Below the pieces are notes generated by a model. That model did no database searches and had not been told where the DNA came from. It saw nothing but the letters and a program-made list of their open reading frames with translations. Below, piece after piece: positions 1 to 64,000 of a stretch of 64,000 bases of DNA. The DNA comes from Fidelibacterota bacterium (lineage in GTDB: Bacteria > Fidelibacterota > Marinisomatia > SCGC-AAA003-L08 > TS1B11). Where the stretch lies: positions 156,654 to 220,653 of the forward strand of contig SCKJ01000003.1 in NCBI GenBank assembly GCA_004124875.1. The letters run 5' to 3'. The position numbers and the translations under genes are program-made. Numbering within the stretch: position 1 is the stretch's first letter; each line of letters opens with the position of its first letter.

Positions 1-1610
1 TCGCCCTGGTGCAGGGTGCGCACTTCTTGACCCAACAAGTTCCAGATCGTGACTTCAGCAGTGGCCTGCTGAGGCAGATCGAAGCTGAATGTCGTTGATG
101 GATTGAAGGGGTTGGGATAATTGCCGTGCAGGGCAAACTTAGTGGGTATGCCATCTCCAGCAGGGTTGACGGCCAGATCTTGCGGTTGGACGAAGGTCAC
201 CGTGACATACTGTGACTCGATTACCGGCAGACAGACGTTGTCCACTTCGAAAATCAGGCGGCCTCCTGCCGAGAGATTTGCGAGGTCGACATCATGATCC
301 GAGTCGTCGGGATTAAAACCGGACTGCACAATGGCGTCAACAACCAGTGCCACGCCGATGGCAAACACCGGAATCTTTTCGATGACGTCATCAATGGTCA
401 ATCCCAAGGCCAACCATGCGGCGACAGAGTCCTCAACGATGCCAGCCGTGGCGCCAGCCAGGGCGCCCGCTGCCCCCATGGCCTGCAGCCCCGCGTCAAC
501 ACCGGCGTAGACGGCAGCGGAATCGGACCCGCCCCCAATCTTGGAGGCCGTAAAGGCCGTTTCAAAGCCACCCAAACCAACCATCAGGTTGTAAGTGAAA
601 TAGTAGCCGGTGAATTGGAGCGGCTCATCGCCATTGAGCGGTATTTCATCTTCTCCAAAGGGATCGAACACATAGGCAAAGTTGACGGAAACGACGGAAT
701 CCTCATGCAGGCCCACTGATTCAGCGAGCCCCGGTGGAACGAACATCGGCGCGGCGCCGACGTTAAAGTTGGCCCCCAACCCGGCAAAAGCCACATTGAG
801 TTGGGCCACCATATCGTCGCTGCCGTCCAGCACCGATACGCCCAGGCTCCTGTTCAAATTGCCGCTGGCATCGACGCCCAGGTCCGCGGCGACGCCGTCA
901 GTGGCCCCCCAGGAAACGACGAGCGTATCGACTGTCAAAAAGTCGCTGGCGGTAAAGCCCGCGTTCACCATGCCCCAGTTTGCCGGCCATGCGCTGGGAT
1001 CGGTCAAAGGATCAATGGCCTCGAACAGGGCAAATATCCCCGATGAGACAATGCCGAAGCCCCAGGTGATGCTGTTGTCGGCCGTATTGACAAAGCTATT
1101 GCTTGAAAGGGCGAAAATGGCATTGTCGGTGACATCAGCAACCACGGCATAGGTTGAGCAGTTGAGGATAGTTGTCGTGGGATAGCTGGATGTGCCCACG
1201 TTATCATAGGGAATAGTCAATGTTCCGAGGGCGTCGTCCAGCCGCGCCGTTAAATCAATGGCGCCCAGCGGGAAATTTTCCAGCCCCGCTTGGGTAAGCA
1301 GGGCATCAGGTGTGGACGGCGCTGCGACAGTGTCGCCGGGCACGAACTCAGCCAGCGCAAAGGAGAAACCGGCCCCGGCCGCGACCGTACTGGGCCAACT
1401 GACGCTGATGTCGTAGGTGGTATTCGCATCCTCAACGGCAGCCGAACCGGAGGTGTCACGCAGCACATCAATATACTGGACATGTATCCCGACCAATCTG
1501 TAGTCGCCGGAAATGGACTGTGCCGATGCCGTCGAGACTACAACGGTTGAGAGCAGGAGCGCCGCCAGTAACGGCATGCAAAACCGTGTTCCAATAACAT
1601 GTCGGTCCAT
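1..1610 (-). CDS. T9SS C-terminal sorting-domain secreted protein. The N-terminus with signal peptide lies at 1610; the C-terminal domain is cut by the window start.
   Basis: Reverse-strand translation from ATG (revcomp of 1608-1610) gives MDRHVIGTRFCMPLLAALLLSTVVVSTASAQ, a signal peptide, preceded by GGAGGG. The same frame near the window start reads ...KFALHGNYPNPFNPSTTFSFDLPQQATAEVTIWNLLGQEVRTLHQG, a typical T9SS type-A sorting domain. The plus-strand ORFs at 294-1713 are antisense artefacts. Continuity of the frame across the middle was only spot-checked. Confidence 0.55.
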   Translation of the reverse strand, partial: MDRHVIGTRFCMPLLAALLLSTVVVSTASAQSISGDYRLVGIHVQYIDVLRDTSGSAAVEDANTTYDISVSWPSTVAAGAGFSFALAEFVPGDTVAAPSTPDALLTQAGLENFPLGAIDLTARLDDALGTLTIPYDNVGTSSYPTTTILNCSTYAVVADVTDNAIFALSSNSFVNTADNSITWGFGIVSSGIFALFEAIDPLTDPSAWPANWGMVNAGFTASDFLTVDTLVVSWGATDGVAADLGVDASGNLNRSLGVSVLDGSDDMVAQLNVAFAGLGANFNVGAAPMFVPPGLAESVGLHEDSVVSVNFAYVFDPFGEDEIPLNGDEPLQFTGYYFTYNLMVGLGGFETAFTASKIGGGSDSAAVYAGVDAGLQAMGAAGALAGATAGIVEDSVAAWLALGLTIDDVIEKIPVFAIGVALVVDAIVQSGFNPDDSDHDVDLANLSAGGRLIFEVDNVCLPVIESQYVTVTFVQPQDLAVNPAGDGIPTKFALHGNYPNPFNPSTTFSFDLPQQATAEVTIWNLLGQEVRTLHQG

Positions 1611-1818
1611 TTTGAACCCTCCCCGTATTGAATCTGAATTTGGTGGTAGTGAGGAAAGGTACGGGCGTAAAATCTGCGGAGCAAGCCCAATTTGCCGGAA
1701 GCTCCTATTCTAATCAGACCTGTTCATGTGCCGTTTGAAGGTCCGCACCAAAATAATTATCCCCAACACTATCGGTAGCGTGGTGGTGAACAGATGCTCA
1801 GCCAGGAGCGAGAAGGGG

Positions 1819-3846
1819 CTATCCATCGCGGGTGAGTCCTTCCGCCACCAGTTCGGCAATATCCTTCACTGCCACGGCTCCTTCCTTGCCGCGCACCTTG
1901 ACGGCATCATCCATCATGATCAGACAAAAAGAGCAGGCGGTGGCCACCGTTTCCGCTCCCGTTTCGATGGCCTGGTCAAAGCGCGCCAGGTTCACTCGCT
2001 CATCCGATTTCGTTTCATACCACATGTTGCCCCCTCCGGCGCCGCAACAGAAGCTTTCACCGCGGGACAGCTCCATTTCAACCATGGCGTCCTGACCGGC
2101 CGTCCGGGCAATCACGGCCCGTGGCGCATCGTACTGATCGTTGTGCCGCCCCAGGTAGCAGGGGTCGTGGAATGTCACTTTGCCATCGACCGTTTGAGAT
2201 GGCGTCAGTTTGCCCGCCTCAAGCAGCTCTTCGATAAAGGCTGAGTGGTGGACCACCTCATACTGTCCGCCCAGCTGGGCGTAGTCCCTGCCGATGGTCT
2301 GCATGCAGTGCGGGCAGGCGGTGACGATGCGCTTGAAGCGGTACCGGTCCAGCGTGGCGATATTGTCATGGGCCAACGTTTCATACACGTTTTCCTCACC
2401 GATGCGGCGGGCAGCGTCGCCCGTGCATTTTTCCTCCTTGCCCAGGATGGCGTAGTCGACACCGGCTGCTTCTAAAATGGTGATCATCGCCCGGGTCACC
2501 GATTGGTTGCGGGGATCGAACGAGCCGGCGCATCCGACCCAGTAGAGAATATCCACGTCCTGCTTCTGTGCCATCAGCGGAACGGGCGGGTCCATGTCGG
2601 CGGCCCAGTCGAGGCGCGTCTCATGGGCGAAGCCCCACGGATTGCCGTGCTGGGCCGTTTTCTCCAGCGACGAGGCGGCTGCCTCCGGCGGGGCTCCTTC
2701 CGAAAGCACCAGGAAACGGCGCATGTCGACAATGGCGGGGATGTGGTCAATCATGACCGGACACTCCTGCGCGCAGGCGCCGCAGGTGGTGCAGGCCCAC
2801 AGTTCTTCAGCCGTAATGGCGTTGGCCCCGATGAGCTCCGCGGCCTCTTTGCCGCCCATGGTCTGATCGTACAGTTGCTTCCGGATCACCTGCATAATTT
2901 TCATGGGCGAAAGCGGCGACCCCACCGCGTGCGCCGGGCAGACCGATGTGCAGCGGGCGCATTCCGTGCAGGTCTGCGCGTCGAGCAGCTGCTTCCAGGT
3001 GAGGTCCTGCACTTGTCCGGCCCCCAGCACCAGGCTGTCCAGGTCGGCCTCCGGATCGGACATCATTTTCGTAATGTGCATGGGTCGCAGCTGCCCCATC
3101 TCTGCGTGGTTCGTCAGCGCGGCATTAACGATGGCCAGCAAGGCGTGAAAGAGCTTGGTCTGGGGCAGCAGGGCAATGAGCGTCAGCGCCAGCGCCGCAT
3201 GGGACCACCAGAGCGCCGGCTGCAGGCTGTGCCACATCTCCAGACTTAGCAGACCCACCAGCGAGAAGGCGACAAACGAGGCGGCGGCGTTTTCGGGCTG
3301 CTCTATGGCCAACCTGGCCGCTTCAGTCATAAAGCCGCCCATGGCCAGCAGCAGCAGCACCAGCAGAATGCCCACGTCGCCCAGCAGAGAGCCCCGTCCC
3401 GAAAAGGCGTCGTTGGGCAGCAGGGCCGGTTTGTTGCGCGGCAGCCGTCTCCACAGGGCCATGGCCACTCCTATGCCCAACGCCAGGCCACCCACTTCGT
3501 TGGCCGCGGCAAACCAGGGCGTGTCCTTGGCAGGAAGCCAGACGGCAAACCATCCGCGCTCAACAAAAAAATCTACTGAGGTGGCGAAGAACAGCTCCAT
3601 AAATCCCCAGGCCATCAGCAGGTGCATCACGGAGGCGTACCCGAATTTGAACGAAGTCACTTTCCGCTGCGCGATGCCGTACGTGATGGCGTTGGGGATC
3701 AGCGCCCACCAGTCGATGGCGCGCGAGTCCGGCCTGCCGATGCGGGCCGCTGCGGCGCGGCGCAAATTATAGGCAAAGTAAAGGGTCGCCAGCGCCGCGA
3801 AGGCGTAGAACAGGGGCGGTATGGGGATCGGGACGCCGCTCTGCAT
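1819..3846 (-). CDS. Membrane-anchored Fe-S oxidoreductase (HdrD/GlpC-like, CCG domains), Etf-associated
   Basis: The N-terminal ~250 aa are hydrophobic with multiple TM helices. Two ferredoxin-type CxxCxxCxxxCP motifs follow (CTECARCTSVCPA, CTTCGACAQECPV), then cysteine-rich CCG-type motifs (CPHC..., CCGAGGG). It lies immediately upstream of etfAB on the same strand. Confidence 0.75.
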   Translation of the reverse strand: MQSGVPIPIPPLFYAFAALATLYFAYNLRRAAAARIGRPDSRAIDWWALIPNAITYGIAQRKVTSFKFGYASVMHLLMAWGFMELFFATSVDFFVERGWFAVWLPAKDTPWFAAANEVGGLALGIGVAMALWRRLPRNKPALLPNDAFSGRGSLLGDVGILLVLLLLAMGGFMTEAARLAIEQPENAAASFVAFSLVGLLSLEMWHSLQPALWWSHAALALTLIALLPQTKLFHALLAIVNAALTNHAEMGQLRPMHITKMMSDPEADLDSLVLGAGQVQDLTWKQLLDAQTCTECARCTSVCPAHAVGSPLSPMKIMQVIRKQLYDQTMGGKEAAELIGANAITAEELWACTTCGACAQECPVMIDHIPAIVDMRRFLVLSEGAPPEAAASSLEKTAQHGNPWGFAHETRLDWAADMDPPVPLMAQKQDVDILYWVGCAGSFDPRNQSVTRAMITILEAAGVDYAILGKEEKCTGDAARRIGEENVYETLAHDNIATLDRYRFKRIVTACPHCMQTIGRDYAQLGGQYEVVHHSAFIEELLEAGKLTPSQTVDGKVTFHDPCYLGRHNDQYDAPRAVIARTAGQDAMVEMELSRGESFCCGAGGGNMWYETKSDERVNLARFDQAIETGAETVATACSFCLIMMDDAVKVRGKEGAVAVKDIAELVAEGLTRDG

Positions 3847-3854
3847 CTGCCCTG

Positions 3855-4820
3855 CTACTGCTCCCCTTTCAGCGCCTGGATGAGAGCGGGCACGATCTCG
3901 TGCAAGTCGGCGACGATGCCGTAGTCAGCCACCTCGAATATGGGCGCATGGGCATCCTTGTTGATCGCCACGATGCAGCCGGAATTTTTCATGCCCACCT
4001 GGTGCTGGATGGCGCCCGATATGCCTATGGCGAGGTAAAGTTTGGGCGTTACCGTCTGGCCCGATGAGCCCACCTGGCGATCATGGTCGAGCCAACCATA
4101 GTCGACCACCGGCCGGGAGGAGCCGAGCTCGGCGCCCAGCACCGCGGCCAGTTCTTCAACGATTTTCATGTGCTCCTGCTCCCCGATGCCGCGACCGACC
4201 GAGACGATCCGCTCGGCGCGTGACAGGTCGACCGTCCCTTTGGCTTCCTGAAATTTCGGCTCCCGGAGCACCTTGGGCACCACACCAGAGAGATCGAGAT
4301 CGATGGCGCGCACGGCGGGAGCGCCTGTGCCCAGGTCATCGGAGCGAAAGGTCCCCGCCTGAAACGATACCATGACCGGGCCATCAGCGGTGGTCACTTC
4401 GGCGCTGATTTTACCTTGAAAAATGGGCCGCAGCCACGTCAGACTGCCGCCGGACTCGAAGCCGGTACAGTCGCTGATCATGGGCAGGCCGATACGCACG
4501 GCGAGGCGCGGCAGCCAGTCGCGGGCCTGATAGGTATGGCCGGCGATGATAAGGCCGGGCGATTCCTGCGCAATCAGCGCCTCTGCGGCGGCGATGAAAT
4601 GCTCGGGTGAGTATTGATCCAACTGGGCATGGTTGAGGTGCAGAATTTCATCAATATCGCAGCCCTTGAGCGGCGCCGGTGGCGCATGGCTGCCCATCAA
4701 GACGGCATGCAGGGAGTGGCCGCCGCTGTCGCGCAGCTGCCGGGCGCCATTAATGGCTTCCAGGCTCACCCGATGGATGGCATCGCCTTCAGATTGAATC
4801 AGGATAAAGATTTTACCCAT
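3855..4820 (-). CDS. etfA: Electron transfer flavoprotein alpha subunit
   Basis: The C-terminal FAD-binding region ([39 protein letters not shown]...[48 protein letters not shown]) is diagnostic of EtfA. It ends 3 nt from the etfB start. Confidence 0.9.
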
Positions 4821-4822
4821 CC

Positions 4823-5602
4823 CTACAGCACCTTCGCTTCGTTGGTTAGCTTATCCACCAGCTGCGCCGCAACCTCCGCAGGCGAGCCTTCCAGGAAAAC
4901 GGTTTCCTTCGATTTGATAGGCAGATAAATCCGTTTAACGGTCTGCAGGGGCGCAAGTTGTTGTGGATCGATTCCGAGGCCGGCAGGTTGAACGTCTCTG
5001 ATCTTCTTGCTCTTCATGGCCATAATGCCTTTCAGCGAGGCGTAGCGCGGCTTGTTAATGCCCGACTGAATGGTTAACAGGGCCGGCAATGTGAGCGTGA
5101 CATTCTGGAACCAGCCCCCTTCCAGCTCCTGCTTGACTTTGATCGATGCAGCTTCGATGTCGGTGGCGACAACCAGAGTGACATGGGGCAGGTCAAGCAG
5201 CTCTGCCAGCATGGGTCCCAGCTGTCCGTGGCCCGCATCATCGGACTGCAGGCCGGTCAATATCAGGTCGAACGCTTCTTCCCGCAGCGCGGCAGCAAGC
5301 AGGTGAGCCATGCCATTGGAATCGAGATCGCCATCGCCCTCCAGGGCCACGCGAATGGCCCGGCCAGCCCCTTTCGCGAGGGCGTCCTTCAGCATCTGGG
5401 TTGTTCTGGCGCTGCCCACTGTGACCACCACCACTTCACCGCCGTGGGCTTCCTTTAGCAGCAGCGCCTCTTCCAGAGCGTACGTGTCGCTTTCGTTGGC
5501 TGAGTAGACCAGATTGCTCTCATCGATCCATAGCTCATCCGCCCGGATGTGAAGGGCCGACGCCGGGTCAGGGATCTGTTTCATTAGGACGCAGATTTTC
5601 AT
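4823..5602 (-). CDS. etfB: Electron transfer flavoprotein beta subunit
   Basis: MKICVLMKQIPD... is a typical EtfB N-terminus, and the gene is translationally coupled to etfA. Confidence 0.9.
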   Translation of the reverse strand: MKICVLMKQIPDPASALHIRADELWIDESNLVYSANESDTYALEEALLLKEAHGGEVVVVTVGSARTTQMLKDALAKGAGRAIRVALEGDGDLDSNGMAHLLAAALREEAFDLILTGLQSDDAGHGQLGPMLAELLDLPHVTLVVATDIEAASIKVKQELEGGWFQNVTLTLPALLTIQSGINKPRYASLKGIMAMKSKKIRDVQPAGLGIDPQQLAPLQTVKRIYLPIKSKETVFLEGSPAEVAAQLVDKLTNEAKVL

Positions 5603-5776
5603 CGATTGTATTCACGATGGCGCTTTTATCCGCCGCTTAAATTTAGTGGCTCCGGCGAGTAATCGCTACCGTCCAACGAATAGGCGCGCGGCCAATGGAT
5701 TGATGGGATATTGCCGCCCCGAGGTTGTGCGCATTGACACCCCATAGCTGCTAACTTCACCGCTCTATTTGAAGTC

Positions 5777-7141
5777 ATGTTACGCCGAATGCCCCAACGC
5801 GCCCAAACAGGTTTCACCCTTTTGCTGGCTATGATGACGGCCGCGGTCGCATGGGGTCAGTCCGCTGATGATCCGCCATCTGTTTCCACGCTCGGAAACG
5901 GGCTGAAAGTGATGGCGATTCAACTTCCCGGCAGTCAGGTGGCGACGCTGCAGCTGATCGTTAAAGGTGGCACACTTGGCGAGCCGCAGGCCCAGACGGG
6001 ATGGCTGCACCTGCTGGAACATATGCTCTGGAAAGGGCATGAGGGCTACCCTCGCCAAGCGGATTTCCTGGCCCACAGCAACAGGTTGGGGGTCTGGCGG
6101 CAAAGCGAGGTCACCGAGGGCTGGATGTCGGTGACCCTCACCGCTCCCACCGACTCACTGCAGGCGGCGCTGAGGCACCTGCTGGAAATTGTCCGCACCA
6201 CCACCATCAATCAGGCGCAGCTCGATCTTGAAAAGCGCGTCATCCTGCAGGAACTCGACAGACTGTCCGCGAATCCCGATGCTGTGCTCGACAAGACCAT
6301 CCTTGCTTTACTGGCGGCGCAGGGGGTTCCCGACCAGGAGAGCCGTGACGCGCTGTTCAATGCGACGGCGGAAAAAATGAGGCTTTTGCGTCTGAGGAAC
6401 CTGCTTCCCAACAATTCAGGACTGGTGGTGGCCGGTTCCCTGCCGCGCGACCAACTGCTCGATGTTGTGCGCCTGATCATGGGCCCCTGGCCGGACGGTT
6501 TCGTGGGTGAGGTCACGACGCCTTCCAGCGCAGACCGCTATGAGATTTACGGGCGTGACAGCATCATCGTCATGGCGGTTAAGCACCCTCGCTGGGTCCT
6601 GGCCTGGCCGGGGCCTCCGATTGCCGACATCGAGGCTACCCAGGCGGCCCGATTATTGACCGAGTCATTGGTGGGTCTCAACTCTCCTTTTTTCCAGCGC
6701 CTATATGATGAAGGCATCGTACTGGATTTTTCCGCGGAATACCGCATGCGGCCAGGGGGCGGCGCTCTCCTCCTCAAATTCACGCTGCCCCGGGAGCGGC
6801 TGGCAAACACCCAGGCCCTTATCCTGCAGGAAATAAGGCGCCTGGCCGACCCTTCCTATCTCGGCCCGGCAGTTTTGCGTAACGCGAGAAATGAACTCGC
6901 TAACCAGATGCTGCTGCTGCGTCACCACCCTGGGAATTTCGTGCGGCAGCTCGGTTCCGCCTGGGCGGCATCAGACCTTGCCGGGCGGGGCGAGACCGCT
7001 TTCCCGCCCAGCGAATCCGGTCAGCAGGAACTGTTTGAGTTCCTCCAAACCTACATCACCGGCATAGCGCCCTATCACGTGCTGATGCTTGACGCGGCCT
7101 TGCGCCGGACTTTGCCCACCAGCCAGCCGGCACAGCGATGA
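5777..7141 (+). CDS. M16 family zinc peptidase (insulinase-like, active subunit)
   Basis: Inverted zinc-binding HxxEH motif (HLLEHMLWKG), a signal peptide and M16-like length. It overlaps the downstream paralog by 4 nt. Confidence 0.8.
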   Translation: MLRRMPQRAQTGFTLLLAMMTAAVAWGQSADDPPSVSTLGNGLKVMAIQLPGSQVATLQLIVKGGTLGEPQAQTGWLHLLEHMLWKGHEGYPRQADFLAHSNRLGVWRQSEVTEGWMSVTLTAPTDSLQAALRHLLEIVRTTTINQAQLDLEKRVILQELDRLSANPDAVLDKTILALLAAQGVPDQESRDALFNATAEKMRLLRLRNLLPNNSGLVVAGSLPRDQLLDVVRLIMGPWPDGFVGEVTTPSSADRYEIYGRDSIIVMAVKHPRWVLAWPGPPIADIEATQAARLLTESLVGLNSPFFQRLYDEGIVLDFSAEYRMRPGGGALLLKFTLPRERLANTQALILQEIRRLADPSYLGPAVLRNARNELANQMLLLRHHPGNFVRQLGSAWAASDLAGRGETAFPPSESGQQELFEFLQTYITGIAPYHVLMLDAALRRTLPTSQPAQR

Positions 7142-8454
7142 AGTCCCGCTGGGTTAAGGACCTGGCGCCGGTCATGGCGTTGCTGGTTATATCCGCTTGC
7201 GGGCAGCAGGAGCGGGCTGCAGAGACGACGACGGGCTTCATCGTCGAGGGCCTCGAGGTCATTTTTCTGCAAACGCCGGACCAGCCGCTCGTGGCCTTTG
7301 GCTTTTACCTTAAGGGGGGCGGCAATTACGTTGGGGCCAACCAATCGGGCATCGAGGTATTGTTGCTGGAAACTGCTCTAAGGGGCACGGAAACCCGCTC
7401 CCACAAATCGCTCGTTCGCCGCCTGACGGGACTCAACACCCATTTTGACGTCACCAGCAGCGATGATTTTACCGGTCTGCGGGGGCTGACCCCCAAGGCC
7501 AATTTTGCAGCCGCCTGGGAGCTGTTCGCGGACATCCTCATGCGGCCCCGGCTGGAGCCTGCGGATATTGAAAAGGTGCGGCGGCGCATGCTGGCACAGA
7601 TGACCATGTTTGGGGAGTATCCTGCTGAAGTGGCGCTCGATATGGCCGTGGGCGACTATTATGCGGATCATCCCTACCGCTACATCAGGACCGGCGGCGC
7701 CAAGTCCATAGCGGCATTGACGCGGAACGACCTGATCCAGTTCTACCGTGCCGACTTTACCAAGAACCGGTCACTTCTGGCGGTGGTGGGCGACCTGACC
7801 ATCGAGGAGGTGACACGGCTGGCCCGCAAACTGGCCCGCAAACTGCCGCAGGGTCCCGATTTACTGCTGCCGGGCCTTACCTTCGATGCCGGCGATGGAG
7901 GCGCGGCCGTCAAGCGGCAGAGTCTGCCGACCCACTTTCTCACCGGCCTGTTTTCCGCCCCCAGGCCCGGCCACGCCGAATACCCGGCCTTTACCGTGGC
8001 GCTGGAACTTTTCCGCCAACGGCTGGTCACGCAGCTGCAGTCGCGCCGGGCCTTGACGGATCGGGTCGTGACCCGTGAAGGTGACCTGGTGGCCAACTAT
8101 GGTTCCATCTCCTTTACCACCACAGAGCTGGTTGCTGCCGTTTCTGTCGTGCGTAATACGCTCGCTGATCTGATGTCGGGAGAGATCACGGAACCCGAGG
8201 TAAAGGCCGCCATGCAGCAGCGGCTAATCCAATATATGATGCAGGCAGGATCGGTAGAGGGCAAGCTGGACCGTATGGCGCAATGGGGCATCGTGGCCGA
8301 AGATTGGCGTCAGGCGGAGCAGTTCCCTGCCGAAGTGGCCAAAGTGACCGCGGATGAGGTCCGGGCGATGGTGCGCAAATACATCCGGCGCATCCATTGG
8401 GGTGGCATCGGGCCTTCCCGCAGGCTCAAAGCCGGGCTGTTCAAAGCCCGCTGA
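7138..8454 (+). CDS. M16 family peptidase, second (probably non-catalytic) subunit
   Basis: Paralogous length and architecture, translationally coupled to the upstream M16 gene. No HxxEH motif was seen. Confidence 0.65.
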   Translation: MKSRWVKDLAPVMALLVISACGQQERAAETTTGFIVEGLEVIFLQTPDQPLVAFGFYLKGGGNYVGANQSGIEVLLLETALRGTETRSHKSLVRRLTGLNTHFDVTSSDDFTGLRGLTPKANFAAAWELFADILMRPRLEPADIEKVRRRMLAQMTMFGEYPAEVALDMAVGDYYADHPYRYIRTGGAKSIAALTRNDLIQFYRADFTKNRSLLAVVGDLTIEEVTRLARKLARKLPQGPDLLLPGLTFDAGDGGAAVKRQSLPTHFLTGLFSAPRPGHAEYPAFTVALELFRQRLVTQLQSRRALTDRVVTREGDLVANYGSISFTTTELVAAVSVVRNTLADLMSGEITEPEVKAAMQQRLIQYMMQAGSVEGKLDRMAQWGIVAEDWRQAEQFPAEVAKVTADEVRAMVRKYIRRIHWGGIGPSRRLKAGLFKAR

Positions 8455-8720
8455 CCTGCCCAGCGGTACCGCGCCGCCAGGGGCAGCGCCATGGTGGCCA
8501 GCAGATATGCAATGAGGGGCCGCATCGGGGAAGTTAATCAGATGGCGCCAAGTGGCAAGAGGATTAGGGAGTATTCATCAACGGCTTACAGGGATAGACG
8601 TCACCCTTCGATCCTTCGAGAGCCTCAGGATGACGAAGAGTGACTTTAATTTAGAAAGATACCAAATCCAAATCGAGTGTCACCCTAAGGTTCTCGAAGG
8701 GCGATACTCGCAGGCTTAAG

Positions 8721-9776
8721 TTACTCTGCGGAAAGGGTCACCGTGGGCGTATCGGCGGCGTGCAGCTGGCCGATGACGGTGGCTTCCGCACTCTGCGCGC
8801 TGTTGATGGCGGCCACGAGATCGTCGGCCTTGCCGGCGGCTATGGCGATGAGCAGACCGCCTGAAGTCTGCGCGTCCACAGTAAGCAGGGCGTGCACCTC
8901 GTTTAGTCCGTCACCTATGGTAAGGCGGGGTCTCACGTACTCCATATTACGTTTGCTGCCTGCGGGAACAACGTCCTCTGCCGCCAGTTCAGGGACGCCC
9001 GGCAGGAACTGCAGCCGCTCAAACCTGACGCTGGCCGCCATGCCGCTGGCGGCGCACATTTCCAGCAGGTGTCCCATCAGGCCGTAGCCCGAGATGTCCG
9101 TCATGGCGTGCGCTCCTGCTTCGACGGCCGCCTCGCTGGCTGCTTTGTTCAGGAGGATCATGGAGTTCTGGGAAGCCTCCATAGACTCATCGGTGGCCAT
9201 GCCCCACTTCGTGGCCGTGGAGATAATTCCAGTGCCCAGCGGTTTGGTCAGCACAAGGACGTCGCCGTCTTTAGCGGTGCTGTTGCGGATGAGGTTTGAT
9301 TCTGCCACGAGACCCGTCACGACCATGCCGTACTTGGGCTCCAGGTCGTCCACCGTGTGCCCCCCCAGCACATGGATGCCCGCTGCATGGGCTATGTCGA
9401 TGCCGCCGGCCAGAATTTCAGACAGCGTTTCCAGGGGCAGTTCATCTTTCGGGAACCCTACCACATTCAGGGCGAACAGCGGCTTGCCGCCCATGGCGTA
9501 AATATCCGAGAGGGAGTTGGCTGCGGCAATTTGCCCAAAAATAAAGGGGTCGTCAACGATAGGCGTGATGAAATCGACGCTCTGCAGCAACACCTGAGAT
9601 TCCTGGGCCGGGTGGAGGCGCATGGCTGCGGCGTCGTCGGAAGTCTTGAATCCAACGAGAATATCGGGATTGTCCCACTGCTCCGGCAGATTGCCCAGAA
9701 CCTGGGCAAGCTCGTTGGGACCGAGCTTACAGGCTCAGCCGGAGCCGTGGCTGAGTTGCGTCAAGCGCTTATGCAT
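8721..9776 (-). CDS. selD: Selenide, water dikinase (selenophosphate synthetase) with in-frame UGA (selenocysteine) codon at 9735-9737
   Basis: The ORF-track fragment (MRLHPAQESQVLLQSVDFITPIVDDPFIFGQIAAANSLSDIYAMGGKP...) matches SelD. Extending the same frame upstream gives MHKRLTQLSHGSG-[TGA]-ACKLGPNELAQVLGNLPEQWDNPDILVGFKTSDDAAA. The TGA therefore sits exactly at the catalytic Sec/Cys position of SelD (E. coli ...SHGAGCGCK...). Confidence 0.85.
9708..9728 (-). promoter_or_regulatory. Candidate bacterial SECIS hairpin 6 nt downstream of the selD UGA
   Basis: The mRNA reads UGA GCCUGU AAGCUCG-GUCCCAA-CGAGCUU, a perfect 7-bp stem with a 7-nt loop beginning 6 nt after the UGA. Confidence 0.5.
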
Positions 9777-10010
9777 AACTCAAATTTAGGCCAATGCTGC
9801 AATAGGGGACAGATTTATGCTGACGGCCCTGTGCCGTTTGGAGATTTTCCGGGATTGCGTCTGATAAAACGAATCGATTTCGTCTCCTGAAAATCGTACT
9901 CAGTCGCCCCGTGGCGGATTAACTTTGACCAGCATTATACTCTGGTAAGAGGGGGCTTGCATGCCGGAGTTGTTGATTTCATGTACAATTGATATGGGTT
10001 AGATATACAT

Positions 10011-11888
10011 ATGAGCGAGACCAAGAAGGGTGTCCGTAAAAACGTTGAGAGCATAGAACAGGTCACGATCCGTTTCGCTGGGGATTCGGGCGATGGTATG
10101 CAACTCACCGGCAGCCAGTTTACCGAAACCACGGCGATGATGGGTAACGACCTGGCAACCCTCCCCGATTATCCAGCGGAGATTCGCGCCCCTGCCGGTT
10201 CGCTTGCCGGAGTCAGTTCGTTTCAATTACAGTTTGCCAGCAAGAGTATTCAAACGCCGGGGGATGAGCCCGATGTGCTGGTGGCAATGAATCCGGCCGC
10301 CTTGAAAGTTCATCTGCCGGAGTTGCGCAAGAATGGCCTCGTCATTGCCAATTCCGCTAATTTCACCAAGCGGAACCTGAGCCTGGCCGGATGGGACTCC
10401 AACCCCCTTGAAGATGACAAGGTCATGGGCGAATACCGGCTGGTGCAGGTCGATATGACCCGGCTGGTGACCTCCGCGGTTGAAGATTTGAAGCTCCCCA
10501 ACAAGATTGTGGCGCGGTCCACCAACATGTTTGCCCTGGGCATTCTCTACTGGCTCTACGGCCGTTCCCTGGATCCGACAAAAGATTTCATTAAAGATAA
10601 ATTCAAGAAACGGCCTGAAATTGTAGAAGCGAACATCCGCGCGTTGGATGCCGGATTCAACTATGGCGACACCATTGAAGCCATCTCAACCAGCTATGTC
10701 GTGGCCAAGGCCGAGATGGCGCCTGGCGTGTACCGCAACATTATGGGCAACCAGGCGTTGGCGTTAGGGCTGCTTGCAGCCGCCCATAAAAGCGGCCTGC
10801 AGCTGGTTTACTCCGGATATCCCATTACGCCAGCCAGCGATATTCTGCACATGCTGGCCAGCTACAAAAATTTCGGAGTGGTTACCTTCCAGGCCGAAGA
10901 CGAAATCGCGGCGGTGACCGCTACCATTGGCGCCGCCTTTGCGGGGGCGCTCGCCATTACCGGCACCTCTGGACCGGGACTGGCCTTAAAAGGTGAAGGG
11001 CTCGGTTTGGCCATCACCACGGAACTGCCGCTGGTGGTCATCAATGTGCAGCGTGGCGGACCCAGTACGGGGCTGCCGACCAAAACTGAGCAGTCAGACT
11101 TGAACCAGGCGATGTATGGCCGCAACGGCGAATCGCCCATGGTTGTTCTGGCAGCGGCCACCGCATCGGATTGCTTCATGATGGCCTTTGAAGCCTGCCG
11201 CATCGCTCTGGAACATATGGTGCCGGTGCTGCTGCTGTCGGACAGCTACATCGGCAGCGGATCGGAACCGTGGCTGATTCCGGACCTGGATACAATACCG
11301 GAGATCAAGAATCGCAAGGTGAGTGCAGGCGGGGAAGATTTTTCCGCCTTTCAGATTGCCTCGGAGGAGGCTATGGCGCGCTCCTGGGCCGTACCGGGCA
11401 CGCCGGGGCTGGAACATCGCATCGGTGGATTGGAGAAAGATATCATTACCGGCAACGTGAACTATGATGCCCACAACCACCAGGCTATGACGGATAGGCG
11501 GCAGAAGAAAGTGGATGTGCTGGCGAATTACTTTCCGCTGGCGGAGGTGCTGGGCGAGGAGACCGGGGACTTGCTCATACTGGGCTGGGGATCGACTTTT
11601 GGCGCCATTCGGACGGCCACATTAAAACTTCAGGAACAGGGCCACCGGGTATCCCACCTCCATCTGCGGCACTTGAATCCTTTTCCCCGGAACCTGGGTG
11701 AATTACTGCTCAAGTTCCCCAAAATTCTCGTGCCGGAGCTGAACAACGGCCAGCTGGTGAAAATCATTCGTGGCGAATTTCTCACCGACGCGCAGCCGTA
11801 CAATAAAATGCAGGGGCGCCCGTTCGTGCCCAGTGAAATTGAACGTAAAGCGTTAACAATATTGAAGGAGACCTCTAATGTCAGCTGA
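10011..11888 (+). CDS. korA: 2-oxoacid:ferredoxin oxidoreductase alpha subunit
   Basis: 625-aa protein with a 2-oxoacid:ferredoxin oxidoreductase alpha-subunit architecture (PFOR domains III+I). Its stop overlaps the start of the TPP-binding beta subunit. Confidence 0.8.
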   Translation: MSETKKGVRKNVESIEQVTIRFAGDSGDGMQLTGSQFTETTAMMGNDLATLPDYPAEIRAPAGSLAGVSSFQLQFASKSIQTPGDEPDVLVAMNPAALKVHLPELRKNGLVIANSANFTKRNLSLAGWDSNPLEDDKVMGEYRLVQVDMTRLVTSAVEDLKLPNKIVARSTNMFALGILYWLYGRSLDPTKDFIKDKFKKRPEIVEANIRALDAGFNYGDTIEAISTSYVVAKAEMAPGVYRNIMGNQALALGLLAAAHKSGLQLVYSGYPITPASDILHMLASYKNFGVVTFQAEDEIAAVTATIGAAFAGALAITGTSGPGLALKGEGLGLAITTELPLVVINVQRGGPSTGLPTKTEQSDLNQAMYGRNGESPMVVLAAATASDCFMMAFEACRIALEHMVPVLLLSDSYIGSGSEPWLIPDLDTIPEIKNRKVSAGGEDFSAFQIASEEAMARSWAVPGTPGLEHRIGGLEKDIITGNVNYDAHNHQAMTDRRQKKVDVLANYFPLAEVLGEETGDLLILGWGSTFGAIRTATLKLQEQGHRVSHLHLRHLNPFPRNLGELLLKFPKILVPELNNGQLVKIIRGEFLTDAQPYNKMQGRPFVPSEIERKALTILKETSNVS

Positions 11889-12909
11889 CACAGCCGCGCC
11901 AGCGGCGCCGGCCTTAACCAGGAAAGATTTTACTTCGGACCAGATGGTACGATGGTGCCCCGGCTGTGGAGATTATTCCATTTTGGCCCAGGTGCAGAAA
12001 ACTTTCCCCGATATGAATATGCCCAAAGAAAATTTCGTGTTTATTTCCGGTATCGGTTGCTCGAGCCGCTTCCCGTACTACATGGATACCTATGGATTCC
12101 ATACCATCCATGGGCGCGGAATGACCGTGGCCACAGGTGTGAAGCTGGCCAATCCCGAATTAAGCGTCTGGCTGGTGACCGGCGATGGAGACAGCATGAG
12201 CATCGGCGGCAATCATCTGATCCATCTGTTGCGGCGAAATCTCGATATCAACTTGATGATGTTCAACAACCGCATTTACGGGCTGACCAAGGGGCAGTAC
12301 TCGCCTACTTCGGAGAAAGGCAAAGTGACCAAGAGCTCGCCGTTTGGTTCGCTCGATCATGCCTTTAACCCCCCGGCCCTGGCGCTGGGCGCTTCGGCCA
12401 CTTTCATCGGGCGCAGTCTTGATGTGGATGCCAAACATTTGCAGACCATGATTGCCGAGGCTTACGCCCATGTTGGCACGTCGTTCCTGGAGATTTACCA
12501 GAACTGCCTCATATTCAATGACAATGCCTTCGATGACTACTCCGACAAGGAGACCAAAGGGGTTCGCCAACTGTTGCTGGAAGACGGTCAGCCGATGGTC
12601 TTTGGTCCCGAACGGAACCTCGGCATCCGCTTCGAAGGGCACCGGCCCCAGGTGGTCGACCTCACCAATGGGAAATGGTCGCTCGATGACCTGGTCGTCC
12701 ATGACAAGACTGACAAGATGCTGGCCCTTATGCTTTGCGACCTGACTTATCAGCCGGACTTTCCGACCCCCTTCGGAGTCATATATCAGGTCGAAAAAGT
12801 AAGCTACGAATCACAAGTATATCAGCAGATAGACGACGCCATCGAAAAGTTGGGCAAAGGGGACCTGAAGAAACTGCTGAAGTCCGGCCACACCTGGACT
12901 GTAGATTGA
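11878..12909 (+). CDS. korB: 2-oxoacid:ferredoxin oxidoreductase beta subunit (TPP-binding)
   Basis: Thiamine-diphosphate-binding motif (GDGDSMSIGGNHLIHLLRRNLDINLMMFNNRIYGLTKGQ) with a conserved Cys-rich N-terminus (CPGCGDY). It overlaps korA by 11 nt. Confidence 0.85.
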   Translation: MSADTAAPAAPALTRKDFTSDQMVRWCPGCGDYSILAQVQKTFPDMNMPKENFVFISGIGCSSRFPYYMDTYGFHTIHGRGMTVATGVKLANPELSVWLVTGDGDSMSIGGNHLIHLLRRNLDINLMMFNNRIYGLTKGQYSPTSEKGKVTKSSPFGSLDHAFNPPALALGASATFIGRSLDVDAKHLQTMIAEAYAHVGTSFLEIYQNCLIFNDNAFDDYSDKETKGVRQLLLEDGQPMVFGPERNLGIRFEGHRPQVVDLTNGKWSLDDLVVHDKTDKMLALMLCDLTYQPDFPTPFGVIYQVEKVSYESQVYQQIDDAIEKLGKGDLKKLLKSGHTWTVD

Positions 12910-12923
12910 TGGCGTGAAAGGAG

Positions 12924-13460
12924 TTGAGAATGTTCGAAGAACTCGATGACGAATTACAACAGATGGATGAGCGGGAGCAGGACGCGCCGGAATTGGCCGC
13001 GGCGGTCCATCTGGATGACCCCATCAGCGTCTTGCAGTTACAGGCGCTTAGCCTGGTGCATCCCGACACGGTGATGAATACGGCCCTGGATATACTCAAT
13101 GAGAAAAATATAGGTTGCCTGCTGGTCGAGGAGAATGACCAGCTCGTAGGTATATTTACTGAGCGCGATGTGCTTCGCCGCGTCGTGAACCGTGGCCTTG
13201 ACTATACCAAAGCGCTGGTGGGCGAGTATATGACACCCAAGCCGGACACCTTGCGCATGGGGGATTCCGTGGCCCACGCCCTGAACCACATGTACGACCG
13301 TGGTTACCGCCATATTCCTATCATCGACAAGAATAATAAGGCGTTGGGATTCATTTCCATCAGAGACATTGTGAATCATCTGGCGACGTTTTACCGCAAA
13401 GAGATTCTTAACGTGCCGCCCAAGCCGGTCCGTACCATGTCCGACCGCGAAGGGGGCTAG
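12924..13460 (+). CDS. CBS domain pair protein
   Basis: Two CBS-like modules (VGIFTERDVLRRVV...; GFISIRDIV). Confidence 0.65.
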   Translation: MRMFEELDDELQQMDEREQDAPELAAAVHLDDPISVLQLQALSLVHPDTVMNTALDILNEKNIGCLLVEENDQLVGIFTERDVLRRVVNRGLDYTKALVGEYMTPKPDTLRMGDSVAHALNHMYDRGYRHIPIIDKNNKALGFISIRDIVNHLATFYRKEILNVPPKPVRTMSDREGG

Positions 13461-13485
13461 CAGCGGCGTGAAAGGCTAGTCGAAG

Positions 13486-14880
13486 TTGGGCACACGCCTC
13501 GAACGCGACTCCATGGGGGAGATGCAGGTCCCCGACAGCGCCTACTATGGCGCTCAGACCCAACGGGCCGTTGAAAATTTCCCCGTCAGCGGCAAAACCA
13601 TCCCCATCGGCATGATCCGTGCCCTCGGCATGATCAAAAAGGCAGCGGCGAAAGTCAATGCCGCGCTGGGGCTGCTCGACGGCGAACGTTCCGCGGCCAT
13701 CATCCAGGCGGCGCAGGAAGTTATTGACGGTAAACACGACGACCAGTTTCCCATTGACGTTTACCAGACCGGCTCGGGCACCTCCAGCAATATGAATGCC
13801 AACGAGGTGATCGGCAACCGGGCCAGCGAACTGATGGGGGGCGTCATCGGCTCGCGGGAGCCGGTGCACCCCAACGATCATGTGAACATGGGGCAGTCGA
13901 GCAATGACGTCATTCCCACCTCCATCCATGTGGCTGCCGCAGTCGCTTTATCGCGCGATCTGCTGCCCGCGCTGGATGCGTTGCTGGCCTCCCTGGCCCA
14001 AAAGTCAAAAGATTTTGACCACGTGATGAAGCTCGGCCGGACCCATTTACAGGACGCCACACCGATGCGGCTGGGCCAGGAATTTTCAGGCTATGCCCAG
14101 ATGGTGGCCAACGGCAGCGCGCGGATCAGGCAGGCGACCGGGGCCGTGTTGCGGCTGGCGCAGGGTGGGACGGCTGTCGGCACCGGCATCAATACGCATG
14201 TTGAATTTGGCGCCCGCATGGCGGCGGCGCTGAGCGCAGAGACAGACCTGTCCTTTATTGAAGCGCCCAACCATTTTGAGGCTCAGGGCTCGGCTGATTC
14301 GGCGGTCGAAGTTTCCGGCGCGCTGAAAACGGTGGCCGTCTCTTTGAGCAAAATCGCCAACGATATCCGCTGGCTCGGATCGGGTCCCAGAGCGGGGCTA
14401 GGCGAACTGAAGCTGCCTGCTGTGCAGCCAGGGTCGAGTATTATGCCGGGGAAAGTCAACCCCGTGATTTGCGAATCGCTCATCATGGCTTCGGCGCAGG
14501 TGATTGGCAATGACGCCGCGGTCACGGTAGGGGGGCTCGGCGGCGTATTCGAGCTGAACTTGATGCTCCCCATGATCGCCCATAATCTGCTCGACAGCAT
14601 TACTGTGCTGACCGGCGCGGCCAACATGTTCAGGGAGAAGTTGCTGGACAAACTGGAAGCCGATGAGCAGACTTGCGCCGACTATATTGAAGGCAGCCTC
14701 GCCATGAGCACTTCGCTGGCGCCGGTCATCGGGTATGATCAGGCGGCGGCCATCTCCAAGGAGGCCTACGCCACCGGCAAGACGGTGCGGCAGGTGGCGC
14801 TGGAAAAGGAAATATTGCCTGAAGCAGAGCTGACCAAGCTGCTTGACCCTGAGAGTATGACCCGGCCAAAGGAGGCTTGA
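13486..14880 (+). CDS. fumC: Fumarate hydratase class II
   Basis: N-terminal RLERDSMGEMQVPDSAYYGAQTQRAVENF and the family signature GSSIMPGKVNP. GAQTQR is fumarase-type rather than aspartase-type. Confidence 0.85.
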   Translation: MGTRLERDSMGEMQVPDSAYYGAQTQRAVENFPVSGKTIPIGMIRALGMIKKAAAKVNAALGLLDGERSAAIIQAAQEVIDGKHDDQFPIDVYQTGSGTSSNMNANEVIGNRASELMGGVIGSREPVHPNDHVNMGQSSNDVIPTSIHVAAAVALSRDLLPALDALLASLAQKSKDFDHVMKLGRTHLQDATPMRLGQEFSGYAQMVANGSARIRQATGAVLRLAQGGTAVGTGINTHVEFGARMAAALSAETDLSFIEAPNHFEAQGSADSAVEVSGALKTVAVSLSKIANDIRWLGSGPRAGLGELKLPAVQPGSSIMPGKVNPVICESLIMASAQVIGNDAAVTVGGLGGVFELNLMLPMIAHNLLDSITVLTGAANMFREKLLDKLEADEQTCADYIEGSLAMSTSLAPVIGYDQAAAISKEAYATGKTVRQVALEKEILPEAELTKLLDPESMTRPKEA

Positions 14881-14935
14881 GACATCGCCCTGATTGAACC
14901 ATCGGCAATACGGGGCGTAAGCTCATTGATGAACT

Positions 14936-17227
14936 ATGTTTAAGGACCTGCCACCCGATCACAGCGTAGCATGGGCTGAGGAAATGGCCAAGATGGGCGC
15001 CAAAAATGAGCCAGAGGCGGATTCCGAGCCGCCACCGCCGCCACCGCCGCAGAGGCACTGGCGCGCCGCCTTCAAGCAGGCGTTTTTGCTGATCGTTGCC
15101 GGGGGAGTTTTCCTCACCGGCTACCTCGCCTTTTTAGCCCGCGACCTCCCTTCGCTGCGGCAGCTGCAGGACTTCAGTCCCGCCACGGCTACCAAGATTC
15201 TGTCTCGCGACGGCAAACTCATATCAGAACTTTTTACCCAGCAGCGGGTGCTGATTTCACTGGACAAGATGCCGGTGGATGTACGGCATGCGGCCATCTC
15301 CATGGAAGACCGCAAATTTTATGATCATTGGGGCGTGTCGATGCGCTCGGTGGCCCGGGCCATCATGGTTGATCTGTCCACGCTCAGCTTCAGCCAGGGC
15401 TTCAGTTCGCTCACGCAGCAGCTGGCCCGCACCCTGTACGACCAGATCGGCTTCCGCAAGACCGTTAAGAGGAAAATCAAAGAAATCCTCACGGCCATTC
15501 AGATTGAGCGCACCTACACCAAGAATGAAATCCTCGAGATGTACCTTAACTCCGTCCATTTCGGCCACGGTACTTACGGCATCCAGGCCGCGGCCAGGGA
15601 GTACTACCAGAAAGATGCCCGCGATCTGAGCCTGGAGGAGTCCTCGACACTGATTGGGGTTCTGCCATCGCCGGCCAACTACAGCCCCAAGCGACACCCG
15701 GACAGGGCCTTCTGGCGGCGGAATCTCGTGCTGAGGTCGATGGTTGGCCAAGGCTACATTGCCGAGGATGAGTACGAGCGGCTGCGCTACAAACCGATGG
15801 CGGTACAGGAGCGCGAGCCTGTTCCGGGTTACGCGCCTTATTTCAGCGAGTACGTCCGGCGCATGATGGAAAAGGAAGACGACCAGTTGGGCATCAACCT
15901 GTACCGCGATGGGCTTTCGATCCACACCACGCTCGATACGCGCATGCAGGATATCGCCGAAAGGATTTTCCAGGAGGAGATTGACAGGAGCCAGGCCGTT
16001 TTGAACAAAGCTTTCCTTGAAGATGACAGCCTGATTTACAGCGTCATCGACACCCTTCTATACCCCATGGACAGCCTGAAGATGATCATCCGTGGAGAGT
16101 TGCGCGTCCCCGAAGATCTGCGCGACCGGCTGCTGGTGCAGGGCGCTTTTATCCTCCTGGAAAATGATACCGGCAATATTCTAGCCATGATCGGGGGCCG
16201 GGGAGACTACCCCGATTACTTTAACCGCGCCAGCCAGGCCCAGCGGCAGCCGGGGTCCACTTTTAAGCCGATGCTGTACATCACTGCCATCGATAAAGGG
16301 TTTCCCGTTTCGACCCTGCTGCTGAACCAGTCCTTGGCCAGCACCGGCCATGATTTGGTGGACCGCCAGCCGGGGGCCCTGGTCGATACCAGTGTGTGGA
16401 ACCCGCAGAATGACGACGGCTCATCCAGCGGTCTGGTAACGATGAGGATCGGCCTGAAACGGTCGCTCAACATTATCTCTGCGCGCATGATACAGGAACT
16501 GGTGACACCGGTAGAAGTCGTCAAAATGGCCAAAAGATTCCAGTTTACCACTCCGATGCGGGCCGTGCGGGCCATCTCACTGGGTACCAGTGAAGTGATT
16601 CCGCTGGAGATCACCGCCTCCTACGCCGCTGTTGCCAATCACGGCGTTTGGGTGGATCCCATTGCCGTGAGCCGGGTGGTGGACCGGCGTGGAAAGACAT
16701 TGCGCGAGTTTATTCCCGAACGCAAGGAGGTCATCAGGGCCGACAAGGCTTACCTGCTGCTTGACCTGATGCGCGGCGTCATGAATGGCGGCACGGGATC
16801 GAGGGCGCGTTGGATGTACCAGTTCAACCGGCCGGCAGCAGGCAAAACAGGCACCACCGACAACTGGACCGATGCCTGGTTTATCGGCTTCACGCCTCAT
16901 CTATCGGGCGGCGTATGGTTTGGCGTGGACGATCCCCGGGTCAGCTTGGGAAAGAATCAGTATGGGAACGAGGTGGCGCTGCCTGTTTGGGCGCGCATCA
17001 TGCGTGAAATCCACCAGACGTTTGATCTGCCGCGATCATCATGGAAAATGCCCGATGGCCTGGCGACAATGAAAATTTGCGCCGTCACCAAAGACCGGCC
17101 CACGGCGTACTGCCCCACCGAACGGGAGATTTTCCTTACCGGGACCGAACCCCCCGACACCTGCGAGATCCACACCAGTATCGATACCGAAACGTATGAC
17201 CCTGACGACGATATTTTCCTGAATTGA
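14936..17227 (+). CDS. mrcA: Class A penicillin-binding protein (transglycosylase/transpeptidase, PBP1A)
   Basis: N-terminal TM anchor after a Pro-rich stretch; GT51 transglycosylase motifs (EDRKFYDHWGV, RQGASTITQQLAR-like FSSLTQQLAR); transpeptidase motifs (SxxK region STFKP, KTGTT). Confidence 0.85.
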   Translation: MFKDLPPDHSVAWAEEMAKMGAKNEPEADSEPPPPPPPQRHWRAAFKQAFLLIVAGGVFLTGYLAFLARDLPSLRQLQDFSPATATKILSRDGKLISELFTQQRVLISLDKMPVDVRHAAISMEDRKFYDHWGVSMRSVARAIMVDLSTLSFSQGFSSLTQQLARTLYDQIGFRKTVKRKIKEILTAIQIERTYTKNEILEMYLNSVHFGHGTYGIQAAAREYYQKDARDLSLEESSTLIGVLPSPANYSPKRHPDRAFWRRNLVLRSMVGQGYIAEDEYERLRYKPMAVQEREPVPGYAPYFSEYVRRMMEKEDDQLGINLYRDGLSIHTTLDTRMQDIAERIFQEEIDRSQAVLNKAFLEDDSLIYSVIDTLLYPMDSLKMIIRGELRVPEDLRDRLLVQGAFILLENDTGNILAMIGGRGDYPDYFNRASQAQRQPGSTFKPMLYITAIDKGFPVSTLLLNQSLASTGHDLVDRQPGALVDTSVWNPQNDDGSSSGLVTMRIGLKRSLNIISARMIQELVTPVEVVKMAKRFQFTTPMRAVRAISLGTSEVIPLEITASYAAVANHGVWVDPIAVSRVVDRRGKTLREFIPERKEVIRADKAYLLLDLMRGVMNGGTGSRARWMYQFNRPAAGKTGTTDNWTDAWFIGFTPHLSGGVWFGVDDPRVSLGKNQYGNEVALPVWARIMREIHQTFDLPRSSWKMPDGLATMKICAVTKDRPTAYCPTEREIFLTGTEPPDTCEIHTSIDTETYDPDDDIFLN

Positions 17228-17324
17228 CAACCCCTCGAAGCGGCCTCTCCGTGGCGACAGTGGGAATGCGGATAGTGCGCCCTTAACTTAAGCCAGACCA
17301 GAAGTCACCCCGACCTCACAATTT

Positions 17325-18728
17325 ATGTTACGCGCATTTCTATACTGGGTATCACAGAAACGATGGCTTTTGATCGCCGCCGTGATCGCCACTATTTTCT
17401 ACCACTCGCCCTATCCGGATGGTATCTCCGCCGCCGGCTACCGGTCGATAATTTTGATGTTTATTGTGGTGGTCCTGATTGTGAGCGAGGCGGTGCCACT
17501 GCCTGCAATTGCGTTGCTCATCGCCGTCCTGCAGGTCGTTTTCGCCATTGCCGAGCCGTCGGAAGTGGCCCAGTCGTACATGAGCGACTCGGTATTTTTC
17601 ATCATGGGCTCACTGATGTTGGCCGTGGCAATCGTGCGGCAGGGACTGGATGCGCGGCTGACGCTGATCATTCTATCGCTGACCGGCAACGGCGTCAAGG
17701 CCATCATGTGGGGTTTTTTCCTGATCTCCATGCTGCTGACTTCCTTCATGGGTGAGCACACCATCGTCGCCATGCTTTTGCCGGTGGTATTGACGCTGGT
17801 GCGCTACACGTCCGATGATGCCGACGAGGTTAAAGAGTTGGGCAAGCTGTTCCTGTTTGCCATCGCCTACGGCTCGATCCTGGGCTCGTTCGGGACCCCG
17901 TCTGGCGGCGCTAGAAACGCCATCATGATTGAGTATCTCTCCGATTTCGGGCTGGCCAAAATCAGCTATGCCGCCTGGATGGCCTACACCTATCCGCTGA
18001 TGCTCGTTATGGCGCCGTTCGCTGGTTTCATGCTTTCGAGGTCGTTTAAGCCGTCGCAGGTCCGCCTTGACAGCGCCGTCGAAAAATTGCGCGCGCAGGT
18101 TGGCGACACCGGAAAGCTCAACGGACAGCAGATGCTCTCCATCTTTTTCTTTGTGCTCATTTTCCTGGCCTGGATATTCATGAGCGATCGCATCGGCATC
18201 GGCATCATTGCCCTGGCAGGCGTCTTCCTTTATCTCGCCGCTGGACTGGTCGAGTGGCAGGAGATCAACTCCCGGACCAATTGGGGCGTGGTGCTGCTGT
18301 ATGCCGGCGCCATTTCGCTTGGGTTGCAACTGAAAAATACCGGCGCTGCGCTGTGGCTCACCACCCATCTGCTGTCGGTGTTCGGTACCTTGCTGGACCA
18401 GGTGGAAGCGCTGCGGTATGTGTTGGTAGGTGTCCTCACTACTGTGGTTGTTAATATCATGAGTCCCAGCGCGAGCGTGGCGGTGCTAGGTCCGATATTT
18501 ATCAATTTCGGAGGCGATCCGGTGCTGCTGGGCATGGAGACCGCCGTCGCTTCGGCGTTTGGATTTATGACGGTAGTGGGATCGGCAGCGGGCATGATCA
18601 TCGCCTCCACCGGCATTATCGGTAGCAAAGATTTTCTGCGGGTAGGAATAAAATTTACGATTCTCGCTAACGTTCTGTTGATATTGGCTATCATGTTTTA
18701 CTGGCCATTTCTCAGGAGCGCCCTGTAA
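17325..18728 (+). CDS. Polytopic anion/ion permease (ArsB/NhaD-DASS superfamily-like)
   Basis: 467 aa and almost entirely hydrophobic, with an internally duplicated topology. Family assignment rests on general resemblance only. Confidence 0.55.
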   Translation: MLRAFLYWVSQKRWLLIAAVIATIFYHSPYPDGISAAGYRSIILMFIVVVLIVSEAVPLPAIALLIAVLQVVFAIAEPSEVAQSYMSDSVFFIMGSLMLAVAIVRQGLDARLTLIILSLTGNGVKAIMWGFFLISMLLTSFMGEHTIVAMLLPVVLTLVRYTSDDADEVKELGKLFLFAIAYGSILGSFGTPSGGARNAIMIEYLSDFGLAKISYAAWMAYTYPLMLVMAPFAGFMLSRSFKPSQVRLDSAVEKLRAQVGDTGKLNGQQMLSIFFFVLIFLAWIFMSDRIGIGIIALAGVFLYLAAGLVEWQEINSRTNWGVVLLYAGAISLGLQLKNTGAALWLTTHLLSVFGTLLDQVEALRYVLVGVLTTVVVNIMSPSASVAVLGPIFINFGGDPVLLGMETAVASAFGFMTVVGSAAGMIIASTGIIGSKDFLRVGIKFTILANVLLILAIMFYWPFLRSAL

Positions 18729-18744
18729 TGAATAGGGGATAACC

Positions 18745-19620
18745 ATGCAGTTTCTGGTAGCCATTAGAAGTACCATTTACTCAGCCCGGACGTTGGAGAT
18801 TGCCACCTCCCTGGCCAAGGGCTTCAAGGCCGACCTCTCGGTGGTGTATGTGGGCGACCAACCCAAGGAGCTGTTGAGCGAGGGGGTTCATCTATCCCGG
18901 GACGCCATGCTGAACTGGCAGATCCACCATCCTGGTGTGGAAGTTTTGCGGTGGGCCTACAAGTGCATGCAGGAGAGCGAGTTCATTGATCCGGAAATCG
19001 AGGAGTTTGATCCCACCGATCTGGTGGAAGACGCGGGCCGGATCAGAGTGGTGGTGCCGCAGGCCGACGGTGAAAAAGTGCGCCTGATTCTTCGCGAGGG
19101 CGAGACCGTTGACCAGCTGAAAAAAGAGACGGAATACCGCGACTATATCCTGACCGTCGTCGGGGGTGGAAGCCGGAAACGGCTGGCCCGTCGACTGGTC
19201 CAGTTTGTCGATACCAGCCTGCTGTTCGTCAAGAATTATGATCCTGATCTGAATTACAAGCTGCTGCTGTGCGTGGACGATTCCGGCGCAACTCGCAGGG
19301 CCGTCAGTTTCGCGGCCAGGGTGGCGTATTTCCTGCAAACGGAAATCAAGGCCGTTACGGTAAGCAAGACCAAAAAGTTTGGCCCCGGATACACGGCGGC
19401 CGCCAACTGGGCCCAACGCTATCTGGACAAGACGGGGGTCAGTTATACGCACGAATTTATCTCAGGCGACCCGGTGAAAACTTTCGTCGAACGTGCCGGG
19501 AGCGACCATATCATTGTTATCGGAAAGAGCTTATCGAGCCCCATCGCCAACTTTTTGCGCTCATCCAAACCGGCCGAAACCCTCCTGAAGGCCAATACGC
19601 CCGTCGTTCTGGTGAAATAA
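18745..19620 (+). CDS. Universal stress protein family (tandem Usp-like)
   Basis: Two alpha/beta Usp-like halves, each with a C-terminal hydrophobic patch (...VVVK). Weak assignment. Confidence 0.45.
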   Translation: MQFLVAIRSTIYSARTLEIATSLAKGFKADLSVVYVGDQPKELLSEGVHLSRDAMLNWQIHHPGVEVLRWAYKCMQESEFIDPEIEEFDPTDLVEDAGRIRVVVPQADGEKVRLILREGETVDQLKKETEYRDYILTVVGGGSRKRLARRLVQFVDTSLLFVKNYDPDLNYKLLLCVDDSGATRRAVSFAARVAYFLQTEIKAVTVSKTKKFGPGYTAAANWAQRYLDKTGVSYTHEFISGDPVKTFVERAGSDHIIVIGKSLSSPIANFLRSSKPAETLLKANTPVVLVK

Positions 19621-19631
19621 GTTCCCCTGCT

Positions 19632-20918
19632 GTGACTTCCAAACAGGTTGAGCGCCGATACCTGCTCATTACAGGCATCTATAACCTTTCAGCGTCGCTG
19701 ATATGGGGCGTTAACACTCTGTTTTTAATGAACGCGGGTCTCGATATTTTCGAGGTCTTCATCACCAACGGGGTGTTTACGGCCAGCATGTCCCTGTTTG
19801 AAATTCCCACCGGGGTGTTGGCAGACACCAGGGGCCGGCGGGCCTCCTTCCTGCTGAGCGTGGGCATCATACTGCTGGGCACTTTGGGCTATGTCTGGGT
19901 GGCCGAGTCCTCCGGCAGCCTGATGATGTTTAACGTCATGTCGATTACCCTGGGGCTGGGCTATACCTTTTATTCCGGGGCCGTTGACGCCTGGCTGGTT
20001 GATGCCCTCACCGCCACCGGATTTAAGGGAGAACTCGATCAGGTTTTTGCTCGCGGCGGCATCGTGTTCGGTGCGGCCATGCTGGTCGGCACCCTAGGGG
20101 GCGGCCTGCTGGGCACGTTGGATCTGTCCCTGCCCTATGTGGTACGGGCGGTGCTGTTGGCCGGTGTGTTTGTGGTCGCCTGGAAAGGGATGCACGATAT
20201 TGGATATACACCGAGGACCATGAAGTTGCGCGAACTGCCTGCCGAAATGAAATTAATCGCCATGGCCAGCGTGCGTCACGGATGGCAGGTGCAGGGCATA
20301 AAACTGTTGATGCTGGCAGCCATGATGCAGGCCTTTTTCATGGCGTGGGGTTTTCATTCATGGCAGCCCTACTTTCTGGGTCTCCTGCAACGCGAAGATG
20401 CCATCTGGATAGCCGGCATTATCGCCGCTTTAGTGGCAGTCTCCGCGATGATCGGGAACGCCATGGTGGGTTGGCTGGGGCGCACATTCCGGCGGCGGAC
20501 ATCCATACTCATGGTCGCCGGCATTTTGATGGGGCTCGGCGCTATCGCCGTGGGCCTGGCCGATAATTTCTACCTCGCCGTCGGACTCTACCTGTTATCG
20601 ACCATCTCCTTTGGACTCATGGGTCCGGTGAGACAGGCCTACCTGCACAAGATGATTCCATCCGAGCAGCGTGCCACCATTATCTCCTTCGATTCCCTGG
20701 TAGGCAACCTTGGCAGCGTCGGTGGGCAGGTGGGGCTGGGCTATCTTGCCCGGCAGCAGTCATTGTCGATAGGTTATATCAGTGGCGGTATGATTTCGCT
20801 GTTGTCACTGCCGATACTGCTCCTTCTCCGGCGCCTCAGTCTGCCGGCGGACAGCATGGGCGGCAGCAGCAGTGGCAGTAGCAGTGGCAGTAGCAGTGGC
20901 AGTGACAGTGAGCAGTAG
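19632..20918 (+). CDS. MFS transporter with C-terminal (GSS)n low-complexity tail
   Basis: 12-TM-like hydrophobic profile with an MFS-like D-R/K-x-G-R-R motif (ADTRGRRASF). The track ORF 19269-20918 overlaps the usp gene in another frame, so the start was moved to the in-frame GTG at 19632 (ATG at 19728 is an alternative). The C-terminal GGSSSGSSSGSSSGSD is encoded by a (GCAGTG)n repeat. Confidence 0.65.
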   Translation: MTSKQVERRYLLITGIYNLSASLIWGVNTLFLMNAGLDIFEVFITNGVFTASMSLFEIPTGVLADTRGRRASFLLSVGIILLGTLGYVWVAESSGSLMMFNVMSITLGLGYTFYSGAVDAWLVDALTATGFKGELDQVFARGGIVFGAAMLVGTLGGGLLGTLDLSLPYVVRAVLLAGVFVVAWKGMHDIGYTPRTMKLRELPAEMKLIAMASVRHGWQVQGIKLLMLAAMMQAFFMAWGFHSWQPYFLGLLQREDAIWIAGIIAALVAVSAMIGNAMVGWLGRTFRRRTSILMVAGILMGLGAIAVGLADNFYLAVGLYLLSTISFGLMGPVRQAYLHKMIPSEQRATIISFDSLVGNLGSVGGQVGLGYLARQQSLSIGYISGGMISLLSLPILLLLRRLSLPADSMGGSSSGSSSGSSSGSDSEQ

Positions 20919-20975
20919 GCGGTGGCAGTGGCAGTCGGCAGAACTCGCAACTTGTAACCCGAAACTTGTAACCTG
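20868..20975. repeat. Simple-sequence repeat block: (GCAGTG)n followed by AACTTGTAACC-like repeats
   Basis: agcagtggcagtagcagtggcagtagcagtggcagtgacagtg...ggcagtggcagtcggcag, then aactcgcaacttgtaacccgaaacttgtaacctggaacc. Confidence 0.8.
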
Positions 20976-20991
20976 GAACCAGCTAAAGCGT

Positions 20992-21426
20992 CTCACCCGG
21001 CGCGTGCGTCACGATTTCCGTGCTTATTTCCGCCACGCCGTTGAGCGTATTGGCCACCGAGCAGTATTTATCCTGAGATAGCGACACGGCCCGCTCAAGT
21101 TTGGACATGGGCAAATCCACCCCCCAGAAGTGGAATGTGATTTTGATCTGCGTGAACATTCGCGGTGGTTCGGCGGCCCGCGTACCGGCCAGCCTGATCT
21201 ACATATCCTCCACCTGGACGCGCATCTTTTTCAGCATCAGATTGATGTCGATACCGCTGCAGGTGCCCAAGGCCATGAGGAGCAGCTCCATGGGGCCGGA
21301 AGCGGCCGAGTGGCCTTCCTCTGCTCTCCCCGTGTCAATATTGACCCAATGATTCGAAGGGCCTTTGCCAACAAAGGTGCCCCCCTGCAGCTGCCGCACT
21401 TCAACTTCAGTGACCGTGGCTCCCAA
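20992..21426 (-). pseudogene. OsmC/Ohr-family protein gene interrupted by an in-frame TAG (plus-strand 21199-21201)
   Basis: The N-terminal 75 aa (..GPMELLLMALGTCSGIDINLMLKKMRVQVEDM) are followed in the same frame by TAG. The frame then continues IRLAGTRAAEPPRMFTQIKITFHFWGVDLPMSKLERAVSLSQDKYCSVANTLNGVAEISTEIVTHAAG and stops at TGA (20992-20994). The C-terminal part carries the conserved OsmC Cys region. Confidence 0.6.
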
Positions 21427-21437
21427 TCTGCCGCCCC

Positions 21438-21692
21438 CTAACTTGCCTCCGGGTGGATGTGCAAAACTTTGAGCAGGCGCTCCTCGACGCCATGTGGCAG
21501 AACATCATCCCCGGAGCATGATTTCCGGTAGAGCTCGACGGTCTGCTCGACGCTGTTGTAATGGGCACGGCAATCGGGGCAACCGCTTAAGTGCGCCTCA
21601 ACCTCCGCGCAAAGTTCGGCGCCCAGGTCTTCACCGAGCTGCTCGCAGAAGGTAAGTTTATCTTCGCTGGTGTGCTGAATATGCCGGTTCAT
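21438..21692 (-). CDS. Anti-sigma factor, zinc-finger (ZAS/ChrR-like)
   Basis: HLSGCPDCRAHYNSVEQ resembles the HxxxCxxC zinc motif. The gene overlaps the 3' end of the ECF sigma gene. Confidence 0.6.
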   Translation of the reverse strand: MNRHIQHTSEDKLTFCEQLGEDLGAELCAEVEAHLSGCPDCRAHYNSVEQTVELYRKSCSGDDVLPHGVEERLLKVLHIHPEAS

Positions 21693-22273
21693 GGTGACCC
21701 CGGTGAAGTTTCAATCAAGTGGGCGAGCGAGTTTCGCAATGCAATTCTGGCGCGCATGAGTCTCACTTTCACGTTTGCCTCCGTAATCCCCAGCATGTCG
21801 GCCGTCTCCCTCGTGGACAGGTCTTCCAAGTCCCTCAGCAAAAACACGGCCCGCAATGTTTCCGGCAAGCTCTTCGCCGCCCGGTTGACAGCTTCACGGA
21901 CAAACTCAGGCGATTCACCGCCGAACGGATCATCGGTCTTCCATTCGCGCTGGAGGCCGCCGGTTAGATTGTCGAAATCGGCCGGCGAAATGTCCACGTC
22001 GGGTGAAGCCTTCAGCCGACGCAGCTTCTGCAGGGCAATGTTGGTCCCGATGCGGTGAATCCATGTGTAGATGTCACTGCGCCCTTCAAAGCTGTCCAGT
22101 TTCGACAGGACAGTCAGAAAGGTCTCCTGCAGCACATCTTCCGCGTCGGCCGGGTTTTGCGTCAGCCGCAGGGCCAGCCCGTAAATCCGTCCGGAGTATT
22201 GCTGCACCAGATCGGCAATATTATATGCAGTCGATTGTGGCAATATGCGTAGATCGTCACGCGTATGAAGCAA
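21689..22273 (-). CDS. RNA polymerase sigma-70 ECF-type sigma factor
   Basis: Region 2 (YGLALRLTQNPADAEDVLQETFL) and region 4 HTH (LPETLRAVFLLRDLEDLSTRETADMLGITEANVKVRLMRAR). Confidence 0.85.
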   Translation of the reverse strand: MLHTRDDLRILPQSTAYNIADLVQQYSGRIYGLALRLTQNPADAEDVLQETFLTVLSKLDSFEGRSDIYTWIHRIGTNIALQKLRRLKASPDVDISPADFDNLTGGLQREWKTDDPFGGESPEFVREAVNRAAKSLPETLRAVFLLRDLEDLSTRETADMLGITEANVKVRLMRARIALRNSLAHLIETSPGSP

Positions 22274-22300
22274 TGGAATATCCCACTGCCCGCCTGAAAT

Positions 22301-22636
22301 CTACGACTGGGCAACGACTCCGGACAGGTAGTAATCCAGTTTGTCGGTAATCGTCTGCTTGGGGACTGCGCCGACAATTTTGTCGACCAGCTGGCCATCC
22401 TTGAAAAAGAGCAGAGTGGGTATGCCGGTGATGCCATACTCGGACGGTTTCGAGTTCTCGTCGGCGTTGAGTTTGCCCACCTTGGCCCGTCCGGCGTATT
22501 CTTTGGCAATCTCCTCCACAATGGGGCCGACCACCAGACAGGGACCACACCAGGGAGCCCACACATCAACCAGCGCTATACCCTCGGCATTGCCTATTTC
22601 ATCATTCCACGTCTGATCCGTCAATTTTATCGGCAT
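22301..22636 (-). CDS. trxA: Thioredoxin
   Basis: WAPWCGPC active site; 111 aa. Confidence 0.9.
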
Positions 22637-22841
22637 GTTTTTAATCCTTATCTTTCCTTGGTCATACAGTTATTACGTTGCCTACATTGGCGTTGCCGAC
22701 TGTTTGATGCGGGGGCACTTCGAATGGTTACACAATAATTGGGTGACATCTTGTGCCCCCGGCGGGGTACAGGTAAATTTCCGGGCCGGTAATGACACGG
22801 CCAACAGGAATCCAATTGTTACCGATTAAGCAGGAGCACCG

Positions 22842-25250
22842 ATGAAAAAGATCGCGCTGTGGCTGGGACTCTTTCTGATCATTATGGCGGGCCTGATATG
22901 GATCAGACCACAGCTGCTGCTGGGAACTCAAATGGCGGTGAGATCGGGCAGCATCACTTTGCCCGGCCTGGAAGCGGAAGTCACCATCCGCTACAATGAG
23001 TATGCGGTCCCTTCCATTTCCGCCGGAAATGAACACGACCTGTTTTACGCGGCCGGCTACATCATGGCCTCCGAGCGGCTGTTTCAGATGGATTTGGTGA
23101 ATCGCGCAACGCAGGGACGCCTTGCCGAAATGACCGCTGACCTCATCGACAACGACCGCTATCTGCGCACCTGGGGATTCCTGCGGCTGGGCGAGGCCAT
23201 GGTGCGGACCATGGATGCCGGCACACTGGAGCTCCTGCAGTGGTCTTGCGACGGCATCAACGCCTACATCGAGGAGCACGCCGGCGATCTGCCCGTCGAG
23301 TTCAAGGTGGCCGGGCACCAACCGCTGCCCTGGACCCCCGCCGTGGTGGCCGCCTATGCCCGGCTGATGGCCCATGAGTTCATGTCGGCCTATAACGCGG
23401 AGCTGGTGCGCAGCCTGGTCCTGGACAAACTGGGACCGGAGCTGGCCGATGACCTCCTGTTAGGGGGCTCCGGGGGCAATTCCTCCACGGTGGAAGGGGA
23501 GGCCCTTGACGCCGTGGGACACTTTCTCGCCCTGGGGCAGGAAGCACTTGAGCCTATCGCCGGGTCCCCGGGCCTGGGCGGCAGCAACAACTGGGTGCTT
23601 GCAGGCAGCCGCAGCGCGTCAGGCTATCCGTTGCTGGCCAACGACACCCACATGGGCTATACGCAGCCGGCAAAATTCATGGAGATGCATCTGCAGGGCG
23701 GCCGCTTCAACGTCCGTGGCGTCTATCTGGCCGGTATTCCCATCGCCGTGATGGGCAATAACGCGGATATCGCCTGGGGCATGACCGTCATCACCGTGGA
23801 CGACATTGACTTTTTTGTGGAGCAGGTCAATCCGGAGAACTCCGGAGAGTATCGCTACAAAGGAGCATGGCTCCCGTTCGACACCCGGCAGGAGGTCATT
23901 GCCGTGCGCGGGGGCGAGAGTGTCACCTTGACGGTGAGGCAGACAGTCCACGGCGTCATCATCAACGATCTGCACCCGCTGCTGAAGGGGAGCGCCAGCC
24001 CGGTGGCCATGCGCTGGACGGGTCAGGACAATGTCGATGTCGCTGACGCCATGATCAGGATCAACCTGGCCCATGATTGGCAGTCGTTCAGCGAGGGCAT
24101 TCGGCGTTTCAACGCGCCGGGGCAGAACTTTGTCTATGCGGACAGGCAGGGCAACATCGGCTGGCGGCCAGCTGCCCATGTGCCCATTCGCAAGGATGCC
24201 GACGATCTCCTGCTGCGACCCGGCGCCTCCGGGGAATACGACTGGCAGGGCTACGTTCCCTTCGAGGAGATGCCCTACCTCTACAATCCGCCGGAGGGCT
24301 ACATCGCCACGGCCAACCACAACATGTTGACCGATGATTACCCCTACTATATCAGCCGCTACTGGCAGGGGCCGTACCGTATCAACCGCATCAGGCAGCT
24401 GCTGGAGTCCACCGGCAAGCATTCGCTGGAGTCGATGGCGGCCATGCAGCATGACATCCGCTCCGATTATGCTGAGCAGCTGACTCCGTACCTGTTGGCG
24501 GCGTTCGACTATTCCGATCCTGCCAGTGCGCAGCAGGCGGAAGCGGTGGAGATATTGCGGCAGTGGGACTATGTGATGGCTTCCGGCGATATTGCGCCGA
24601 CCCTGTTCAGCGCGTGGCTCCTGGCGCTCATCGATGGCCTCTACGCAGATGAAATGGAGATCGTCGGGAGCGGCCTGCAGCACGGCTATCTCAAGTCGCC
24701 CAGCATGGTCCGCCAAAATGTGCTGCGCCTCCTGCACAACGGTAAATCGCCCTGGTTCGATAACACCGTCACCTCTGAAATTGAGGACCGGGACACTATT
24801 GTGCGGCAGGCCCTGGCGGTGGCGGTCAGCGATTTGACCACGCGATTGGGTCGTGACATTTCAAAATGGCAATGGGCCAGGTTGCACTCCGTCTCCTATT
24901 CGCACGCGCTCAGCGCGGACAAAAAGTACGGCGACTTTCTCAAACGGTGGCTCAACCTGGATATAGGTCCCTTTGGCATTTCGGGTTCGCCCACAACGGC
25001 GAATGCCCAGGCCTACAAGCTGTACAACCCGTTTGAGGTGACCAACGGTCCGAGCTACCGTGCGCTGTTTGATCTCGGGGACCTGGACCGCGGCAAAATC
25101 ATCCTTCCGACGGGCCAGAGCGGCAACCCCATGGACCGGCACTATCGCGATCAGGTGGCGCTTTACAACAGCGGCAGTTACCGGGCTGTGGCCTTCTCCA
25201 AAGAGGCGATTGCCGCAGCGACAGTCAGTACCTTGGTGCTGAAGCCGTAG
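22842..25250 (+). CDS. Penicillin acylase family protein (S45 Ntn-hydrolase; acyl-homoserine-lactone acylase-like)
   Basis: 802 aa with an N-terminal signal/TM segment. The beta-subunit nucleophile motif GGSNNWVLAG (SNxW) is typical of S45 penicillin amidases. Confidence 0.8.
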   Translation: MKKIALWLGLFLIIMAGLIWIRPQLLLGTQMAVRSGSITLPGLEAEVTIRYNEYAVPSISAGNEHDLFYAAGYIMASERLFQMDLVNRATQGRLAEMTADLIDNDRYLRTWGFLRLGEAMVRTMDAGTLELLQWSCDGINAYIEEHAGDLPVEFKVAGHQPLPWTPAVVAAYARLMAHEFMSAYNAELVRSLVLDKLGPELADDLLLGGSGGNSSTVEGEALDAVGHFLALGQEALEPIAGSPGLGGSNNWVLAGSRSASGYPLLANDTHMGYTQPAKFMEMHLQGGRFNVRGVYLAGIPIAVMGNNADIAWGMTVITVDDIDFFVEQVNPENSGEYRYKGAWLPFDTRQEVIAVRGGESVTLTVRQTVHGVIINDLHPLLKGSASPVAMRWTGQDNVDVADAMIRINLAHDWQSFSEGIRRFNAPGQNFVYADRQGNIGWRPAAHVPIRKDADDLLLRPGASGEYDWQGYVPFEEMPYLYNPPEGYIATANHNMLTDDYPYYISRYWQGPYRINRIRQLLESTGKHSLESMAAMQHDIRSDYAEQLTPYLLAAFDYSDPASAQQAEAVEILRQWDYVMASGDIAPTLFSAWLLALIDGLYADEMEIVGSGLQHGYLKSPSMVRQNVLRLLHNGKSPWFDNTVTSEIEDRDTIVRQALAVAVSDLTTRLGRDISKWQWARLHSVSYSHALSADKKYGDFLKRWLNLDIGPFGISGSPTTANAQAYKLYNPFEVTNGPSYRALFDLGDLDRGKIILPTGQSGNPMDRHYRDQVALYNSGSYRAVAFSKEAIAAATVSTLVLKP

Positions 25251-25257
25251 CTCAGGG

Positions 25258-26085
25258 GTGCTGGCCGGCTTCTTGTGGGTCGTGGGGATCGGCGCCGCCG
25301 CGCTTTTTATCAAGCGCTGGTGGTTTTGGCAGGTGACGCCCATGGCCGCCTACCCGGACGCCAGCTTGATCTGCTGGGGGCACCGTGGATCGCCCATGGC
25401 CGCTCCCGAGAACAGCATGCCTTCCTTTCAGGCGGCCATTGCCGCGGGCGCCGACGGCATAGAGCTCGACGTCATGCTTTCTGCCGATGGAGTAGTGGTG
25501 GTGCGCCACGACTTCGATCTGGAGCGAACCACCGATGGCGCCGGTTGGGTGGACGAAACGACATTCGAGGATTTGTCCAGGCTAAATGTGGCCCACTATT
25601 GGACCGGCCTCAAACCTCACAGGGTGCTGCGGCTCGAGGACGTTCTGGAAATGTTGCCGGAACGAATGCTCATTAACATCGAGCTGAAACCGAACCGGTG
25701 GCTCTCAACGGGCGTGGAAGATAAAGTAGTGGCGGCAGTCCGGCAGTTTGGCTTGGTCGGCAGGACCGTCATCTCCAGTTTCAATCCGTACTGGCTGCTG
25801 CGTGCGCGCCGGCTGGAAAAAGGGCTGTCCATCGGTTATATCTGGTGGGACGTGGATGTGCCCTGGTACCTGGGCCGGCCCACATTTATGAATCTGTTGC
25901 GACCGGAATTCGTGCACCCCAGATACGACCTGGTCTCGCCGGAATTGATTGACCGGGCTCACCGCCATGGCACAAAAGTAAATGTCTGGACCGTCAACAA
26001 CCGGCCCATGATCAAGCACCTCAAGTCGATGGGGGTCGATGGGATATTTACCGATTTTCCCGAACTGATTCAAACCGTGGAGTGA
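25258..26085 (+). CDS. Glycerophosphodiester phosphodiesterase (GDPD) with N-terminal membrane anchor
   Basis: HRGSPMAAPENSMPSFQAAIAAGADGIELDVMLSADGVVVVRHD is a GDPD catalytic motif (H-R...E-x-D). Confidence 0.8.
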   Translation: MLAGFLWVVGIGAAALFIKRWWFWQVTPMAAYPDASLICWGHRGSPMAAPENSMPSFQAAIAAGADGIELDVMLSADGVVVVRHDFDLERTTDGAGWVDETTFEDLSRLNVAHYWTGLKPHRVLRLEDVLEMLPERMLINIELKPNRWLSTGVEDKVVAAVRQFGLVGRTVISSFNPYWLLRARRLEKGLSIGYIWWDVDVPWYLGRPTFMNLLRPEFVHPRYDLVSPELIDRAHRHGTKVNVWTVNNRPMIKHLKSMGVDGIFTDFPELIQTVE

Positions 26086-26089
26086 CAGC

Positions 26090-27952
26090 ATGCAAGCCAT
26101 GACCGCGCGGACACTCATCTTGCTGTCTATCATTTTCCTGGGAGACTGCGTCTCCAAGCAACCCCCCGCCAAGGTGGCGCCGGCGACGCCGGAGCGGTCA
26201 TTGATCTCGCTCATGTCCGCAGGGCCGCTTTCGGCCAGCGCCATCCTGAACCATGCCTATTTCCTGGCCGATGATTCACTCTATGGGCGGGAGGCCGGTT
26301 CTCCCCACGAACTCGCCGCTGCCGCATATATCCGGGACCAGTTTATCGAGGCGGGGTTGGCGCCGGCCGTTGAGGGCTACCTGCAGCCGTTCCAATTTGT
26401 GGCGACTGTGGAGTTGGGCCCCTCCAACCGGTTGTCGTGGAGTGCCCAAAACGAAGTGAATCTTGCCGTTGGGCAGGAGTACAGGCCGTTGGGATTTTCC
26501 TCCAGCGGCAGAGCCCGGGGAGCGCTGGTATTCGCCGGTTACGGCATTTCGGTTGAGGATCCCGCCTATGATGACTACGCCGGCATTGAGGTCGAGGGGA
26601 AAATAGTGATGGTGATGCGATTCAGTCCCGACGGCACCAATCCCCACGGTTCGTTTGGCGGCCACGCGGCACTGCGCAAAAAAGCGCTCACCGCCAGGGA
26701 AAAAGGGGCCGCCGCGCTGTTGGTGGTCAGCGGTCCCGAGGAGGATGAAGCCGGCTATCTGATGCCTCTACGGTACGACCGCGCCGGTGACGCCGGAATC
26801 CTCGTGGCGCATGTCACTCGTCAGGCGGCGGACCGCATGCTGGCGGCTGTCGATCTCACGGTGGCGCGGCTGCAGAAGGAGATCAACGCCTCGCGGCTGC
26901 CGCTCTCCACGCCGGTAACGGGTGTCTCTGTCGACTTGACCGTTGAGGTCATTCCGGTGGATGCCACCAGCCGCAACGTGCTGGGCAGCCTGCCTGGCAG
27001 CGGGTCGTTGAAGGATGAGTGGATCGTCCTGGGCGCCCACTACGACCACCTCGGCTATGGTGGCGCAGGTTCAGGCTCCCTGGCGCCGGATGAAATGGCG
27101 ATTCATAACGGGGCCGATGATAACGCCTCGGGCGTCTCGGTCCTCATCGCTCTGGCGCATCATTTCGTACAGGCAGCCAGGGACACCACCGCGATAGCGC
27201 CAGACCGGCGCTCCATCATGTTCCAGGCCTATGGGGCGGAGGAGCGCGGCCTGCTCGGCTCGGCTTATGTCACCAGGAACTCTCCCGTCCCTATGGCCCA
27301 AGTGGTGGCCATGCTGAATATGGACATGATCGGCCGCCTTTCAAGCGGGAAGCTCATCATCGGTGGCGCAGGGACGTCGCCACTCTGGAAGCAGCTGGTG
27401 CCGGACATGAATACAATGGACCTGCCGATTACCTTTGACGATAAAGGCATTGGCGGCAGCGACCACCAATCCTACTACCTGATGGACAAGCCGGTGCTGT
27501 ATTTCTTTACCGGGCAGCACAAGCAGTACCACCGGCCGACGGATGACGCCGCACTGCTCGATGGGGAGGGCCTGGCGAGCATCGGCAACCTGGTGGCCGG
27601 CATCACCGCTGCTCTGGCGACGCGCAGGGATCGGCCCCGCTTTAAAAAACCGGCCGTCGGCAGCCAGCCGTTCCGGGGCGGTTTCGCCGTGGTGGCGGGG
27701 ACCATTACCGATTACAGCTGGGAGGGCGCCGGACTGCGGCTCGCCGGCACGCGCCCGGGGAGCCCCGCCGACAAAGGGGGACTCATGGCCGGGGATATCA
27801 TCATCGGTTTCGGCGCTACCCAGGTGAAAAGCATCTATGACTACATGTACGCTCTACAGGAGGCCAAGGCGGGGAAAACCATCAAAGTGACGGTCCTGCG
27901 CGCAGGGGCAGAGCTGGTGCTGGAAGTGACGCCTGAGCGGGGAAGGGATTGA
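26090..27952 (+). CDS. M28 family peptidase with PA domain and C-terminal PDZ domain
   Basis: Signal peptide; M28 zinc-ligand region (HYDHLGYG, NGADDNASG, MLNMDMIGR); C-terminal PDZ-like segment (GLRLAGTRPGSPADKGGLMAGDIIIGFGA). Confidence 0.75.
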   Translation: MQAMTARTLILLSIIFLGDCVSKQPPAKVAPATPERSLISLMSAGPLSASAILNHAYFLADDSLYGREAGSPHELAAAAYIRDQFIEAGLAPAVEGYLQPFQFVATVELGPSNRLSWSAQNEVNLAVGQEYRPLGFSSSGRARGALVFAGYGISVEDPAYDDYAGIEVEGKIVMVMRFSPDGTNPHGSFGGHAALRKKALTAREKGAAALLVVSGPEEDEAGYLMPLRYDRAGDAGILVAHVTRQAADRMLAAVDLTVARLQKEINASRLPLSTPVTGVSVDLTVEVIPVDATSRNVLGSLPGSGSLKDEWIVLGAHYDHLGYGGAGSGSLAPDEMAIHNGADDNASGVSVLIALAHHFVQAARDTTAIAPDRRSIMFQAYGAEERGLLGSAYVTRNSPVPMAQVVAMLNMDMIGRLSSGKLIIGGAGTSPLWKQLVPDMNTMDLPITFDDKGIGGSDHQSYYLMDKPVLYFFTGQHKQYHRPTDDAALLDGEGLASIGNLVAGITAALATRRDRPRFKKPAVGSQPFRGGFAVVAGTITDYSWEGAGLRLAGTRPGSPADKGGLMAGDIIIGFGATQVKSIYDYMYALQEAKAGKTIKVTVLRAGAELVLEVTPERGRD

Positions 27953-27954
27953 AG

Positions 27955-28090
27955 AAGCAGCAGTGGCAGTGGCAGGGGGCAGGGTGTGGAAGGAAGAAGG
28001 ATGAAGGAGCATATTGGATATTGGATGTCGGATGCTGGATGACTGCCGCCTGCTACTGATTACTGAACACTGATTACTGATAACTGACAA
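27955..28090. repeat. Intergenic simple-sequence repeat block (CAGTGGCAG; GGATRTYGGATG; (CTGATTACTGA)3)
   Basis: agcagcagtggcagtggcaggggg...ggatattggatgtcggatgctggatgactgcc...ctgattactgaacactgattactgataactgacaact. Confidence 0.75.
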
Positions 28091-28111
28091 CTTCACCCCG
28101 TGCCCTGACTC

Positions 28112-28393
28112 CTACAGCCTCTCTGTCTTCACCTCCAGTAAAATCCAGTCACTGCCGGTCTCCAGGCGATGAATGATTTTGGAGACGCGCTTTTCCACCA
28201 CATCGTTCTCTGCCGCCACCGTGACGAACGCCAGTTCGGCCCGGTTCCACACCTCCTGCTGTCCCACTTCGGCCACGGAGACGTTCATGCGCGCCACGGT
28301 GCTCTCCTTGAGCGACTTCACGACCCGCCGCTTCTCTTTCAGGCTGTGGGCAGCGGGGATATCAATGTGGGCACGCAGGAGGACGATGTGCAT
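28112..28393 (-). CDS. DUF503 (YlxP-like) small protein
   Basis: 93 aa. Motifs SLKEKRRVVKSLKE and NVSVAEVGQQEVWNRAELAFV match the DUF503 family pattern. Confidence 0.6.
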   Translation of the reverse strand: MHIVLLRAHIDIPAAHSLKEKRRVVKSLKESTVARMNVSVAEVGQQEVWNRAELAFVTVAAENDVVEKRVSKIIHRLETGSDWILLEVKTERL

Positions 28394-28453
28394 TATACTT
28401 AACCCTGAACGGTCAAAAGATATTAATATGAATATTGTTCAGTAGCATCCAAT

Positions 28454-29098
28454 CTATGAAGCAATATCGCTGGCTATTAGAAACATCTGTAATATGTAAT
28501 GTTCATAGAATGAAATAGGTGGTGACGATCTTGGCATTGTCGTATTCAGAAAACCACCAATCCCGAGACGGGGAGGATATGTCAATAATTCATCCCTTAC
28601 GACAGATTTGAACTTATCATGCGAAGTTTCTGACCAGTGTGCTATAGCATTTCTGATTTGTCCCAATCTCGTTAAAATAGTTATACTAGTCTTTATAGGA
28701 TCTTTGAATGGAGACCCATTTTTGAAACATCTATCAGCCATATTGATAACAAAATCAGGATTTCCCCAGGATGCAAAATCTCGAGATAATGGTACTACAT
28801 ATTTAGTCGCGGCTAACCTTGTCGGTGGAAATACATACCGAACCGGTGTTTGTCCGTTTATCGATGGTTTTCCTAACAAATAGAGCAGGAACGAGTCTTG
28901 CAGAAATTTTTCATATGCTAGAAAGGATCTGAGGAACGCCAACTCAGTCACCACGTGCCTATGGTGATTCGTAAATCTTGGGATTTTAGAACCAAAATTG
29001 TAGTTTACCCAAGCGTTCGAATTAACAATTAGTCTTTCAGACTCTTTTAAATTGAAATTATAAGAGGCAAGAGCACCATTGAGATCAGTAATTGCCAT
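28454..29098 (-). CDS. HEPN-motif protein (Abi-like), putative RNase effector of the island
   Basis: 214 aa in an AT-rich context. The C-terminal region has an Rx4H HEPN-type motif (LGQIRNAIAHWSETSH). It is co-directional with, and 8 nt downstream of, the DUF262 gene. Confidence 0.45.
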   Translation of the reverse strand: MAITDLNGALASYNFNLKESERLIVNSNAWVNYNFGSKIPRFTNHHRHVVTELAFLRSFLAYEKFLQDSFLLYLLGKPSINGQTPVRYVFPPTRLAATKYVVPLSRDFASWGNPDFVINMADRCFKNGSPFKDPIKTSITILTRLGQIRNAIAHWSETSHDKFKSVVRDELLTYPPRLGIGGFLNTTMPRSSPPISFYEHYILQMFLIASDIAS

Positions 29099-29106
29099 TC
29101 GATGAG

Positions 29107-30255
29107 CTAGGGGATTGCCTCTACTATTAACTTTGAGATATATTTCGTCATGACGGTTCTAGGCCCTGAGTTGACCCAATGTACCCGGCTAGCTGAGTAA
29201 AATTCCTGTTCTGAGGCAGAGAGTTGATCAATTAAGGCAGTCTTTTTTTCTAGCATTTGTAGATCAGTCAGAGCCTCCAGATTATCTCCGATGGCCTCTA
29301 TTTTCTCATATATCTCATATATATAATTGATAGATTCGAGAGCAACCTGAACTTTAGCATGGTCTTTTTTCTTAATGCGTTTCCTATCTTCGTTAAATTC
29401 TTGTAACCCGTATTCCATGTGGTATAAAGCACAAAATAACGGGTAAAAAATCACACGACTGCTAAATTTTGATGATGCGAAGGTTGAGCCAAGTATAGTA
29501 CCAATTTTATCCAATATTGAATAAAAATGTTTCAGCAATTTGTCTTCGTTTGGTACATCCGCATCATATAATCTATAAAACTTGTTTATTAACAATTTCT
29601 GTTTCGATTTAATGCCCTCCACCATTGCGATTAGTAATTCGGATACAAACTCCGCTTCTTGCATCCGCATAATATGTGTTTCTGTGAACATCCCTGTTTC
29701 AATCCAAAACGTATAATATTCCTGGGATATCTCATATACGAGGGACCTAAACGAACCAAAAAAGTTCGCATGACGAAGCTCTTGAGCATTAAGGGTAGTC
29801 CCATAGCTATTGAGCCTAGTAAATATATCAATTACTTCTTTATCGGACATCATTTGGAGCAGGTCCACCACAAACTCATAGTTGTAAAACGAGATCTGGG
29901 TGTCGTCATCAAGGTCCGAAAAATGCATATTCGCATATTCCTTATTGTGGGCCTTGATAATTTTGAAACCATCATTTAGAAAAAGAAACACAGTACTTAA
30001 TCGTTGTTGACCATCCACTATCTCTCTGGCCGTGCGTTTAGATTTTATGTTAATGTCCTGTCTCATATATAGTTTCGGGATAGGCTTCCCTCTGAGGATT
30101 GAATCAATCAGGAATGATCTAGCCTTATCGCTCCAAACTAATCGCCGTTGAAACTTGGGCTGGAGAGTAATCTCGCTCTTATTATTCCATTCTTCAAAAT
30201 CTCTAATACTTATAAGTCGGGTAGCGAATAATTGTGCCATTTTACTGTCAATCAC
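29107..30255 (-). CDS. DUF262 (ParB-like/GmrSD N-terminal domain) protein
   Basis: N-terminal LQPKFQRRLVWSDKARSFLIDSILRGKPIPKLY and the hallmark EIVDGQQRLSTVFLF (DGQQR motif). No HNH/DUF1524 motifs were recognized in the C-terminal half. Confidence 0.8.
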   Translation of the reverse strand: MIDSKMAQLFATRLISIRDFEEWNNKSEITLQPKFQRRLVWSDKARSFLIDSILRGKPIPKLYMRQDINIKSKRTAREIVDGQQRLSTVFLFLNDGFKIIKAHNKEYANMHFSDLDDDTQISFYNYEFVVDLLQMMSDKEVIDIFTRLNSYGTTLNAQELRHANFFGSFRSLVYEISQEYYTFWIETGMFTETHIMRMQEAEFVSELLIAMVEGIKSKQKLLINKFYRLYDADVPNEDKLLKHFYSILDKIGTILGSTFASSKFSSRVIFYPLFCALYHMEYGLQEFNEDRKRIKKKDHAKVQVALESINYIYEIYEKIEAIGDNLEALTDLQMLEKKTALIDQLSASEQEFYSASRVHWVNSGPRTVMTKYISKLIVEAIP

Positions 30256-30292
30256 TTACTTTATTTGCAGAGGCGGAAATATACTGGTTTGA

Positions 30293-31459
30293 CTATAGTC
30301 TTCGCAGTACCAAAATGCGCTCAATAATAGTAGTTTTAGTCTTTCTCCTTGAGCGACGGTTGTCAGGGATTGGATCAGAGAGAATGTCTATCATTTCAAA
30401 TTGATTATTTGTCGAATTAAGAGCTAATTTGCAAAGTAAGTCAGCTGTGTTTTTCGTGGTTCCATTTCTTGCATAGTCTCCGATAATAAGGATGCAATGG
30501 CCCTTTGGTACCAGGTTGCGGTTTATTTCCTTAAACCATGCTCCCATAAAATTCAAATAATTATTACCTCGAGGCGAGAGCCGTTGATCCATTTTTTGCC
30601 AATCAGTTTCACCAAGAAACCAGAGTCGCAGCCGATTATCTCGCCCATAGCTAAGCGTGTCAAAATAGGGTGGACTCGTTATGACCGCATTAATTGAACC
30701 GTTAGGAATGGGCACATAAAGTGACTCCCTGTTCCACACGCGGTAATTATGGTTAGTCCACGAGTTGGGCAGATTTGATCGCCGATACGCTCGTTTAATT
30801 TTTGCAATTAAACGGGAACGGAGATCCCTATAATCATACATTTCTGGAAAATTATCAAAAGGGTATTTGCGGTCCCTCAGATAAGGCACCATATGACTAG
30901 AGGGATAAGATAGAAATCCAGGTCTTTGGTGGTGCAGGATACCAAGCAAGCAAGAAAGAAGAAAATAATCTTTATGTTCCCTTAATACCTGAAAAGCAGC
31001 AACGACTTCACGCAACGTTTCGTTATGAAAAAATGCCCTTACCCATTTGGGCACACGTCGAAGGTCAATACTGGGCGCCTTACTTGCTATCTCTATCAGG
31101 GCGGCCTCTGTATTCTTCAATGCTAATTCCAAGGAAATAGGGGCCTCCAATTTCCCTCTTGTCAACGTGTAAGCATATGGGTTCAAGTCATTTGCCCACG
31201 CAGTTCTCCCAAGTAGTGCGCTTTCAAAGGGAACGACGCCTGATCCCGAGAAGGGGTCGTAGACCACATCTCCTGGCGAAGTAAACTGGTCTATCAAGGC
31301 ATTGGCCATCCCCGTCTTAAGTTTCCCTATATAGGGTGCGAGTTGCTGAAGTGTGTTCTCGCGGCCATTGAATGAGCCTTCCCAAAGCTTGGGATCAACC
31401 CTTGGCGCCTGTTGAGTGTCTTTATTTTTCAAAAGTACAGGCCTTTCGGGGTTTCTCAA
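30293..31459 (-). CDS. Site-specific DNA methyltransferase (amino-MTase; SPPY catalytic motif, N4-cytosine or N6-adenine)
   Basis: AdoMet-binding motif I (VVYDPFSGSGVVPFESALLGRTAWANDLNP) and catalytic motif IV (AVITSPPYFDTLSYG). First gene of the AT-rich island operon. Confidence 0.8.
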   Translation of the reverse strand: MRNPERPVLLKNKDTQQAPRVDPKLWEGSFNGRENTLQQLAPYIGKLKTGMANALIDQFTSPGDVVYDPFSGSGVVPFESALLGRTAWANDLNPYAYTLTRGKLEAPISLELALKNTEAALIEIASKAPSIDLRRVPKWVRAFFHNETLREVVAAFQVLREHKDYFLLSCLLGILHHQRPGFLSYPSSHMVPYLRDRKYPFDNFPEMYDYRDLRSRLIAKIKRAYRRSNLPNSWTNHNYRVWNRESLYVPIPNGSINAVITSPPYFDTLSYGRDNRLRLWFLGETDWQKMDQRLSPRGNNYLNFMGAWFKEINRNLVPKGHCILIIGDYARNGTTKNTADLLCKLALNSTNNQFEMIDILSDPIPDNRRSRRKTKTTIIERILVLRRL

Positions 31460-31552
31460 ATATTACTTAAGAAAAGCCAGTTTTAATAGGACAAGTGGCC
31501 CATTCAAAGGTCTGTGCCTTTATGTATGATCCATCCTCAGTCCCCGCCGCCC

Positions 31553-32449
31553 CTACTGGCCTCCGAGAATAATCGGCAGTCCGTCTTTGCCGGAGCCGAT
31601 GACCACCACCTTGGCGTTGGGTGACATGGCCAGCTCCGCCGTCGCCTCGATCCCTTTCCAGCGCAGCAGATTTTCGCTGAGACTTTCGGTGACGATGCGG
31701 TTCTGGTCAGCCGTGCCCCGGGCCTCGATCACCTTGCGCTCGGCCTCCTTGCGCTCCTTCGCCAGGACAAATTCCATCCGCTGGCTCTCCTGCTCGGCGC
31801 GCAGCTTCTCCTCGATGGCCTGGGAGAGATCGCTCGGCAGCTCGACCTGCCGCAACGGTGTCGAATCAATGTAAATGCCGTAGACCATGGTGGCTTCGTG
31901 CAACTTGTTCTTGATCCCTTCAGAGACCTCTTCACGCATCGAGGTATAGAGTGCCTTGGCCTCATACTGCGCCGTTACGCCACGCACCACCGAGCGGAAA
32001 TTGGGGATCAGAATCTTGCGCAGATAGTCATCCTCACGGCCCACGGTTTTATAGATTGACGGGGCGAAGGAGGGGTCGAGCCGGTAGAGGACCGACAGTT
32101 CCAGTCCCACGGTGAGGCCTTCCTTGCTGGGCACGCGCATCTCCTCGCGGCGCTCCTGAATTTTGATGGTCATTTTGATGATGTCGGCAAACGGGTTGCG
32201 CACATTGATGCCTTCGACGAGGATCCGATCATCAACTTTCCCGAACACCTTGACAACGCCCACCGTCCCCGCATCGATAATCGTAATGGTTTGCAGACCC
32301 GCCATCACCAGCGCGACCAGCCCAATGAGTTGCAGCGCCCCAGGCCCGATGCCCAGCGCCGCCAGCTGTGGCGATATCCCTTTGCGCTTGATCTGAACGG
32401 AAAGCACCAGAGCGAACAACCCGACGATAAGAAATAATACGAAACGCAT
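31553..32449 (-). CDS. SPFH/band-7 (stomatin/prohibitin-like) membrane protein
   Basis: N-terminal TM helices followed by an SPFH core (GTVGVVKVFGKV...REEMRVPSKEGLTVGLELSVLYRLD) and a coiled-coil C-terminus. Confidence 0.8.
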   Translation of the reverse strand: MRFVLFLIVGLFALVLSVQIKRKGISPQLAALGIGPGALQLIGLVALVMAGLQTITIIDAGTVGVVKVFGKVDDRILVEGINVRNPFADIIKMTIKIQERREEMRVPSKEGLTVGLELSVLYRLDPSFAPSIYKTVGREDDYLRKILIPNFRSVVRGVTAQYEAKALYTSMREEVSEGIKNKLHEATMVYGIYIDSTPLRQVELPSDLSQAIEEKLRAEQESQRMEFVLAKERKEAERKVIEARGTADQNRIVTESLSENLLRWKGIEATAELAMSPNAKVVVIGSGKDGLPIILGGQ

Positions 32450-32652
32450 AATGGAATTCTCCTGCCGTAAATATAAAAAAGTGTTTTAACCCAAGGCCGA
32501 AGCTAGCCCATTCTACTGCTGATAACGACCCTTTTCGGCGCCATTGACCAACACGGTCCCATCGGTGGCGTAAGAAATTCTGTGCCATACTTTGCCCGTT
32601 GCATCTGTTAATTTTGCCGTTGATATGGCAACCCCTGGCACCCAGAGCAACG

Positions 32653-34050
32653 ATGGCTGAAGCGGCCTCCAACCATTTCGATGTTCTGATTATAGGCGCC
32701 GGCCCCGGAGGGATGGCGGCCGCCACGAGGGGCGCCATCAAGGGGCTGAAAATCGGCCTGGTTAACGGCCAGCGGTTGTGGGGCCAAGGCATCCATGGCG
32801 CCTATAAATCAAAAGGCATGTACGAGCTGGCCAAGGATCACAGGGTGGCCACCAAGCCGGGACGCGGTTATATGCCAGCGGCGCCAGACATCGATTTTAG
32901 ACAGGTGCAGACGCAGCTGCTCCAGGGCGCGGCGGAGCTGGAGTCCATGTACGAGGCCCAGATCGAAATGCTCAACATCACCGAGATCAGGGGCATGGCC
33001 GTGTTTGTCGATCGCAGCACGATCTCGATCAAAGATACCCGCTACACCGCGAAGGACTTCATCATCGCCACAGGGACCACGCCAAAGTGGATTCCCAGCA
33101 TCCAGCGGGACAACAATCGCATCATGACGTCCGATGAAATTGTGTCACTGTCGGTCAGGCCGGACAGCCTGCTGATACTCGGCGCCGGGGTGATCGGCTG
33201 CGAGTTCGCTTCCATATTCAACATATTCGGAGCGGAGGTGACGCTCCTCGATGCGCGGGAAAAAATCCTCGCCCATGAAGATGACGATATTGGCGCTTTC
33301 CTCACGGAAAACTTTCGCGCCAACGGCATTGCCATCATCAAGTCGGCAAAAATGAGCGCCATGCTGGTGGAGGGTGACCAGGTGGTGACGACGCTGGAGG
33401 ATGGCAGCCGGTTCCGCACTGACGCGGCCTTGGTTTCCGTTGGCCGGACGCCGAACACGAAGGGGCTGGGCCTTGGCGATATTGGGGTCAAGCTGGATGC
33501 TCAGGGGTATATCAAGATTGACGAAAACTGTGGCACCACGGTGGAGCACATTTACGCTGTGGGCGATGTGGGGCGGCGGGAGAATTCGCTCGATCTGAGC
33601 CTTGTGCATGTTGCGGAGGCGGAAGGCCACCAGGCCATTGGTCATATTCTCGGCGGTGAACCTCACACGCCCATGAGCCACATTCCGTTTATCATCTTTA
33701 CGATTCCCCTTATTGCGGGAGCGGGCGAAAGCGAGAAATCTGCCCGCGAAAAGTATGGCGATGTGCGTGTGGCCAAGCTCAACAACGTGCGCAATCATCG
33801 GGCCCATGCCATGCGCTCCTTCGCCGGTTTTGTGAAACTGATCGTGGGGCCGGAGGGCGATGACCGCATCCTGGGCGTGCGGGCCTGCGGGCCCCAGGCC
33901 GACACCCTCATTGGCGAAGTCTCCCTCTGCATCCAGTACGGCCTGCCGTATACCCATCTGATGGATGCCGTCCATGCCCACCCGTCCCTATCGGAGAGCC
34001 TGCACAACGCCGCCCGCATGCTGGCCGGCCTCTATCCGATCCACGACTAG
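32653..34050 (+). CDS. FAD/NAD(P)-dependent pyridine nucleotide-disulfide oxidoreductase family protein (dihydrolipoyl-dehydrogenase-like, no obvious redox-active CxxxxC)
   Basis: FAD-binding FDVLIIGAGPGG and a second Rossmann motif (LLILGAGVIGCEFA) with a C-terminal dimerization-like domain. Start chosen at MAEAAS (32653) rather than the track start at 32599. Confidence 0.65.
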   Translation: MAEAASNHFDVLIIGAGPGGMAAATRGAIKGLKIGLVNGQRLWGQGIHGAYKSKGMYELAKDHRVATKPGRGYMPAAPDIDFRQVQTQLLQGAAELESMYEAQIEMLNITEIRGMAVFVDRSTISIKDTRYTAKDFIIATGTTPKWIPSIQRDNNRIMTSDEIVSLSVRPDSLLILGAGVIGCEFASIFNIFGAEVTLLDAREKILAHEDDDIGAFLTENFRANGIAIIKSAKMSAMLVEGDQVVTTLEDGSRFRTDAALVSVGRTPNTKGLGLGDIGVKLDAQGYIKIDENCGTTVEHIYAVGDVGRRENSLDLSLVHVAEAEGHQAIGHILGGEPHTPMSHIPFIIFTIPLIAGAGESEKSAREKYGDVRVAKLNNVRNHRAHAMRSFAGFVKLIVGPEGDDRILGVRACGPQADTLIGEVSLCIQYGLPYTHLMDAVHAHPSLSESLHNAARMLAGLYPIHD

Positions 34051-34610
34051 GGCGACAGCCGCTCACTGCCGGCATGCCACCGCCGGGCCAGCTCAAAGCC
34101 GACCACACCGAACGCCGTGGCCACATTCAGGCTCTGCTTCACGCCCATCATCGGCACCACCAGGCAGAGGTCGGCGGCGGCCACCACTTCATCGCTGACC
34201 CCGGTCACCTCATTGCCTACCACAAAGCAGACGGGAAACCTGATCGGCGCTGCCCAGAAATCGACGGCGTCGGTGGTCTGCTCCAGTACGGCGATCTGCA
34301 TGCCCTGGCGGCGCAGCGTGTCGACCCGGTCGATGGCTGAAGCGTGCTTTTCCCAAGGCACCGTATGCTCCGCGCCCAAGGCTGTTTTGGTGATCATTTT
34401 GTGCGGCGGGAAGGCGCTGTAGCCGCAAAGTTCCACCCGGGCCATATGCAGGGCGTCGGCGGTGCGCAGCATAGAGCCCACATTGTAGGCCGAGCGTATG
34501 TTCTCCAGAATGGCGTAGATGGGCAGCCGGGGGACATTGCGCAGATCATCCATGCCGGGGCGGGCCTTTTTGAGCTCCTCGTCACTGTATTTGCGGCGGA
34601 CCACGGGCAA
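34047..34610 (-). CDS. TrmH/SpoU-family RNA 2'-O-methyltransferase
   Basis: SPOUT motifs (LENIRSAYNVGSMLRTADA; CFVVGNEVTGVSDEV; MGVKQSLNVATAFGVV). Confidence 0.75.
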   Translation of the reverse strand: MPVVRRKYSDEELKKARPGMDDLRNVPRLPIYAILENIRSAYNVGSMLRTADALHMARVELCGYSAFPPHKMITKTALGAEHTVPWEKHASAIDRVDTLRRQGMQIAVLEQTTDAVDFWAAPIRFPVCFVVGNEVTGVSDEVVAAADLCLVVPMMGVKQSLNVATAFGVVGFELARRWHAGSERLSP

Positions 34611-34765
34611 TTTTAGGGTCGCCGGTGTGTCGTGTCAACGGCCCAGCTTCCCTGCAAGACTGAGCCCCTTTTGATCGTAAATTAACCTATAGCCCTCCAG
34701 ATTGGGCGTGTGGGAGTAAATGCGATCGAATGGAACTATAACTATAACTCCAACGCGAAGGGGAC

Positions 34766-35902
34766 GTGATGAAGATACTTGTGCTTGGCGGCGGGCTGGT
34801 CGGCAGGACCATCGCCCTGGATTTAAGTTTGGATGAAGGCAGCGAAGTCACCGTTGGCGATCTTGATCCCGCCGTGCTGGAGGGATTTGACGGAACGACG
34901 GTCAATAAGACACTTTCCGTCGACGTAACAGACACCGCCGCGCTGGATAACGCCATCGGGGATCACGAACTGATTGTCTGCGCCGTGCCGGGCCATCTGG
35001 GCCATGCCGTCATTGTGGCGGCCATTAATGCCGGCCGCCAACTGGTGGATATCTCCTTCGGGGAGGAGGATCCGCTCGCGCTCCATGACGTGGCCGTGAA
35101 AAATGGCGTGACGGCCATTGTCGACGCCGGTATTTCGCCGGGGCTGGCGAACCTGATTCTCGGCCGTTTCTACAAGGAGTATGACTCCATTGACCGGTTC
35201 ATCCACTTTGTGGGCGGTCTTCCGGAGGAGCGCCACTGGCCGTTCGAGTATATGTCGGTCTTTTCGCCCATTGATGTCATCGAGGAGTATACCCGGCCCG
35301 CGCGGATGAAATCGGGCGGCAAGCTTGTGGTCCGGCCGGCTCTCTCGGACGTGGAGCTGGTCGACTTCCCACTGGTCGGAACGCTCGAGGCGTTTTCCAC
35401 TGATGGCTTGCGCACGCTGCTGACCACCCTGCCGATCCCTTACATGAAAGAGAAAACGCTGCGCTATCCGGGGCACGCCGACCGGATGCGCATGCTCCTG
35501 CAAACCGGCTTTTTCAGCACTGATCCCATCGAAGTTGGCGGTCAGCAGATCATTCCCCGCGAAGTGACGGCGGAGCTTTTATTTCGCGCCTGGGCTCCCA
35601 AGGGCAATGGACGCGATCTGGCCGTCATGCGGGTGGAAATTGAAGGCGTGCTCGGCGGCAAGGAGGTGAAGACCACGGTCGATCTTTACGACGGCTACGA
35701 TCAGCAGACCGGCACGACGGCCATGGCCCGCACAACAGGCTTTACCTGCTCGGCATCGGCGCGGCTGATCATTAACGGCACTTTTACGAAGCCCGGCGTC
35801 TATCCGCTGGAGCTGGTCGGATTCGATGAAACCGCGTACCAGGCGGTGCTGAATGACTTGAGCCAGCGGGATATTTTTCTGCAGATTCAGCAGCAAAGCT
35901 GA
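34766..35902 (+). CDS. Saccharopine-dehydrogenase-family NAD(P)-binding oxidoreductase
   Basis: N-terminal Rossmann MKILVLGGGLVGRTIALDL; length and order typical of the Sacchrp_dh family. Confidence 0.65.
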   Translation: MMKILVLGGGLVGRTIALDLSLDEGSEVTVGDLDPAVLEGFDGTTVNKTLSVDVTDTAALDNAIGDHELIVCAVPGHLGHAVIVAAINAGRQLVDISFGEEDPLALHDVAVKNGVTAIVDAGISPGLANLILGRFYKEYDSIDRFIHFVGGLPEERHWPFEYMSVFSPIDVIEEYTRPARMKSGGKLVVRPALSDVELVDFPLVGTLEAFSTDGLRTLLTTLPIPYMKEKTLRYPGHADRMRMLLQTGFFSTDPIEVGGQQIIPREVTAELLFRAWAPKGNGRDLAVMRVEIEGVLGGKEVKTTVDLYDGYDQQTGTTAMARTTGFTCSASARLIINGTFTKPGVYPLELVGFDETAYQAVLNDLSQRDIFLQIQQQS

Positions 35903-35908
35903 TGGGAG

Positions 35909-37717
35909 TTAGGGGATGTCCACGCCGTCCGTGTAGCCGGGAACTTCAAGTTCGCGGTGGGTGAGCGGGGGCAGATCTTCTGCGGGCCACGAAAGTATTT
36001 CCAGCAGGTTGATGTTGACGGTGATGGGGTAGTAATCCCGGATCCGCCGGACAATCCAGGCTTCCAGCACCGGGGCTTTGCCCTCCTCATTCCATCTCAA
36101 TTTTAGATTTGTGAAGAGCTGACCGGGCTCAAGCCAACCGGGGTGACGAAGACCCCAAACCCGCACAAACAGGGTGTGGCCGTCAATCTGCACGGGTCCG
36201 ATGACGGTACCGGCGATGGCGGAGGCCAGGGAGTCTGCCAGCGCAGGAGACCAGGGGCGATACAGGTCAGCCGGCATCCATCCGAGGCGGCCCATGAGAG
36301 GCCGTGCCCACATTCGGCCGGTATGTTTGGCCGCCAATACGCTCAGTGATGCGCCGGCCTGAATCTGGCTGGCCAGCATGGCTGCTACGGCGCTGTCTGC
36401 CACAATGAGCTCTTCCAGATCGACTTCCGTGCGCCGGTAATAGAGGGTTGAATCGTTACCCCACAGCTCGAAAAGTGTCCCTTCTGACGGCATGGCGCGG
36501 TCCATGAGTTGCCGGACCATCTTTCGCAGAACGATGGCGTCCACAGCCTCCTTGCGGGTCTGCTCAGCCATGGACAGCCAGTGCCGGCCGTCAGGCAGCG
36601 ATTCCACCAGATCCAATAAATGCATGACCATGAGCAGCTCGCTGATCAGGTCCTGCAACCCGATAAGTTCCCTGGTGTAAAACGGCGATTCCGGCGGCAA
36701 CAGATGCAGGTTTTGCGACAGCCACTTAAAAGTGTAAGGCTGCCGGTCGATAGTAAACAGCGGGGCGTCCGCGAATTTGGGGTTGGCAGCCGTTAGCGCC
36801 TCAAGTGGGTCGCTGGCCGACAGGTATTGCTCCTTGATGATTTTGCGCAGGCGGCGCTTGCTCCACTTAACCGGCTGGGCGGCCACCCATAAGCGCAGCT
36901 CCTGATATACCTTCTCCAGGGAGATTTGCTCACCAACAATCTCGCGCAGCTCCTGCTGACGCCGGACCCGGCCGAAATGGCCATGCGTGGGACTAAAATT
37001 TTTCCCCAGCAGATGGATCAGGGCAAAGCCGTCGTCCGTGCGGATGGGGCCAGACAAGCCTCCCGGTTGCAGCGCGGCCGCCGCTTTGGCGTACTCGGGA
37101 TCGAGCTGGGCGGGGTAGAGCCAGCCGCGGTCCCACGGCCCTGCAAGAATCAAGGCGGTCGGTGAGTAGCGCAGGGCCACCGATTCAAAAGGCACTCCAG
37201 AGCGCAGGGCTTCAAGGGCAGTGAGGGCCGTGAGGCTGTCGGCAAAGGTGATGGAGCGGGTATGCAGGGAGGTCTGCTCCTGGCGGTAGGTGGCGCTGAT
37301 GATCGCTTCTGCGCTGGAGACTTTCTGCAGGAACAGGCGGCGCCCGATCTGGTCGGCCAATACGTCCCGCCAGGCATGGTAGGCTGCGCGGCGGATTTCG
37401 GGATCACCATCCAGGCCGCTTACGTAGCCCTGGTGAATGAGCAGGCGCTCGCCGATCAGATTGTGCAGATGCTGCAGCCGGGTTGGGAGGGAGTCGGCCG
37501 CGTTGCTTTCCAACAGAAAGGGGGGATAAGTGAGGTCGTAAGCCGCGACATCGATGCTGTCATTGCCGAAATAGGCCAGCGCCCCCTGCGCCCATAGGCC
37601 CACAGGCAGTGACCCCAGGATGAGCAGTGCCACCACGATCCGGCGGCGGAATTTGGAACCTGTATAAACCAACTGAAGCGCGACTCCCGCAATTGCATGA
37701 CTAAATGGACCGCCCAA
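35909..37717 (-). CDS. SurA/PpiC-type periplasmic peptidyl-prolyl isomerase/chaperone-like protein
   Basis: Signal-anchor N-terminus. Parvulin-like segments (GGLSGPIRTDDGFALIHLLGKN; AGTVIGPVQIDGHTLFVRVWGL). Confidence 0.5.
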   Translation of the reverse strand: MGGPFSHAIAGVALQLVYTGSKFRRRIVVALLILGSLPVGLWAQGALAYFGNDSIDVAAYDLTYPPFLLESNAADSLPTRLQHLHNLIGERLLIHQGYVSGLDGDPEIRRAAYHAWRDVLADQIGRRLFLQKVSSAEAIISATYRQEQTSLHTRSITFADSLTALTALEALRSGVPFESVALRYSPTALILAGPWDRGWLYPAQLDPEYAKAAAALQPGGLSGPIRTDDGFALIHLLGKNFSPTHGHFGRVRRQQELREIVGEQISLEKVYQELRLWVAAQPVKWSKRRLRKIIKEQYLSASDPLEALTAANPKFADAPLFTIDRQPYTFKWLSQNLHLLPPESPFYTRELIGLQDLISELLMVMHLLDLVESLPDGRHWLSMAEQTRKEAVDAIVLRKMVRQLMDRAMPSEGTLFELWGNDSTLYYRRTEVDLEELIVADSAVAAMLASQIQAGASLSVLAAKHTGRMWARPLMGRLGWMPADLYRPWSPALADSLASAIAGTVIGPVQIDGHTLFVRVWGLRHPGWLEPGQLFTNLKLRWNEEGKAPVLEAWIVRRIRDYYPITVNINLLEILSWPAEDLPPLTHRELEVPGYTDGVDIP

Positions 37718-37819
37718 GGTAGAGCGGCACGATCACTGCAGGAAACCCTTTTTGGGCGGGAGTGGCGTGGTGTGGCAGTGCTGTTTATCGCCTAAAGATT
37801 ATGCGTAATTTCGCCATGA

Positions 37820-37893
37820 GCCCCGGTAGCTCAGCTGGATAGAGCAACGGCCTTCTAAGCCGTAGGTCATCGGTTCGAATCCGATCCGGGGTA
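37820..37893 (+). tRNA. tRNA-Arg (anticodon TCT)
   Basis: Cloverleaf read by eye: acceptor GCCCCGG/CCGGGGU, D-arm GCUC-AGCUGGAUA-GAGC, anticodon stem ACGGC/GCCGU with loop CUUCUAA, variable AGGUC, T-arm AUCGG-UUCGAAU-CCGAU, discriminator A. CCA is not encoded. Confidence 0.85.
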
Positions 37894-37894
37894 C

Positions 37895-37932
37895 TAAAAA
37901 GAAGAACCCGCGTTTGCGGGTTTTCTTTTTAA
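37895..37932 (+). terminator. Rho-independent terminator after tRNA-Arg
   Basis: aaaaagaagaacccgc-gttt-gcgggttttctttttaat: a GC-rich hairpin followed by a T-run. Confidence 0.7.
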
Positions 37933-37966
37933 TAGTTCGTCTGAGGATGAGAACCTTGGTTCGAGC
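37924..37966. repeat. 43-nt repeat R1 (copy 1). Identical copy at 43502-43544; degenerate copy at about 39723-39760.
   Basis: agttcgtctgaggatgagaaccttggttcgagccggagcgatc occurs identically at both sites. Each copy is adjacent to tRNA-Arg-derived sequence. Confidence 0.8.
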
Positions 37967-38462
37967 CGGAGCGATCACCATTACCCCGCAAACGGCCAGT
38001 ATTGATGGAGAGGACCGCCAGGTATTGGTTTTCTCCTGGCTGGATGCGCAAGGGGAGCCTGTGCATCAGGCGGTGGATATGTCTGACTAGGCAGCGTGCC
38101 TATTGAGGCATTGGCAGATATTCGCGCGACAAAGGGCTGCATATGAATGCAGCCCTTTGTTCATCTGGATGATTGTGTAAACTGCTTTCGTATTTTGGCA
38201 GTAGTTTATACGGTATTATAACTTGATAATGCATGTAATATTACTTAATTTTGGGTGATTATGATTAATCCTAGCAAAAACTGGATTATATTTAATACAA
38301 AACCGAGGAGGTCACCCATGAAACTATCTGCTAACCTGGTATCTATTTGGTCATTCGATCACCCATTAAAGCCATGCTTGTTGTTATATCCTCAAGCGTG
38401 GCTGGTAAAAGATTCAAATCCTTTTCAAAATCACGTCGTAAACCTAGTCCGGAGGAGTGATT

Positions 38463-38645
38463 ATGAGTGGAATGGACAAAGGAAAAACAGGGGAGTCGAA
38501 AGAAGTTCCGGTTGATATTGAGATTATCGAGATTATCGAGATTATCGAAGAAACAGAGACTACTGGAGATATTCAGGACAAATCTACCTATATTGGGGTT
38601 GTTGGGAGACCTGTCCCCCCAAAGATATTGATCTTGAAGCAGTAG
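38463..38645 (+). CDS. Small acidic hypothetical protein with EIIEIIEII repeat (island cargo)
   Basis: GGAGG RBS 7 nt upstream of the ATG. The repeat is encoded by (GAGATTATC)3 at 38516-38545. AT-rich context. Confidence 0.3.
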   Translation: MSGMDKGKTGESKEVPVDIEIIEIIEIIEETETTGDIQDKSTYIGVVGRPVPPKILILKQ

Positions 38646-38734
38646 TACCATTAGAATTCTCGGGCAATTCTCTTTACATGCACCCATCAATGTATCAGAG
38701 GATTGTTCCTTAATATCAATTACTTGAGGTTCTC

Positions 38735-38980
38735 ATGAACGATATATCAGAAGAGAAGAAAATTATATCAGAAGAAAAGAAAATTCGAATTACTGCTGAT
38801 TTTCATCCAGATGCCTATGCAGTACTTAATCGTGTTGCCGACATGCTACACACTAGTAAAGCTGACGCTTTAAGACGAGCACTTGGACTAATCGATTATA
38901 TTCTTACCATTCAATCCAATGGGAGTGAATTAATCATTGAAGAGAAAGGTGGCAAGCGAACCGTAATTAAGACCTTTTAG
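38735..38980 (+). CDS. Ribbon-helix-helix-like small DNA-binding protein (antitoxin/CopG-like)
   Basis: 81 aa. ITADFHPDAYAVLNRVADMLHTSKADALRRALGL resembles an RHH beta-strand-helix-helix pattern. Confidence 0.45.
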   Translation: MNDISEEKKIISEEKKIRITADFHPDAYAVLNRVADMLHTSKADALRRALGLIDYILTIQSNGSELIIEEKGGKRTVIKTF

Positions 38981-39591
38981 ACTGTGGATAGATTATTGCA
39001 AACTGCCTAAAGGAATACGGAGTCAATAATAGCAGAACAAAAGCCAGCAACGCTGGATACGGCACCAGAGAACCCTACAGTCGAAAAAGAAGGATTCGTC
39101 GGGCCCCCTGAAATTAATGTTTCAGGATTCGTCGGGCCGCCTACCAGCCCTGAAATTCATGTTCTTCGCCGTGAAAAAACAAGGAATTATATTATATTTG
39201 CGGTGCTTGGCATGATGGCACTAATTGTCTTTATACCTTATTTAGTACAGCCTAAATCAGATACACATTGGAACCTTTTAATATACGCTCTAAATGGTCT
39301 AACTGGTATTCTTGGAACTAGTATAGCCTTTTACTTTCGGCTGAGGGATAGAGAATAGACAGTCAACGGCGCAAGGCTAAACTGTCTCTCTAGCTAAAGG
39401 GTTGTATTCTTATTTATGAATTGTAAGAGGGAATATTCGATTCATTTATAAATCAATAGCATCTGTATTTATTTCCATAGTTGAAATCGAGGCGTGCCCA
39501 AGAAATCTCGAGACAAACCGCATTATCGGCGTCAGAGTTTCGTCACTCTTTCTTGCCGCCTTTTTTCTTTTGTCGTCGGACAGACCAAGTT

Positions 39592-39663
39592 CTTCTAAGC
39601 CGTAGGTCATCGGTGAGTTGATCCCGCGTAACAAAGTGAAGCGGGGAATCCGATCCGGGGTAC
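39592..39663 (+). pseudogene. Degenerate partial copy of the tRNA-Arg 3' half (anticodon loop to acceptor end) with a 32-nt insertion in the T-loop, followed by a copy of the tRNA terminator (about 39698-39725)
   Basis: cttctaagccgtaggtcatcgg + tgagttgatcccgcgtaacaaagtgaagcggg + gaatccgatccggggtac matches 37849-37892 apart from the insertion. The downstream aagaagaacccgccacggcgggttcttctt mirrors the terminator at 37895-37932. No tRNA 5' half is present. Confidence 0.75.
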
Positions 39664-39934
39664 TCGTCGACAGGCTTTGTGCAGGCGTTTAAGAAGAACC
39701 CGCCACGGCGGGTTCTTCTTAATAGTCTGCCTATGGCTTCGATTCCTTGTTCGAGCCGAGACCCGCGGAATGACGGGCCGAGACTGGTGAGGAGTCATGA
39801 GGTGGCGGCAATCTGTTCTACAGCAGTAGCCTCACACTTCGTACGACCAATTGGACGACAATAGCAATTTATATGTGAGTCGCGATACGAGTTTTGATCT
39901 GCAAGGAACCGACTAATTTGAGTTGGCTGCTCAT

Positions 39935-41461
39935 TCAGCGTAGATTTGGGGGCCGAATATCGTTATCAAGCTTCTGGCCAATCTGAATTACTACTTGAGG
40001 TAACGCCTCAATATCGCCCAGTGTTGTACGAAAATTTACAATGCAGGCTCTCAATAAATATTTTCCGTCCAGTGCTGCGTTCGAGATAAACACCTCGCCT
40101 CCAGCCTGCAGCTGGGTAAGAAGTGATTCGTTCAACTCGTTTAAATAGGCCTCAACTTCTGTGTTTTTATCGGGTAAATCAGTGGGTACGTAGCGGAAGG
40201 TTGTAATACTTAGACTGTGAGACCCAGCCTCGAGATCGGGGGAGTCCTCTGCAATTTGGTAGAGCACTTTTGCCAAGGCAATGTCGTCACCAATCATCTG
40301 GATGTAGCCCTCCTTTCCTACTTGGCGCAATCCTAGCCAAACTTTCAGCGCGCGGAATCCACGAGAATTTTGGAGACCAATTTCATGAAAATTGATAGGC
40401 GGGACATCCTCAGTGCTCGCGAATTTAAAATAGCTTGGGGTATGAGTAAAAGTATCTACCAAGTGCTGGGGATCTCGGACTAGTGCGCAGCCTGCTTCAA
40501 GGGGTGCATAAAGCCATTTATGTGGATCGAGTGCGATTGAATCAGCTTCGGATAATCCCTTCAACTGCACAGAAGCATCGGGCAACATAGCAGCGGGCGC
40601 ACCGTATGCGCCATCTACGTGAAACCACAGATCGTATTTTTTACAAAGGGCCGCAATTGCGGGTAGATCATCAATCGCGCCGGTGCCTACAGTTCCCGCT
40701 GCACCCACAACCATAAATGGCAAAAATCCCTCGTTGCGATCGGTAATGATTTTATTTTCCAGCGCAGCCATTTTCATTTTCTGATCGGAATCTGTCTCAA
40801 TCCAGCGAATTGAGTTACCGCCCATTCCGAACAGCTCGGCTGCTTTATCTATCCATGTATGAGTCTCTTCGGACACGTAAGCGAGGAGCTTCGGATGATC
40901 GCTACTAGCCAAGCCCTCCGTACTAATATCCCATGATGCTTTTGAATTTCGGGCTGCGAGGAAACAGACAAAATTTGCCATGTTGCCGCCACTCACCATA
41001 AGTCCGCCGCAGGTTCTTGGATAACCGATGAGGTCAGCGATCCAGCGAATCAATTGAGCCTCGATTTCACTCGCGATCGGTGATAGAATCGCCGCCCCTA
41101 CATTTGGGTTCACCGCACCAGCCAATAGGTCAGCCAGAATGCCTATAGGAGCTGCAGAGGAGGTGATATATCCCCAAAACCTTGGATGACCATTGTGCAA
41201 CGAATTGTCAAATAGCAGATCAGACACTTCAATGAGCAGATCTTTTGCGGCTGATCCGTTCTCAGGCAAGACGTCCCCACCTAACAGTTCACGAATAGCT
41301 AAATGAGATTTCCCGCTAGTCACTGGTCGCTGCGGCAGATCATCGAGAAACTCGGCGATCTGGTCTACGAGCTGGTGGCCGAGCCTACGAAATTCGCTAC
41401 CGTGAATCTCTAGTGGCATCTCTCGAGCACGTAACTGCATCCTTTGATCATTCTCGATCAT
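39935..41461 (-). CDS. PLP-dependent group II amino-acid decarboxylase (aromatic-L-amino-acid/diaminobutyrate decarboxylase family)
   Basis: 508 aa. SGGNMANFVCFLAARN, the PLP-lysine region SIALDPHKWLYAPLEAGCALVRD, and a HVDGAYGAPAA motif. Embedded in AT-rich island DNA. Confidence 0.8.
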   Translation of the reverse strand: MIENDQRMQLRAREMPLEIHGSEFRRLGHQLVDQIAEFLDDLPQRPVTSGKSHLAIRELLGGDVLPENGSAAKDLLIEVSDLLFDNSLHNGHPRFWGYITSSAAPIGILADLLAGAVNPNVGAAILSPIASEIEAQLIRWIADLIGYPRTCGGLMVSGGNMANFVCFLAARNSKASWDISTEGLASSDHPKLLAYVSEETHTWIDKAAELFGMGGNSIRWIETDSDQKMKMAALENKIITDRNEGFLPFMVVGAAGTVGTGAIDDLPAIAALCKKYDLWFHVDGAYGAPAAMLPDASVQLKGLSEADSIALDPHKWLYAPLEAGCALVRDPQHLVDTFTHTPSYFKFASTEDVPPINFHEIGLQNSRGFRALKVWLGLRQVGKEGYIQMIGDDIALAKVLYQIAEDSPDLEAGSHSLSITTFRYVPTDLPDKNTEVEAYLNELNESLLTQLQAGGEVFISNAALDGKYLLRACIVNFRTTLGDIEALPQVVIQIGQKLDNDIRPPNLR

Positions 41462-41711
41462 TATCTATACCTCAATTCCAATTTGGGGGAGATTTATAAA
41501 TCACAATCTAATCAAAGTTAAACATTGATCCGGAATTATACCATATCCGGGCGGTATCGTTGTGCGCATCAGAGCATTGTGGACCACTCGTCGGTAATTG
41601 CCAATAAACACTTTAGTGGTCGCCTTAGTCACCGCTGGTCACCATTGGCCAAAATTCTGCCTCGTTTTCCAACCTCTTTTTTGGCCTGTCGAGGAGACCC
41701 CAATGATCTGA

Positions 41712-41749
41712 AAATCCATGTGTCGGCGGTTCAATTCCGTCCCGAGCCA
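41712..41749 (+). other. tRNA/tmRNA-like 3' fragment (T-arm plus acceptor 3' strand), probable attachment-site remnant
   Basis: GTCGGCGGTTCAATTCCGTCCCGAGCCA-cta has a T-stem/loop and 3' acceptor resembling the 3' end of tmRNA or a tRNA. No matching 5' acceptor strand lies within 400 nt. The antisense ORF 41625-41825 (..RDGIEPPT..) is the usual artefact of reading through such a sequence. The 30 nt upstream (cgaggagaccccaatgatctgaaaatcca) are repeated at 43283-43314. Confidence 0.5.
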
Positions 41750-41756
41750 CTATAAG

Positions 41757-41790
41757 AAAGGCCCCTTTTCTCGTCGGGAAGAGGGGCCTT
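41757..41790. terminator. GC-rich palindromic hairpin (possible terminator)
   Basis: aaggcccct-(15 nt)-aggggcctt, a 9-bp perfect stem. A T-run (atgcattttc) follows on the plus strand only. Confidence 0.35.
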
Positions 41791-42280
41791 ATGCATTTTC
41801 TAGAGACATTTTTGAGGAGCTTCAAAAGTGGTCAGAATGGGGTACCTATAGGGCGTTTTCTACTCGTTTTCCTTACCCGTTTTTGAAGCGAGTTATTAAT
41901 TTTGTCTAGAACCGATTAAAGGGAATATTAGCTAGAAGACTCTGCATTCTCACGAGCTCACCACTTGATTGAGCTTCACACTCACCAGGTTTTATACATT
42001 ATCTTGTGGGTTTTATCGGGCTGACTGATCCGCCAACAAAGAGCGCTCCAACAGAGGAAGCGTTTTCACCTGAAACCACGGCACCAAATGGTATCTGTGT
42101 CATGAATAGGATGCCCAGAAAGGCTCTCTTAACTTTAATCTCAACCTACCCGAAACGATTTGACGATGTACAGAGTACTACTCCATTAAATATTTGATTC
42201 AAATCTTTACATTTCTGTGACATTAGCATGACAACGTGCTGTTAAACATTTGATAGATTAAGGCAACCAGGGAGGTAATT

Positions 42281-43024
42281 GTGCTACATCGCTTTGGACC
42301 AGTCAGTCTTTTATTGTGCTTGCTGTCTAGCTTCCTTACGGCTCAAAATGTTTCTGAGTCTAAGTACGAAGCAAGTTACAATCCAATGCTCTGGGTGTCT
42401 TACAATCCAAAATCTGACGACATTTTTAATCAGACCTTCACCGTGATAACGAAAAAGATGATTTCGAAAAATGGCTTCGAGTTAATGCGTGGCTACGGGA
42501 TTGGACATCTTGAACATAAGAGCCGCAGATTCCCTTCAGACTTGAGACTCAGTCCAAGAACTATTCGCAGGATACCTGACAAAGAATGGAGCAGACTGAC
42601 AATGGTTTACCAGGAGATGCGGGCCGAACTAGCTAGCGATGGAATCCGGCTTGGGCTGGTGGGTACCTTAGGAATAGGCTATGCAAAATATAGCGGGCAG
42701 CTTTTTGAAACAGTAACGTACTATAACGATATATTGGATGAAACTGAATATGATCAAAGGTTTAAATCATCCTATGACGCGAGTGGAGCCACCTACTTCG
42801 CCAGTCTAGGAGCGCGATTGAATCTTGGGGGGATTGTTGTGGAACTGCGCAAGAATTACGGACCTGGCCACGACCAAACGATTAGATACATATCCTTTAA
42901 TCTTGGCTATGAGACGAGTTCCCTGGGTATATCCATGATTCCTCCTTTCCTCGGGATAGTCGCAGCCATTATGATGAGTCAGCTGACATTTGACTTCGGG
43001 GATTCCTTTAGTGGAGCCCTATAG
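42281..43024 (+). CDS. Hypothetical secreted/outer-membrane beta-rich protein (island cargo)
   Basis: Signal peptide (MLHRFGPVSLLLCLLSSFLTAQ), alternating hydrophobic beta-strand-like segments, and an aromatic C-terminus. AT-rich codon usage. Confidence 0.45.
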   Translation: MLHRFGPVSLLLCLLSSFLTAQNVSESKYEASYNPMLWVSYNPKSDDIFNQTFTVITKKMISKNGFELMRGYGIGHLEHKSRRFPSDLRLSPRTIRRIPDKEWSRLTMVYQEMRAELASDGIRLGLVGTLGIGYAKYSGQLFETVTYYNDILDETEYDQRFKSSYDASGATYFASLGARLNLGGIVVELRKNYGPGHDQTIRYISFNLGYETSSLGISMIPPFLGIVAAIMMSQLTFDFGDSFSGAL

Positions 43025-43586
43025 GATGAAAAGAAGCTTACAATGGCGGCCTTTCAGTATAGCTAGATTGCCTAACTATTTCGCTTTAATCTTTTTTCAC
43101 ACAACTTTTATTCACGGGAACAATTCTGGGCTGATGGGTCAATTCCCGCCTTTCTTCAGGTTAGTTACGTGTACACCAAATATGCTTCAAGACTGATAAA
43201 TCGACATCATCTGGATAGGTCACCTTAAGTCAGCATTGATCAAATTACTGCCACGTTTCCCATACTCTTTTTTATTTTGTCGACGAGACCCAAATGATCT
43301 GAAAATCCACTGCTTAGCGTTCTATTTGGCGTGAGCGGTTAATAATGAGGACCTCAAGAAGGCTTACTAAAGACCGTCCTACAGGTTATTATCTGCTTCC
43401 TACCCCTCTTTTGTTCTGTGGCCGTTATTTAATAGGAACTGGCGCCAGTTTTAGCCAGTGCGTGCCACAAAGTGCCAGAATTGGACATCACTTTATAGCA
43501 CAGTTCGTCTGAGGATGAGAACCTTGGTTCGAGCCGGAGCGATCCCGACATTTCGGGAGAGCGGAGACCTATTGAGCGTAGCGAAA

Positions 43587-43607
43587 TGAATCCGATCCGG
43601 GGTACGA
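43587..43607 (+). other. Isolated copy of the tRNA-Arg 3' end (att-like remnant)
   Basis: gaatccgatccggggtac matches 37875-37892. It is preceded at 43502-43544 by repeat R1. Confidence 0.7.
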
Positions 43608-44074
43608 GAGAGGCAGTCAGTAATCGGCCCTCAGCGGACGCAACCTTCGGATTTGTCTGTCTTTGCCGCACTAACCTGATCCTGGTAGATCTTGTCGCAA
43701 CAAGCCTTGTTCACTGCGTCTGACTGCAGGCCCCCTTTCTATTCGTGCGTAGATGCACGTTCATATCCCGTCAGCATAATTCCTTGCGCATTACACAAAG
43801 TTCTTATGCCAAGCGTTGAAACGTATACCGTCGGGGGGATCGTTCTGAGTTTTACAATTCGAGACGGGTAAAACGACAAATTTCGAGCTGTTTCGCCCGG
43901 TCTCCGTGAGCGGGATATAGTCCCGTTTACGAGGGATTATGAGACAGCGGAACTGCGGCAGGAATTTATTGCCTTCAAATGGGTCAACATTTAGATTCCG
44001 TGCCGCTCCGGTGATGATTATGTTTGTAATCTGTGTGCCGGGATGAAGGCGGCCAACTGGCTGGGGAGACTAAG

Positions 44075-47000
44075 ATGAACGATTCTAGGAAAACCAAAGC
44101 GGAACTCATTGACGAGCTGGTGGACTTGCGAACAAAGGTGAACATGGCCACTGACCAACCCAGCGGCAGCGGCCAGCCTGGAGTTCCCGTCCGTGACCAT
44201 GAGCCGGGCTCCGACGCCGATCAAGAGTTACTGTTCAAGAGCGCCCTGCTTCAGGCCCAGGATAACTTCAATGGTATCCTGGTGGTGGATACCGGTGGTA
44301 AGGTGGTCTCAGCCAACGACCGCATGCGTGAGCTCTGGGCCATCCCGAAGCGCATCTGGAACACCAAGAAAGACGCCCGGCTGTTGGAATACGCCGCAAA
44401 GCTGCTCCGCCATCCCGACGAATTCAAGGAGAAGGTGGCCTACCTGTATGCCCATCCGGAGAAAAAATCGCAGGACGAAATCGAATTAAAGGATGGCCGC
44501 TATTTCGACCGTTATTCAGCGCCGCTCACTGATTTTCAGGGGAATCATTACGGCCGTATCTGGTTCTTCCGGGACATCACCGAGCGCAAGACTGTTGAGC
44601 TGGCCCTTCGGGAAAGCGAGGCGCGGTTTAAGACGATTTTTGAACAAGCGCCTGACGGTATGTATTTGAATGACTTGAAGGGCGTATTCCTCGACGGCAA
44701 CAGGGCTGCGGAGAACCTGCTGGGATATAGTAAAGAGGAACTCGTGGGCAAAAGTTTCCTGAAGCTGGGCTTGCTTTCTCCACTGCAGCTCCCCAAGGCC
44801 GCAAAACTTTTGGCGATGAACGTGTTGGGACACCCGACGGGCCCGGATGAGTTCACGCTAATTCAAAAGGGCGGGGGTCAGCTGCCCGTAGAAATAAGAA
44901 CGTTCCCGGTGACAATAAATAGTACACCTGCCGTGTTGGGCATTGCCCGGGATATCACCGTAAGAAAAGAGGCAGAGAGGGCTCTGAGGGAGAGCGAGGA
45001 GCGGCTACTGACAGTGATGGGACAGGTTCAGGTTGGGATCGGGGTCACCAACAAGGAAGGGTTTCTCCAGTTCTCAAATGCAGCGATGACCAGCCTCACG
45101 GGCTATGCAACCGAAGAAATTATTGGACGAAGACCCACAGACTTCCTGCACCCGGATGACCGGGCAATGGCGAGGCAAAGGATCCGTGACTTGGCGCAGG
45201 GGGCTCCCGAGGCTCCTTCGGAATACAGGCTGATCAAGAAAGATGGTGAGACTGTCCAGATAGAGATTTTCTCGCGCAGAATCGTGTTCAACGAAGAGCC
45301 GGCAATCTTGAGCATTATTTCTGACATCACCGAGCGCAAGGCTTCAGACCAGCGTTTGCGGGAGAGCGAGGAGCGCTACCGCGACTTGTACCACAGTATG
45401 CCTCTGGCCTACTTTTCGGCCGACAGATATGGCATCCTAGCCGACATGAATGAACGCGCCCTGGAATTGACGGGCTACAGCCGGGACGAACTGGTGGGCA
45501 TGCCGGCGATGGAACTTTACGCCGACACGGAGCACGGCAAAGCCAAGGCCATTGCAATAAATGAGCGGGTGTCGGCAGGAGAGCAGGTGAATGGCGCCGA
45601 GATGGAGATGCGACGGGCGGACGGCAGCACCGTGTGGGTGAGCCTTTCCGTGCAGCCAGAGCTGGCCAACCAGCGGCGGCGGGCCATTGTGGAGGATATC
45701 ACCGTACGTAAGGAGGCCGAGAAGGCTCTGCAGGAGAGCCTGACGAACTACCAGTTCCTGCTGAACAACTCGCCCGATCCCGTGTTTGTGAGCCGGATTG
45801 CTGATTTCCGTTTTACAATGGTAAACCAGCGGGCCTGCGACAATTACGGCTACACCGTGGAAGAGTTCCTGGAGATGGAGATATTTGACATTGAGACATA
45901 CGAGCCGGTGCGTGAGGAGGTGCGGGCACTTTATGACAGCACATCCATCGGGCAGGTGCTCAAGGTAGAGGGCATTAACAAGCGCAAGGACGGTACAACC
46001 TTCCCGGTAGATGTGCGGTTCACCAAAATCAATGGTGATCTTGCGTTGGCCATTGTCCGCGACATTTCCGAGCAGATGGAGGCCGAGGGTGCGCTCCAGG
46101 CCGCCCACGATCTGCTGGAACAGCGGGTGGCTGAACGCACTGCAGACCTGAGCGAAACCAACACCCGGCTGGAGCAGGAAGTGGCCGAGCGCAAGCAGGC
46201 GGAAGAGACCATTCGCCAACGGACAGAAGACCTGACGCTGATCAATGATCTGAATAACGCCGTCAATCATGGCGACAGCCTTCAGGATATCATTCAATTG
46301 TTATCCCGGGAGACCGCACGGATGTTCTCGGCCCTCGGGGCAGCCGTCTATCTGCTCACTGACGACGATAAATACTTGACCATGCAGAACCTCCCGCTTA
46401 AGCCGGCAGTCGTGAAGCGGGTCGAAAAAATTATCGGTATCAAACTGCCAAGGTTGAAAATACCGCTGAAAACAGCGAGTCTCCACTTGGAGACCATCCA
46501 ATCGCAAAAACCTCATCTATTCAACGATCCCGAAACAATTAAGCGCTGGGCCATGGAATTTGTGGATGATGTGAATTTGCCCCTAAAGAGTTTGCGGTTG
46601 CCGGTACTGAAGCTTGTTCCACAGGTACTAAAAATTATCGGCATCCGTTCGACCATGGTACAGCCATTGGTTTCTCATGGGAAAATTATTGGCCTGCTGG
46701 ATATTTCGAAGAAAAAGGCCTTCTCTGAAGCTGATTTGCGGCGCTTCGGTTTCATTGCCGGGCAGATGACCACCCTGATCAACCGCAAACAGGCTGAAGA
46801 GGAAATCAATGCAAGGAATGAAGAACTTGCCCACCTGCACCATCTCGATGAACTCAGCCTCTCCGGAGCCGGGCCACACGAACTTGCCGAAGCATTTTCA
46901 GATAGAATTGTGGAACTATTCGGCGGTTACGGCACGGAGGTCTATTTCCTGACGCCCGACGGTAGTGAAATGGTTCTTCAGAATATCGGCCTAAAAAAGA

Positions 47001-48886
47001 GTGCGCGCGTAAAATTAGAAAAGCTTCTAGGGGATACAATCAAGAATGCCCGCTTCTTCACTGCGAAGGTCAGAGCCTTCCAAAGGGTGATCGAGTCCCG
47101 GGAACCTCTCTTTCTAAACGACGACCAGGAAATAAAGGGTCACATCAAGGATCTGCTACACGCTTGGAATAAGGCAAAAGGGTGGAGAGGCAGGGTTCTG
47201 GTCGCCTTGTTGGACAAAGTCACGAAAATTCTCGACGCACCCACTTTCTTGATTATACCCTTGCGGTCTGAAGATGACGTACTGGGTGCCGTACAAATCA
47301 TGACGCGTGGTGATTTGAGCACCTATGATAAGGGCCACATTCTCCGTACCGCCAGTCACCTGAGCAGCCTTATCATGCGAGCCCGGGCTGAGGCAGCCCT
47401 TAGTGAACAGGCTCAGATTCTCCAGCAGGTTCATGAGGCCGTCATTGTCTCCGATCTCAACAAAATGATTACCTTCTGGAACAAGGGAGCCCAGGAGCTT
47501 TTCGGATACGATAGCAATGATGCGTTGAACCTGCAAATCAATTTCCTCATCGTAGATGACGAAAAGGAAGTCGGGATGGACGGTGCCCGGCAGGAGGCGC
47601 TGCAGCAGGGTCAGGCCACCATCGAATGGAGAATGCGCAAAAATAGCGGCGAGACTTTCGTGGCTCGCATCACTTTAACGCCCTACAAGTCTCAGGGGGG
47701 CAAGACACTGGGGATTATCCGTACGATTACGGATATCACTCAACAGAGAAAGCTCGAGGAAGAGCAGCTACGCAGCCAGAAACTCGAGTCCCTCGGAATC
47801 CTCGCGGGCGGGTTGGCCCACGACTTCAACAACCTTCTCACGGGCATCACGCTGAATGTGGGCACAGCACGCGTCGCCAGCCAGGACCCGGAGGTCGTTG
47901 AGCGACTGAGGCAGGTAGATGTGTCCATCGGCCAAGCCCGGGGCATTACACAGCAGCTGCTTACTTTCTCCAGAGGGGGTAGCCCCATTCTCCAGCCGGG
48001 AGATATCAGACCGGTCATCAGGGAGGGAATTGCGTTTGCTCTGCACGGCACCAAAGCCTTGGCAAAACTGGATATCGAGAAGGATCTTGACTGGGTGGTG
48101 ATGGATGAGAATCAGATCAACCAGGTCATTAACAACCTGACTATCAACGCGGCCCAGTCCATGCCCTCGGGGGGCCGGGTTACGGTGCGCGTCCGTAACA
48201 TCCGGGTGCGCAAGAACGACGACCGTCCGCTGAGCCCGGGCCGGTATGTCCAGGTAAGCATCGGCGATGAAGGCACGGGCATCGTGCCGGAGGTTATGGA
48301 CTTCATCTTCGACCCCTACTTTACCACCAAAAATATAGGCAACGGTCTGGGGCTGACCTCCTGCCATAGTATTATCGAAAAGCACGGCGGGTGGATTTCG
48401 GCGGAGTCGGAAGTCGGACGAGGCTCAACATTTACCTTTTATTTGCCGGCAAGTGTCAGCAGGGAACGGCGGGCGGCCGAGTCTCCGAAAGCCGTTGGAA
48501 ACAGCCATGGGCACATCCTGGTGATGGACGATGACGACATGGTGCGGCGGGGGTTTCAAGCGATTCTGGAGCTGCTGGGCAACACGGTGGTGACAACCGG
48601 CGATGGTGACGGGGCGGTGACGGCTTATCAGGAGGCGCTGGAGGCGGGCACGCCATTCCACGCGGTGATCCTGGATTTGACCATACCGGGGGGCGTCGGT
48701 GGAGAAGGGGTTCTCAAGCGGCTGCAGGAGTTGGATTCCGAGGTGCGGGCCATCGTCTGCAGCGGTTACGCCACTGACCCTGTAATGGCTAATTTCCGGG
48801 AGCACGGCTTCCGGGCGGTGCTGGTAAAGCCATTCAAGGAGCAGCAGTTGCATGAAGTGCTGGACGAGGTGCTGGCGCCGTCCTAG
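44075..48886 (+). CDS. Multi-sensor hybrid histidine kinase/response regulator (tandem PAS and GAF domains, HisKA, HATPase_c, REC)
   Basis: At least six PAS-like modules separated by the recurring linker ITERK/VRKEAE-x-ALRESEER, plus GAF-like segments. H-box LAGGLAHDFNNLLTGI; ATPase region (NLTINAAQSM...GTGI...GLGL); C-terminal receiver (ILVMDDDDMVRRG...VILDLTIPGG...LVKPF). Start set at MNDSRK (44075), preceded by GGGGAG. Confidence 0.85.
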   Translation: MNDSRKTKAELIDELVDLRTKVNMATDQPSGSGQPGVPVRDHEPGSDADQELLFKSALLQAQDNFNGILVVDTGGKVVSANDRMRELWAIPKRIWNTKKDARLLEYAAKLLRHPDEFKEKVAYLYAHPEKKSQDEIELKDGRYFDRYSAPLTDFQGNHYGRIWFFRDITERKTVELALRESEARFKTIFEQAPDGMYLNDLKGVFLDGNRAAENLLGYSKEELVGKSFLKLGLLSPLQLPKAAKLLAMNVLGHPTGPDEFTLIQKGGGQLPVEIRTFPVTINSTPAVLGIARDITVRKEAERALRESEERLLTVMGQVQVGIGVTNKEGFLQFSNAAMTSLTGYATEEIIGRRPTDFLHPDDRAMARQRIRDLAQGAPEAPSEYRLIKKDGETVQIEIFSRRIVFNEEPAILSIISDITERKASDQRLRESEERYRDLYHSMPLAYFSADRYGILADMNERALELTGYSRDELVGMPAMELYADTEHGKAKAIAINERVSAGEQVNGAEMEMRRADGSTVWVSLSVQPELANQRRRAIVEDITVRKEAEKALQESLTNYQFLLNNSPDPVFVSRIADFRFTMVNQRACDNYGYTVEEFLEMEIFDIETYEPVREEVRALYDSTSIGQVLKVEGINKRKDGTTFPVDVRFTKINGDLALAIVRDISEQMEAEGALQAAHDLLEQRVAERTADLSETNTRLEQEVAERKQAEETIRQRTEDLTLINDLNNAVNHGDSLQDIIQLLSRETARMFSALGAAVYLLTDDDKYLTMQNLPLKPAVVKRVEKIIGIKLPRLKIPLKTASLHLETIQSQKPHLFNDPETIKRWAMEFVDDVNLPLKSLRLPVLKLVPQVLKIIGIRSTMVQPLVSHGKIIGLLDISKKKAFSEADLRRFGFIAGQMTTLINRKQAEEEINARNEELAHLHHLDELSLSGAGPHELAEAFSDRIVELFGGYGTEVYFLTPDGSEMVLQNIGLKKSARVKLEKLLGDTIKNARFFTAKVRAFQRVIESREPLFLNDDQEIKGHIKDLLHAWNKAKGWRGRVLVALLDKVTKILDAPTFLIIPLRSEDDVLGAVQIMTRGDLSTYDKGHILRTASHLSSLIMRARAEAALSEQAQILQQVHEAVIVSDLNKMITFWNKGAQELFGYDSNDALNLQINFLIVDDEKEVGMDGARQEALQQGQATIEWRMRKNSGETFVARITLTPYKSQGGKTLGIIRTITDITQQRKLEEEQLRSQKLESLGILAGGLAHDFNNLLTGITLNVGTARVASQDPEVVERLRQVDVSIGQARGITQQLLTFSRGGSPILQPGDIRPVIREGIAFALHGTKALAKLDIEKDLDWVVMDENQINQVINNLTINAAQSMPSGGRVTVRVRNIRVRKNDDRPLSPGRYVQVSIGDEGTGIVPEVMDFIFDPYFTTKNIGNGLGLTSCHSIIEKHGGWISAESEVGRGSTFTFYLPASVSRERRAAESPKAVGNSHGHILVMDDDDMVRRGFQAILELLGNTVVTTGDGDGAVTAYQEALEAGTPFHAVILDLTIPGGVGGEGVLKRLQELDSEVRAIVCSGYATDPVMANFREHGFRAVLVKPFKEQQLHEVLDEVLAPS

Positions 48887-49116
48887 AGCGCGCAACTTTT
48901 GTCCCATCCCGGACTGGCGTGGTTGGCTCACTTATGGCACTCTTGAGGACGGCTCTCCACGGTGGACCTGAGCTCCTCTCCGTCCGGCCGGACAGGTAAG
49001 CCGTAGGTCATCGGCCCGAATGTGTCAGGCGTCGCATGGCGCAGTCTGATAGTAGCCAGGATATTGGGAGCAACCGCTGAGCGCCAACGGCTCTGCCGCG
49101 ACAGTCCAGGATTGCC

Positions 49117-49857
49117 CTACAGCATGAGAAGCCCTTCTTTCCAAGAGAGATCGGGCTCGGGAATGGGCGGCTGCAACCGCGAAAACAGACTCTTGGGGAC
49201 GCCAATATCCGCCAGATAGAGTTCACCCACATGCGACTTCGCCCCGCGGGCCAGCAAACCGACTTTGGGCAGGGCCAAGGTCATCGTGGCGGTGGCTTTC
49301 ACGCACAGGGCGTATTGCAGGCCCAGGTTGGCATCCATACCACTGGGCAGATCGAGCGACAGCACCGGCGCAGACTGATGATTAACCCACACTGCCAGGT
49401 CGGCAATATCACCTCTCAACGCTCCAGCAAGGCCGTAGCCAACCATGCCGTCAATGATCAAATGCTGTTGTGGCAGCGCGCCGACCTCGCGGGCAGATAT
49501 GACGGGAACTTCCAGGCGGCCCAGGATATCCAACTGCTGGCGGGCCGCTGAGCCGGGGCCCGGTTCACCGGCCAGGACTGTCGTTACCCGGCATCCCCAA
49601 CCGGACAGCAATCTGGCGCAGGCCATAGCGCCGCCGCCATTGCCGCCCCGGCCTGCAAGAATGGCAACGCGCTTTCCGGCGGCGTCCCCATCCAAAAATC
49701 GTTTGCCCGCTAAAGCTGCCAGGCGATACCCGGCCTGCTCCATCATCTGCATCAAGGATATGCCCAAATCGACCGTCATGATGCGGTCAACTTCCAGCAT
49801 TTGCTCGCGGGTTATGGCGGGAACGGCTTGCCCGCTATGTTCGATTTTCAAGGCCAA
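49117..49857 (-). CDS. NAD(P)H-hydrate epimerase (stand-alone YjeF N-terminal domain)
   Basis: VAILAGRGGNGGGAMACARLL matches the YjeF-N GxGNNGGDG motif region. At 246 aa there is no C-terminal dehydratase domain. Confidence 0.7.
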   Translation of the reverse strand: MALKIEHSGQAVPAITREQMLEVDRIMTVDLGISLMQMMEQAGYRLAALAGKRFLDGDAAGKRVAILAGRGGNGGGAMACARLLSGWGCRVTTVLAGEPGPGSAARQQLDILGRLEVPVISAREVGALPQQHLIIDGMVGYGLAGALRGDIADLAVWVNHQSAPVLSLDLPSGMDANLGLQYALCVKATATMTLALPKVGLLARGAKSHVGELYLADIGVPKSLFSRLQPPIPEPDLSWKEGLLML

Positions 49858-50019
49858 CTAATGACTCTCCGGTTGCGTATCAATGGCGCGCTTACCTTTA
49901 GCTGCCGTTGCTTGCTAAGCGCGCCCTTCCGTCGCCGCACGCTGGGCAACTTGTGGGTCAGGACGGCCTGAGCGGCGGCGCTGCCCCTGGAATCGCCGGG
50001 CCGGATGGCGGGTCAGCCG

Positions 50020-53000
50020 CTAGTCGCTGGTTGCCAGCTGCGCCTGGTCCCGCAGCTCCGCCACGGCCGCCTGCAGCTCCTCAATCTGCTGCTGCTGGGT
50101 CTTGACCGCTTCGATGAGCACAGCCGTGAGCGTGCTGTAGGCGACCGATTTATAGCCGTCGGCGTCAGTGGTGACAATTTCCGGCAGCACCGTCTCCACT
50201 TCCTGGGCAATGACGCCAATTTGGGGGCGGTCACTGAATTTCATATCACTGAATTCGTCCCGGCGCCAATCGTAACGGACGCCGCGCAGGGCCAATACCT
50301 TGTCCAGGGCGTTCTCCAGCGGCCGCACATTTTTCTTATAACGCAGATCGCTTACCTGGGTCCAAAGACTGGTACCACCTGCTGCGCCAGTAACGAACAA
50401 TGCATAGCTGGCGTTGGGAGCGCCGCCCCCTATGGCCACGTCTCCAGCGTTGCCTACTTCCATGTAATAATTGGCGGCGTCCCCGGTGGCGCCATCAGCG
50501 GTCGTATACCAATGAAAAAGGGTGTTGGAGGACGAGCCAACGCCGAACTTGGTAGTGCCGTCCTGACCATATTTAATGGCATCACCCACATCGATCGCTA
50601 TCGTTTTTTGCCAATTGAGTGTTGTCCAAAGAGGGCCGCCGGCCACACGCAGTTTGGCATCCGGGCTTGTCGTGCCGATGCCCACGTCGCCCCCTGTTAC
50701 TATTGTGAGGTCGAACGAATTATCAGTCCCGAGATGCAGGCTGGCCGGCTCTTTGTTAACTAACCGGAACTCATCGTTAAGCAGAGAAAGTGCGCCGCCA
50801 AACGTTCCGCTTGTACCCGTCCCGCTATTCGAAAATATCATGGAAGCAAAGGTGCCGCTATCGTGAATATGCAAGTCCCCAGCTGGAGAGGTCGTCCCGA
50901 TGCCTAGAGTGCCCGAGAAATCCGCGCTACCAGAAACGGATAGTGCGTTGGACGGACTCGCCGTCCCTATCCCCACGCCCCCGGAGGCGCGGATGAGGAA
51001 CTGGTCCTCTCCCGTGGAGGCAAAATCGGTATCGGTGCTGTCGGCCCAGACGAAGCTGCCAACGTGGTTGGCTTTGGCCCGGAAGCCGGCCGCCAAGCTG
51101 GCGAAGCCAGCAGCGGTGTTCAGGCGACCGCCCGGCACGGTGGCATAGATGCCGCTGGCAGTATTGTTCACTCCCCCGCCTACGGATGCGTAGCTGTTGC
51201 TGGCAGTGTTAGCGCTCCCCCCGCCCACAGTGGCGGCAGTCCCACTGGCAATGTTGAGGATACCGCCGGCCACAGTGGCGTACAGCCGGTCACTGGGGGT
51301 TCCAGCGCCGTCCCCGGCCCGGTTGTTCCTTCCGCCACCAACGGTTCCGTAGCTATCTGTCACGCGGTTTGGTTCGACGCTATTTCCGCCGCCGCTAATT
51401 GTGGCGCCCGCCGCGACGTTGGTAACTGAATTGGCGCTGGACCCGCCAATGACATTAATGGTGGAACTAGTACCGGGTTCCAGGCGCAGGGCACGGGCGC
51501 CGTTTACCTTCAGCTCAAGCGCCACGTTGTCTGTTGTGCCCATGAAGTTGGTGCCCGCCGTGGTGCCGCTGTTCCCGGTGAGGGACCAGCCCGCCGAACC
51601 TCCCGGTGCCGCCTGCCAGGTGCCGACACCAGCGGCATCTGTGGTGAGCACATAGCCGCTGGTGGGGCTGGTGGTCAGCTTTAAGCCGGTCATCTGCACG
51701 GTGCCGGTCACGTCCAGTTTCTGGCCCGGGCTGGTTGTCCCTATGCCCACGTTGCCGGTCCCGTCGATCAGCATCCGCATGGCTCCGGCATTGAAGTCGA
51801 ATATGCCGAATTTTCCCTGGCCCTGGGTGGACGCGCCACCCGTCGATACAATGCCGTAGTCCCTGCCTCCGGTGCCAGTATTGGTCAGCCGCAGCCCTAT
51901 GTCGGTGCCACTGCCCTTGATAAGAATATCGTTAATGCCAGAGGCGGTGCCCAGGATTTCCAATCGCGTGCTGGGAACTGCAACCCCAATGCCTACAAAA
52001 TCCGTGCTGTCCGCCAGCCGCACCACCGTGCCATCATCCACCCAGCCGCCGCCGGACCCGCCCGTGGCAGCCGTTGCCTGCACCGAGCCATCAGGGAACT
52101 GGAAGCCCCCCAGGGTGGAATGAATAGTGTCGGCCACCGTAAGGAGCTGGTCGGGGCTGGCTGTCCCGATGCCCACGTTCCCGGACCCTTTGATCACCAT
52201 CCGGTTATTGCTCCCAAGGGTCTGAAAGAGGATATCTGCGTTGAGGTCTGAGATGCTGTTTTGTATCGTCAGGTCCCTCGATGCCCTATCTGCCGAAATC
52301 TTTGCATATTGGCCCTCAAGCATGTAAAATTCGATTCCCGACGCTGCATTGGAAAAGGTGGAAGGATTGTGGATTCGTATCGCGGCAATACCGTTTTGGC
52401 TTTTGGATACTTCCAACGGTGCCCCCGGACTCGTCGTCCCAATGCCCACGTAATTCGTGCTGTCCGCCAGCCGCACCACCGTGCCATCATCCACCCAGCC
52501 GCCGCCGGACCCGCCCGTGGCAGCCGCCGTCTGTACCGAGCCATCAGGGAACTTGAAGCCGCCACTGGTGGACTCCACTGTTCCTGCCACCGTCAGTTTC
52601 TGGCCAGGCGTATCAGTCCCGATGCCCAAGTTGCCGTCGATGGCCAGGTAACTGTTGCCGGACCCGGCAATGTAGGCGTTCCGTCCTGCAGCAGATGCCA
52701 ATGTCTCTTTCCTGACATCGATATAATTGGCGCCGTCACCATCCCACCAGACTTCCATCGATTGCCCGATTCTTAACACATCGTCCGCATAGATAACCGG
52801 GTTATCCCCATGGTCGGCATCAAAGGAGATCGCCTTATTGAGAGCGCCACTCCGGATAACCAGTTTTTTGGCTGGTGTCGATGTCCCGATGCCCACGTTG
52901 CCAACACTATCCACAAACACGGCATCGGTGGGCGTGCCGTCGGCGGCATCCAGCGAATTGCCGCTCGAGCTTAAGTTAGGCAGGTTGGTCAACTGCGAGC

Positions 53001-53595
53001 CGTCTACCGCGGGCAGCTTGGCAGCGGCATCCAGCTGCACAATTTGGTTGGCCGCGGTGCCGGCATCAACGCTGAGCGTTACCGAGCCGCTCGCGCCGCC
53101 ACCCGTCAGACCGGTTCCTGCGGTGACGCCATCGATATCACCCCCGGTATCATCCACTCCATCGGCGAAGCCGGCGGGAATGCCGCTAATTCCGCCCCAG
53201 GGGGCGCTGGTGGCGCTGTCCGCCACAACGGCCCTCAGGGTATAAGGGGTGGCAGTCAATTGGGTGCGCGGGGTCATCTCCGCATCCAACCTCAGCGTGA
53301 TCCCCAACCAGTAAGGCGTATCGAAGGGTAAATCCAGTGGTTCAAATTTACCCAGAATCACGGTAAACAGACCGTTCGACACAGCGACGAACGGGTGTAC
53401 CTCTTCCCACAAATTCGCGCCGGCTGATTCCACGTCGTATAATCTGAAAGTGATGACAAAGGAATCGTCCGGAACTGGGATTCCGCTTGCGTCTTGCAGG
53501 ACACCCTGGTAAGTGATGACCTGGGGGATTTGCGCCGGCGCAGGATTTGACCCAATCAGCAGAAGCCCAATGATGAGTGGCATGCGATTCTTCAT
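50020..53595 (-). CDS. Large secreted tail-fiber-like protein with beta-rich GxGT repeats and C-terminal intramolecular-chaperone (peptidase S74-like) domain
   Basis: Signal peptide MKNRMPLIIGLLLIGSNPAPAQ. Repeated NVGIGTxSP/GLGIGTTSP modules and a near-identical internal duplication (TGGSGGGWVDDGTVVRLADST appears twice; the DNA at ~52.0 and ~52.5 kb is nearly identical). The C-terminus (NVRPLENALDKVLALRGVRYDWRRDE...IGVIAQEVETVLPEIVTTDADGYKSVAYSTLTAVLIEAVKTQQQQIEELQAAV) matches the phage tail-spike/endosialidase chaperone-domain pattern. Confidence 0.7.
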   Translation of the reverse strand: MKNRMPLIIGLLLIGSNPAPAQIPQVITYQGVLQDASGIPVPDDSFVITFRLYDVESAGANLWEEVHPFVAVSNGLFTVILGKFEPLDLPFDTPYWLGITLRLDAEMTPRTQLTATPYTLRAVVADSATSAPWGGISGIPAGFADGVDDTGGDIDGVTAGTGLTGGGASGSVTLSVDAGTAANQIVQLDAAAKLPAVDGSQLTNLPNLSSSGNSLDAADGTPTDAVFVDSVGNVGIGTSTPAKKLVIRSGALNKAISFDADHGDNPVIYADDVLRIGQSMEVWWDGDGANYIDVRKETLASAAGRNAYIAGSGNSYLAIDGNLGIGTDTPGQKLTVAGTVESTSGGFKFPDGSVQTAAATGGSGGGWVDDGTVVRLADSTNYVGIGTTSPGAPLEVSKSQNGIAAIRIHNPSTFSNAASGIEFYMLEGQYAKISADRASRDLTIQNSISDLNADILFQTLGSNNRMVIKGSGNVGIGTASPDQLLTVADTIHSTLGGFQFPDGSVQATAATGGSGGGWVDDGTVVRLADSTDFVGIGVAVPSTRLEILGTASGINDILIKGSGTDIGLRLTNTGTGGRDYGIVSTGGASTQGQGKFGIFDFNAGAMRMLIDGTGNVGIGTTSPGQKLDVTGTVQMTGLKLTTSPTSGYVLTTDAAGVGTWQAAPGGSAGWSLTGNSGTTAGTNFMGTTDNVALELKVNGARALRLEPGTSSTINVIGGSSANSVTNVAAGATISGGGNSVEPNRVTDSYGTVGGGRNNRAGDGAGTPSDRLYATVAGGILNIASGTAATVGGGSANTASNSYASVGGGVNNTASGIYATVPGGRLNTAAGFASLAAGFRAKANHVGSFVWADSTDTDFASTGEDQFLIRASGGVGIGTASPSNALSVSGSADFSGTLGIGTTSPAGDLHIHDSGTFASMIFSNSGTGTSGTFGGALSLLNDEFRLVNKEPASLHLGTDNSFDLTIVTGGDVGIGTTSPDAKLRVAGGPLWTTLNWQKTIAIDVGDAIKYGQDGTTKFGVGSSSNTLFHWYTTADGATGDAANYYMEVGNAGDVAIGGGAPNASYALFVTGAAGGTSLWTQVSDLRYKKNVRPLENALDKVLALRGVRYDWRRDEFSDMKFSDRPQIGVIAQEVETVLPEIVTTDADGYKSVAYSTLTAVLIEAVKTQQQQIEELQAAVAELRDQAQLATSD

Positions 53596-53923
53596 AGACC
53601 GATCTCCAGTTGTGTTACCGAATTTATGCTACTTTGTAATAATGTCCATGGATTAATAGCGCGCCGGCCTTACTACGCCGGCCTGAACAAATGAACCGCC
53701 GTGCGAGCCAAAGGCGGGCTAAATCGAGTCATGCGGGACAAATGCCGGACAGGTAGGCCGGCTTCCGGCTAACGGGGAAACTTGTCAGGCGTCGCGTGGC
53801 GCGGGCTGATCGCACATGCGTAGGCGTCAGCTATTCCTAGGATTACCTGGTCGCTATCGGTTAGTTTTAGATTCAAACAGATCACCATTCTTTTACGGCC
53901 GTAACCCATATCAAGGAGAAGAA

Positions 53924-54490
53924 ATGAGTGACGATAAAAGTATCGATTATGGTCCTTTAAATGATCTTATAGGCGTCTGGAAAGGAGACAAAGGCCTTGA
54001 TGTAGCGCCTGAACCCGATGGGGCTGAAGAGAACCCATATTTTGAAACCATCACCTTCACCGCCATTGGGGACGTAACCAACGCCGAATCGCAAGTCCTG
54101 GTAGCGCTGCATTATCACCAGATTGTCCGGCGAAAATCGAACAATAAGGTCTTTCACAATGAGACGGGTTTTTGGATGTGGGATGCCAGGGACAAAACGA
54201 TTATGCACTCTCTCGCTATTCCTCGAGGAGTATGCGTGATCGCCGGGGGAACTTATACGGGCGCAAAAGACCCCGATGGCAACGTGATGCTAGAGGTCTC
54301 AGCAAGCAGTGCCGACCATGATTGGCATATCATTGAGTCGCCGTTTATGCGGGAAAACGCGCGCACCACTGGTTTCCTGCATAAAATTACAGTCGGCAAC
54401 GGAAAATTGTCTTATTCGGAAACCACCGTCGTGGAAATCTATGGAAAGGTATTTGAACACACCGACCAAAATGATTTGCGACTTCAGTGA
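53924..54490 (+). CDS. Hypothetical beta-barrel protein (nitrobindin/THAP4-like lipocalin fold)
   Basis: Start moved to MSDDKS after the AAGGAGAAGAA RBS. GPLNDLIGVWKGDKG...NPYFETITF resembles the N-terminus of the nitrobindin/DUF1794 family. Weak assignment. Confidence 0.4.
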   Translation: MSDDKSIDYGPLNDLIGVWKGDKGLDVAPEPDGAEENPYFETITFTAIGDVTNAESQVLVALHYHQIVRRKSNNKVFHNETGFWMWDARDKTIMHSLAIPRGVCVIAGGTYTGAKDPDGNVMLEVSASSADHDWHIIESPFMRENARTTGFLHKITVGNGKLSYSETTVVEIYGKVFEHTDQNDLRLQ

Positions 54491-54499
54491 GTTCGGGAA

Positions 54500-55237
54500 A
54501 TGTCGGCTGAGGCCCGGCTTATGATGCGTGCTATCAATCCACCTTTATGCTTTGTCATGCTGGCTCTATGCGCCTGTCGCCAACCGGTGGAGCCAGCGGG
54601 AGCAAAGATTGACTGGACCGCCGAGAACTCCATTGTCGCCTATGGCACCAGCCTGACCGCCGGCATCATCGAGCCCGACAGCAGTTATCCAGCGTTCCTG
54701 GGGGAGAAACTGCTCATTGAGGTGGTGAACCGGGGGAGGATCGGCGCCACCTCAGCCTGGGGTGTGGCCCATATCGATACCGTTTATATCACCAAGCCTG
54801 TGCTGGTGCTCCTGGAGTTTGGCGCCAACGATTTTCTGCAGCAGATCGACATTGACACGGCCGCCAAAAATATCGCCTGGATCATTGAACAGATTCAGGC
54901 CTATGGCGCCGAGGTGGCCCTGCTCAACTTCGCCCATCCCGACATGATTGACAGCACTAACCTCCATTGGGTTTTTCAGGATCTCGTCCCCAACATCGGA
55001 GCTGATCCACAGCCTACAATGATTTCAATCGGTTTTGCATATGATGCCATGATCGACTCCCTGGCCGTGGCCTACGATCTGGAGATTGAAGACTATCTAT
55101 ATGAAGGTATCGCTTGGGACCCGGCCTTCCTGGCATGGGATGGGCTGCACCCCAACGCCGCTGGAAATCGCCTCATGGCCGGCAATGTACTCGACGCCTT
55201 CAAGGAGACTTTTGAGCAGAGCGATATGGTGAAATGA
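54500..55237 (+). CDS. SGNH/GDSL-family hydrolase (lipase/esterase), secreted
   Basis: Block I VAYGTSLTAG (GxSxT), block III GANDF, block V DGLHPN. Confidence 0.7.
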   Translation: MSAEARLMMRAINPPLCFVMLALCACRQPVEPAGAKIDWTAENSIVAYGTSLTAGIIEPDSSYPAFLGEKLLIEVVNRGRIGATSAWGVAHIDTVYITKPVLVLLEFGANDFLQQIDIDTAAKNIAWIIEQIQAYGAEVALLNFAHPDMIDSTNLHWVFQDLVPNIGADPQPTMISIGFAYDAMIDSLAVAYDLEIEDYLYEGIAWDPAFLAWDGLHPNAAGNRLMAGNVLDAFKETFEQSDMVK

Positions 55238-55340
55238 GGGAGGCCACAGGCATCAGCCGGACCGGGAGTGCCCTTCGGCCAGCTCAGGGTGACAGTACAG
55301 GGCAGACCTTTGTAGAACGATGACTTCAGGATTTTATGTA

Positions 55341-57164
55341 ATGCGCAAAGATAATTTTCGAAATATCGCCATCATTGCCCACGTTGATCATGGCAAAACG
55401 ACCCTCGTTGACGGCCTGCTGCGCCAGAGCGGCACCTTTCCGGCCCACCAACAGGTGACCGACCGCGTCATGGATTCCCTGGACCTGGAGAAGGAGCGCG
55501 GCATCACCATTACCGCCAAGAACACGGCTATCCGCTACGGGGAGGTGAAGATCAACATTGTCGATACTCCCGGCCACGCCGATTTCTCGGGCGAAGTGGA
55601 GCGCTCCCTGAATCTGGTCGATGGCGCGTTGCTGCTGGTCGATGCCAGCGAGGGCCCCTTGCCGCAGACTCGTTTCGTGCTCAGAAAGACGCTCGAGAAA
55701 AATCTGCCGGTCATTCTGGTCATCAACAAAATTGATCGCCAGGATGCGCGCATTGATGAAGTGGTCAGCGATGTTTACGACCTGTTCATCGATCTTAATG
55801 CCACCGATGAGCAGATAGAATTCCCCATCATCTACACCAACGCCAGGGCCGGGGAGGCGCATTTCGAGGTGGGCGACGACTCCACCGATCTGACGCCCCT
55901 GTTCACGACCATCTTGGAGAAAATTCCCGGCCCCCTGGCGGATGACAGCCAGCCGCCCCAATTCCTCATCACCAGCCTCGATTACGATCCCTATGTCGGT
56001 CAGGTGGCCATCGGCCGCATGCACAACGGTATCCTGGCCCTGAACCGGTCCTATGCCTTGTGCGGCGCGAAATCGGTGACCCGCAATATCAAGTTTTCGG
56101 CCATCTATACGTTCGAGGGTTTGAAAAAGGTGAAAGTCGACCAGGTGTTTTCAGGGGATATTATTGCCGTCGCAGGTGTTGATAATTTTGCCATAGGCGA
56201 CACCATCACCGATGAGGATGACCCCCAGCCCCTGACCCGCATCGAAGTGGATGAACCGACGCTTTCCATGCTTTTTTACGTAAACAGTTCCCCCACGGCC
56301 GGGCAGGAGGGGCAGTATCTCACTTCGCGGCATATCGGGGAAAGACTGCATAAAGAGATGCTCAGCGACGTGTCGATTCACGTTGCAGAGACTGGCCGGC
56401 CGGATATCTTCGAGGTTAAGGGGCGGGGCGAGCTGCAAATGGCCATTCTGATAGAGACCATGCGACGCGAAGGGTTCGAGTTCATGGTCTCCAAACCGCA
56501 GGTCATTACCCGCGAGGAGGGGGGCCGGTTGCAGGAGCCGATGGAGCGGGTCTACCTTGATATCCCCGAGGACCATGTGGGTGTCGTCACGGAGAAGTTG
56601 TCCAGGCGCAAGGGCCGCATGACCAACCTTGAGAATCATGGTCACGGCCGGGCCATGCTGGAATTCCTGATCCCCTCGCGGGGCCTCATCGGCTTCCGCA
56701 GCCAGTTTATGACCGACACCAAAGGCGCCGGCATCATGAATTCCCTGTTCGACGGCTACGCAGACTGGTTCGGCCCCATCCCCCAACGCTCCAGCGGCGC
56801 CCTGGTGGCCGACCGGGCAGGCAAAGCGACCCCTTATGCCGCCTATGGCATGGCTGACCGCGGGGAGCTCTTTATCGAGACGGGGACCATGGTCTACGCG
56901 GGCATGATCATTGGCGAACGCAACCGTGAGATCGACCTGGATGTGAACATCACCCGCGAGAAAAAATTGACCAACATGCGGGCGGCTTCATCGGATGCCA
57001 CCGTGACCCTGCGGCCACCCAGAGCGCTGTCGTTAGACCAGTCGATCGAATTTATCGCCGAAGATGAACTGCTGGAGGTGACGCCCAAGTCGATCCGTCT
57101 GCGCAAGCGGGAGCTCGACGCCGGCAAGCGCATCTCTGCCCGCCGGAGAGAAAAGAAGGGATGA
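55341..57164 (+). CDS. typA: Ribosome-associated translational GTPase TypA/BipA
   Basis: [25 protein letters not shown] and NKIDR G-motifs; domain order like EF-G/LepA. Start placed at MRKDNFRN. Confidence 0.9.
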
Positions 57165-57217
57165 GGGGGGTGCTCCTTCGAGGTCGACCGTATCCAGGGC
57201 ACGGCCAATCCATTATC

Positions 57218-58327
57218 TTAAGGCGTGGGTAACCACACTGGGAAGCTGTCTTCCCTGTAGTAGTTGCTAACGGCCACTTGATTACTTCCATCCGGCGCCA
57301 TTAGAAAAATTTCATAATCCGAACTCATATACCGCCTCGATGAAAATACGATGGCCTCACCCGCGGGTGACCATGAAGGCGATTCATCACGGCGATCTGC
57401 ATTTGTCAATTGAGTCTTTCCCGTGCCATCACGATTCATAATAAAGACTTCCGCGTCTCCATCTTCCCACGAAACATATACAATACGGTTGCCATACGGC
57501 GACCACGCAGGTTGTTCATTACCACCGCGAGGGAATCCAGTATCCCAGTGGTGGGGATTAACTGTATCCGTCAACTGAATAAGTCCACTACCATCAGCGT
57601 TCATGATGAATATTTGGCTTCCATCTTCCCATGCTCTCATGCCCGTAAATAAAATCTGGGAACCGTCCGGTGACCAGATTGGCCGGCCAGCCCTCAATGT
57701 TGAGTCAGTAAGCGGCAACTTGCCAGATCCATCAGAATTCATCACAGATATTCTGCCATCTGAGCAATACGCAATTTGCGCACCATCAGGCGCCCATGCG
57801 GGGCAACTGTTATTCCCCGACGAGGTGAGTGCCTGCAATCCATTCCCTTCAGGATCAATCAACAGTATGTCTTTGTCATCGGTATCCGCAGCCCTGTTTC
57901 GCACGAAGGCAATCTGACTGCCATCAGGCGCCCAAGCAGCTGCGCCACAATACCGCTCACCGGTCGCCAGTAGGAGCAGACTCTGGGTATCCATGTCCAG
58001 AAGATACAATTCATAGTCGTGGCTTTGATCATTCGCTATGAATAATACCTTTGACCCATCTGGAGACGGCACAGGCGGAGCACACCGTACCGGCATATCT
58101 ACCAGTTGCTGTTGGTTACTTCCATCGGCCTCCATCCTGAAGAGACTCCAATCTGATCTATCCGGTGTGCGGCGAGATACGAAAACGATATCCCCTTCGA
58201 TGGGCGGTGGAGTGAATGAACCTGTTGTATGATCGATTTCACAACCGGAAAAGAAGAGACTCAGAATTATTAATCCCGGAAAATATCGGTTCTGGAAGTG
58301 ATTGATATTCATCCCCTTGGGTCTCAT
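57218..58327 (-). CDS. TolB-like periplasmic beta-propeller (PD40 repeat) lipoprotein
   Basis: Lipoprotein-like N-terminus (LSLFFSGCEI) and repeated PD40 motifs (SPDGSKVLF, APDGSQIAF, APDGAQIAY, SPDGSQILF, SPYGNRIVY). Confidence 0.7.
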   Translation of the reverse strand: MRPKGMNINHFQNRYFPGLIILSLFFSGCEIDHTTGSFTPPPIEGDIVFVSRRTPDRSDWSLFRMEADGSNQQQLVDMPVRCAPPVPSPDGSKVLFIANDQSHDYELYLLDMDTQSLLLLATGERYCGAAAWAPDGSQIAFVRNRAADTDDKDILLIDPEGNGLQALTSSGNNSCPAWAPDGAQIAYCSDGRISVMNSDGSGKLPLTDSTLRAGRPIWSPDGSQILFTGMRAWEDGSQIFIMNADGSGLIQLTDTVNPHHWDTGFPRGGNEQPAWSPYGNRIVYVSWEDGDAEVFIMNRDGTGKTQLTNADRRDESPSWSPAGEAIVFSSRRYMSSDYEIFLMAPDGSNQVAVSNYYREDSFPVWLPTP

Positions 58328-58477
58328 TAATAGTATTGATACAGCCTCATGAATAACTTAATCATATTGGATGAATTCCACCATTTAATTTTTCTGAACG
58401 ATCTTTCTATAACCTCAAATGAGTATGCGCTATCAACGCATCGATGATCACGTTTGCAGAAAATTGGATACCATTCA

Positions 58478-58650
58478 GGGCCACCGTGACCCTGCGGCCA
58501 CCGCGAATGCTGTCGCTGGACCAGTCGATCGAATTTATCGCCGAAGATGAACTGCTGGAGGTGACGCCCAAGTTGATCCGTCTGCGCAAGCAGGAGCTCG
58601 ACGCCGGCAAGCGCATCTCTGCCCGCCGGAAAGAGAAAAAGGGGTAGGGG
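58478..58650 (+). pseudogene. Duplicated 3' fragment of typA (last ~57 codons, ~93% nt identity to 56996-57175)
   Basis: [55 protein letters not shown] versus the typA C-terminus [55 protein letters not shown]. The nucleotide alignment runs into the GGGGG(T)AGGGGG tail. Confidence 0.8.
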
Positions 58651-58759
58651 GCAGCGCTCTGGATGATCCCTTCGATCCGCCCGCTGGCGGATCGAAGGGC
58701 AAGCCTTACTTGAGCAGTACCATCTTTCGATTCTGCTACCTGAATGACTCAGGATGATT

Positions 58760-61069
58760 TTATTTAAGTAAAACCATCTTTATCGACTTGCTGAACCCTG
58801 GAGATACCATGCGGGCCACATAGACCCCCGAGGGCAAGGTCGCTCCATTTATGTCCCGGCCGTTCCAGGTGATGGTATGATATCCGGCTTTATGATACCC
58901 TTCAGCCGGTCTGCTGACCTCCCGCCCGGCCAAGTCATAGATCGTCAGATACAGGTCGCCTGCCTCGGGCATGTCAAACCGCAAGGTGGTGCTGGGGTTG
59001 AACGGATTTGGGTAGTTGGGATGCAGGGCGTACCTCTCCGGCAGCCCGGCGCCGGCTACAATCCCCAGACTGGAGAGCGCTACCGCCGCGGAGGCTAAAC
59101 CCAGGTTGTTGTGGATATCCTCTGCCACCACCACATAGGCATGGTCCAGGCCATCTGTCGGCATGGCGATGGAGGCCTCAGTGCTGATGGTATAGGCCAG
59201 CGAGGCCCCAGGATCAAAACTTCCAGCTATGCTCTCAAATATGTGGTAGCCCATGAGGTCCGGGGCATACACCGGGGCCCACGTGAAGGTTATCAGCCCG
59301 GCGGAGATGCTCGCTGAAACGCTGCCCACTGAATCGGGGGCCAGGTTGTCCACGGAGTAGCCTGAATCGGGCTCGGACGAGTAAAAGATGGGGCCGCCGC
59401 TCGGGCTTATATCGTCATAAGAATGGGCGGTCACCCTGTAAGTGAACCAGGGTGTGCCGGCTTTGCTGCTATCTGCCAGAGTGGAGGCCACAAAATAGTA
59501 TACCGTATCACCCGTGGCATCGAAAGACCCCAGGGCATCCCACGTCTCATTACCCAACTTCCGCCAGATTGAGTAGCTGCTAATAAGTAGTTCAATGTTG
59601 TTGGAATCCCGCACGGCCAAAGACAGGGTGTCGAGCCAACTGGCCTGGAAGCGCAGCCTTACCTGCCCTCCCTGGTCAGCCGGGATATCCATAATCGATG
59701 CCACTTCAGGGGCGGGGACGACGGCCAAAGGGTCGTCATTGACAAAGGCGAACCTGGACGAATTCTCCCATACCGAGTTAACCCCGTCCCATCTTTCCAC
59801 CAAAGAATGGGCCAAGGTGTAGCTGTCACTCCAGGTGTTGGTGAACCGGGATAGGGGCGCCCAGCTGGCGGAAGCGACGTCCCACGTGGAGAATAGCCGG
59901 GTCAGCCGGCGGTCCTGCGTATCATAAGTATATATAAATTGAAACCCGGAAATGGCAGTCGTACTATAGGTGTTGTTGAAAAAATCAAAGTACCCTTCGT
60001 TCTGGAATAGTGTCAGATTTCCGTTGTCATCATAGTTATAAGTAGTTAGGGAAGCGAGGTTCCATATGCCGGCAACATCATCCCAAACTTCACGGCTGCT
60101 ACTGGCCAGGTTGCTCCCGTCGTAGGTAAGGGTAAACCTGTAGCGGTCAATCCACGCCGGTAAGTCGCTGTCCCAGGTCTGCCAGAGAAAAGACAAGAGA
60201 TTGCCGCTGGTATCATAGGTATAGGCAGTAAAGAGCAATGAATTGACATAGTCGCTGATTGCCGCGTCCCAGGTCTCGTGAAGGTAAGTGGTCAATTGGT
60301 TGTTCGTATAGGTCCAGGTATCCCGTGAATCAGTGACCCAGGTCAAGGTGGTGGTATCCCAGCGCTCATTAAGGTCCTGGGTGTGGTTGCCGTTGGCGTC
60401 ATAGCTGCTGGTCCACCGGAAGCCACCCGTCTGCTCACCGGTGTCGGTGTTCCAACTTTCGCTCTGGTAAAAAGTCCGGTTGTTGTTGGCATCATAGGTC
60501 TGGGTAACAGAGAAATACTTCGCCCAGGCGCCAGTATTGATGTTCCAACTTTCGAACTGATAGTACGTCAAATTGCCATTGGCATCGTAGGTATAAAATG
60601 CCTGGATATTGTTTGTCCAGCTAAAAAAGGTGCCGTCGAAGTTTTCGAAAATAAGATGAGTCAGGTTTTCGGCGGCGTCCCAGGTGTAACCGTTACTGCG
60701 AGTTGTGCGGAATGCCGAGCCATCCCAGGTCTGATTAAAATAGACTTCAGTACGGGCGGCGGCGGTTTTGGCCAGCCTGAAAGGTGATCCCGGGTTGAGG
60801 AAGAGGTGGGGCGCCTCATCAAACAGGGCTCCGGTCCCTTCGCCAAAAAGTAAATCCATGTCACCGGAGGCAAGGGCCTCCAGGGTCATTTCTCCCAGGA
60901 GGGTCGGGATCAGCGCAGCATCCAGCGGGCCGTGAAGTTTGAGCCGCATGATCTGCTCAGGCGATTGATACCCGGCCAGCTCAGCAGGGAGCAAGGCCTT
61001 TCCCTGGGCAAGGGCGGCATCTGCCCAAAAACATACCGATAACGCGAGGATTGTTGGCAATTTCTGCAT
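58760..61069 (-). CDS. T9SS C-terminal sorting-domain protein with tandem W/YD-rich beta repeats and a probable Ig-like domain
   Basis: Signal peptide MQKLPTILALSVCFWADAALAQ (start moved from 61165 to 61069). About 12 degenerate repeats of the form xxW(D/N)xxxxxWxxxxRxxxTYDxNGN. The C-terminus (HPNYPNPFNPSTTLRFDMPEAGDLYLTIYDLAGREV...GVYVARMVSPGFSKSIKMVLLK) is a T9SS type-A sorting domain. Confidence 0.7.
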   Translation of the reverse strand: MQKLPTILALSVCFWADAALAQGKALLPAELAGYQSPEQIMRLKLHGPLDAALIPTLLGEMTLEALASGDMDLLFGEGTGALFDEAPHLFLNPGSPFRLAKTAAARTEVYFNQTWDGSAFRTTRSNGYTWDAAENLTHLIFENFDGTFFSWTNNIQAFYTYDANGNLTYYQFESWNINTGAWAKYFSVTQTYDANNNRTFYQSESWNTDTGEQTGGFRWTSSYDANGNHTQDLNERWDTTTLTWVTDSRDTWTYTNNQLTTYLHETWDAAISDYVNSLLFTAYTYDTSGNLLSFLWQTWDSDLPAWIDRYRFTLTYDGSNLASSSREVWDDVAGIWNLASLTTYNYDDNGNLTLFQNEGYFDFFNNTYSTTAISGFQFIYTYDTQDRRLTRLFSTWDVASASWAPLSRFTNTWSDSYTLAHSLVERWDGVNSVWENSSRFAFVNDDPLAVVPAPEVASIMDIPADQGGQVRLRFQASWLDTLSLAVRDSNNIELLISSYSIWRKLGNETWDALGSFDATGDTVYYFVASTLADSSKAGTPWFTYRVTAHSYDDISPSGGPIFYSSEPDSGYSVDNLAPDSVGSVSASISAGLITFTWAPVYAPDLMGYHIFESIAGSFDPGASLAYTISTEASIAMPTDGLDHAYVVVAEDIHNNLGLASAAVALSSLGIVAGAGLPERYALHPNYPNPFNPSTTLRFDMPEAGDLYLTIYDLAGREVSRPAEGYHKAGYHTITWNGRDINGATLPSGVYVARMVSPGFSKSIKMVLLK

Positions 61070-61212
61070 GAGGACCCCTGGAGTTTGCCGTTGTGACGGC
61101 AGCATAACACTGGCAGCGTCATTTGACTGAACACGAAGAGTACAGTCTGGATTTTGATTATGCAATAGAAATTTATTTCGTTTTCTTCTACCCGCTGGCG
61201 GCCGACAATAGT

Positions 61213-61305
61213 CAGTGGCAGCAGCAGTAGCAGTTCGCCGTAGGCAAAAACCTAAAACCTAAAACCTGAAACTTGAAACCTGAAACCTGAAACCTGAAAC
61301 CTGTG
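61213..61305. repeat. Intergenic simple-sequence repeats: CAGTGGCAG-like block followed by (AAACCTG)n heptamer array
   Basis: agtggcagcagcagtagcagttcgcc, then aaaacctaaaacctaaaacctgaaacttgaaacctgaaacctgaaacctgaaacctg (about 9 units). Confidence 0.8.
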
Positions 61306-61415
61306 GCTAGTGGGCAGTTGCAGGAGCAGTGAAGATTCGAGTTTCGGGTTCCCAATCTTCGATCTGCAATCGTCAATCATCACTACTCAGCTATCAGGAG
61401 TCTCTCGCCGCGCCG

Positions 61416-62321
61416 CTACTTGTTGCTCACATGCTCCATAATGCCGCGGATGGTGTTGCCTTGTGGTCTCAGGTCGGCAGTGAGGGCAATATTCTGGCGG
61501 TAGGATCGGTTGACATACAGGTAGATACCCGGCACCTCGAACAGTTTCATGCCGTCAGGACTGGCCTCATTTTTATAGGCAGCAATGATGATGACATCCT
61601 TGTATTCGTCACCGTTCACGTCCCTGAATGCCACGGCGATGATCTTTTGGGCCGACCAGGTATTGCCGGAGAAACTTTCAAACTCATAAACCGGCTTGCC
61701 ATTTTTCAACAGGTAAAAATTGAAATTCCCCGAGTTGGTCTCATCGAAGTAGGAGGTAAACAGCACTTCGCCAAAATGAGGGAGCTCCACCTCGAACGAC
61801 TGGCGCAGCAGCATACGGCCTTTGATCGCAAGGCCCTCTTTGGCGCGTTTGCTGCGCAGCAGTGAAACCATTTCAGTGCGGCCGTTGGAAAGGGCCGCAG
61901 CCAGCGGGGAGTCTCCGCTGTTGCTGGCCAGATCAATGTCAGCGCCGTTGCTCAGCAGCATTTCAGCGATGGCTACATGGTCAGCCACTGCCGCCCTGAA
62001 CAGCGGCGTGATGCCCAGTTCGTTCACCTGGTTCAGTTCGGCGCCGCTCAGGATGAAGAGCTGCGCCAATTCAACATGGCCAAAATCCGCGGCGTAATGC
62101 AGCGGCGTATCGCCCTGTTCATCCTGCACATTGACGTTTGCGCCATCCTCGATCAAATCTTCGGCGTCATCCATATCAGGCTCGCGGGCTGCGGCGACGG
62201 TCAACAGTTCCAGGCTCAGGACTTCCGGAGATTTATCTTCGGAGCACGAAGCCGCCAAGACGGCAAAGCTGAGGCCGGCCACAATCCGGCGAATTTTTCC
62301 AGGCGTGAGTCGGCCCATCAT
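61416..62321 (-). CDS. Ankyrin-repeat lipoprotein with C-terminal domain of unknown function
   Basis: Lipobox (LAASCSE) and three ankyrin repeats (GDTPLHYAADFGHVELAQLFILSGAELN; GITPLFRAAVADHVAIAEMLLSNGADID; GDSPLAAALSNGRTEMVSLL). Confidence 0.75.
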   Translation of the reverse strand: MMGRLTPGKIRRIVAGLSFAVLAASCSEDKSPEVLSLELLTVAAAREPDMDDAEDLIEDGANVNVQDEQGDTPLHYAADFGHVELAQLFILSGAELNQVNELGITPLFRAAVADHVAIAEMLLSNGADIDLASNSGDSPLAAALSNGRTEMVSLLRSKRAKEGLAIKGRMLLRQSFEVELPHFGEVLFTSYFDETNSGNFNFYLLKNGKPVYEFESFSGNTWSAQKIIAVAFRDVNGDEYKDVIIIAAYKNEASPDGMKLFEVPGIYLYVNRSYRQNIALTADLRPQGNTIRGIMEHVSNK

Positions 62322-62872
62322 GATTATTTTACGTTGCTCTCATTTTGCTGCCATTGCCCTCAAAAGTTAATGGGCCGCTCAGCCCCATGATGCGCCGCAT
62401 GAAAGTGAGCAGTTTCGGCCAAGGTCCCATAATGACGGAAGTATCTGCCCTTTTGGCATAGCCGCCGCTGCCGGCTCTGCTCGTGGCCGAAAGGTTGTTT
62501 TGCCCGCTTTCATCATCGGTGATCGTGGGAATATCTGAAGGGCACGACATATTACTTTTCCCTGTGGCGACGCTGTATGGGGCCAAAGCTAACACTCATG
62601 GTGGCCATTGCCCATGCACCGGGTCACAAATTCTCCGCATTTTCAGGGATGATCAGGGGTACTGGAACCCCGGAAGCACACTATTCCGAACCCTTCCGAA
62701 GCTGATATCACGCCCGGCCTGGACTCGTCTGCGCCGGCGACTTTTACCCCGTCTTCGAGATAGGGACTGTGCCAGGTAAAATCAGCTATGTCTTGGAAAT
62801 TTGGCCCCTGCCGCTTAGTTTCAGGCCCTCAATGCCCAAGTGTCTCGTTGTCGAGGATGAAAAGGAGAAATT

Positions 62873-63787
62873 GTGAGAGTTGTATACCGAGGTGATCTGG
62901 ACGGAACAGTATGCGCGGCGATATTGATGGATATAGGTCTGTGCAATGATTTGTCCCAGGCGCATCCCAAAGATATGCAGGATGGGAAGATCGAGATCAG
63001 CGCGAGGGACATTCTTTGCAACTTGCCGTACCATCCCGACTGCGCCATGTGGTTTGACCATCATAGCAGCGAAATAGACAGCGCTGATTTTCCCAAGAAA
63101 TTCAGGGGCTTGGTCGAAAATGCGCCCAGCGCGGCGCGGCTTGTTTACCGCTATTTCCTGCCGGATAATCCTGAGCTCGAAAAATATAGCGATCTGGTTG
63201 ACGAGACCGATATGTACGACAGCGCTCAACTTGATTTGCAACAGGTTCGCCTGGCCGAAGGGACCATCCTGCTCGGCTTCCTGCTCGATCCGAGGACCGG
63301 CCTGGGGCATAACAAGGACTTCCGTATCAGCAATTACCAGTGGTCGATAAAGCTTCCCGAACTGCTCACGAAGCACACCATCAAAGAGATTCTCGCCATG
63401 CCCGACACCTTCGAGAGGATGCGCGTCTACGACCAGATGCAGGAAAAAGGGGCCGACTTTTTAGCCGAGAATTCCATGCTGGATGGCAACGTGATCGTAT
63501 CAGATCTTCGCGGCAAGGATATCATCCCCGCAAACCGCTTCATGATCTATACCCTGCCCGGTTTCGAGAGCGGCAACATCTCGGTGCGCATTGCCGATGG
63601 CAAGAAAGGTGAATTTGCCACCATATCCGTGGGACACTCCATCTTCAATCGAACGTCCACCGTCGATGCCGGAGCGCTGTGCAAGCAGTACGGCGGCGGC
63701 GGCCACGTAGGCGCGGCCACCTGTCAACCGACCCTCGCGGAGGCCGATAAGGTGTTCAAGGCTATCGTGGCGGCCTGCCAGGAATAG
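62873..63787 (+). CDS. DHH-family phosphoesterase (NrnA-like, DHH + DHHA1)
   Basis: DHH motif (AMWFDHHSSE), N-terminal DLDGTVCAAIL, and the DHHA1 GGGH motif (QYGGGGHVGAATC). Confidence 0.7.
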   Translation: MRVVYRGDLDGTVCAAILMDIGLCNDLSQAHPKDMQDGKIEISARDILCNLPYHPDCAMWFDHHSSEIDSADFPKKFRGLVENAPSAARLVYRYFLPDNPELEKYSDLVDETDMYDSAQLDLQQVRLAEGTILLGFLLDPRTGLGHNKDFRISNYQWSIKLPELLTKHTIKEILAMPDTFERMRVYDQMQEKGADFLAENSMLDGNVIVSDLRGKDIIPANRFMIYTLPGFESGNISVRIADGKKGEFATISVGHSIFNRTSTVDAGALCKQYGGGGHVGAATCQPTLAEADKVFKAIVAACQE

Positions 63788-63861
63788 CGCGGGATCTTGC
63801 CGGCAAACACCTCTAATGGCCGCTCAGCCCAGCGGGTGTCCAACATTCGATAGGGCTTCAG

Positions 63862-64000
63862 CTAAAAAGTGAGACTCATGCCGAAAGTAGGTATGAGGGG
63901 GAACATATAGACCGGTTGCCGATAGAGGACTGGGGCGGGTCGCCGCCGCAGGGCCAGAGGCAGATTATCATCGTCGTAGGTCATGATCTCGATGACGGAC
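63862..64000 (-). CDS. 3' end of an unidentified CDS that continues beyond the window
   Basis: The reverse frame reads ...SVIEIMTYDDDNLPLALRRRPAPVLYRQPVYMFPLIPTFGMSLTF-stop, open to the window edge. No family was recognized. Confidence 0.25.
   Translation of the reverse strand, partial: SVIEIMTYDDDNLPLALRRRPAPVLYRQPVYMFPLIPTFGMSLTF

Follow-up and report, generated by a model that had tools for sequence, protein, structure and literature searches.

A DNA methyltransferase beside a DUF262–HEPN gene pair in a low-GC island of a Fidelibacterota bacterium: a candidate anti-phage cassette

Introduction

Between two conserved host genes of a Fidelibacterota bacterium lies a short stretch of low-GC DNA with three genes, namely those for a DNA methyltransferase (MTase), a ParB-like DUF262 protein, and a putative HEPN protein, and the question is what such a combination would do. 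In SspE, GmrSD, and BrxU, DNA modifications are sensed by DUF262 (PMC10952713, PMC12065111). A sequence-only reading of the locus had proposed a methylation-linked defence module. Here, we have analysed the window, which is the whole stretch of 64,000 nucleotides from contig SCKJ01000003.1, and compared the three genes with their relatives and with known defence systems. On balance, we lean toward reading the island as an anti-phage cassette that was acquired horizontally and in which the MTase would mark self, the DUF262 protein would read DNA, and the HEPN protein would cleave RNA.

Results

The island occupies a variable junction between conserved genes

As evident in the GC profile, the inserted island (28394..31552, no strand assigned) fills the intergenic site between an SPFH and a DUF503 gene. 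Its GC content is 40.5% compared with 60% in the flanks, and it coincides with the minimum among all 3-kb windows (0.403 at 28401; mean 0.557, sd 0.049 over the 64 kb); the drop that the sequence-only reading had placed at roughly 28.4-31.5 kb is thus real. On one side, the site is bounded by the DUF503 gene (28112..28393, minus strand; Pfam DUF503, 2.7e-25) and on the other by the SPFH/Band_7 gene (31553..32449, minus strand; Pfam Band_7, 2.2e-28), both of which are conserved host genes; indeed, the DUF503 gene is syntenic with the SPFH gene in relatives. In agreement with the earlier reading, the borders of the island showed only short repeats at the level of chance, and no integrase was found at the island; the closest tRNA is 6 kb off. 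Independent assemblies from several samples have the identical gene order, by which an assembly chimera is ruled out.

The genes around the island encode penicillin amidase, GDPD, M28 peptidase, DUF503, and SPFH proteins and, further, pyridine-nucleotide disulphide oxidoreductase, SpoU, and saccharopine dehydrogenase. No nuclease-fold gene was found within ~6 kb on either side, where the flanks consist of housekeeping genes, and a restriction enzyme had therefore not been overlooked nearby. An ordinary Type II restriction-modification (R-M) pair was accordingly rejected, in that the MTase motifs are present with no restriction endonuclease in the vicinity.

We then examined the syntenic site in relatives, as defined by SPFH homologs (64-68% identity) together with an oxidoreductase gene upstream. 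In one relative (L096), the SPFH–DUF503 junction is empty with a gap of 217 nt, which supports the proposed horizontal acquisition of the island. The junction in another relative (L090) holds HEC-01, a validated system (matches of 2e-157 and 1.5e-55), and that in a third (L092) holds a Schlafen/AlbA_2 protein and a ParA-like ATPase. Since the junction is empty, filled with HEC-01, or filled with other cargo depending on the relative, we regard it as a defence hotspot.

Three intact genes encode a methyltransferase, a DUF262 protein, and a HEPN protein

All of the three genes are co-directional on the minus strand in the order of the MTase, DUF262, and HEPN genes, and all three open reading frames are intact with complete catalytic motifs. 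The spacing read earlier from the sequence holds: the HEPN gene starts 8 nt past the DUF262 stop, and the MTase and DUF262 genes are 37 nt apart; the latter gap becomes 52 nt if the DUF262 gene starts at an ATG further in.

The MTase gene (30293..31459, minus strand) has a longest open reading frame of 388 aa with a TTG start, and its public gene call is 379 aa with the start at 31432. By translation, motif I (DPFSGSG, 31238-31258) precedes motif IV (SPPY, 30665-30676), an order that is a circular permutation of that in the beta-class structure 2zie. The Pfam match to N6_N4_Mtase (1.4e-14) bears out the assignment as an amino-MTase with FxGxG and SPPY; UPF0020 and MethyltransfD12 were additionally matched at the N-terminus, and the PADLOC match was MTase_II (2.9e-26). 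The 21 MTase orthologs adjoining DUF262–HEPN pairs all have the two motifs intact (21/21). The SPPY motif suggests N4-cytosine as the product, with N6-adenine also possible. We call this MTase type A.

The next gene (29107..30255, minus strand) encodes a ParB-like DUF262 NTPase, a predicted DNA sensor, of 382 aa with a GTG start; translation likely begins at the ATG of position 30240, for a protein of 377 aa. Its DGQQR motif is at 30001-30015 by translation, and GmrSD_N (DUF262, 1.1e-24) was the sole Pfam family matched. No GmrSD_C/DUF1524, the HNH nuclease domain, was found in this protein by Pfam, again as had been read from the sequence. Among the PADLOC models, NsnA scored highest (1.8e-41; residues 15-302 against model positions 51-342 of 385), above PD-T4-2_A (7.8e-22), and NsnA likewise outscored PD-T4-2_A in five standalone pairs and two pairs on mobile elements. 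The model "REase_II" PDLC03418 (372 positions) was matched at 2.6e-15 by residues 29-171, which correspond to the DUF262 domain, and HEC-05/06 and SspE-type models gave weak matches to the N-terminal domain only. From these profile matches, the C-terminal half is NsnA-like and of the ParBDB type; a PDB sequence search with the DUF262 profile gave nothing useful. In 32 DUF262 homologs, QRRxVW, DGQQR, and FxRLN are invariant, and the mean column identity of 65% in the alignment of homologs points to strong purifying selection on the family.

The third gene (28454..29098, minus strand) encodes a 214-aa HEPN-domain protein, a predicted RNase effector, with the predicted catalytic motif R149-N-A-I-A-H154 (RNAIAH) at 28637-28654 by translation. 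Its relatives were collected by an exhaustive HMMER search, which gave 682 representatives; a word-indexed search returned the query alone. Across 107 diverse relatives, R149 and H154 never vary, and conservation of N150 is at least 90%. The Pfam match of the 214-aa protein itself is to HEPN_RiboL-PSP (PF18735) at the motif, with an E-value of 0.11 and 12.8 bits against the cutoff of 28.4. The same family was matched by 42 of the 107 relatives at E<0.1 (best 1.5e-6), and PF18737 (MAE_28990) was matched by only six (best 5.2e-4); other recurrent matches of the relatives were to Swt1, Cthe2314, MAE_28990, DUF3644, and Abi_2 HEPNs.

A structure model was built from the alignment, since single-sequence AF2 gave a pLDDT of 35. 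According to this model, the protein adopts an all-alpha HEPN fold with a single domain, and the HEPN assignment of the sequence-only reading is upheld by the fold together with the invariant R and H. Structurally, the protein comes closest to HepT-type HEPN toxins (8xdj, 5yep, and 7ae2); a Foldseek search of the PDB gave no significant match, and a PDB sequence search with the HEPN profile gave nothing useful. Also, none of the PADLOC models recognised the HEPN partner. The PD-T4-2_B model matched two of the 107 family members at an E-value of 0.027 and none of seven further HEPN partners, and the HEPN protein of the window was unmatched. Given that its models miss the HEPN partner, loci of this kind are probably overlooked by defence annotation.

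The DUF262–HEPN pair is widespread, and one clade is linked to methyltransferases

As the HEPN alignment was too diverse, the DUF262 alignment was chosen as the seed for a genome scan, and loci were surveyed from conserved DUF262 peptides with gene calls by longest open reading frame. In 78 of 80 loci of GTDB species, the DUF262 gene is followed by a HEPN homolog, the start of which lies -37 to +26 nt from the DUF262 stop. The hosts include Acidobacteriota, Bacteroidota, Proteobacteria, Bacillota, Verrucomicrobiota, Planctomycetota, CPR, and archaea. The pair was also found on a conjugative plasmid, beside other toxin-antitoxin (TA) genes, and of 14 viral or proviral contigs, 10 carry it, two of these with the full triad. 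The DUF262–HEPN pair is a conserved unit, representing a widespread two-gene family, and horizontal transfer has brought it into different phyla and onto mobile elements. The neighbours of other family members include GmrSD, MmeI-like enzymes, ABC ATPases, and integrases.

The loci linked to an MTase form one clade in the DUF262 tree, and the copy in the window belongs to this clade, which is obligately linked to a DNA methyltransferase. An MTase is directly upstream in 28 of 29 loci of the clade, whereas no more than 5 of the 55 loci outside it have one (Fisher p 4e-16), and the co-localisation expected by the earlier reading is hence found for the MTase as well as for the pair. The exception in the clade is L003, with no adjacent MTase; outside the clade, at least 50 of the 55 pairs have no MTase within 3 kb. 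Furthermore, the same slot in the clade is taken by non-orthologous MTases, namely an SPPY type of alpha order and a DPPF type of the beta class, and L001, which has an MTase of type B, branches within the type A loci of the tree. Four type-B MTases have DLPY where (D/N/S)PP(Y/F) is canonical and may be inactive, as judged from this substitution.

Such replacement in one slot suggests that the clade needs a methylase but not one particular gene, and interchangeable methylases are the behaviour expected of a self-marking component. Most family members have no adjacent MTase, and therefore the reading of methylation is not intrinsic to the pair. If the marks made by types A and B differ, the reading of both by one sensor would not be straightforward. 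The sensors of the MTase-linked clade have HWV(H/N) at the C-terminus, where others have ATTD.

Comparison with known systems

PD-T4-2 of E. coli ECOR65 is a two-gene operon described as "DUF262, HEPN" (Vassallo et al. 2022, Table S1); it makes E. coli resistant to T4 in a heterologous host as well as in its native strain (PMC9519451). The pair in the window shares its architecture, in which a HEPN gene follows the gene of a DUF262 protein that lacks DUF1524. PD-T4-2, however, has no methylase, its total length is ~1.54 kb as opposed to 1.8 kb for the pair in the window, and its B protein is not matched by the HEPN protein of the window; for this last reason, strict membership in PD-T4-2 was rejected. 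Judging from the profile matches, the pair in the window would be a family distinct from PD-T4-2 with an architecture common to both. A prophage pair beside icd in E. coli (L170) was considered as a proxy for PD-T4-2 but is not PD-T4-2 by PADLOC; the HEPN protein of this pair is not close to the HEPN family of the window (hhalign E 7.5e-4), and its RNACAH aligns with RNAIAH.

Operons of HEPN, ParB, and methylase genes were listed by Anantharaman et al. 2013 (Table 1, PMC3710099), and the gene content is the same as in the island, with co-directional HEPN, ParB-like, and DNA methylase genes. There, however, they are table entries only, without experiments or clade analysis. A HEPN of the MAE_28990 family (PF18737) is one feature of that operon class; the HEPN family of the window is nearest to RiboL-PSP-HEPN (PF18735), with a few members matching PF18737. 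The claim that this combination has no name thus stands in part: no name for the triad of DNA methylase, DUF262, and HEPN and no paper testing it were found in the literature, but its novelty was overstated, given that DUF262 with HEPN is the composition of PD-T4-2 and that the HEPN–ParB–methylase operons are known already from 2013.

The DUF262 protein in the window is NsnA-like over nearly its full length, with the ParB-DUF262 domain and the ParBDB-type half, and in this respect resembles Menshen (NsnABC). Nonetheless, Menshen was rejected, as no NsnB ABC-ATPase (AAA_15/DUF3696) is present in or beside the island and NsnC (inPIN with a C-terminal nuclease) is also absent, the third gene being a single-domain HEPN right after the sensor. 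Dazbog was rejected as well, with no DzbA/DzbB model among the PADLOC matches of the three proteins at E<=1.

In SspABCD-SspE, a modification identifies DNA as self, a DUF262 NTPase recognises this mark, and its attached effector attacks the invader, which is the logic considered here; the mark, however, is phosphorothioate there and would be methylation here, and the effector is a fused DUF1524 nickase there and a separate HEPN, a predicted RNase, here. Beyond the weak N-terminal matches to SspE-type models, the DUF262 protein in the window has no sequence match to SspE. GmrSD and BrxU share the N-terminal DUF262 domain with DGQQR but are single-polypeptide DNases against modified DNA. Membership in GmrSD, BrxU, or SspE was rejected, since the DUF262 protein in the window has no DUF1524 (GmrSD_C) His-Me nuclease.

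In EcoprrI-PrrC, an RNase of the HEPN type is embedded with a methylase-containing system of DNA surveillance, and its output is the shut-off of translation. An analogy with PrrC has been drawn for HEPNs associated with R-M systems (PMC3710099). PrrC differs in its ABC-ATPase-like N-terminal domain and in its retention by a complete Type Ic HsdMSR complex, whereas the cassette in the window has neither HsdR nor HsdS and its partner is the DUF262 protein. In HepT-MntA, the partner of the HEPN is an MNT nucleotidyltransferase instead of a DUF262 NTPase, and the HEPN protein of the window is ~80 residues longer with extra helices and an identity of 6-12%.

Discussion

How, then, might the three proteins work together? 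In the model we lean toward, the MTase would methylate a fixed motif in host DNA and thereby mark self, and the DUF262 protein would bind DNA and read its modification status through NTP hydrolysis, by analogy with SspE for phosphorothioate and with GmrSD/BrxU for modified cytosines. On DNA of the wrong status, the DUF262 protein would release or activate its translationally coupled HEPN partner, with which we infer a physical complex, and the HEPN protein would then cleave RNA (tRNA, rRNA, or mRNA), so that translation stops and infection is aborted. For the MTase-linked clade as a whole, we put forward more tentatively, and with less than even confidence, an R-M-like immunity with an RNA output: DUF262 would read methylation and HEPN would cut RNA, not DNA, and a pair that was ancestrally independent of MTases would have captured interchangeable methylases and become methylation-gated. 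Some Menshen loci are also associated with a methylase, and for DUF262 proteins that accompany a methylase and lack a nuclease, the same idea is brought up in the Menshen paper.

A strict R-M system is an unlikely alternative, in which DUF262 would be a DNA endonuclease acting on unmethylated sites, the MTase would protect, and HEPN would be a PrrC-like back-up RNase freed when a phage inhibits restriction. Anantharaman et al. 2013 indeed name the partner "ParB nuclease" and propose the PrrC analogy for R-M-associated HEPNs, and the adjacent MTase in 28/29 clade members as well as the match to REase_II would fit. This match is nonetheless limited to the DUF262 domain, and DUF262 in the proteins studied is an NTPase and sensor while cleavage is performed by DUF1524, which is absent here. 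A sequence-specific DNase, furthermore, could not tolerate the lack of a nearby MTase that prevails outside the clade, and the coupling of HEPN to DUF262 is tighter and more universal than that of the MTase to DUF262.

The structural resemblance to HepT-type toxins, the tight operon with overlapping or nearly abutting genes, and the occurrence on conjugative plasmids beside other TA genes and on prophages would suit a TA or addiction module, where the DUF262 NTPase restrains a HEPN toxin by binding or by nucleotide-dependent modification as in MntA-HepT, mobile DNA is stabilised, and the MTase is a passenger. We consider this improbable: the sensor comes first and HEPN second, the part of the "antitoxin" would fall to a ~360-aa protein whose DNA-binding half is conserved, and a monophyletic, position-conserved MTase linkage with replacement is unlike a passenger gene. 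A TA role does not preclude one in abortive infection, and a TA module accordingly overlaps with the anti-phage cassette.

It is also conceivable, though quite improbable, that DUF262 senses modified foreign DNA in the manner of a Type IV system (cf. GmrSD, BrxU, and Dazbog), with the MTase being orphan/regulatory or part of another system and playing no self/non-self role. Known DUF262 proteins do recognise modified DNA, the sensitivity of Dazbog is linked to methylated DNA, and the majority of the family has no MTase; PD-T4-2, moreover, was selected with T4 and may target the modified DNA of this phage. With an active MTase encoded directly upstream, however, a sensor of methylated DNA would risk autoimmunity, and the near-complete linkage with repeated MTase replacement in the slot argues for functional integration.

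Very remote, finally, is an epigenetic/regulatory cassette without immune function or a decaying, functionless remnant, with which scans for promoters and terminators of the cassette giving signals no higher than shuffled controls would agree, but not the three intact frames with all catalytic motifs, the strong purifying selection on DUF262, the horizontal spread across phyla and mobile elements, or a hotspot that carries a validated defence system in relatives.

If the model of a methylation-gated cassette is true, the island would represent a compact system of three genes whose epigenetic self-marking controls an RNase rather than a DNase, and R-M logic would be tied to abortive infection more directly than in EcoprrI-PrrC. 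A comparison within the family, with 29 MTase-linked loci versus 55 MTase-free ones, swapped MTase types, and clade-specific sensor residues, could show how DUF262 sensors gain modification specificity, a question shared with Menshen, Dazbog, and PD-T4-2. Also, the SPFH–DUF503 junction is usable as a marker of a defence hotspot in this Marinimicrobia-related lineage.

An island of three low-GC genes

The sequence-only reading had placed a DNA methyltransferase (MTase) gene, a DUF262 gene and a HEPN-motif gene in an AT-rich island, and the three open reading frames (ORFs) were indeed found exactly there, with intergenic gaps of 8 and 37 nt: namely, an amino-MTase ORF (30293-31459, minus strand; 388 aa, 379 aa in the public call; Pfam N6_N4_Mtase, 1.4e-14), a DUF262 ORF (29107-30255, minus strand; 382 aa, 377 aa in the public call; Pfam GmrSD_N/DUF262, 1.1e-24) and a HEPN ORF (28454-29098, minus strand; 214 aa in both calls). 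From homolog alignment and the public call, the start of the DUF262 protein was placed at the ATG at 30240. The collapse in GC content was reproduced, with 0.405 over 28454-31459 versus about 0.60 in either flank, and the island was the GC minimum when 3-kb windows were taken across the whole 64 kb (mean of all windows 0.557; sd 0.049). The quoted motifs, DPFSGSG, SPPY, DGQQR and RNAIAH, were located in the translations, and DUF1524 was not found by Pfam in the DUF262 protein, as had been noted. The genes bordering the island encode DUF503 and Band_7 (Pfam) proteins; at the borders, repeats were again no better than chance, an integrase was not found, and the only tRNA was 6 kb off. The flanking genes are those of ordinary metabolism with host-like GC and included no nuclease, and hence no restriction enzyme had been missed nearby. 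The identical triad arrangement was present in independent assemblies from several samples, and the public record of the DUF262 protein has a source annotated as a Candidatus Marinimicrobia MAG.

By itself, the 214-aa protein reached PF18735 HEPN_RiboL-PSP only below the threshold, with an E value of 0.11 at the RNAIAH motif, and gave zero matches in PADLOC, NCBIfam and PHROGs. An exhaustive HMMER search, furthermore, provided 682 cluster representatives, nearly all of 200-220 aa. In an alignment of 107 members (full-length numbering), only the Arg (R149) and His (H154) of the motif were invariant, and N150 was conserved in at least 90%. When scanned singly, 42 of the 107 members matched PF18735 (best 1.5e-6), and the other recurrent matches were mostly in the HEPN clan (Swt1, Cthe_2314, MAE_28990, DUF3644, pEK499_p136, Abi_2 and ApeA). 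The 214-aa protein is thus a HEPN protein, as its Rx4H motif had indicated. We also noticed that a word-indexed protein search with this protein returned the query alone, despite plentiful relatives of 35-45% identity; an "orphan" verdict from such a search is unreliable for small, fast-evolving proteins.

For the DUF262 protein, the word-indexed search gave more than 1,700 relatives, the nearest of which were 45-57% identical over the full length. QRRxVW, DGQQR and FxRLN were all invariant in 32 relatives, with a mean column identity of 65%, and no solved structure was detectable by sequence. NsnA of Menshen ranked first among the PADLOC models (1.8e-41, nearly full-length), followed by PD-T4-2_A (7.8e-22). 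NsnA combines ParB-DUF262 with a DNA-binding "ParBDB" domain common to DndB, GmrSD and SspE (PMC12065111). The triad consists of an active-looking amino-MTase, a DUF262 protein predicted to be NTPase-competent, whose C-terminal half is of the NsnA type, and a HEPN protein with an intact active-site signature.

Conservation and mobility of the DUF262-HEPN pair

In four homolog look-ups, the order of MTase, DUF262 and a protein of approximately 212 aa recurred in unrelated contexts, the third genes encoding proteins 35-45% identical to the 214-aa protein. We then surveyed one genome per GTDB species with two conserved DUF262 peptides as seeds and longest ORFs as gene calls. Among the best 80 of the 218 relatives obtained, a HEPN-family gene, detected with HMMs built in this study, started -37 to +26 nt from the DUF262 stop in 78 loci; as for the two exceptions, one locus was cut by a contig end (L058), and no HEPN-family ORF was detected in the other, of 7.5 kb (L042). 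The DUF262 and HEPN genes are coupled tightly and almost universally. Carriers of the pair were found in Acidobacteriota, Chloroflexota, Bacteroidota, Alpha-, Beta- and Gammaproteobacteria, Bacillota, Verrucomicrobiota, Planctomycetota, Nitrospirota, CPR and archaea. The pair was also present on the conjugative plasmid pRE117-1 (HEPN partner by hhalign, 99.9%, E 1.4e-31) and on 10 of 14 contigs from IMG/VR, the full triad being present on two of the ten. Because of this tight adjacency and the occurrence on a plasmid and viral contigs, the DUF262-HEPN pair is a self-contained, horizontally mobile two-gene unit.

Two loci deserve separate mention. In a complete genome (L001:1913-3589), a full-length GmrSD (DUF262 and DUF1524) lies directly beside a triad, with a phage integrase 4 kb off, so that two different DUF262 systems are neighbours in what looks like a defence island. 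In Escherichia phage vB_EcoM-689R6, a prophage of E. coli (ON470584; L170:2980-4691), an integrase, a 350-aa DUF262 protein and a 216-aa protein are encoded next to icd. The 216-aa partner was only remotely similar to the HEPN family of the window (hhalign E 7.5e-4), with its RNACAH aligned with RNAIAH, and the pair was not called PD-T4-2 by PADLOC; it probably represents a third, diverged DUF262-HEPN family.

A variable defence hotspot

The SPFH-DUF503 junction was compared with metagenomic relatives in which SPFH was 64-68% identical and the oxidoreductase gene upstream of SPFH was also kept. The junction was empty in one relative (L096:819-1037, 217 nt), while in another (L090:7245-8974) it held HEC-01A (2e-157) and HEC-01B (1.5e-55), which constitute an experimentally validated defence system. 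In a third (L092:7329-9517), a low-GC Schlafen/AlbA_2 and HATPase_c_4 protein was accompanied by an AAA_31 ParA-like ATPase. Defence genes thus come and go at this junction among the relatives, and the triad is one of several alternative cargos of such a hotspot; this exchange of cargos supports both the horizontal acquisition suggested before and a defence role.

A second low-GC stretch of the window (38000-43500; 0.38-0.50 versus about 0.60) starts right after tRNA-Arg(tct) at 37820-37894 and may be a tRNA-linked island. At 38.0-39.9 kb, all of its ORFs are shorter than 150 aa, and the ORF at 39935-41461 (minus strand) resembles a PLP-dependent decarboxylase as judged by eye.

Comparison with known systems

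PD-T4-2, for which the authors give the composition "DUF262, HEPN", is made up of two ORFs with no methylase, and its action against T4 has been validated, among other ways by a deletion in ECOR65 (PMC9519451). Its architecture is common to the pair in the window, but the B protein (HEPN) of the window was unmatched and the A protein was closer to NsnA, ruling out membership of PD-T4-2 at the sequence level; seven other pairs tested were likewise not PD-T4-2 by sequence. Menshen was rejected for lack of NsnB and NsnC, GmrSD, BrxU and SspE for lack of DUF1524, and Dazbog for zero model matches. An operon type of HEPN, ParB and methylase had already been listed by Anantharaman et al. (2013). The earlier description of the combination as unnamed and uncharacterized holds, therefore, in that no paper characterising the triad was found in the literature, but not as to novelty of the operon type or of the DUF262-HEPN architecture. 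As far as sequence comparison tells, the triad is an MTase-linked variant of a known two-gene defence architecture, foreseen by comparative genomics in 2013, and its HEPN component is invisible to current PADLOC models.

Linkage of the MTase and a possible mechanism

In a simple neighbour-joining tree of the DUF262 proteins, drawn without support values, the MTase-linked loci formed one clade including the window. An MTase was directly upstream in 28 of the 29 clade loci, the sole exception (L003) having an MmeI-like enzyme 4.5 kb off. Outside the clade, upstream genes were unrelated housekeeping or mobile genes, and when every ORF up to 3 kb away was scanned crudely for motifs, candidate MTases came up in three of 55 loci. 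With detection outside the clade by Pfam on the upstream gene only and by the regular-expression scan, the linkage was 28/29 versus at most 5/55 (Fisher's exact p 4e-16). The alpha-order MTase of the window was found in 21 clade loci, all with DPFxGxG and SPPY intact and, between these motifs, with a segment of striking conservation, GILHHQRPGFLS...VPYLR; beta-class MTases (DPPF...FAGGG) fill the slot in seven loci, in at least three places of the tree. The MTase is, in short, a clade-specific and replaceable addition to the pair.

The sensors also differ in sequence: a C-terminal HWV(H/N) motif (H359-W-V-N362 of the 382-aa ORF, 29170-29181 in the window; column compared across L001-L089) is conserved in the MTase-linked clade, whereas ATTD occupies that column in the MTase-free clade, and the adjoining Arg is invariant in both. 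About 18 further positions were also clade-specific, and these together with HWV(H/N) are candidate determinants of methylation dependence.

Domains, conserved synteny, the clade-specific MTase and the hotspot uphold the overall interpretation of a candidate methylation-linked DUF262-HEPN defence module, and a defence system with a DUF262 sensor and a HEPN effector is quite probable. In the mechanism that we envisage, the MTase would mark self, the DUF262 protein would read the modification status of DNA via NTP hydrolysis, following the paradigm of SspE, GmrSD and BrxU, and the HEPN protein, under DUF262 control, would cleave RNA and stop translation. We lean slightly toward this full methylation-gated model; also, the authors on Menshen raised the possibility that nuclease-less methylases work with ParB-DUF262 domains targeting unmodified genomes. 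More tentatively, a methylase may have been captured onto a pre-existing sensor-effector pair, giving a restriction-modification-like system with an RNase output.

A true restriction-modification system, in which DUF262 would be the DNase and the HEPN protein would resemble PrrC, would fit a linked MTase, but the many MTase-free pairs speak against it and make it unlikely. A toxin-antitoxin or addiction module, which overlaps with abortive infection, is rather more doubtful, and a modification-dependent sensor of a Type IV-like kind, to which the MTase would be unrelated, is improbable beside the linkage in 28 of the 29 clade loci. That the triad has no function or serves regulation only is hardly credible.

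We noticed, finally, that four of the seven beta-class enzymes, MTase-like proteins of approximately 577 aa (range ~570-590) encoded upstream of DUF262-HEPN pairs (L011:329-2032, L017:4251-6017, L022:4215-5948 and L030:4210-5943), have DLPY in place of DPPY/F, whereas the canonical form of this catalytic motif is (D/N/S)PP(Y/F). The DLPY is conserved among them, and they carry an extra N-terminal extension of about 190 aa with a CPAC...KDYGGK segment.

Follow-up and report, generated by a model that had tools for sequence, protein, structure and literature searches.

In Islander tDNA islands (Hudson, Lau and Williams 2015, PMC4383910), the target tRNA is regenerated at one end and displaced 3' fragments lie in direct orientation. 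Two main att classes are counted in that work, one at the anticodon loop and the other at the T-loop/T-stem region (sublocations from Williams 2002). In the accretion of streptococcal CIMEs, ICEs and IMEs (PMC5704250), tandem, nested and decayed elements gather at a tRNA 3' end, and a composite may also be picked up and transferred in its entirety (that review, citing Pavlovic 2004 and Bellanger 2011). The tycheposon islands of Prochlorococcus (Hackl et al., bioRxiv 10.1101/2020.12.28.424599) are marine, use tRNA seeds including Arg(tct), and contain scattered partial tRNAs, fragmented integrases and metabolic cargo; newcomers push older elements distally.

Here, we describe a locus of an uncultured marine bacterium, Candidatus Marinimicrobia, within a stretch of 64,000 nucleotides (referred to as the window). 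The locus resembles all three in organization, from the tRNA-Arg seed to the decayed contents. Fragments in the block fit both of the att classes counted in PMC4383910: the copies at 39592 (tRNA-Arg) and 41708 (tRNA-Phe) fit the anticodon-loop class, and an 18-nt core fits the T-loop/T-stem class. The tmRNA gene is likewise used by related arms. An intact target tRNA and displaced fragments in the same orientation (39646-39663 and 43588-43605, + strand) are both found. Unlike Islander islands, the block lacks an integrase, the best trace being a motif of about 20 aa (E 0.12). Moreover, the indel relative to a close relative is bordered by copies of a 43-bp non-tRNA repeat, R1, and not by the tRNA and its fragment, and several fragments are probably imported debris, not in-place attR.

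As in CIMEs, att-type direct repeats flank the block, and genes for integration and transfer are absent. Unlike the streptococcal CIMEs, the islet lacks genes for conjugation or mobilisation as well as a demonstrated R1-cognate integrase, it resides in a Marinimicrobia host, and its relative carries units that measure only about 115 nt at the lower end. The tycheposon hallmarks, a tyrosine recombinase and a primase/helicase replication module, were not found between 37.9 and 43.6 kb. We regard the islet as comparable to CIMEs and tycheposon islands; it is of the ordinary genomic-island kind, apart from having R1, not the tRNA, as its borders.

Borders of the block downstream of tRNA-Arg

The features of the locus are as follows.

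37820-37894, + strand: tRNA-Arg(TCT), predicted functional, putative seed of the integration hotspot (ARAGORN; Rfam tRNA, 72.8 bits)
37903-37933, + strand: intrinsic terminator of tRNA-Arg, stem 37903-37924, then T run (terminator scan)
37934-37976, + strand: R1a, left copy of the 43-nt direct repeat, left indel border (perfect repeat; shuffles)
37977-38165, + strand: unit F, 3' fragment of a small Ig-like ORF ending in ...ITITPQTASIDGEDRQVLVFSWLDAQGEPVHQAVDMSD and a stop, GC 0.545 (HMMER representative search)
38166-39445, + strand: module S1, AT-rich (GC 0.39), small ORFs (ORF calls; PHROG)
38318-38515: small ORF of S1 (ORF call)
38463-38645: small ORF of S1 with EII repeats (ORF call)
38735-38980: RHH-like ORF of S1, 81 aa (ORF call; AF2 model)
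ending at 39358: membrane ORF of S1 (ORF call)
39446-39520, - strand: weak candidate remnant of a tyrosine-integrase C-terminus, ..SRFLGHASISTM.. (tblastn, NCBIfam)
39592-39663, + strand: tRNA-Arg 3' half, most likely imported (repeats, shuffles, alignment to L004 unit)
39664-39830, + strand: diverged spacer, terminator, R1' and type-A arm, uninterrupted (alignment to L004 unit; repeats D2, D10)
39935-41461, - strand: group II PLP-dependent decarboxylase, cargo (Pfam Pyridoxal_deC, E 8e-65)
41628-41790, + strand: D1a, 80-nt arm, tRNA-Phe(GAA) 3' half and strong terminator (repeats; Rfam tRNA, 19.6 bits)
42281-43024, + strand: 247-aa ORF with N-terminal hydrophobic helix, cargo (ORF call)
43219-43309, + strand: D1b, second arm copy (79%), ending after GATCTGAAAATCCA (repeats, alignment)
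43502-43544, + strand: R1b, right copy of the 43-nt repeat, right indel border (perfect repeat; L004 comparison)
43545-43587, + strand: type-A arm, hairpin tcccgacatttcggga, then gagacctattgag, then gcgaaat (L004 comparison)
43588-43605, + strand: old tRNA-Arg 3'-end scar (core O), also in L004 (L004 comparison; shuffles)

The initial annotation described an intact tRNA-Arg with its terminator, followed by R1 and AT-rich DNA. ARAGORN, Rfam, the terminator scan and the repeat search agree on this order, and the GC content is 0.39-0.48 across the cargo parts (0.447 for the whole block) versus 0.595 in the left flank. The two R1 copies are identical at 43/43 positions and are the only two matches in the window, which 0/100 shuffles reached; sequence is unrelated beyond both R1 edges, where identity stops sharply. 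The right copy lies where it had been placed, and the left one, given earlier as 37924-37966, needs a shift of 10 nt.

We compared the window with the relative L004, which is 95.7% identical over 31547-37976 and has the same tRNA-Arg gene, also present in L025, and a conserved terminator. In L004, the tRNA, terminator, one R1 (100% identical to the window copy), 43 nt and a tRNA 3' scar form one unbroken run, and R1 passes straight into the counterpart of 43545-43605 (99% over 104 nt). Therefore, the block is a single R1-bounded indel of 5,568 bp, consisting of 37977-43501 and one R1; it sits immediately after R1, which is duplicated. A comparison with a relative that lacks the block had already been proposed with the annotation. 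The block itself is supported as foreign DNA, because it is AT-rich and absent from L004.

The same alignment shows that the tRNA fragment at 43588-43605 must be a scar older than the block and common to both genomes, and that the borders are the two R1 copies, because R1 of L004 directly joins the 43 nt and the fragment. The tRNA fragments thus do not limit the block, as had been supposed. The order of R1 and tRNA fragment at the right border, earlier called inverted and unexplained, is real, and it ceases to be a puzzle once R1, 43 nt and the fragment are read as a pre-existing unit. The type-A arm between them is 98.4% identical to that of L004, where it is contiguous with R1, and it is homologous to L004 unit U4 (z = 4.2). 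The right flank of the scar resembles that of the third L004 scar (81% over 47 nt). L004 carries four more tRNA 3'-end copies, and its unit U2 aligns to the entire tRNA-Arg (z = 3.7). Two lineages are too few to show which way the event went; we infer insertion, and loss of the block from the L004 lineage by R1 x R1 recombination would leave the same arrangement.

A 30-mer of R1 had no match in IMG/VR or JGI metagenomes, and these collections yielded no relatives of R1 or the arms, so no autonomous parent element is known. The alignment of U1/R1 with tRNA-Arg was not significant (z = 0.9). We rejected R1 and the units as structured RNA (no Rfam match, fold z-scores -0.1 to -1.5). A transposon or insertion sequence was also rejected, since the block ends have no inverted repeats and Pfam and NCBIfam reveal no transposase. 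A duplication of 43 bp far exceeds usual target-site duplications. It is also unusual for a tyrosine-integrase core to span 43 bp of identity that lie in no functional gene.

A search of the genome contigs with the flanking PPIase returned unrelated loci only, and exact look-ups of the PPIase and the decarboxylase (longest-ORF translations) gave no match.

Mosaic composition of the block

The block is pieced together from att-type debris: part of an Ig-like ORF, small ORFs of phage-like character, a module of the tRNA-Arg type, a PLP decarboxylase gene, and the 3' half of a tRNA-Phe together with a repeated arm.

The last 17-18 nt of tRNA-Arg (GAATCCGATCCGGGGTAC) occur three times in the window, at 37877-37894, 39646-39663 and 43588-43605, whereas 0/100 shuffles reached three copies. 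In the middle copy, 39592-39614 is identical to the tRNA for 23 nt from the first anticodon-loop base, a 32-nt hairpin at 39615-39645 takes the place of some T-loop sequence, and core O (18 nt) comes next at 39646-39663. Downstream lie a terminator copy (83% identity over 39691-39714, annotated as 39691-39722) and a degenerate R1' (72% identity to R1 over 39713-39758, annotated as 39723-39760). Altogether, 39592-39830 represents a diverged copy, about 240 nt long, of the unit 'tRNA 3' half, terminator, R1, arm' in its uninterrupted form. The degenerate tRNA half and terminator noticed before in mid-region are borne out by these identities and by the alignment to the L004 unit. These results support the partial tRNA copies as real att-type scars, not chance matches. 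Because the internal copy also has R1' contiguous with the arm, the uninterrupted unit appears to be the older state. The middle tRNA fragment was most likely imported along with the block, and not left in place as an attR, because its position is within the indel and it forms part of the diverged unit copy.

The hairpin-plus-core arm also occurs in L004 units U2-U4 and in L027, where it adjoins a partial copy of the tmRNA 3' end. The hairpin is paired in all 5 sequences with one compensatory pair, which 45/500 shuffles equalled, and we rejected it as a conserved RNA. Scans of IMG/VR and JGI with the non-tRNA core pattern KGAATCCGATCCGGGGTAC gave 11 matches, all within coding DNA and dismissed as chance.

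A 91-nt direct repeat (41628-41718 and 43219-43309, 79% identity) had escaped the initial annotation. Its first copy, D1a, leads into 41708-41750, which begins exactly at the anticodon loop of tRNA-Phe(GAA), and a strong terminator at 41758-41790 closes the module (terminator scan). Judging from its 93.6% identity to a Priestia plasmid tRNA-Phe and its alignment score (z = 23), this piece is a true tRNA-Phe 3' half. D1b stops after GATCTGAAAATCCA and so reaches just 11 nt into the tRNA-Phe part. The arm upstream of the tRNA-Phe piece and the sequence after D1b were each rejected as tRNA-derived, their alignments being not significant.

At the left end, unit F preserves the C-terminus that is the sole part common to ORFs of 51-95 aa (HMMER representative search); a perfect hairpin of 14 bp comes next, at 38129-38160. 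Copies of unit F adjoin tmRNA debris in L027 (83-91% identity), and the genome of the window itself has a further copy at a core locus, L028 (81% identity). Because a weak R1-like stretch precedes the L028 copy (z = 3.5), the joining of R1 to unit F may be an old adjacency. A circular-permutation test for contiguity of the block ends in the L028 paralogue found dissimilar left flanks (z = 0.7), and the viral scan of unit F was negative.

Module S1 has internal tandem repeats (D4, D12, D14, D16) and matches PHROG 8557 (E 7e-6) and PHROG 9990 (E 1.3e-5), both families of function unknown. The single-sequence AF2 model of its RHH-like ORF displays a beta-alpha-alpha topology with a pLDDT of only 53, and the ORF has no relative in IMG/VR. 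The decarboxylase has a homologue on L003 (81% identity) among unrelated neighbours, and its named homologues at 66-68% are mostly from Chloroflexota MAGs. The 247-aa ORF has no Pfam, PHROG or NCBIfam match and one weak match in the viral scan (28%); its single-sequence AF2 model (pLDDT 34) is unusable. The block DNA matched none of 50,697 phage records, and across the plasmid and phage collections together, DNA similarity was confined to the tRNA-Phe piece. We rejected a prophage or PICI-like satellite on the two weak PHROG matches, the missing phage-DNA match and the absence of RHH-like relatives from IMG/VR.

Integrase traces and the origin of the islet

Pfam, PHROG and NCBIfam detect no Phage_integrase in the block ORFs, in line with the earlier remark that no integrase gene is visible, and neither excisionase nor circular junction was observed for the block. 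At most, a remnant of about 20 aa is present at 39446-39520; its NCBIfam match is to the tyrosine recombinase PRK00283 only (profile positions 262-281), with no Pfam match. When the integrase of L025 was compared with the block by tblastn, nothing emerged besides the tRNA overlap and a single 13-aa motif (E 1.3).

In this sister strain, whose identity to L004 is 98%, the tRNA sequence ..CCGGGGTAC is immediately followed by a convergent ORF that carries ..HTLRKTAGS..LGHSNVTVTQQHY and matches Pfam Phage_integrase (29.6 bits), a tyrosine integrase. The tRNA variable loop has C in L025 and T in the window and L004, as would be expected if the element supplied the tRNA 3' half. Since this integrase gene directly follows the same tRNA, the tRNA-Arg appears to be an active integrase target and its site a live integration hotspot. 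Neither R1 nor arm is seen beside the integrase on the 2.6-kb contig, and scans of public and viral collections with it found nothing.

On balance, we think that the islet is probably a tRNA-seeded, decayed composite without integrase, which entered at R1 within an old scar array. The lineage would have carried this array downstream of tRNA-Arg, with an element-derived arm before each tRNA 3'-end copy, and the islet would interrupt the first of its scar units (terminator, R1, arm, tRNA 3' end), flanked by the 43-bp direct repeats. A circular DNA with one R1 copy may have recombined with the resident R1 by Campbell-type integration, catalyzed by a trans-acting tyrosine integrase like that at the sister-strain tRNA or by RecA using the short stretch of identity. 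The DNA that came in would already have been a decayed patchwork gathered at other att sites: the unit with the ORF fragment, small genes resembling those of phages, part of the tRNA-Arg scar array of a different genome, the decarboxylase gene, and the tRNA-Phe-site module with its repeated arm. The pattern agrees with models in the literature for how islands grow at tRNA genes.

A building of the block in place by successive tRNA 3'-end integrations, close to what was first proposed, is distinctly less likely, though it deserves weight. Two tandem islands (37895-39645 and 39664-43587) would be bounded by the three core copies, with R1a and R1b as element arms flanking the core (R1b, 43 nt, core ... 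core, 40 nt, R1a), and the relative would have lost the cargo via R1 recombination. The three core copies are indeed direct and correctly oriented, the R1 copies stand nearly symmetric about the outer cores (40 and 43 nt), the middle site starts exactly at the anticodon loop like class-A att sites, a possible integrase remnant lies beside it, and an integrase uses the same tRNA in L025. However, the internal diverged copy has terminator, R1' and arm contiguous as in L004, suggesting that this configuration is old and not a recent deletion product; R1a and R1b would stem from different elements and yet are 100% identical, while R1' reaches only 72%; and the DNA right of the middle core copies a chromosomal scar array, not an element arm. 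Of the earlier proposal, the scars and the active target site hold, and the middle fragment as an in-place attR does not.

Compared with entry at R1, it is improbable that linear DNA from a divergent strain replaced the allele through crossovers in conserved flanks, leaving R1 as a mere edge of homology. Such an exchange could explain why the block holds chromosomal-type DNA of another tRNA-Arg locus and a unit also present in the core genome, and the histidine kinase next door, for which the right-border search in relatives found no close orthologue, hints at a larger variable region. Nevertheless, it yields no 43-bp direct duplication, both R1 copies are present, and the flanks switch abruptly at each R1 edge. 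A chimeric join of the AT-rich block at repeats in the metagenome-assembled genome is very improbable. Some short contigs do stop right at a repeat (L022 in R1, L019 at both D1 copies), but contigs that differ in sample and assembler read through both R1 junctions and through the internal module at 99.7-100% identity (NCBI MAG 397 kb, ENA 200 kb, ENA 3.5 kb), and because the assemblies are independent, the structure is not an assembly artefact.

Beyond the entry of the islet at R1, we can speculate, with rather little confidence, that R1 and the hairpin-bearing arms are working att modules of integrase-less miniature elements, moved and amplified in trans by the tyrosine integrases visiting this tRNA and re-targeted to tmRNA. 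The family would comprise the units of the L004 array, which would be attP-only and about 115-180 nt long, and the 5.6-kb islet, with the (G)AGTTNATCCCG hairpin arm directly 5' of the target 3'-end copy and a tmRNA target in another genome. If true, miniature att-module elements would be an integrase-driven counterpart of MITEs.

Implications for islands at tRNA genes

Partial tRNA copies within an island may not mark its own borders, since some can be older scars and others imported. Mapping by 'tRNA plus displaced fragment' would mis-delimit this islet. Beyond this warning, the underlying biology is already known. Mobile elements of Marinimicrobia, an abundant uncultured marine phylum, have so far been poorly described, and the locus provides a documented case of a tRNA gene seeding a variable region there. 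It presents three strain states at one locus: one with the scar array unbroken, one in which this array contains the islet, and one with an element that bears an integrase.

tRNA-Arg(TCT), R1 and the borders of the AT-rich block

The sole tRNA in the window is tRNA-Arg(TCT) at 37820-37894 (ARAGORN; Rfam 72.8 bits), with a terminator downstream at 37903-37924. R1 is a direct repeat at 37934-37976 and 43502-43544, identical at 43/43 positions (two matches in 64 kb, 0/100 shuffles). It forms a sharp block outside any recognisable gene, and its right-hand partners differ from place to place; it has no Rfam match and a fold z-score of -0.1. The 3'-terminal 17-18 nt of the tRNA, referred to as the core, are found as three direct copies, at 37877-37894, 39646-39663 and 43588-43605. 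No such set arose in 100 shuffles, so these copies are not chance similarity. At the middle site, 23 nt (39592-39614) match tRNA-Arg perfectly, starting at the opening base of the anticodon loop, and a 32-nt hairpin replaces part of the T loop; the site also has copies of the terminator (83%) and, in degenerate form, of R1 (72%). The cargo parts have a GC content of 0.39-0.48 versus 0.595 in the left flank. ARAGORN, Rfam, shuffles and GC content thus confirm the tRNA-Arg with its terminator, the R1 pair, the recurring tRNA 3' fragments and the AT-rich DNA of the initial annotation. Its left R1 coordinates were 10 nt too low, and it omitted a 91-nt direct repeat (D1) at 41628-41718 and 43219-43309 (79% identity).

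Through a PPIase homologue (95% at the amino acid level), we reached L004, a relative without the block. Its DNA is 95.7% identical to window 31547-37976 and, in the window orientation, carries the same tRNA-Arg, the terminator and a single R1 (100% identical). There, the sequence of window 43545-43605 (43 nt, then the tRNA 3' fragment) follows R1 without a break (99% over 104 nt). This contiguity shows that window 37977-43501 plus one R1 copy is a single 5,568-bp indel bounded by R1. The edges therefore differ from those first proposed, where a tRNA 3' copy closed the region. By the same alignment, the right-hand fragment (43588-43605) is an older scar, a displaced core copy common to both genomes, and the block lies just after R1 of a pre-existing unit, with R1 duplicated. 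Since R1, the 43 nt and the tRNA fragment form that unit, the inverted order of R1 and tRNA fragment at the right border, earlier left as a puzzle, is accounted for.

A mosaic of att-type debris

The block is a mosaic, of which the pieces end in att-type debris. Its features, from left to right, are:

37977-38165: unit F, a hairpin preceded by the 3' part of a small Ig-like ORF; GC 0.545
38166-39445: AT-rich part with small ORFs that contain internal tandem repeats; also an RHH-like ORF of 81 aa and one membrane ORF; GC 0.39
39446-39520, minus strand: motif SRFLGHASISTM, sole family match tyrosine recombinase (E 0.12), at the expected place in the profile
39592-39830: tRNA-Arg-type module, seen by alignment with an L004 scar unit
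Group II PLP decarboxylase (Pfam E 8e-65)
41628-41790: 80-nt arm (sequence lying 5' of a tRNA 3'-end copy), then the tRNA-Phe(GAA) 3' half from the anticodon loop exactly, then a strong terminator
247-aa ORF, function unknown
Second arm copy, cut off 11 nt into the tRNA-Phe part

In a full HMMER search, the C-terminus of unit F is common to ORFs of 51-95 aa with unrelated N-termini, and the search also matches repeats in giant Big_1/PKD proteins. A paralogous copy with a terminator lies in the same genome at a core intergenic site between CytoC_RC and Vut_1 genes (GCA_022561075.1 contig JADFRX010000009.1, 10018-10225), with no tRNA nearby. The small ORFs of 38166-39445 gave just two PHROG matches, both weak and to families of unknown function. 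Their in-frame tandem repeats (38516-38551, 38743-38784, 39091-39163) have units of 9 nt (EII), 21 nt (ISEEKKI) and 33/42 nt (GFVGPP..EI(N/H)V). The decarboxylase has an 81% homologue among unrelated genes in another contig; most named relatives of the enzyme come from Chloroflexota MAGs. The tRNA-Phe(GAA) piece matches tRNA-Phe of a Priestia plasmid at 93.6% identity (z = 23).

The motif at 39446-39520 is possibly an integrase remnant, and we claim nothing more for it. In the block, ORF profile scans detected neither an integrase nor an excisionase or transposase, and a repeat search detected no terminal inverted repeats; the other window ORFs scanned hold no integrase either, which bears out the earlier remark that none is visible in the islet.

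We also notice that contigs L021 and L023, which come from different samples and match the window at 99.7% identity, both stop at base 40180, inside the decarboxylase gene, and that Logan contig L019 covers exactly 41722-43309, from one D1 copy to the other. Such ends could be strain-level breakpoints or repeat-induced assembly breaks.

A scar array and live hotspot at the tRNA

Beyond its first unit, L004 carries three further tRNA 3'-end copies, with units of 100-180 nt between them. The pre-core sequence of type A is a hairpin, tcccgaNNNNtcggga, then gagacctattgag, then gcgaaat. That of type B consists of the variable loop and T stem of the tRNA, followed by the hairpin (G)AGTTNATCCCG...CGGG replacing the T loop, and its arm is the same as that of window 39604-39663. 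One scar unit of L004, U2, aligns with the whole tRNA-Arg when the core is excluded (z = 3.7; 1/500 shuffles). The right flank of the window core at 43588 resembles that of L004's third scar (81% over 47 nt), so unit gain or loss between core copies also separates the two genomes. After the scar array, L004 has a different AT-rich island (1-2325, minus strand) with two ORFs of 210 and 203 aa. At the contig end lies a tRNA-Met(CAT)-like 3' part (L004 93-33; Rfam tRNA 23.5 bits, E 0.099), which is more imported tRNA debris.

The sister strain L025, found through a protein-cluster member, has a contig 98% identical to L004. New sequence stands directly after ..CCGGGGTAC of its tRNA, with a convergent ORF containing ..HTLRKTAGS..LGHSNVTVTQQHY that matches Pfam Phage_integrase (29.6 bits) and Xer-like NCBIfam models. 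This ORF (L025 2-403) extends about 65 codons beyond the catalytic Tyr, antisense through the tRNA-Arg 3' half to its stop; the att region therefore overlaps the 3' end of int. The variable-loop base of tRNA-Arg is C in L025, T in the window and L004, and C again in U2. The C in L025 would be expected of a tRNA 3' half supplied by the element. The tRNA-Arg(TCT) locus is both a scar array and a live hotspot, with L025 as a third strain state.

Downstream of the tmRNA gene (Rfam 53.7 bits) of metagenome contig L027, positions 1-260 hold a type-B hairpin (GGAGTTTATCCCGCG..GCGGG), then ACCTCCACCCA, which repeats part of the tmRNA 3' end, then a type-A-like hairpin, behind which lies a copy of unit F. 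With the same type-B hairpin beside both tmRNA and tRNA-Arg, related arms occur at two RNA-gene targets. The hairpin arm is kept at both, and its covariation is thin, with one compensatory pair equalled by 45 of 500 shuffles. Searches of IMG/VR and the JGI metagenomes for R1, the arms, unit F and the L025 integrase returned no relatives.

Elsewhere in the window, a second AT-rich islet, 28394-31546 (GC 0.37-0.45), has a 214-aa ORF and two further genes:

29107-30255, minus strand: GmrSD_N restriction-type protein
30293-31459, minus strand: N6/N4 DNA methylase

It is missing from L004 and another relative (L026), where DUF503 and the Band_7 gene are directly adjacent. Immediately to the right of the scar array, 44033-48886 encodes a PAS-rich hybrid histidine kinase (1,603-1,617 aa) with no close orthologue in 5.8 billion proteins (next best 38% over one third of the length). 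With a GC content of 0.554, slightly lower than in its flanks, it may belong to the strain-variable region, which would then reach further right. The minus-strand gene at 50020-53595 encodes 1,191 aa and contains a 199-nt repeat (51985-52183 and 52438-52636, 83%). Its product carries Peptidase_S74 at the C-terminus, the domain that serves endosialidase as intramolecular chaperone and is typical of phage tail fibres.

Origin and meaning of the 5.6-kb event

Proteins identical to those of the window are recorded under Candidatus Marinimicrobia / Neomarinimicrobiota MAG. The island recurs at 99.7-100% identity in an NCBI MAG contig (397 kb), ENA contigs of several samples and Logan contigs. Contigs of different assemblies span both R1 junctions, which rules out an assembly artefact, and we give an artefact hardly any credence.

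Module 39592-39830 aligns over its full length with the L004 order of tRNA 3' half, terminator, R1, type-A arm, core and start of the next unit (~60-85% identity), and inside it the degenerate R1 is contiguous with the arm. The uninterrupted unit, present as two well-diverged copies, would thus be the older configuration. Insertion at R1, in the lineage of the window, is thereby favoured over loss by R1 x R1 recombination in L004, as read from two lineages that do not fix the polarity. The older unit also speaks against a build-up in place at tRNA cores and a later loss from the relative through R1 x R1 deletion, a history to which we assign a minor chance. Allelic replacement is improbable. 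We consider it rather probable that the block arrived as a circular DNA, whose one R1 copy recombined with the R1 already resident. A tyrosine integrase acting in trans would have catalysed this, or else RecA on the 43-bp identity. The incoming DNA would be a decayed composite grown at other att sites, namely tRNA-Arg of another genome, tRNA-Phe and the ORF-fragment unit. Against insertion, a weak R1-like stretch lies 5' of the unit F copy in JADFRX010000009.1 (z = 3.5), and R1 next to the ORF fragment may be an old adjacency.

Accretion, decay and capture of composites are described for CIME/ICE tandems (PMC5704250), and resemble the history proposed for the incoming composite. Among tycheposon-seeded islands of Prochlorococcus, tRNA-Arg(tct) is also used, and partial tRNAs and fragmented integrases are left (bioRxiv 10.1101/2020.12.28.424599); the seed and the partial tRNAs are shared with the window locus. 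Islander uses the logic of a tRNA and a displaced fragment with two main att sublocations (PMC4383910), both present in the islet. Of the successive integrations at the tRNA first suggested, foreign DNA, a tRNA hotspot, att scars and decay stand, given the L025 integrase and the scars; the history does not, by the comparison with L004. The locus is a known kind of system. Any remaining novelty would lie in a possible role of R1 and the arm units as att modules of miniature elements mobilised in trans.

Follow-up and report, generated by a model that had tools for sequence, protein, structure and literature searches.

A diverged repeat of the typA 3′ end flanks a PD40 lipoprotein gene in a Marinimicrobia genome

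Introduction

How does a genome come to carry the end of a housekeeping gene twice, with the second copy displaced downstream behind a gene on the opposite strand? The question is raised by the typA locus of the window, by which we mean the whole stretch of 64,000 nucleotides analysed here. The window derives from the Marinimicrobia (SAR406), abundant, uncultured ocean bacteria for which we know of no experimental genetics and no well-described mobile elements. A first-pass annotation, made from the letters of the window alone, had read the locus as an insertion that used the 3′ end of typA as its target and regenerated it, in the manner of the islands that target tRNA genes.

Results

The locus comprises the following features, in window coordinates.

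55341-57164, plus strand: typA/bipA, translational GTPase, intact, 607 aa from ATG (Pfam GTP_EFTU, EFG_C and BipA_C)
56997-57168, plus strand: copy A, the last 56 codons of typA, TGA and 4 nt; completes the functional gene
57169-57217, no strand: 49-nt spacer from the typA stop to the PD40 stop (convergent genes); no conservation with any PD40 ortholog locus
57218-58312, minus strand: the cargo, a gene encoding a PD40 (TolB-like) beta-propeller lipoprotein (Pfam PD40, E 3.7e-34)
58313-58468, minus strand: AT-rich 5′ leader/promoter region of the PD40 gene, moving as a unit with it (homology with ortholog locus L087)
58469-58479, no strand: 11-nt unassigned junction sequence TACCATTCAGG between leader homology and copy B
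58480-58651, plus strand: copy B, displaced typA 3′ fragment of 56 codons, TAG and 4 nt, inside a 67-aa ORF (58444-58647)
58668-58699, no strand: perfect 14-bp GC-rich hairpin CCCTTCGATCCGCC-CGCT-GGCGGATCGAAGGG (fold z-scores -2.27 on the plus and -3.42 on the minus strand)
58706-58727, minus strand: 22-nt remnant (KMVLLK*) that repeats the final codons of the T9SS gene next to it
58760-61165, minus strand: downstream neighbour, gene for a T9SS C-terminal-sorting-domain protein (Pfam Por_Secre_tail/FlgD_ig)

The typA gene itself is complete. Its longest ORF starts at 55320, giving a product of 607 or 614 aa, and the protein scores 876.5 bits against NCBIfam TIGR01394 (equivalog cut-off 757.3) in an alignment over profile positions 1-592 of 594; an identical protein of 607 aa is deposited as MCH7574481.1. 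A repeat search joined 56997-57168 and 58480-58651 into one 172-nt direct repeat with 92% identity, 1483 nt from start to start. Ungapped counting gives 14 mismatches and BLAST gives 12 mismatches and one gap over 173 nt; mismatches at 57035 and 57091 bound a run of 55 identical nucleotides. The duplication of roughly 93% identity noticed earlier is thus real, although its boundaries (56996-57175 and 58478-58655) were drawn a few bases too generously at each end. The other long repeats in the window lie only inside repetitive genes or at a tRNA-Arg island, so the typA-tail repeat is far beyond chance.

The stop codons of the two copies are in register, TGA in copy A and TAG in copy B, and homology ends 4 nt past them. 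Beyond that point the flanks are unrelated: local alignment does no better than shuffled sequence (221 of 500 shuffles score as well), and an extension of the repeat past the stop into the hairpin was rejected as not above chance. The hairpin starts 16 nt after copy B, and no comparable structure follows copy A (fold z-score +1.08).

Copy B is no gene of its own. The ORF that contains it, annotated by NCBI as hypothetical protein IIA59_05060, aligns with the Pfam BipA_C profile over positions 70-109 of 110 only and consists of 12 unrelated codons joined to a 57-codon typA tail. The first-pass annotation was right that a fragment of the typA 3′ end had been left behind as a pseudogene, but those first 12 codons are not typA: they belong to the PD40 leader and are common to the ortholog locus L087. 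For the same reason we rejected a AGAAAATTG match to the left of copy B as typA; it too is part of the leader and is found in L087. The annotation of this 67-aa “hypothetical protein” should say that it is a pseudogene fragment.

Between the two copies lie 1311 nt (57169-58479), in which the PD40 gene on the minus strand is the sole credible ORF, as had been reported. Its product has 364 aa (369 aa from an ATG at 58327) and a signal/lipobox of LSLFFSGC. Against the TolB equivalog TIGR02800 it scores 167.6 bits, below the cut-off of 343.15, and only profile positions 158-366 match; we therefore call it a PD40 propeller lipoprotein, not TolB. The match to TolB of the Tol-Pal system is confined to the propeller part, with nothing aligned to the N-terminal domain. 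GC content is 49.5% in the gene, against 55.8% for the window, and 36.5% in the stretch upstream of it (58313-58479), which bears out the AT-rich leader described before. Neither ORF listing nor Pfam revealed a recombinase gene or a remnant of one in the insert. Rfam gave 0 matches at E ≤ 1 over 56800-58900, and apart from one marginal match (E 8.9e-4) the PADLOC models found nothing in the insert, so that no defence system was assigned.

Nucleotide homology with L087 runs from the PD40 stop (57220) through 58468. Orthologs of the PD40 protein, at 70–78% amino acid identity, occur in unrelated contexts: on six other contigs the gene and its leader, at 47–50% GC, sit between unrelated flanks of 40–68% GC. 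The gene plus leader behaves as a discrete unit. No typA lies near the ortholog in the five ortholog contigs with flanking sequence, and we found no donor in which typA is followed directly by the PD40 gene. A PD40 profile search yielded only two more ortholog contigs among metagenome contigs and no match among viral contigs. A PD40 protein of 40% identity on a 394-kb contig (P0021) was set aside, as it lies in an unrelated genome and in an ordinary context. A further TolB-like insertion beside a duplicated gene end, which the first-pass annotation had proposed looking for, is absent from the window. In L086 and L091 a truncated T9SS-gene tail abuts the PD40 leader, a hint of a recurring process.

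On the far side of the insert, the T9SS gene encodes a protein of 744–801 aa, depending on the start, that scores 30 bits against NCBIfam TIGR04183 (cut-off 23). Judged from its sequence and fold, the hairpin was probably the original bidirectional terminator of typA and this convergent neighbour. The insertion leaves typA without a hairpin terminator and hence converging on the PD40 gene, an arrangement in which expression of both may be affected. The KMVLLK* remnant at 58706-58727 differs from the end of the T9SS gene at five nucleotides, all five synonymous, and may likewise be the trace of a process that recurs.

The typA-PD40-copy B arrangement is present in the NCBI MAG contig JADFRX010000003.1 (397 kb), in ENA k141_233665 (193 kb), in a 1682-bp ENA scaffold spanning window positions 57094-58775 and in a 1431-bp Logan contig spanning 57118-58548. 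These four assemblies are essentially identical to the window and thus represent one population, probably with overlapping read sets. This leaves room for an assembly artefact, in which the typA tails of two co-occurring strains were chained in one contig; the short contigs L081 and L082 do have a break within the repeat, and near its end L081 shows at 57109 the base of copy B. However, each novel junction (57169 and 58479/58480) has copy-specific variants no more than 24 nt away, both junctions recur in the four assemblies made with different assemblers, including the Logan contig, whose ends lie inside copy B and inside copy A, and L081 covers the whole of copy B and reaches the T9SS gene. 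We consider an artefact highly improbable.

Among about 15 billion proteins there was no relative above 90% protein identity. At that level the TypA cluster has 1 member and the PD40 cluster consists of two start-codon versions of one gene; with no members from outside the population, the clusters offer no strain variants. An empty site, with typA followed directly by the T9SS gene, had been suggested as a check in related genomes and was not found: the nearest species have different neighbours, and no close relative exists in the databases searched. Neither JGI metagenome contigs nor protein clusters contained an empty-site or polymorphic variant of the population, and for that reason we infer the direction of the event. 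JGI metagenome contigs and viral contigs contained no match to a degenerate 38-nt pattern of the typA tail.

The divergence between the copies bears on their history. Their coding differences comprise 7 synonymous and 5 non-synonymous changes (pN/pS 0.26), which departs from neutral drift of both copies (binomial P = 0.021, on 12 substitutions only) and is not significant if copy B alone is assumed to have drifted neutrally. The low pN/pS, the kept frame and the position of the stop would be expected of two tails that diverged in two lineages, each as part of a working typA. The copies are mutual closest relatives, 92% identical to each other and 80–86% identical to the nearest species (L001-L003). 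When the copy-B peptide was used as query, only short proteins were returned, and none of the typA tails was nearer to copy B than copy A is (best 89%); a sliding-window comparison of typA with L001-L003 showed no recombination breakpoint upstream of copy A.

That the copies are nearer to each other than to any other known typA is also what one would see had the duplication arisen in place, with break repair or template switching copying 172 bp of the resident typA as a target duplication and the copies then diverging by 8%. When polarised against L001-L003, copy B has 3 synonymous and 3 non-synonymous changes, as neutral decay could produce. We nevertheless regard an origin in place as improbable, given a pN/pS of this kind with frame intact and stop in register despite the 8% divergence, and given that no mechanism is known for a target duplication of 172 bp, or of 261 bp or longer as in the second case described below.

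A second typA-tail duplication is found in another Marinimicrobia lineage (L093/L094), with a different opposite-strand gene and a different breakpoint, and is independent of the case in the window. In L093, the first copy of the typA tail is followed by a 704-nt insert, holding an opposite-strand SCO4226-like gene with an AT-rich leader, and then by a second copy of 86 codons. The genome L002, 96–97% identical to L093 in the flanking genes, has an uninterrupted typA. The second copy is collinear with the end of that gene to about 10 nt past the stop and differs from it at 14 positions, with the amino acid changed at only 4, whereas the proximal copy, over 66 nt, has a single difference. With the differences of the displaced copy mostly synonymous and the proximal copy nearly identical to L002, the pair points to two alleles rather than to the decay of one, which again argues against duplication in place.

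With L095 included, the breakpoints in typA fall at codon 559 in the window, at or before codon 529 in L093 and at codon 541 in L095, and these cases, three in all, have no junction motif in common; variable breakpoints without a motif fit random illegitimate joins. Each of the three inserted genes is encoded opposite to typA. The occurrence of three such cases at typA, with different cargo, also hints that the process may recur. None of 78 species-level typA loci carries a typA-end duplicate of at least 18 nt. One apparent typA fragment (P0175) was rejected as a frameshifted long-read typA.

Discussion

We tentatively favour, at a probability of roughly 0.45, the reading that DNA from a related lineage recombined with the typA end as its anchor, the other end being closed by an illegitimate join or the DNA having entered as a Campbell-style circle. 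A single recombination event would have added a 1.3-kb module, the PD40 lipoprotein gene with its AT-rich leader, downstream of typA, anchored on the last 172 bp of the gene. The donor would have been a closely related Marinimicrobia lineage, and the typA tail on the incoming DNA would, as copy A, now complete the working gene; the resident tail, together with the original terminator hairpin, would have been pushed 1.48 kb downstream, where the tail may survive as the dead copy B. As the copies are each other's closest relatives, the source was presumably a near relative, close enough for RecA-type pairing. A linear fragment could have entered by homology-facilitated illegitimate recombination (HFIR), with typA as the anchor and an illegitimate join at the other end; for a circularised fragment a Campbell-type single crossover would be equivalent. 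At the junctions, incoming and resident DNA share 172 nt at 92% identity. We think that host homologous recombination on this anchor is the most likely route and a dedicated integrase a less likely one. A point against the homology-anchored route is the orientation of the three cargos, all opposite to typA, which a random process does not predict.

Such events have precedents. HFIR and Campbell-type insertion-duplication are known from naturally transformable Acinetobacter, Pseudomonas stutzeri and Streptococcus pneumoniae and from the single-crossover integration of suicide plasmids. They combine one homologous anchor with one non-homologous junction, need no recombinase of the element and have junctions that vary in position. 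The anchor is duplicated on both sides if a circle integrates or if the illegitimate join falls inside the anchor; in experiments with linear fragments, the usual outcome is a deletion of recipient DNA, not a duplicated anchor. Neither is known to have been documented in Marinimicrobia, and at typA neither a donor nor a junction microhomology was observed.

The main rival is a site-specific element without an integrase gene, a remnant or non-autonomous element resembling the CIMEs, with the typA tails as attL and attR, an att site that mimics the typA tail and a tyrosine or serine integrase located elsewhere or since deleted. Textbook elements of this kind have the layout seen here, with direct repeats that match the target 3′ end, a regenerated target and a displaced fragment. 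The same site was used in a second lineage with different cargo, and cargo orientation relative to typA is the same in all three cases. Moreover, the tRNA-Arg island in the window has a duplicated 17-nt tRNA end and a perfect 43-nt direct repeat, yet no integrase in the ORFs tested, so that integrase-made islands that lost their integrase do occur in this genome. Against such an element stand the lack of any recombinase gene or remnant in the insert, duplication boundaries in typA that differ among cases with no common junction motif, a repeat that is 8% diverged over 172 nt instead of a short identical core, the absence of duplicates from the 78 surveyed loci and the absence of a match in the viral contig collection. 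On balance we regard it as rather unlikely.

A parallel of this type is in Streptococcus thermophilus, where ICESt1, ICESt3 and the CIMEs insert at the 3′ end of fda and regenerate the gene end. CIMEs keep their flanking att repeats and lack recombination genes, and the att sites of ICESt1 and ICESt3 have short identical cores and a cognate integrase. The likeness to the typA case is the regenerated 3′ end of a housekeeping gene; the difference is that neither core nor integrase was found at typA.

In tycheposon-type islands of marine genomes, part of the target 3′ end is present as a direct repeat on either side of the element, and old partial copies persist as degenerate remnants (bioRxiv 10.1101/2020.12.28.424599). 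The typA locus resembles these and other tRNA/tmRNA islands, of which the tRNA-Arg island in the window is an example, in the partial 3′-end copy, the regenerated target and the remnants. It differs in that typA is protein-coding, the 172-nt repeat is 8% diverged, the cargo is a single gene, there is no integrase and breakpoints differ. Of the first-pass reading of an insertion at the typA 3′ end, then, the complete typA and the leftover 3′ fragment stand; the analogy to tRNA-targeting islands, which are integrase-driven, is not supported in the form given, as the 1.3-kb insert holds neither an integrase nor any other gene beside the cargo and the cases share no junction motif.

Searching the literature for integration at typA gave mostly false matches on “typable”. 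In Xenorhabdus and Photorhabdus, typA borders regions of genomic plasticity (PMC3091717). These bacteria belong to a different phylum, and the passages concerned report no duplication of the typA end.

The window and L093 would thus exemplify one concrete way in which Marinimicrobia gain single genes, by recombination anchored on the conserved typA tail, leaving a datable scar. The typA insertion overturns no current understanding; this type of scar is already known, and the instance is new. It is quite unlikely that Marinimicrobia more generally carry an undescribed class of integrase-less single-gene modules, each a gene with its AT-rich leader and always on the strand opposite to its target. 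Such modules would integrate at the 3′ end of convergent genes of the host, each supplying a new end for the gene.

At island borders lies a multi-copy module whose boundary is fixed (37977-38175 in the window, and also in L093), a further hint of a recurring process. Both displaced typA fragments end in TAG, a stop codon used by 17 of 77 typA genes.

Structure of the typA-tail repeat

A repeat search of the window returned one 172-nt direct repeat, whose copies (56997-57168, copy A; 58480-58651, copy B) align without gaps and with 14 mismatches. The duplication of the typA 3' end described in the first-pass annotation is therefore real, and the fragment said to be left behind is copy B, contained in a 67-aa ORF that is matched by just the final 40 positions of the Pfam BipA_C model. 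The intact typA scores above the NCBIfam TypA equivalog cut-off. ORF and Pfam searches found a single credible gene between the copies, the opposite-strand PD40 gene already noted there; its upstream stretch (58313-58479, 36.5% GC) is the AT-rich leader that had been proposed. The protein was rejected as TolB: its score of 167.6 bits falls below the cut-off of 343, and the match is limited to the propeller part.

Features at the typA locus
55341-57164, plus strand: typA
56997-57168, plus strand: copy A, the last 56 codons of typA, its stop codon and 4 nt
57218-58312, minus strand: PD40 beta-propeller gene (364 aa, lipoprotein-type signal; Pfam)
58444-58647, plus strand: 67-aa ORF holding copy B
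58706-58727, minus strand: KMVLLK* remnant, 22 nt, repeating the final codons of the downstream gene for a T9SS-sorted protein

Homology between the copies stops 4 nt past the stop codons, which are in register (TGA in A, TAG in B); local alignment of the sequence beyond was no better than shuffles. The copies differ by 7 synonymous and 5 non-synonymous substitutions (pN/pS 0.26), giving a binomial P of 0.021 against neutral drift of both copies (n = 12). When changes were polarised with the three nearest species, copy A had 3 synonymous and 1 non-synonymous, and copy B had 3 synonymous and 3 non-synonymous plus the stop change; on these counts alone, copy B may have decayed neutrally. The copies are mutual nearest relatives, 92% identical to each other versus 80-86% to the three nearest species, and a sliding-window comparison with those species found no recombination breakpoint farther upstream in typA. 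Duplication of the typA tail in place is an improbable origin for the repeat.

Is the arrangement an artefact?

The window sequence is carried by NCBI contig JADFRX010000003.1 (Candidatus Neomarinimicrobiota MAG GCA_022561075.1), and a 193-kb ENA contig (k141_233665) has an identical arrangement. Both junctions are present in an ENA scaffold of 1682 bp that covers window 57094-58775, and also in a 1431-bp Logan contig that begins within copy B and ends within copy A. Because neither novel junction is more than 24 nt away from copy-specific bases, ordinary k-mers tie the insert to an A-type tail on one side and a B-type tail on the other. We do not think that the arrangement is an artefact, and misassembly is a highly implausible explanation for the repeat. 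The assemblies are essentially identical and therefore represent one population, not independent occurrences. In 16.6 kb, the window departs from JADFRX010000003.1 and k141_233665 at a single position, 50648, inside a 1191-aa Peptidase_S74-domain gene (C in the window, T in both contigs).

Identity of the resident tail

A perfect 14-bp GC-rich hairpin (58668-58699; fold z-score -2.3 on one strand and -3.4 on the other) starts 16 nt after copy B, and fold analysis found no comparable hairpin after copy A. Six bases beyond it, and 32 nt past the T9SS gene stop, lies the KMVLLK* remnant, which differs from that gene's own last codons (IKMVLLK*) by five nucleotides, all synonymous. Because the hairpin follows copy B with the remnant beyond it, 58480-58727 looks like the relic of an older convergent pair, comprising a typA tail, a shared terminator and a T9SS-gene tail. 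We infer that the resident tail was displaced and survives as copy B, with copy A as the incoming one. The remnant is also a second gene-tail relic in the typA-T9SS intergenic region.

The PD40 gene and its leader

PD40 orthologs (70-78% identity) were found on six short contigs, and none of the five with flanking sequence has typA nearby. In the closest, L087, nucleotide homology begins at the PD40 stop codon, spans the gene and its leader and ends at window position 58468, leaving 11 nt before copy B; gene and leader thus make up a single unit. Codons 1-12 of the 67-aa ORF (MITFAENW...) are the antisense strand of the leader, not typA sequence, and L087 reads MMIKFAENS.... PD40 genes stay at 47-50% GC inside flanks of 40-68% GC. 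On two of these contigs (L086, 495-590; L091, 221-301), the leader is adjoined on the opposite strand by the truncated tail of a T9SS C-terminal-domain gene (...SKSIKMLLLK*), with about 28 codons following an in-frame stop, a geometry equal to that of the window's typA fragment; neither contig showed a second copy of this tail. IS630-like transposase remnants lie 1.1-1.8 kb from this site on L086.

Relatives of the locus

Among 80 species-level typA loci, none has a PD40 homolog of meaningful score near typA (the sole match, at 25% identity and E 4e-4, is a marginal one about 4 kb from it in L009), and tblastn detected no second typA tail in any of them; no duplicate of the typA end of at least 18 nt occurs in the 78 with a near full-length typA match. 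The downstream neighbour differs in each of the closest species (87-89% TypA identity). Neither the TypA nor the PD40 90% cluster has members outside the population among about 15 billion proteins, leaving no strain-level relative, and a degenerate DNA pattern had no match in JGI metagenome contigs. In Xenorhabdus, typA borders a variable region, apparently with no tail duplication described (PMC3091717).

A search with the copy-B peptide found a stand-alone 86-aa typA tail within L093, a contig from another Marinimicrobia lineage that provides a second case, independent of the window.

Features of contig L093
1-66: copy 1 of the typA tail, TGA stop (contig starts inside the tail)
704-nt insert: leader of 43% GC and SCO4226-like gene (291-575, strand opposite to typA)
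774-1041: copy 2 of the typA tail, TAG stop

Other genes, then GDSL and HlyIII, follow copy 2; the right-hand junction is confirmed by L094, a Logan contig of independent origin. In L002, a typA locus whose GDSL and HlyIII share 96-97% identity with those of L093, typA is uninterrupted. Copy 2 is collinear with the L002 typA end to about 10 nt past the stop and differs at 14 of 261 nt, only 4 of which alter an amino acid; copy 1 differs at 1 of 66. As in the window, the resident tail seems to be the distal fragment, and the proximal one resembles a second allele. In L093 the typA breakpoint falls at codon 529 or earlier, versus codon 559 in the window. A third case is possible in L095, a contig of 2.5x coverage in which typA meets unrelated AT-rich sequence at codon 541. 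Another candidate, P0175, was discarded as a frameshifted long-read typA.

Both displaced fragments end in TAG (window 58645-58647; L093 1039-1041), and TGA is the stop of the intact typA beside each and in the three nearest species. The window TAG can be read as the loss of one G (TGAGGGGG to TAGGGGG). Since TAG ends 17 of the 77 typA genes of the wider set, the shared stop may be coincidence. Relative to the neighbouring GDSL lipase gene, typA is inverted between the window (54500-57164, in tandem, GDSL first) and L002 (6001-9837) and L093 (781-4244), where the two are convergent and enclose a variable set of low-GC genes (a 281-aa ORF in L002; a 246-aa ORF and a DUF2971 gene in L093).

Mechanism of insertion

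Single-crossover integration of any molecule carrying a typA tail gives the observed structure. Host homologous recombination would act on the typA anchor, together with an illegitimate join, and the incoming molecule could be linear or circularised. We tentatively prefer this homology-anchored route, at a probability of roughly 45%. It is favoured by the absence of a recombinase gene in both inserts, the single cargo gene in each, breakpoints that differ and share no motif, long diverged repeats rather than a short identical core, and the absence of a scar in the 78 species-level loci. Against it, no donor with typA beside PD40 was found, the cargo genes in all three cases have the same orientation relative to typA, and a classic tRNA-Arg island in the same window makes clear that integrase-less remnants of site-specific islands exist in this genome.

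The first-pass annotation had likened the insertion to tRNA-targeting islands. The layout does resemble those islands and tycheposon remnants; the likeness fails for the recombinase gene and the constant boundary. The absence of these two defining features weighs against a site-specific element whose integrase was lost or lies elsewhere, which we regard as less likely.

Features of the tRNA-Arg island (37820-43606)
37820-37894: tRNA-Arg(tct)
37934-37976 and 43502-43544: perfect 43-nt direct repeat
39935-41461, minus strand: PLP-dependent decarboxylase, cargo
41628 and 43219: 91-nt repeat, 79% identical
43590-43606: repeat of the last 17 nt of the tRNA (AATCCGATCCGGGGTAC)

This island has a GC content of 40-48%, and the ORFs tested in it contain no integrase domain.

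The typA scar is of an already known kind. Its layout is also like that of ICE/CIME insertions into the fda 3' end of Streptococcus thermophilus, and of insertion-duplications by single-crossover or homology-facilitated illegitimate recombination. To our knowledge, no such scar events have been described in the Marinimicrobia phylum. The typA scar would carry more weight if the gene-tail fragments that recur at island borders in these genomes turned out to arise from one dedicated process.

Other regions of the window

A module of roughly 200 nt (37977-38175), ending ...TIT(P/L)QTASIDGEDRQVLVFSWLDAQGEPVHQAVD..*, begins exactly where the 43-nt repeat of the tRNA-Arg island ends. It is 81% identical to L093 3139-3338, in the typA-GDSL island of that lineage, and recurs at least twice more in the MAG (IIA59_02160, IIA59_11295), each time continued differently at the N terminus; a mobile element family may have this module as its conserved end. 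A second region, 28000-31500, has low GC (37-45%) and is probably a defence island.

Genes in 28000-31500
29107-30255, minus strand: GmrSD-type restriction endonuclease
30293-31459, minus strand: DNA methyltransferase
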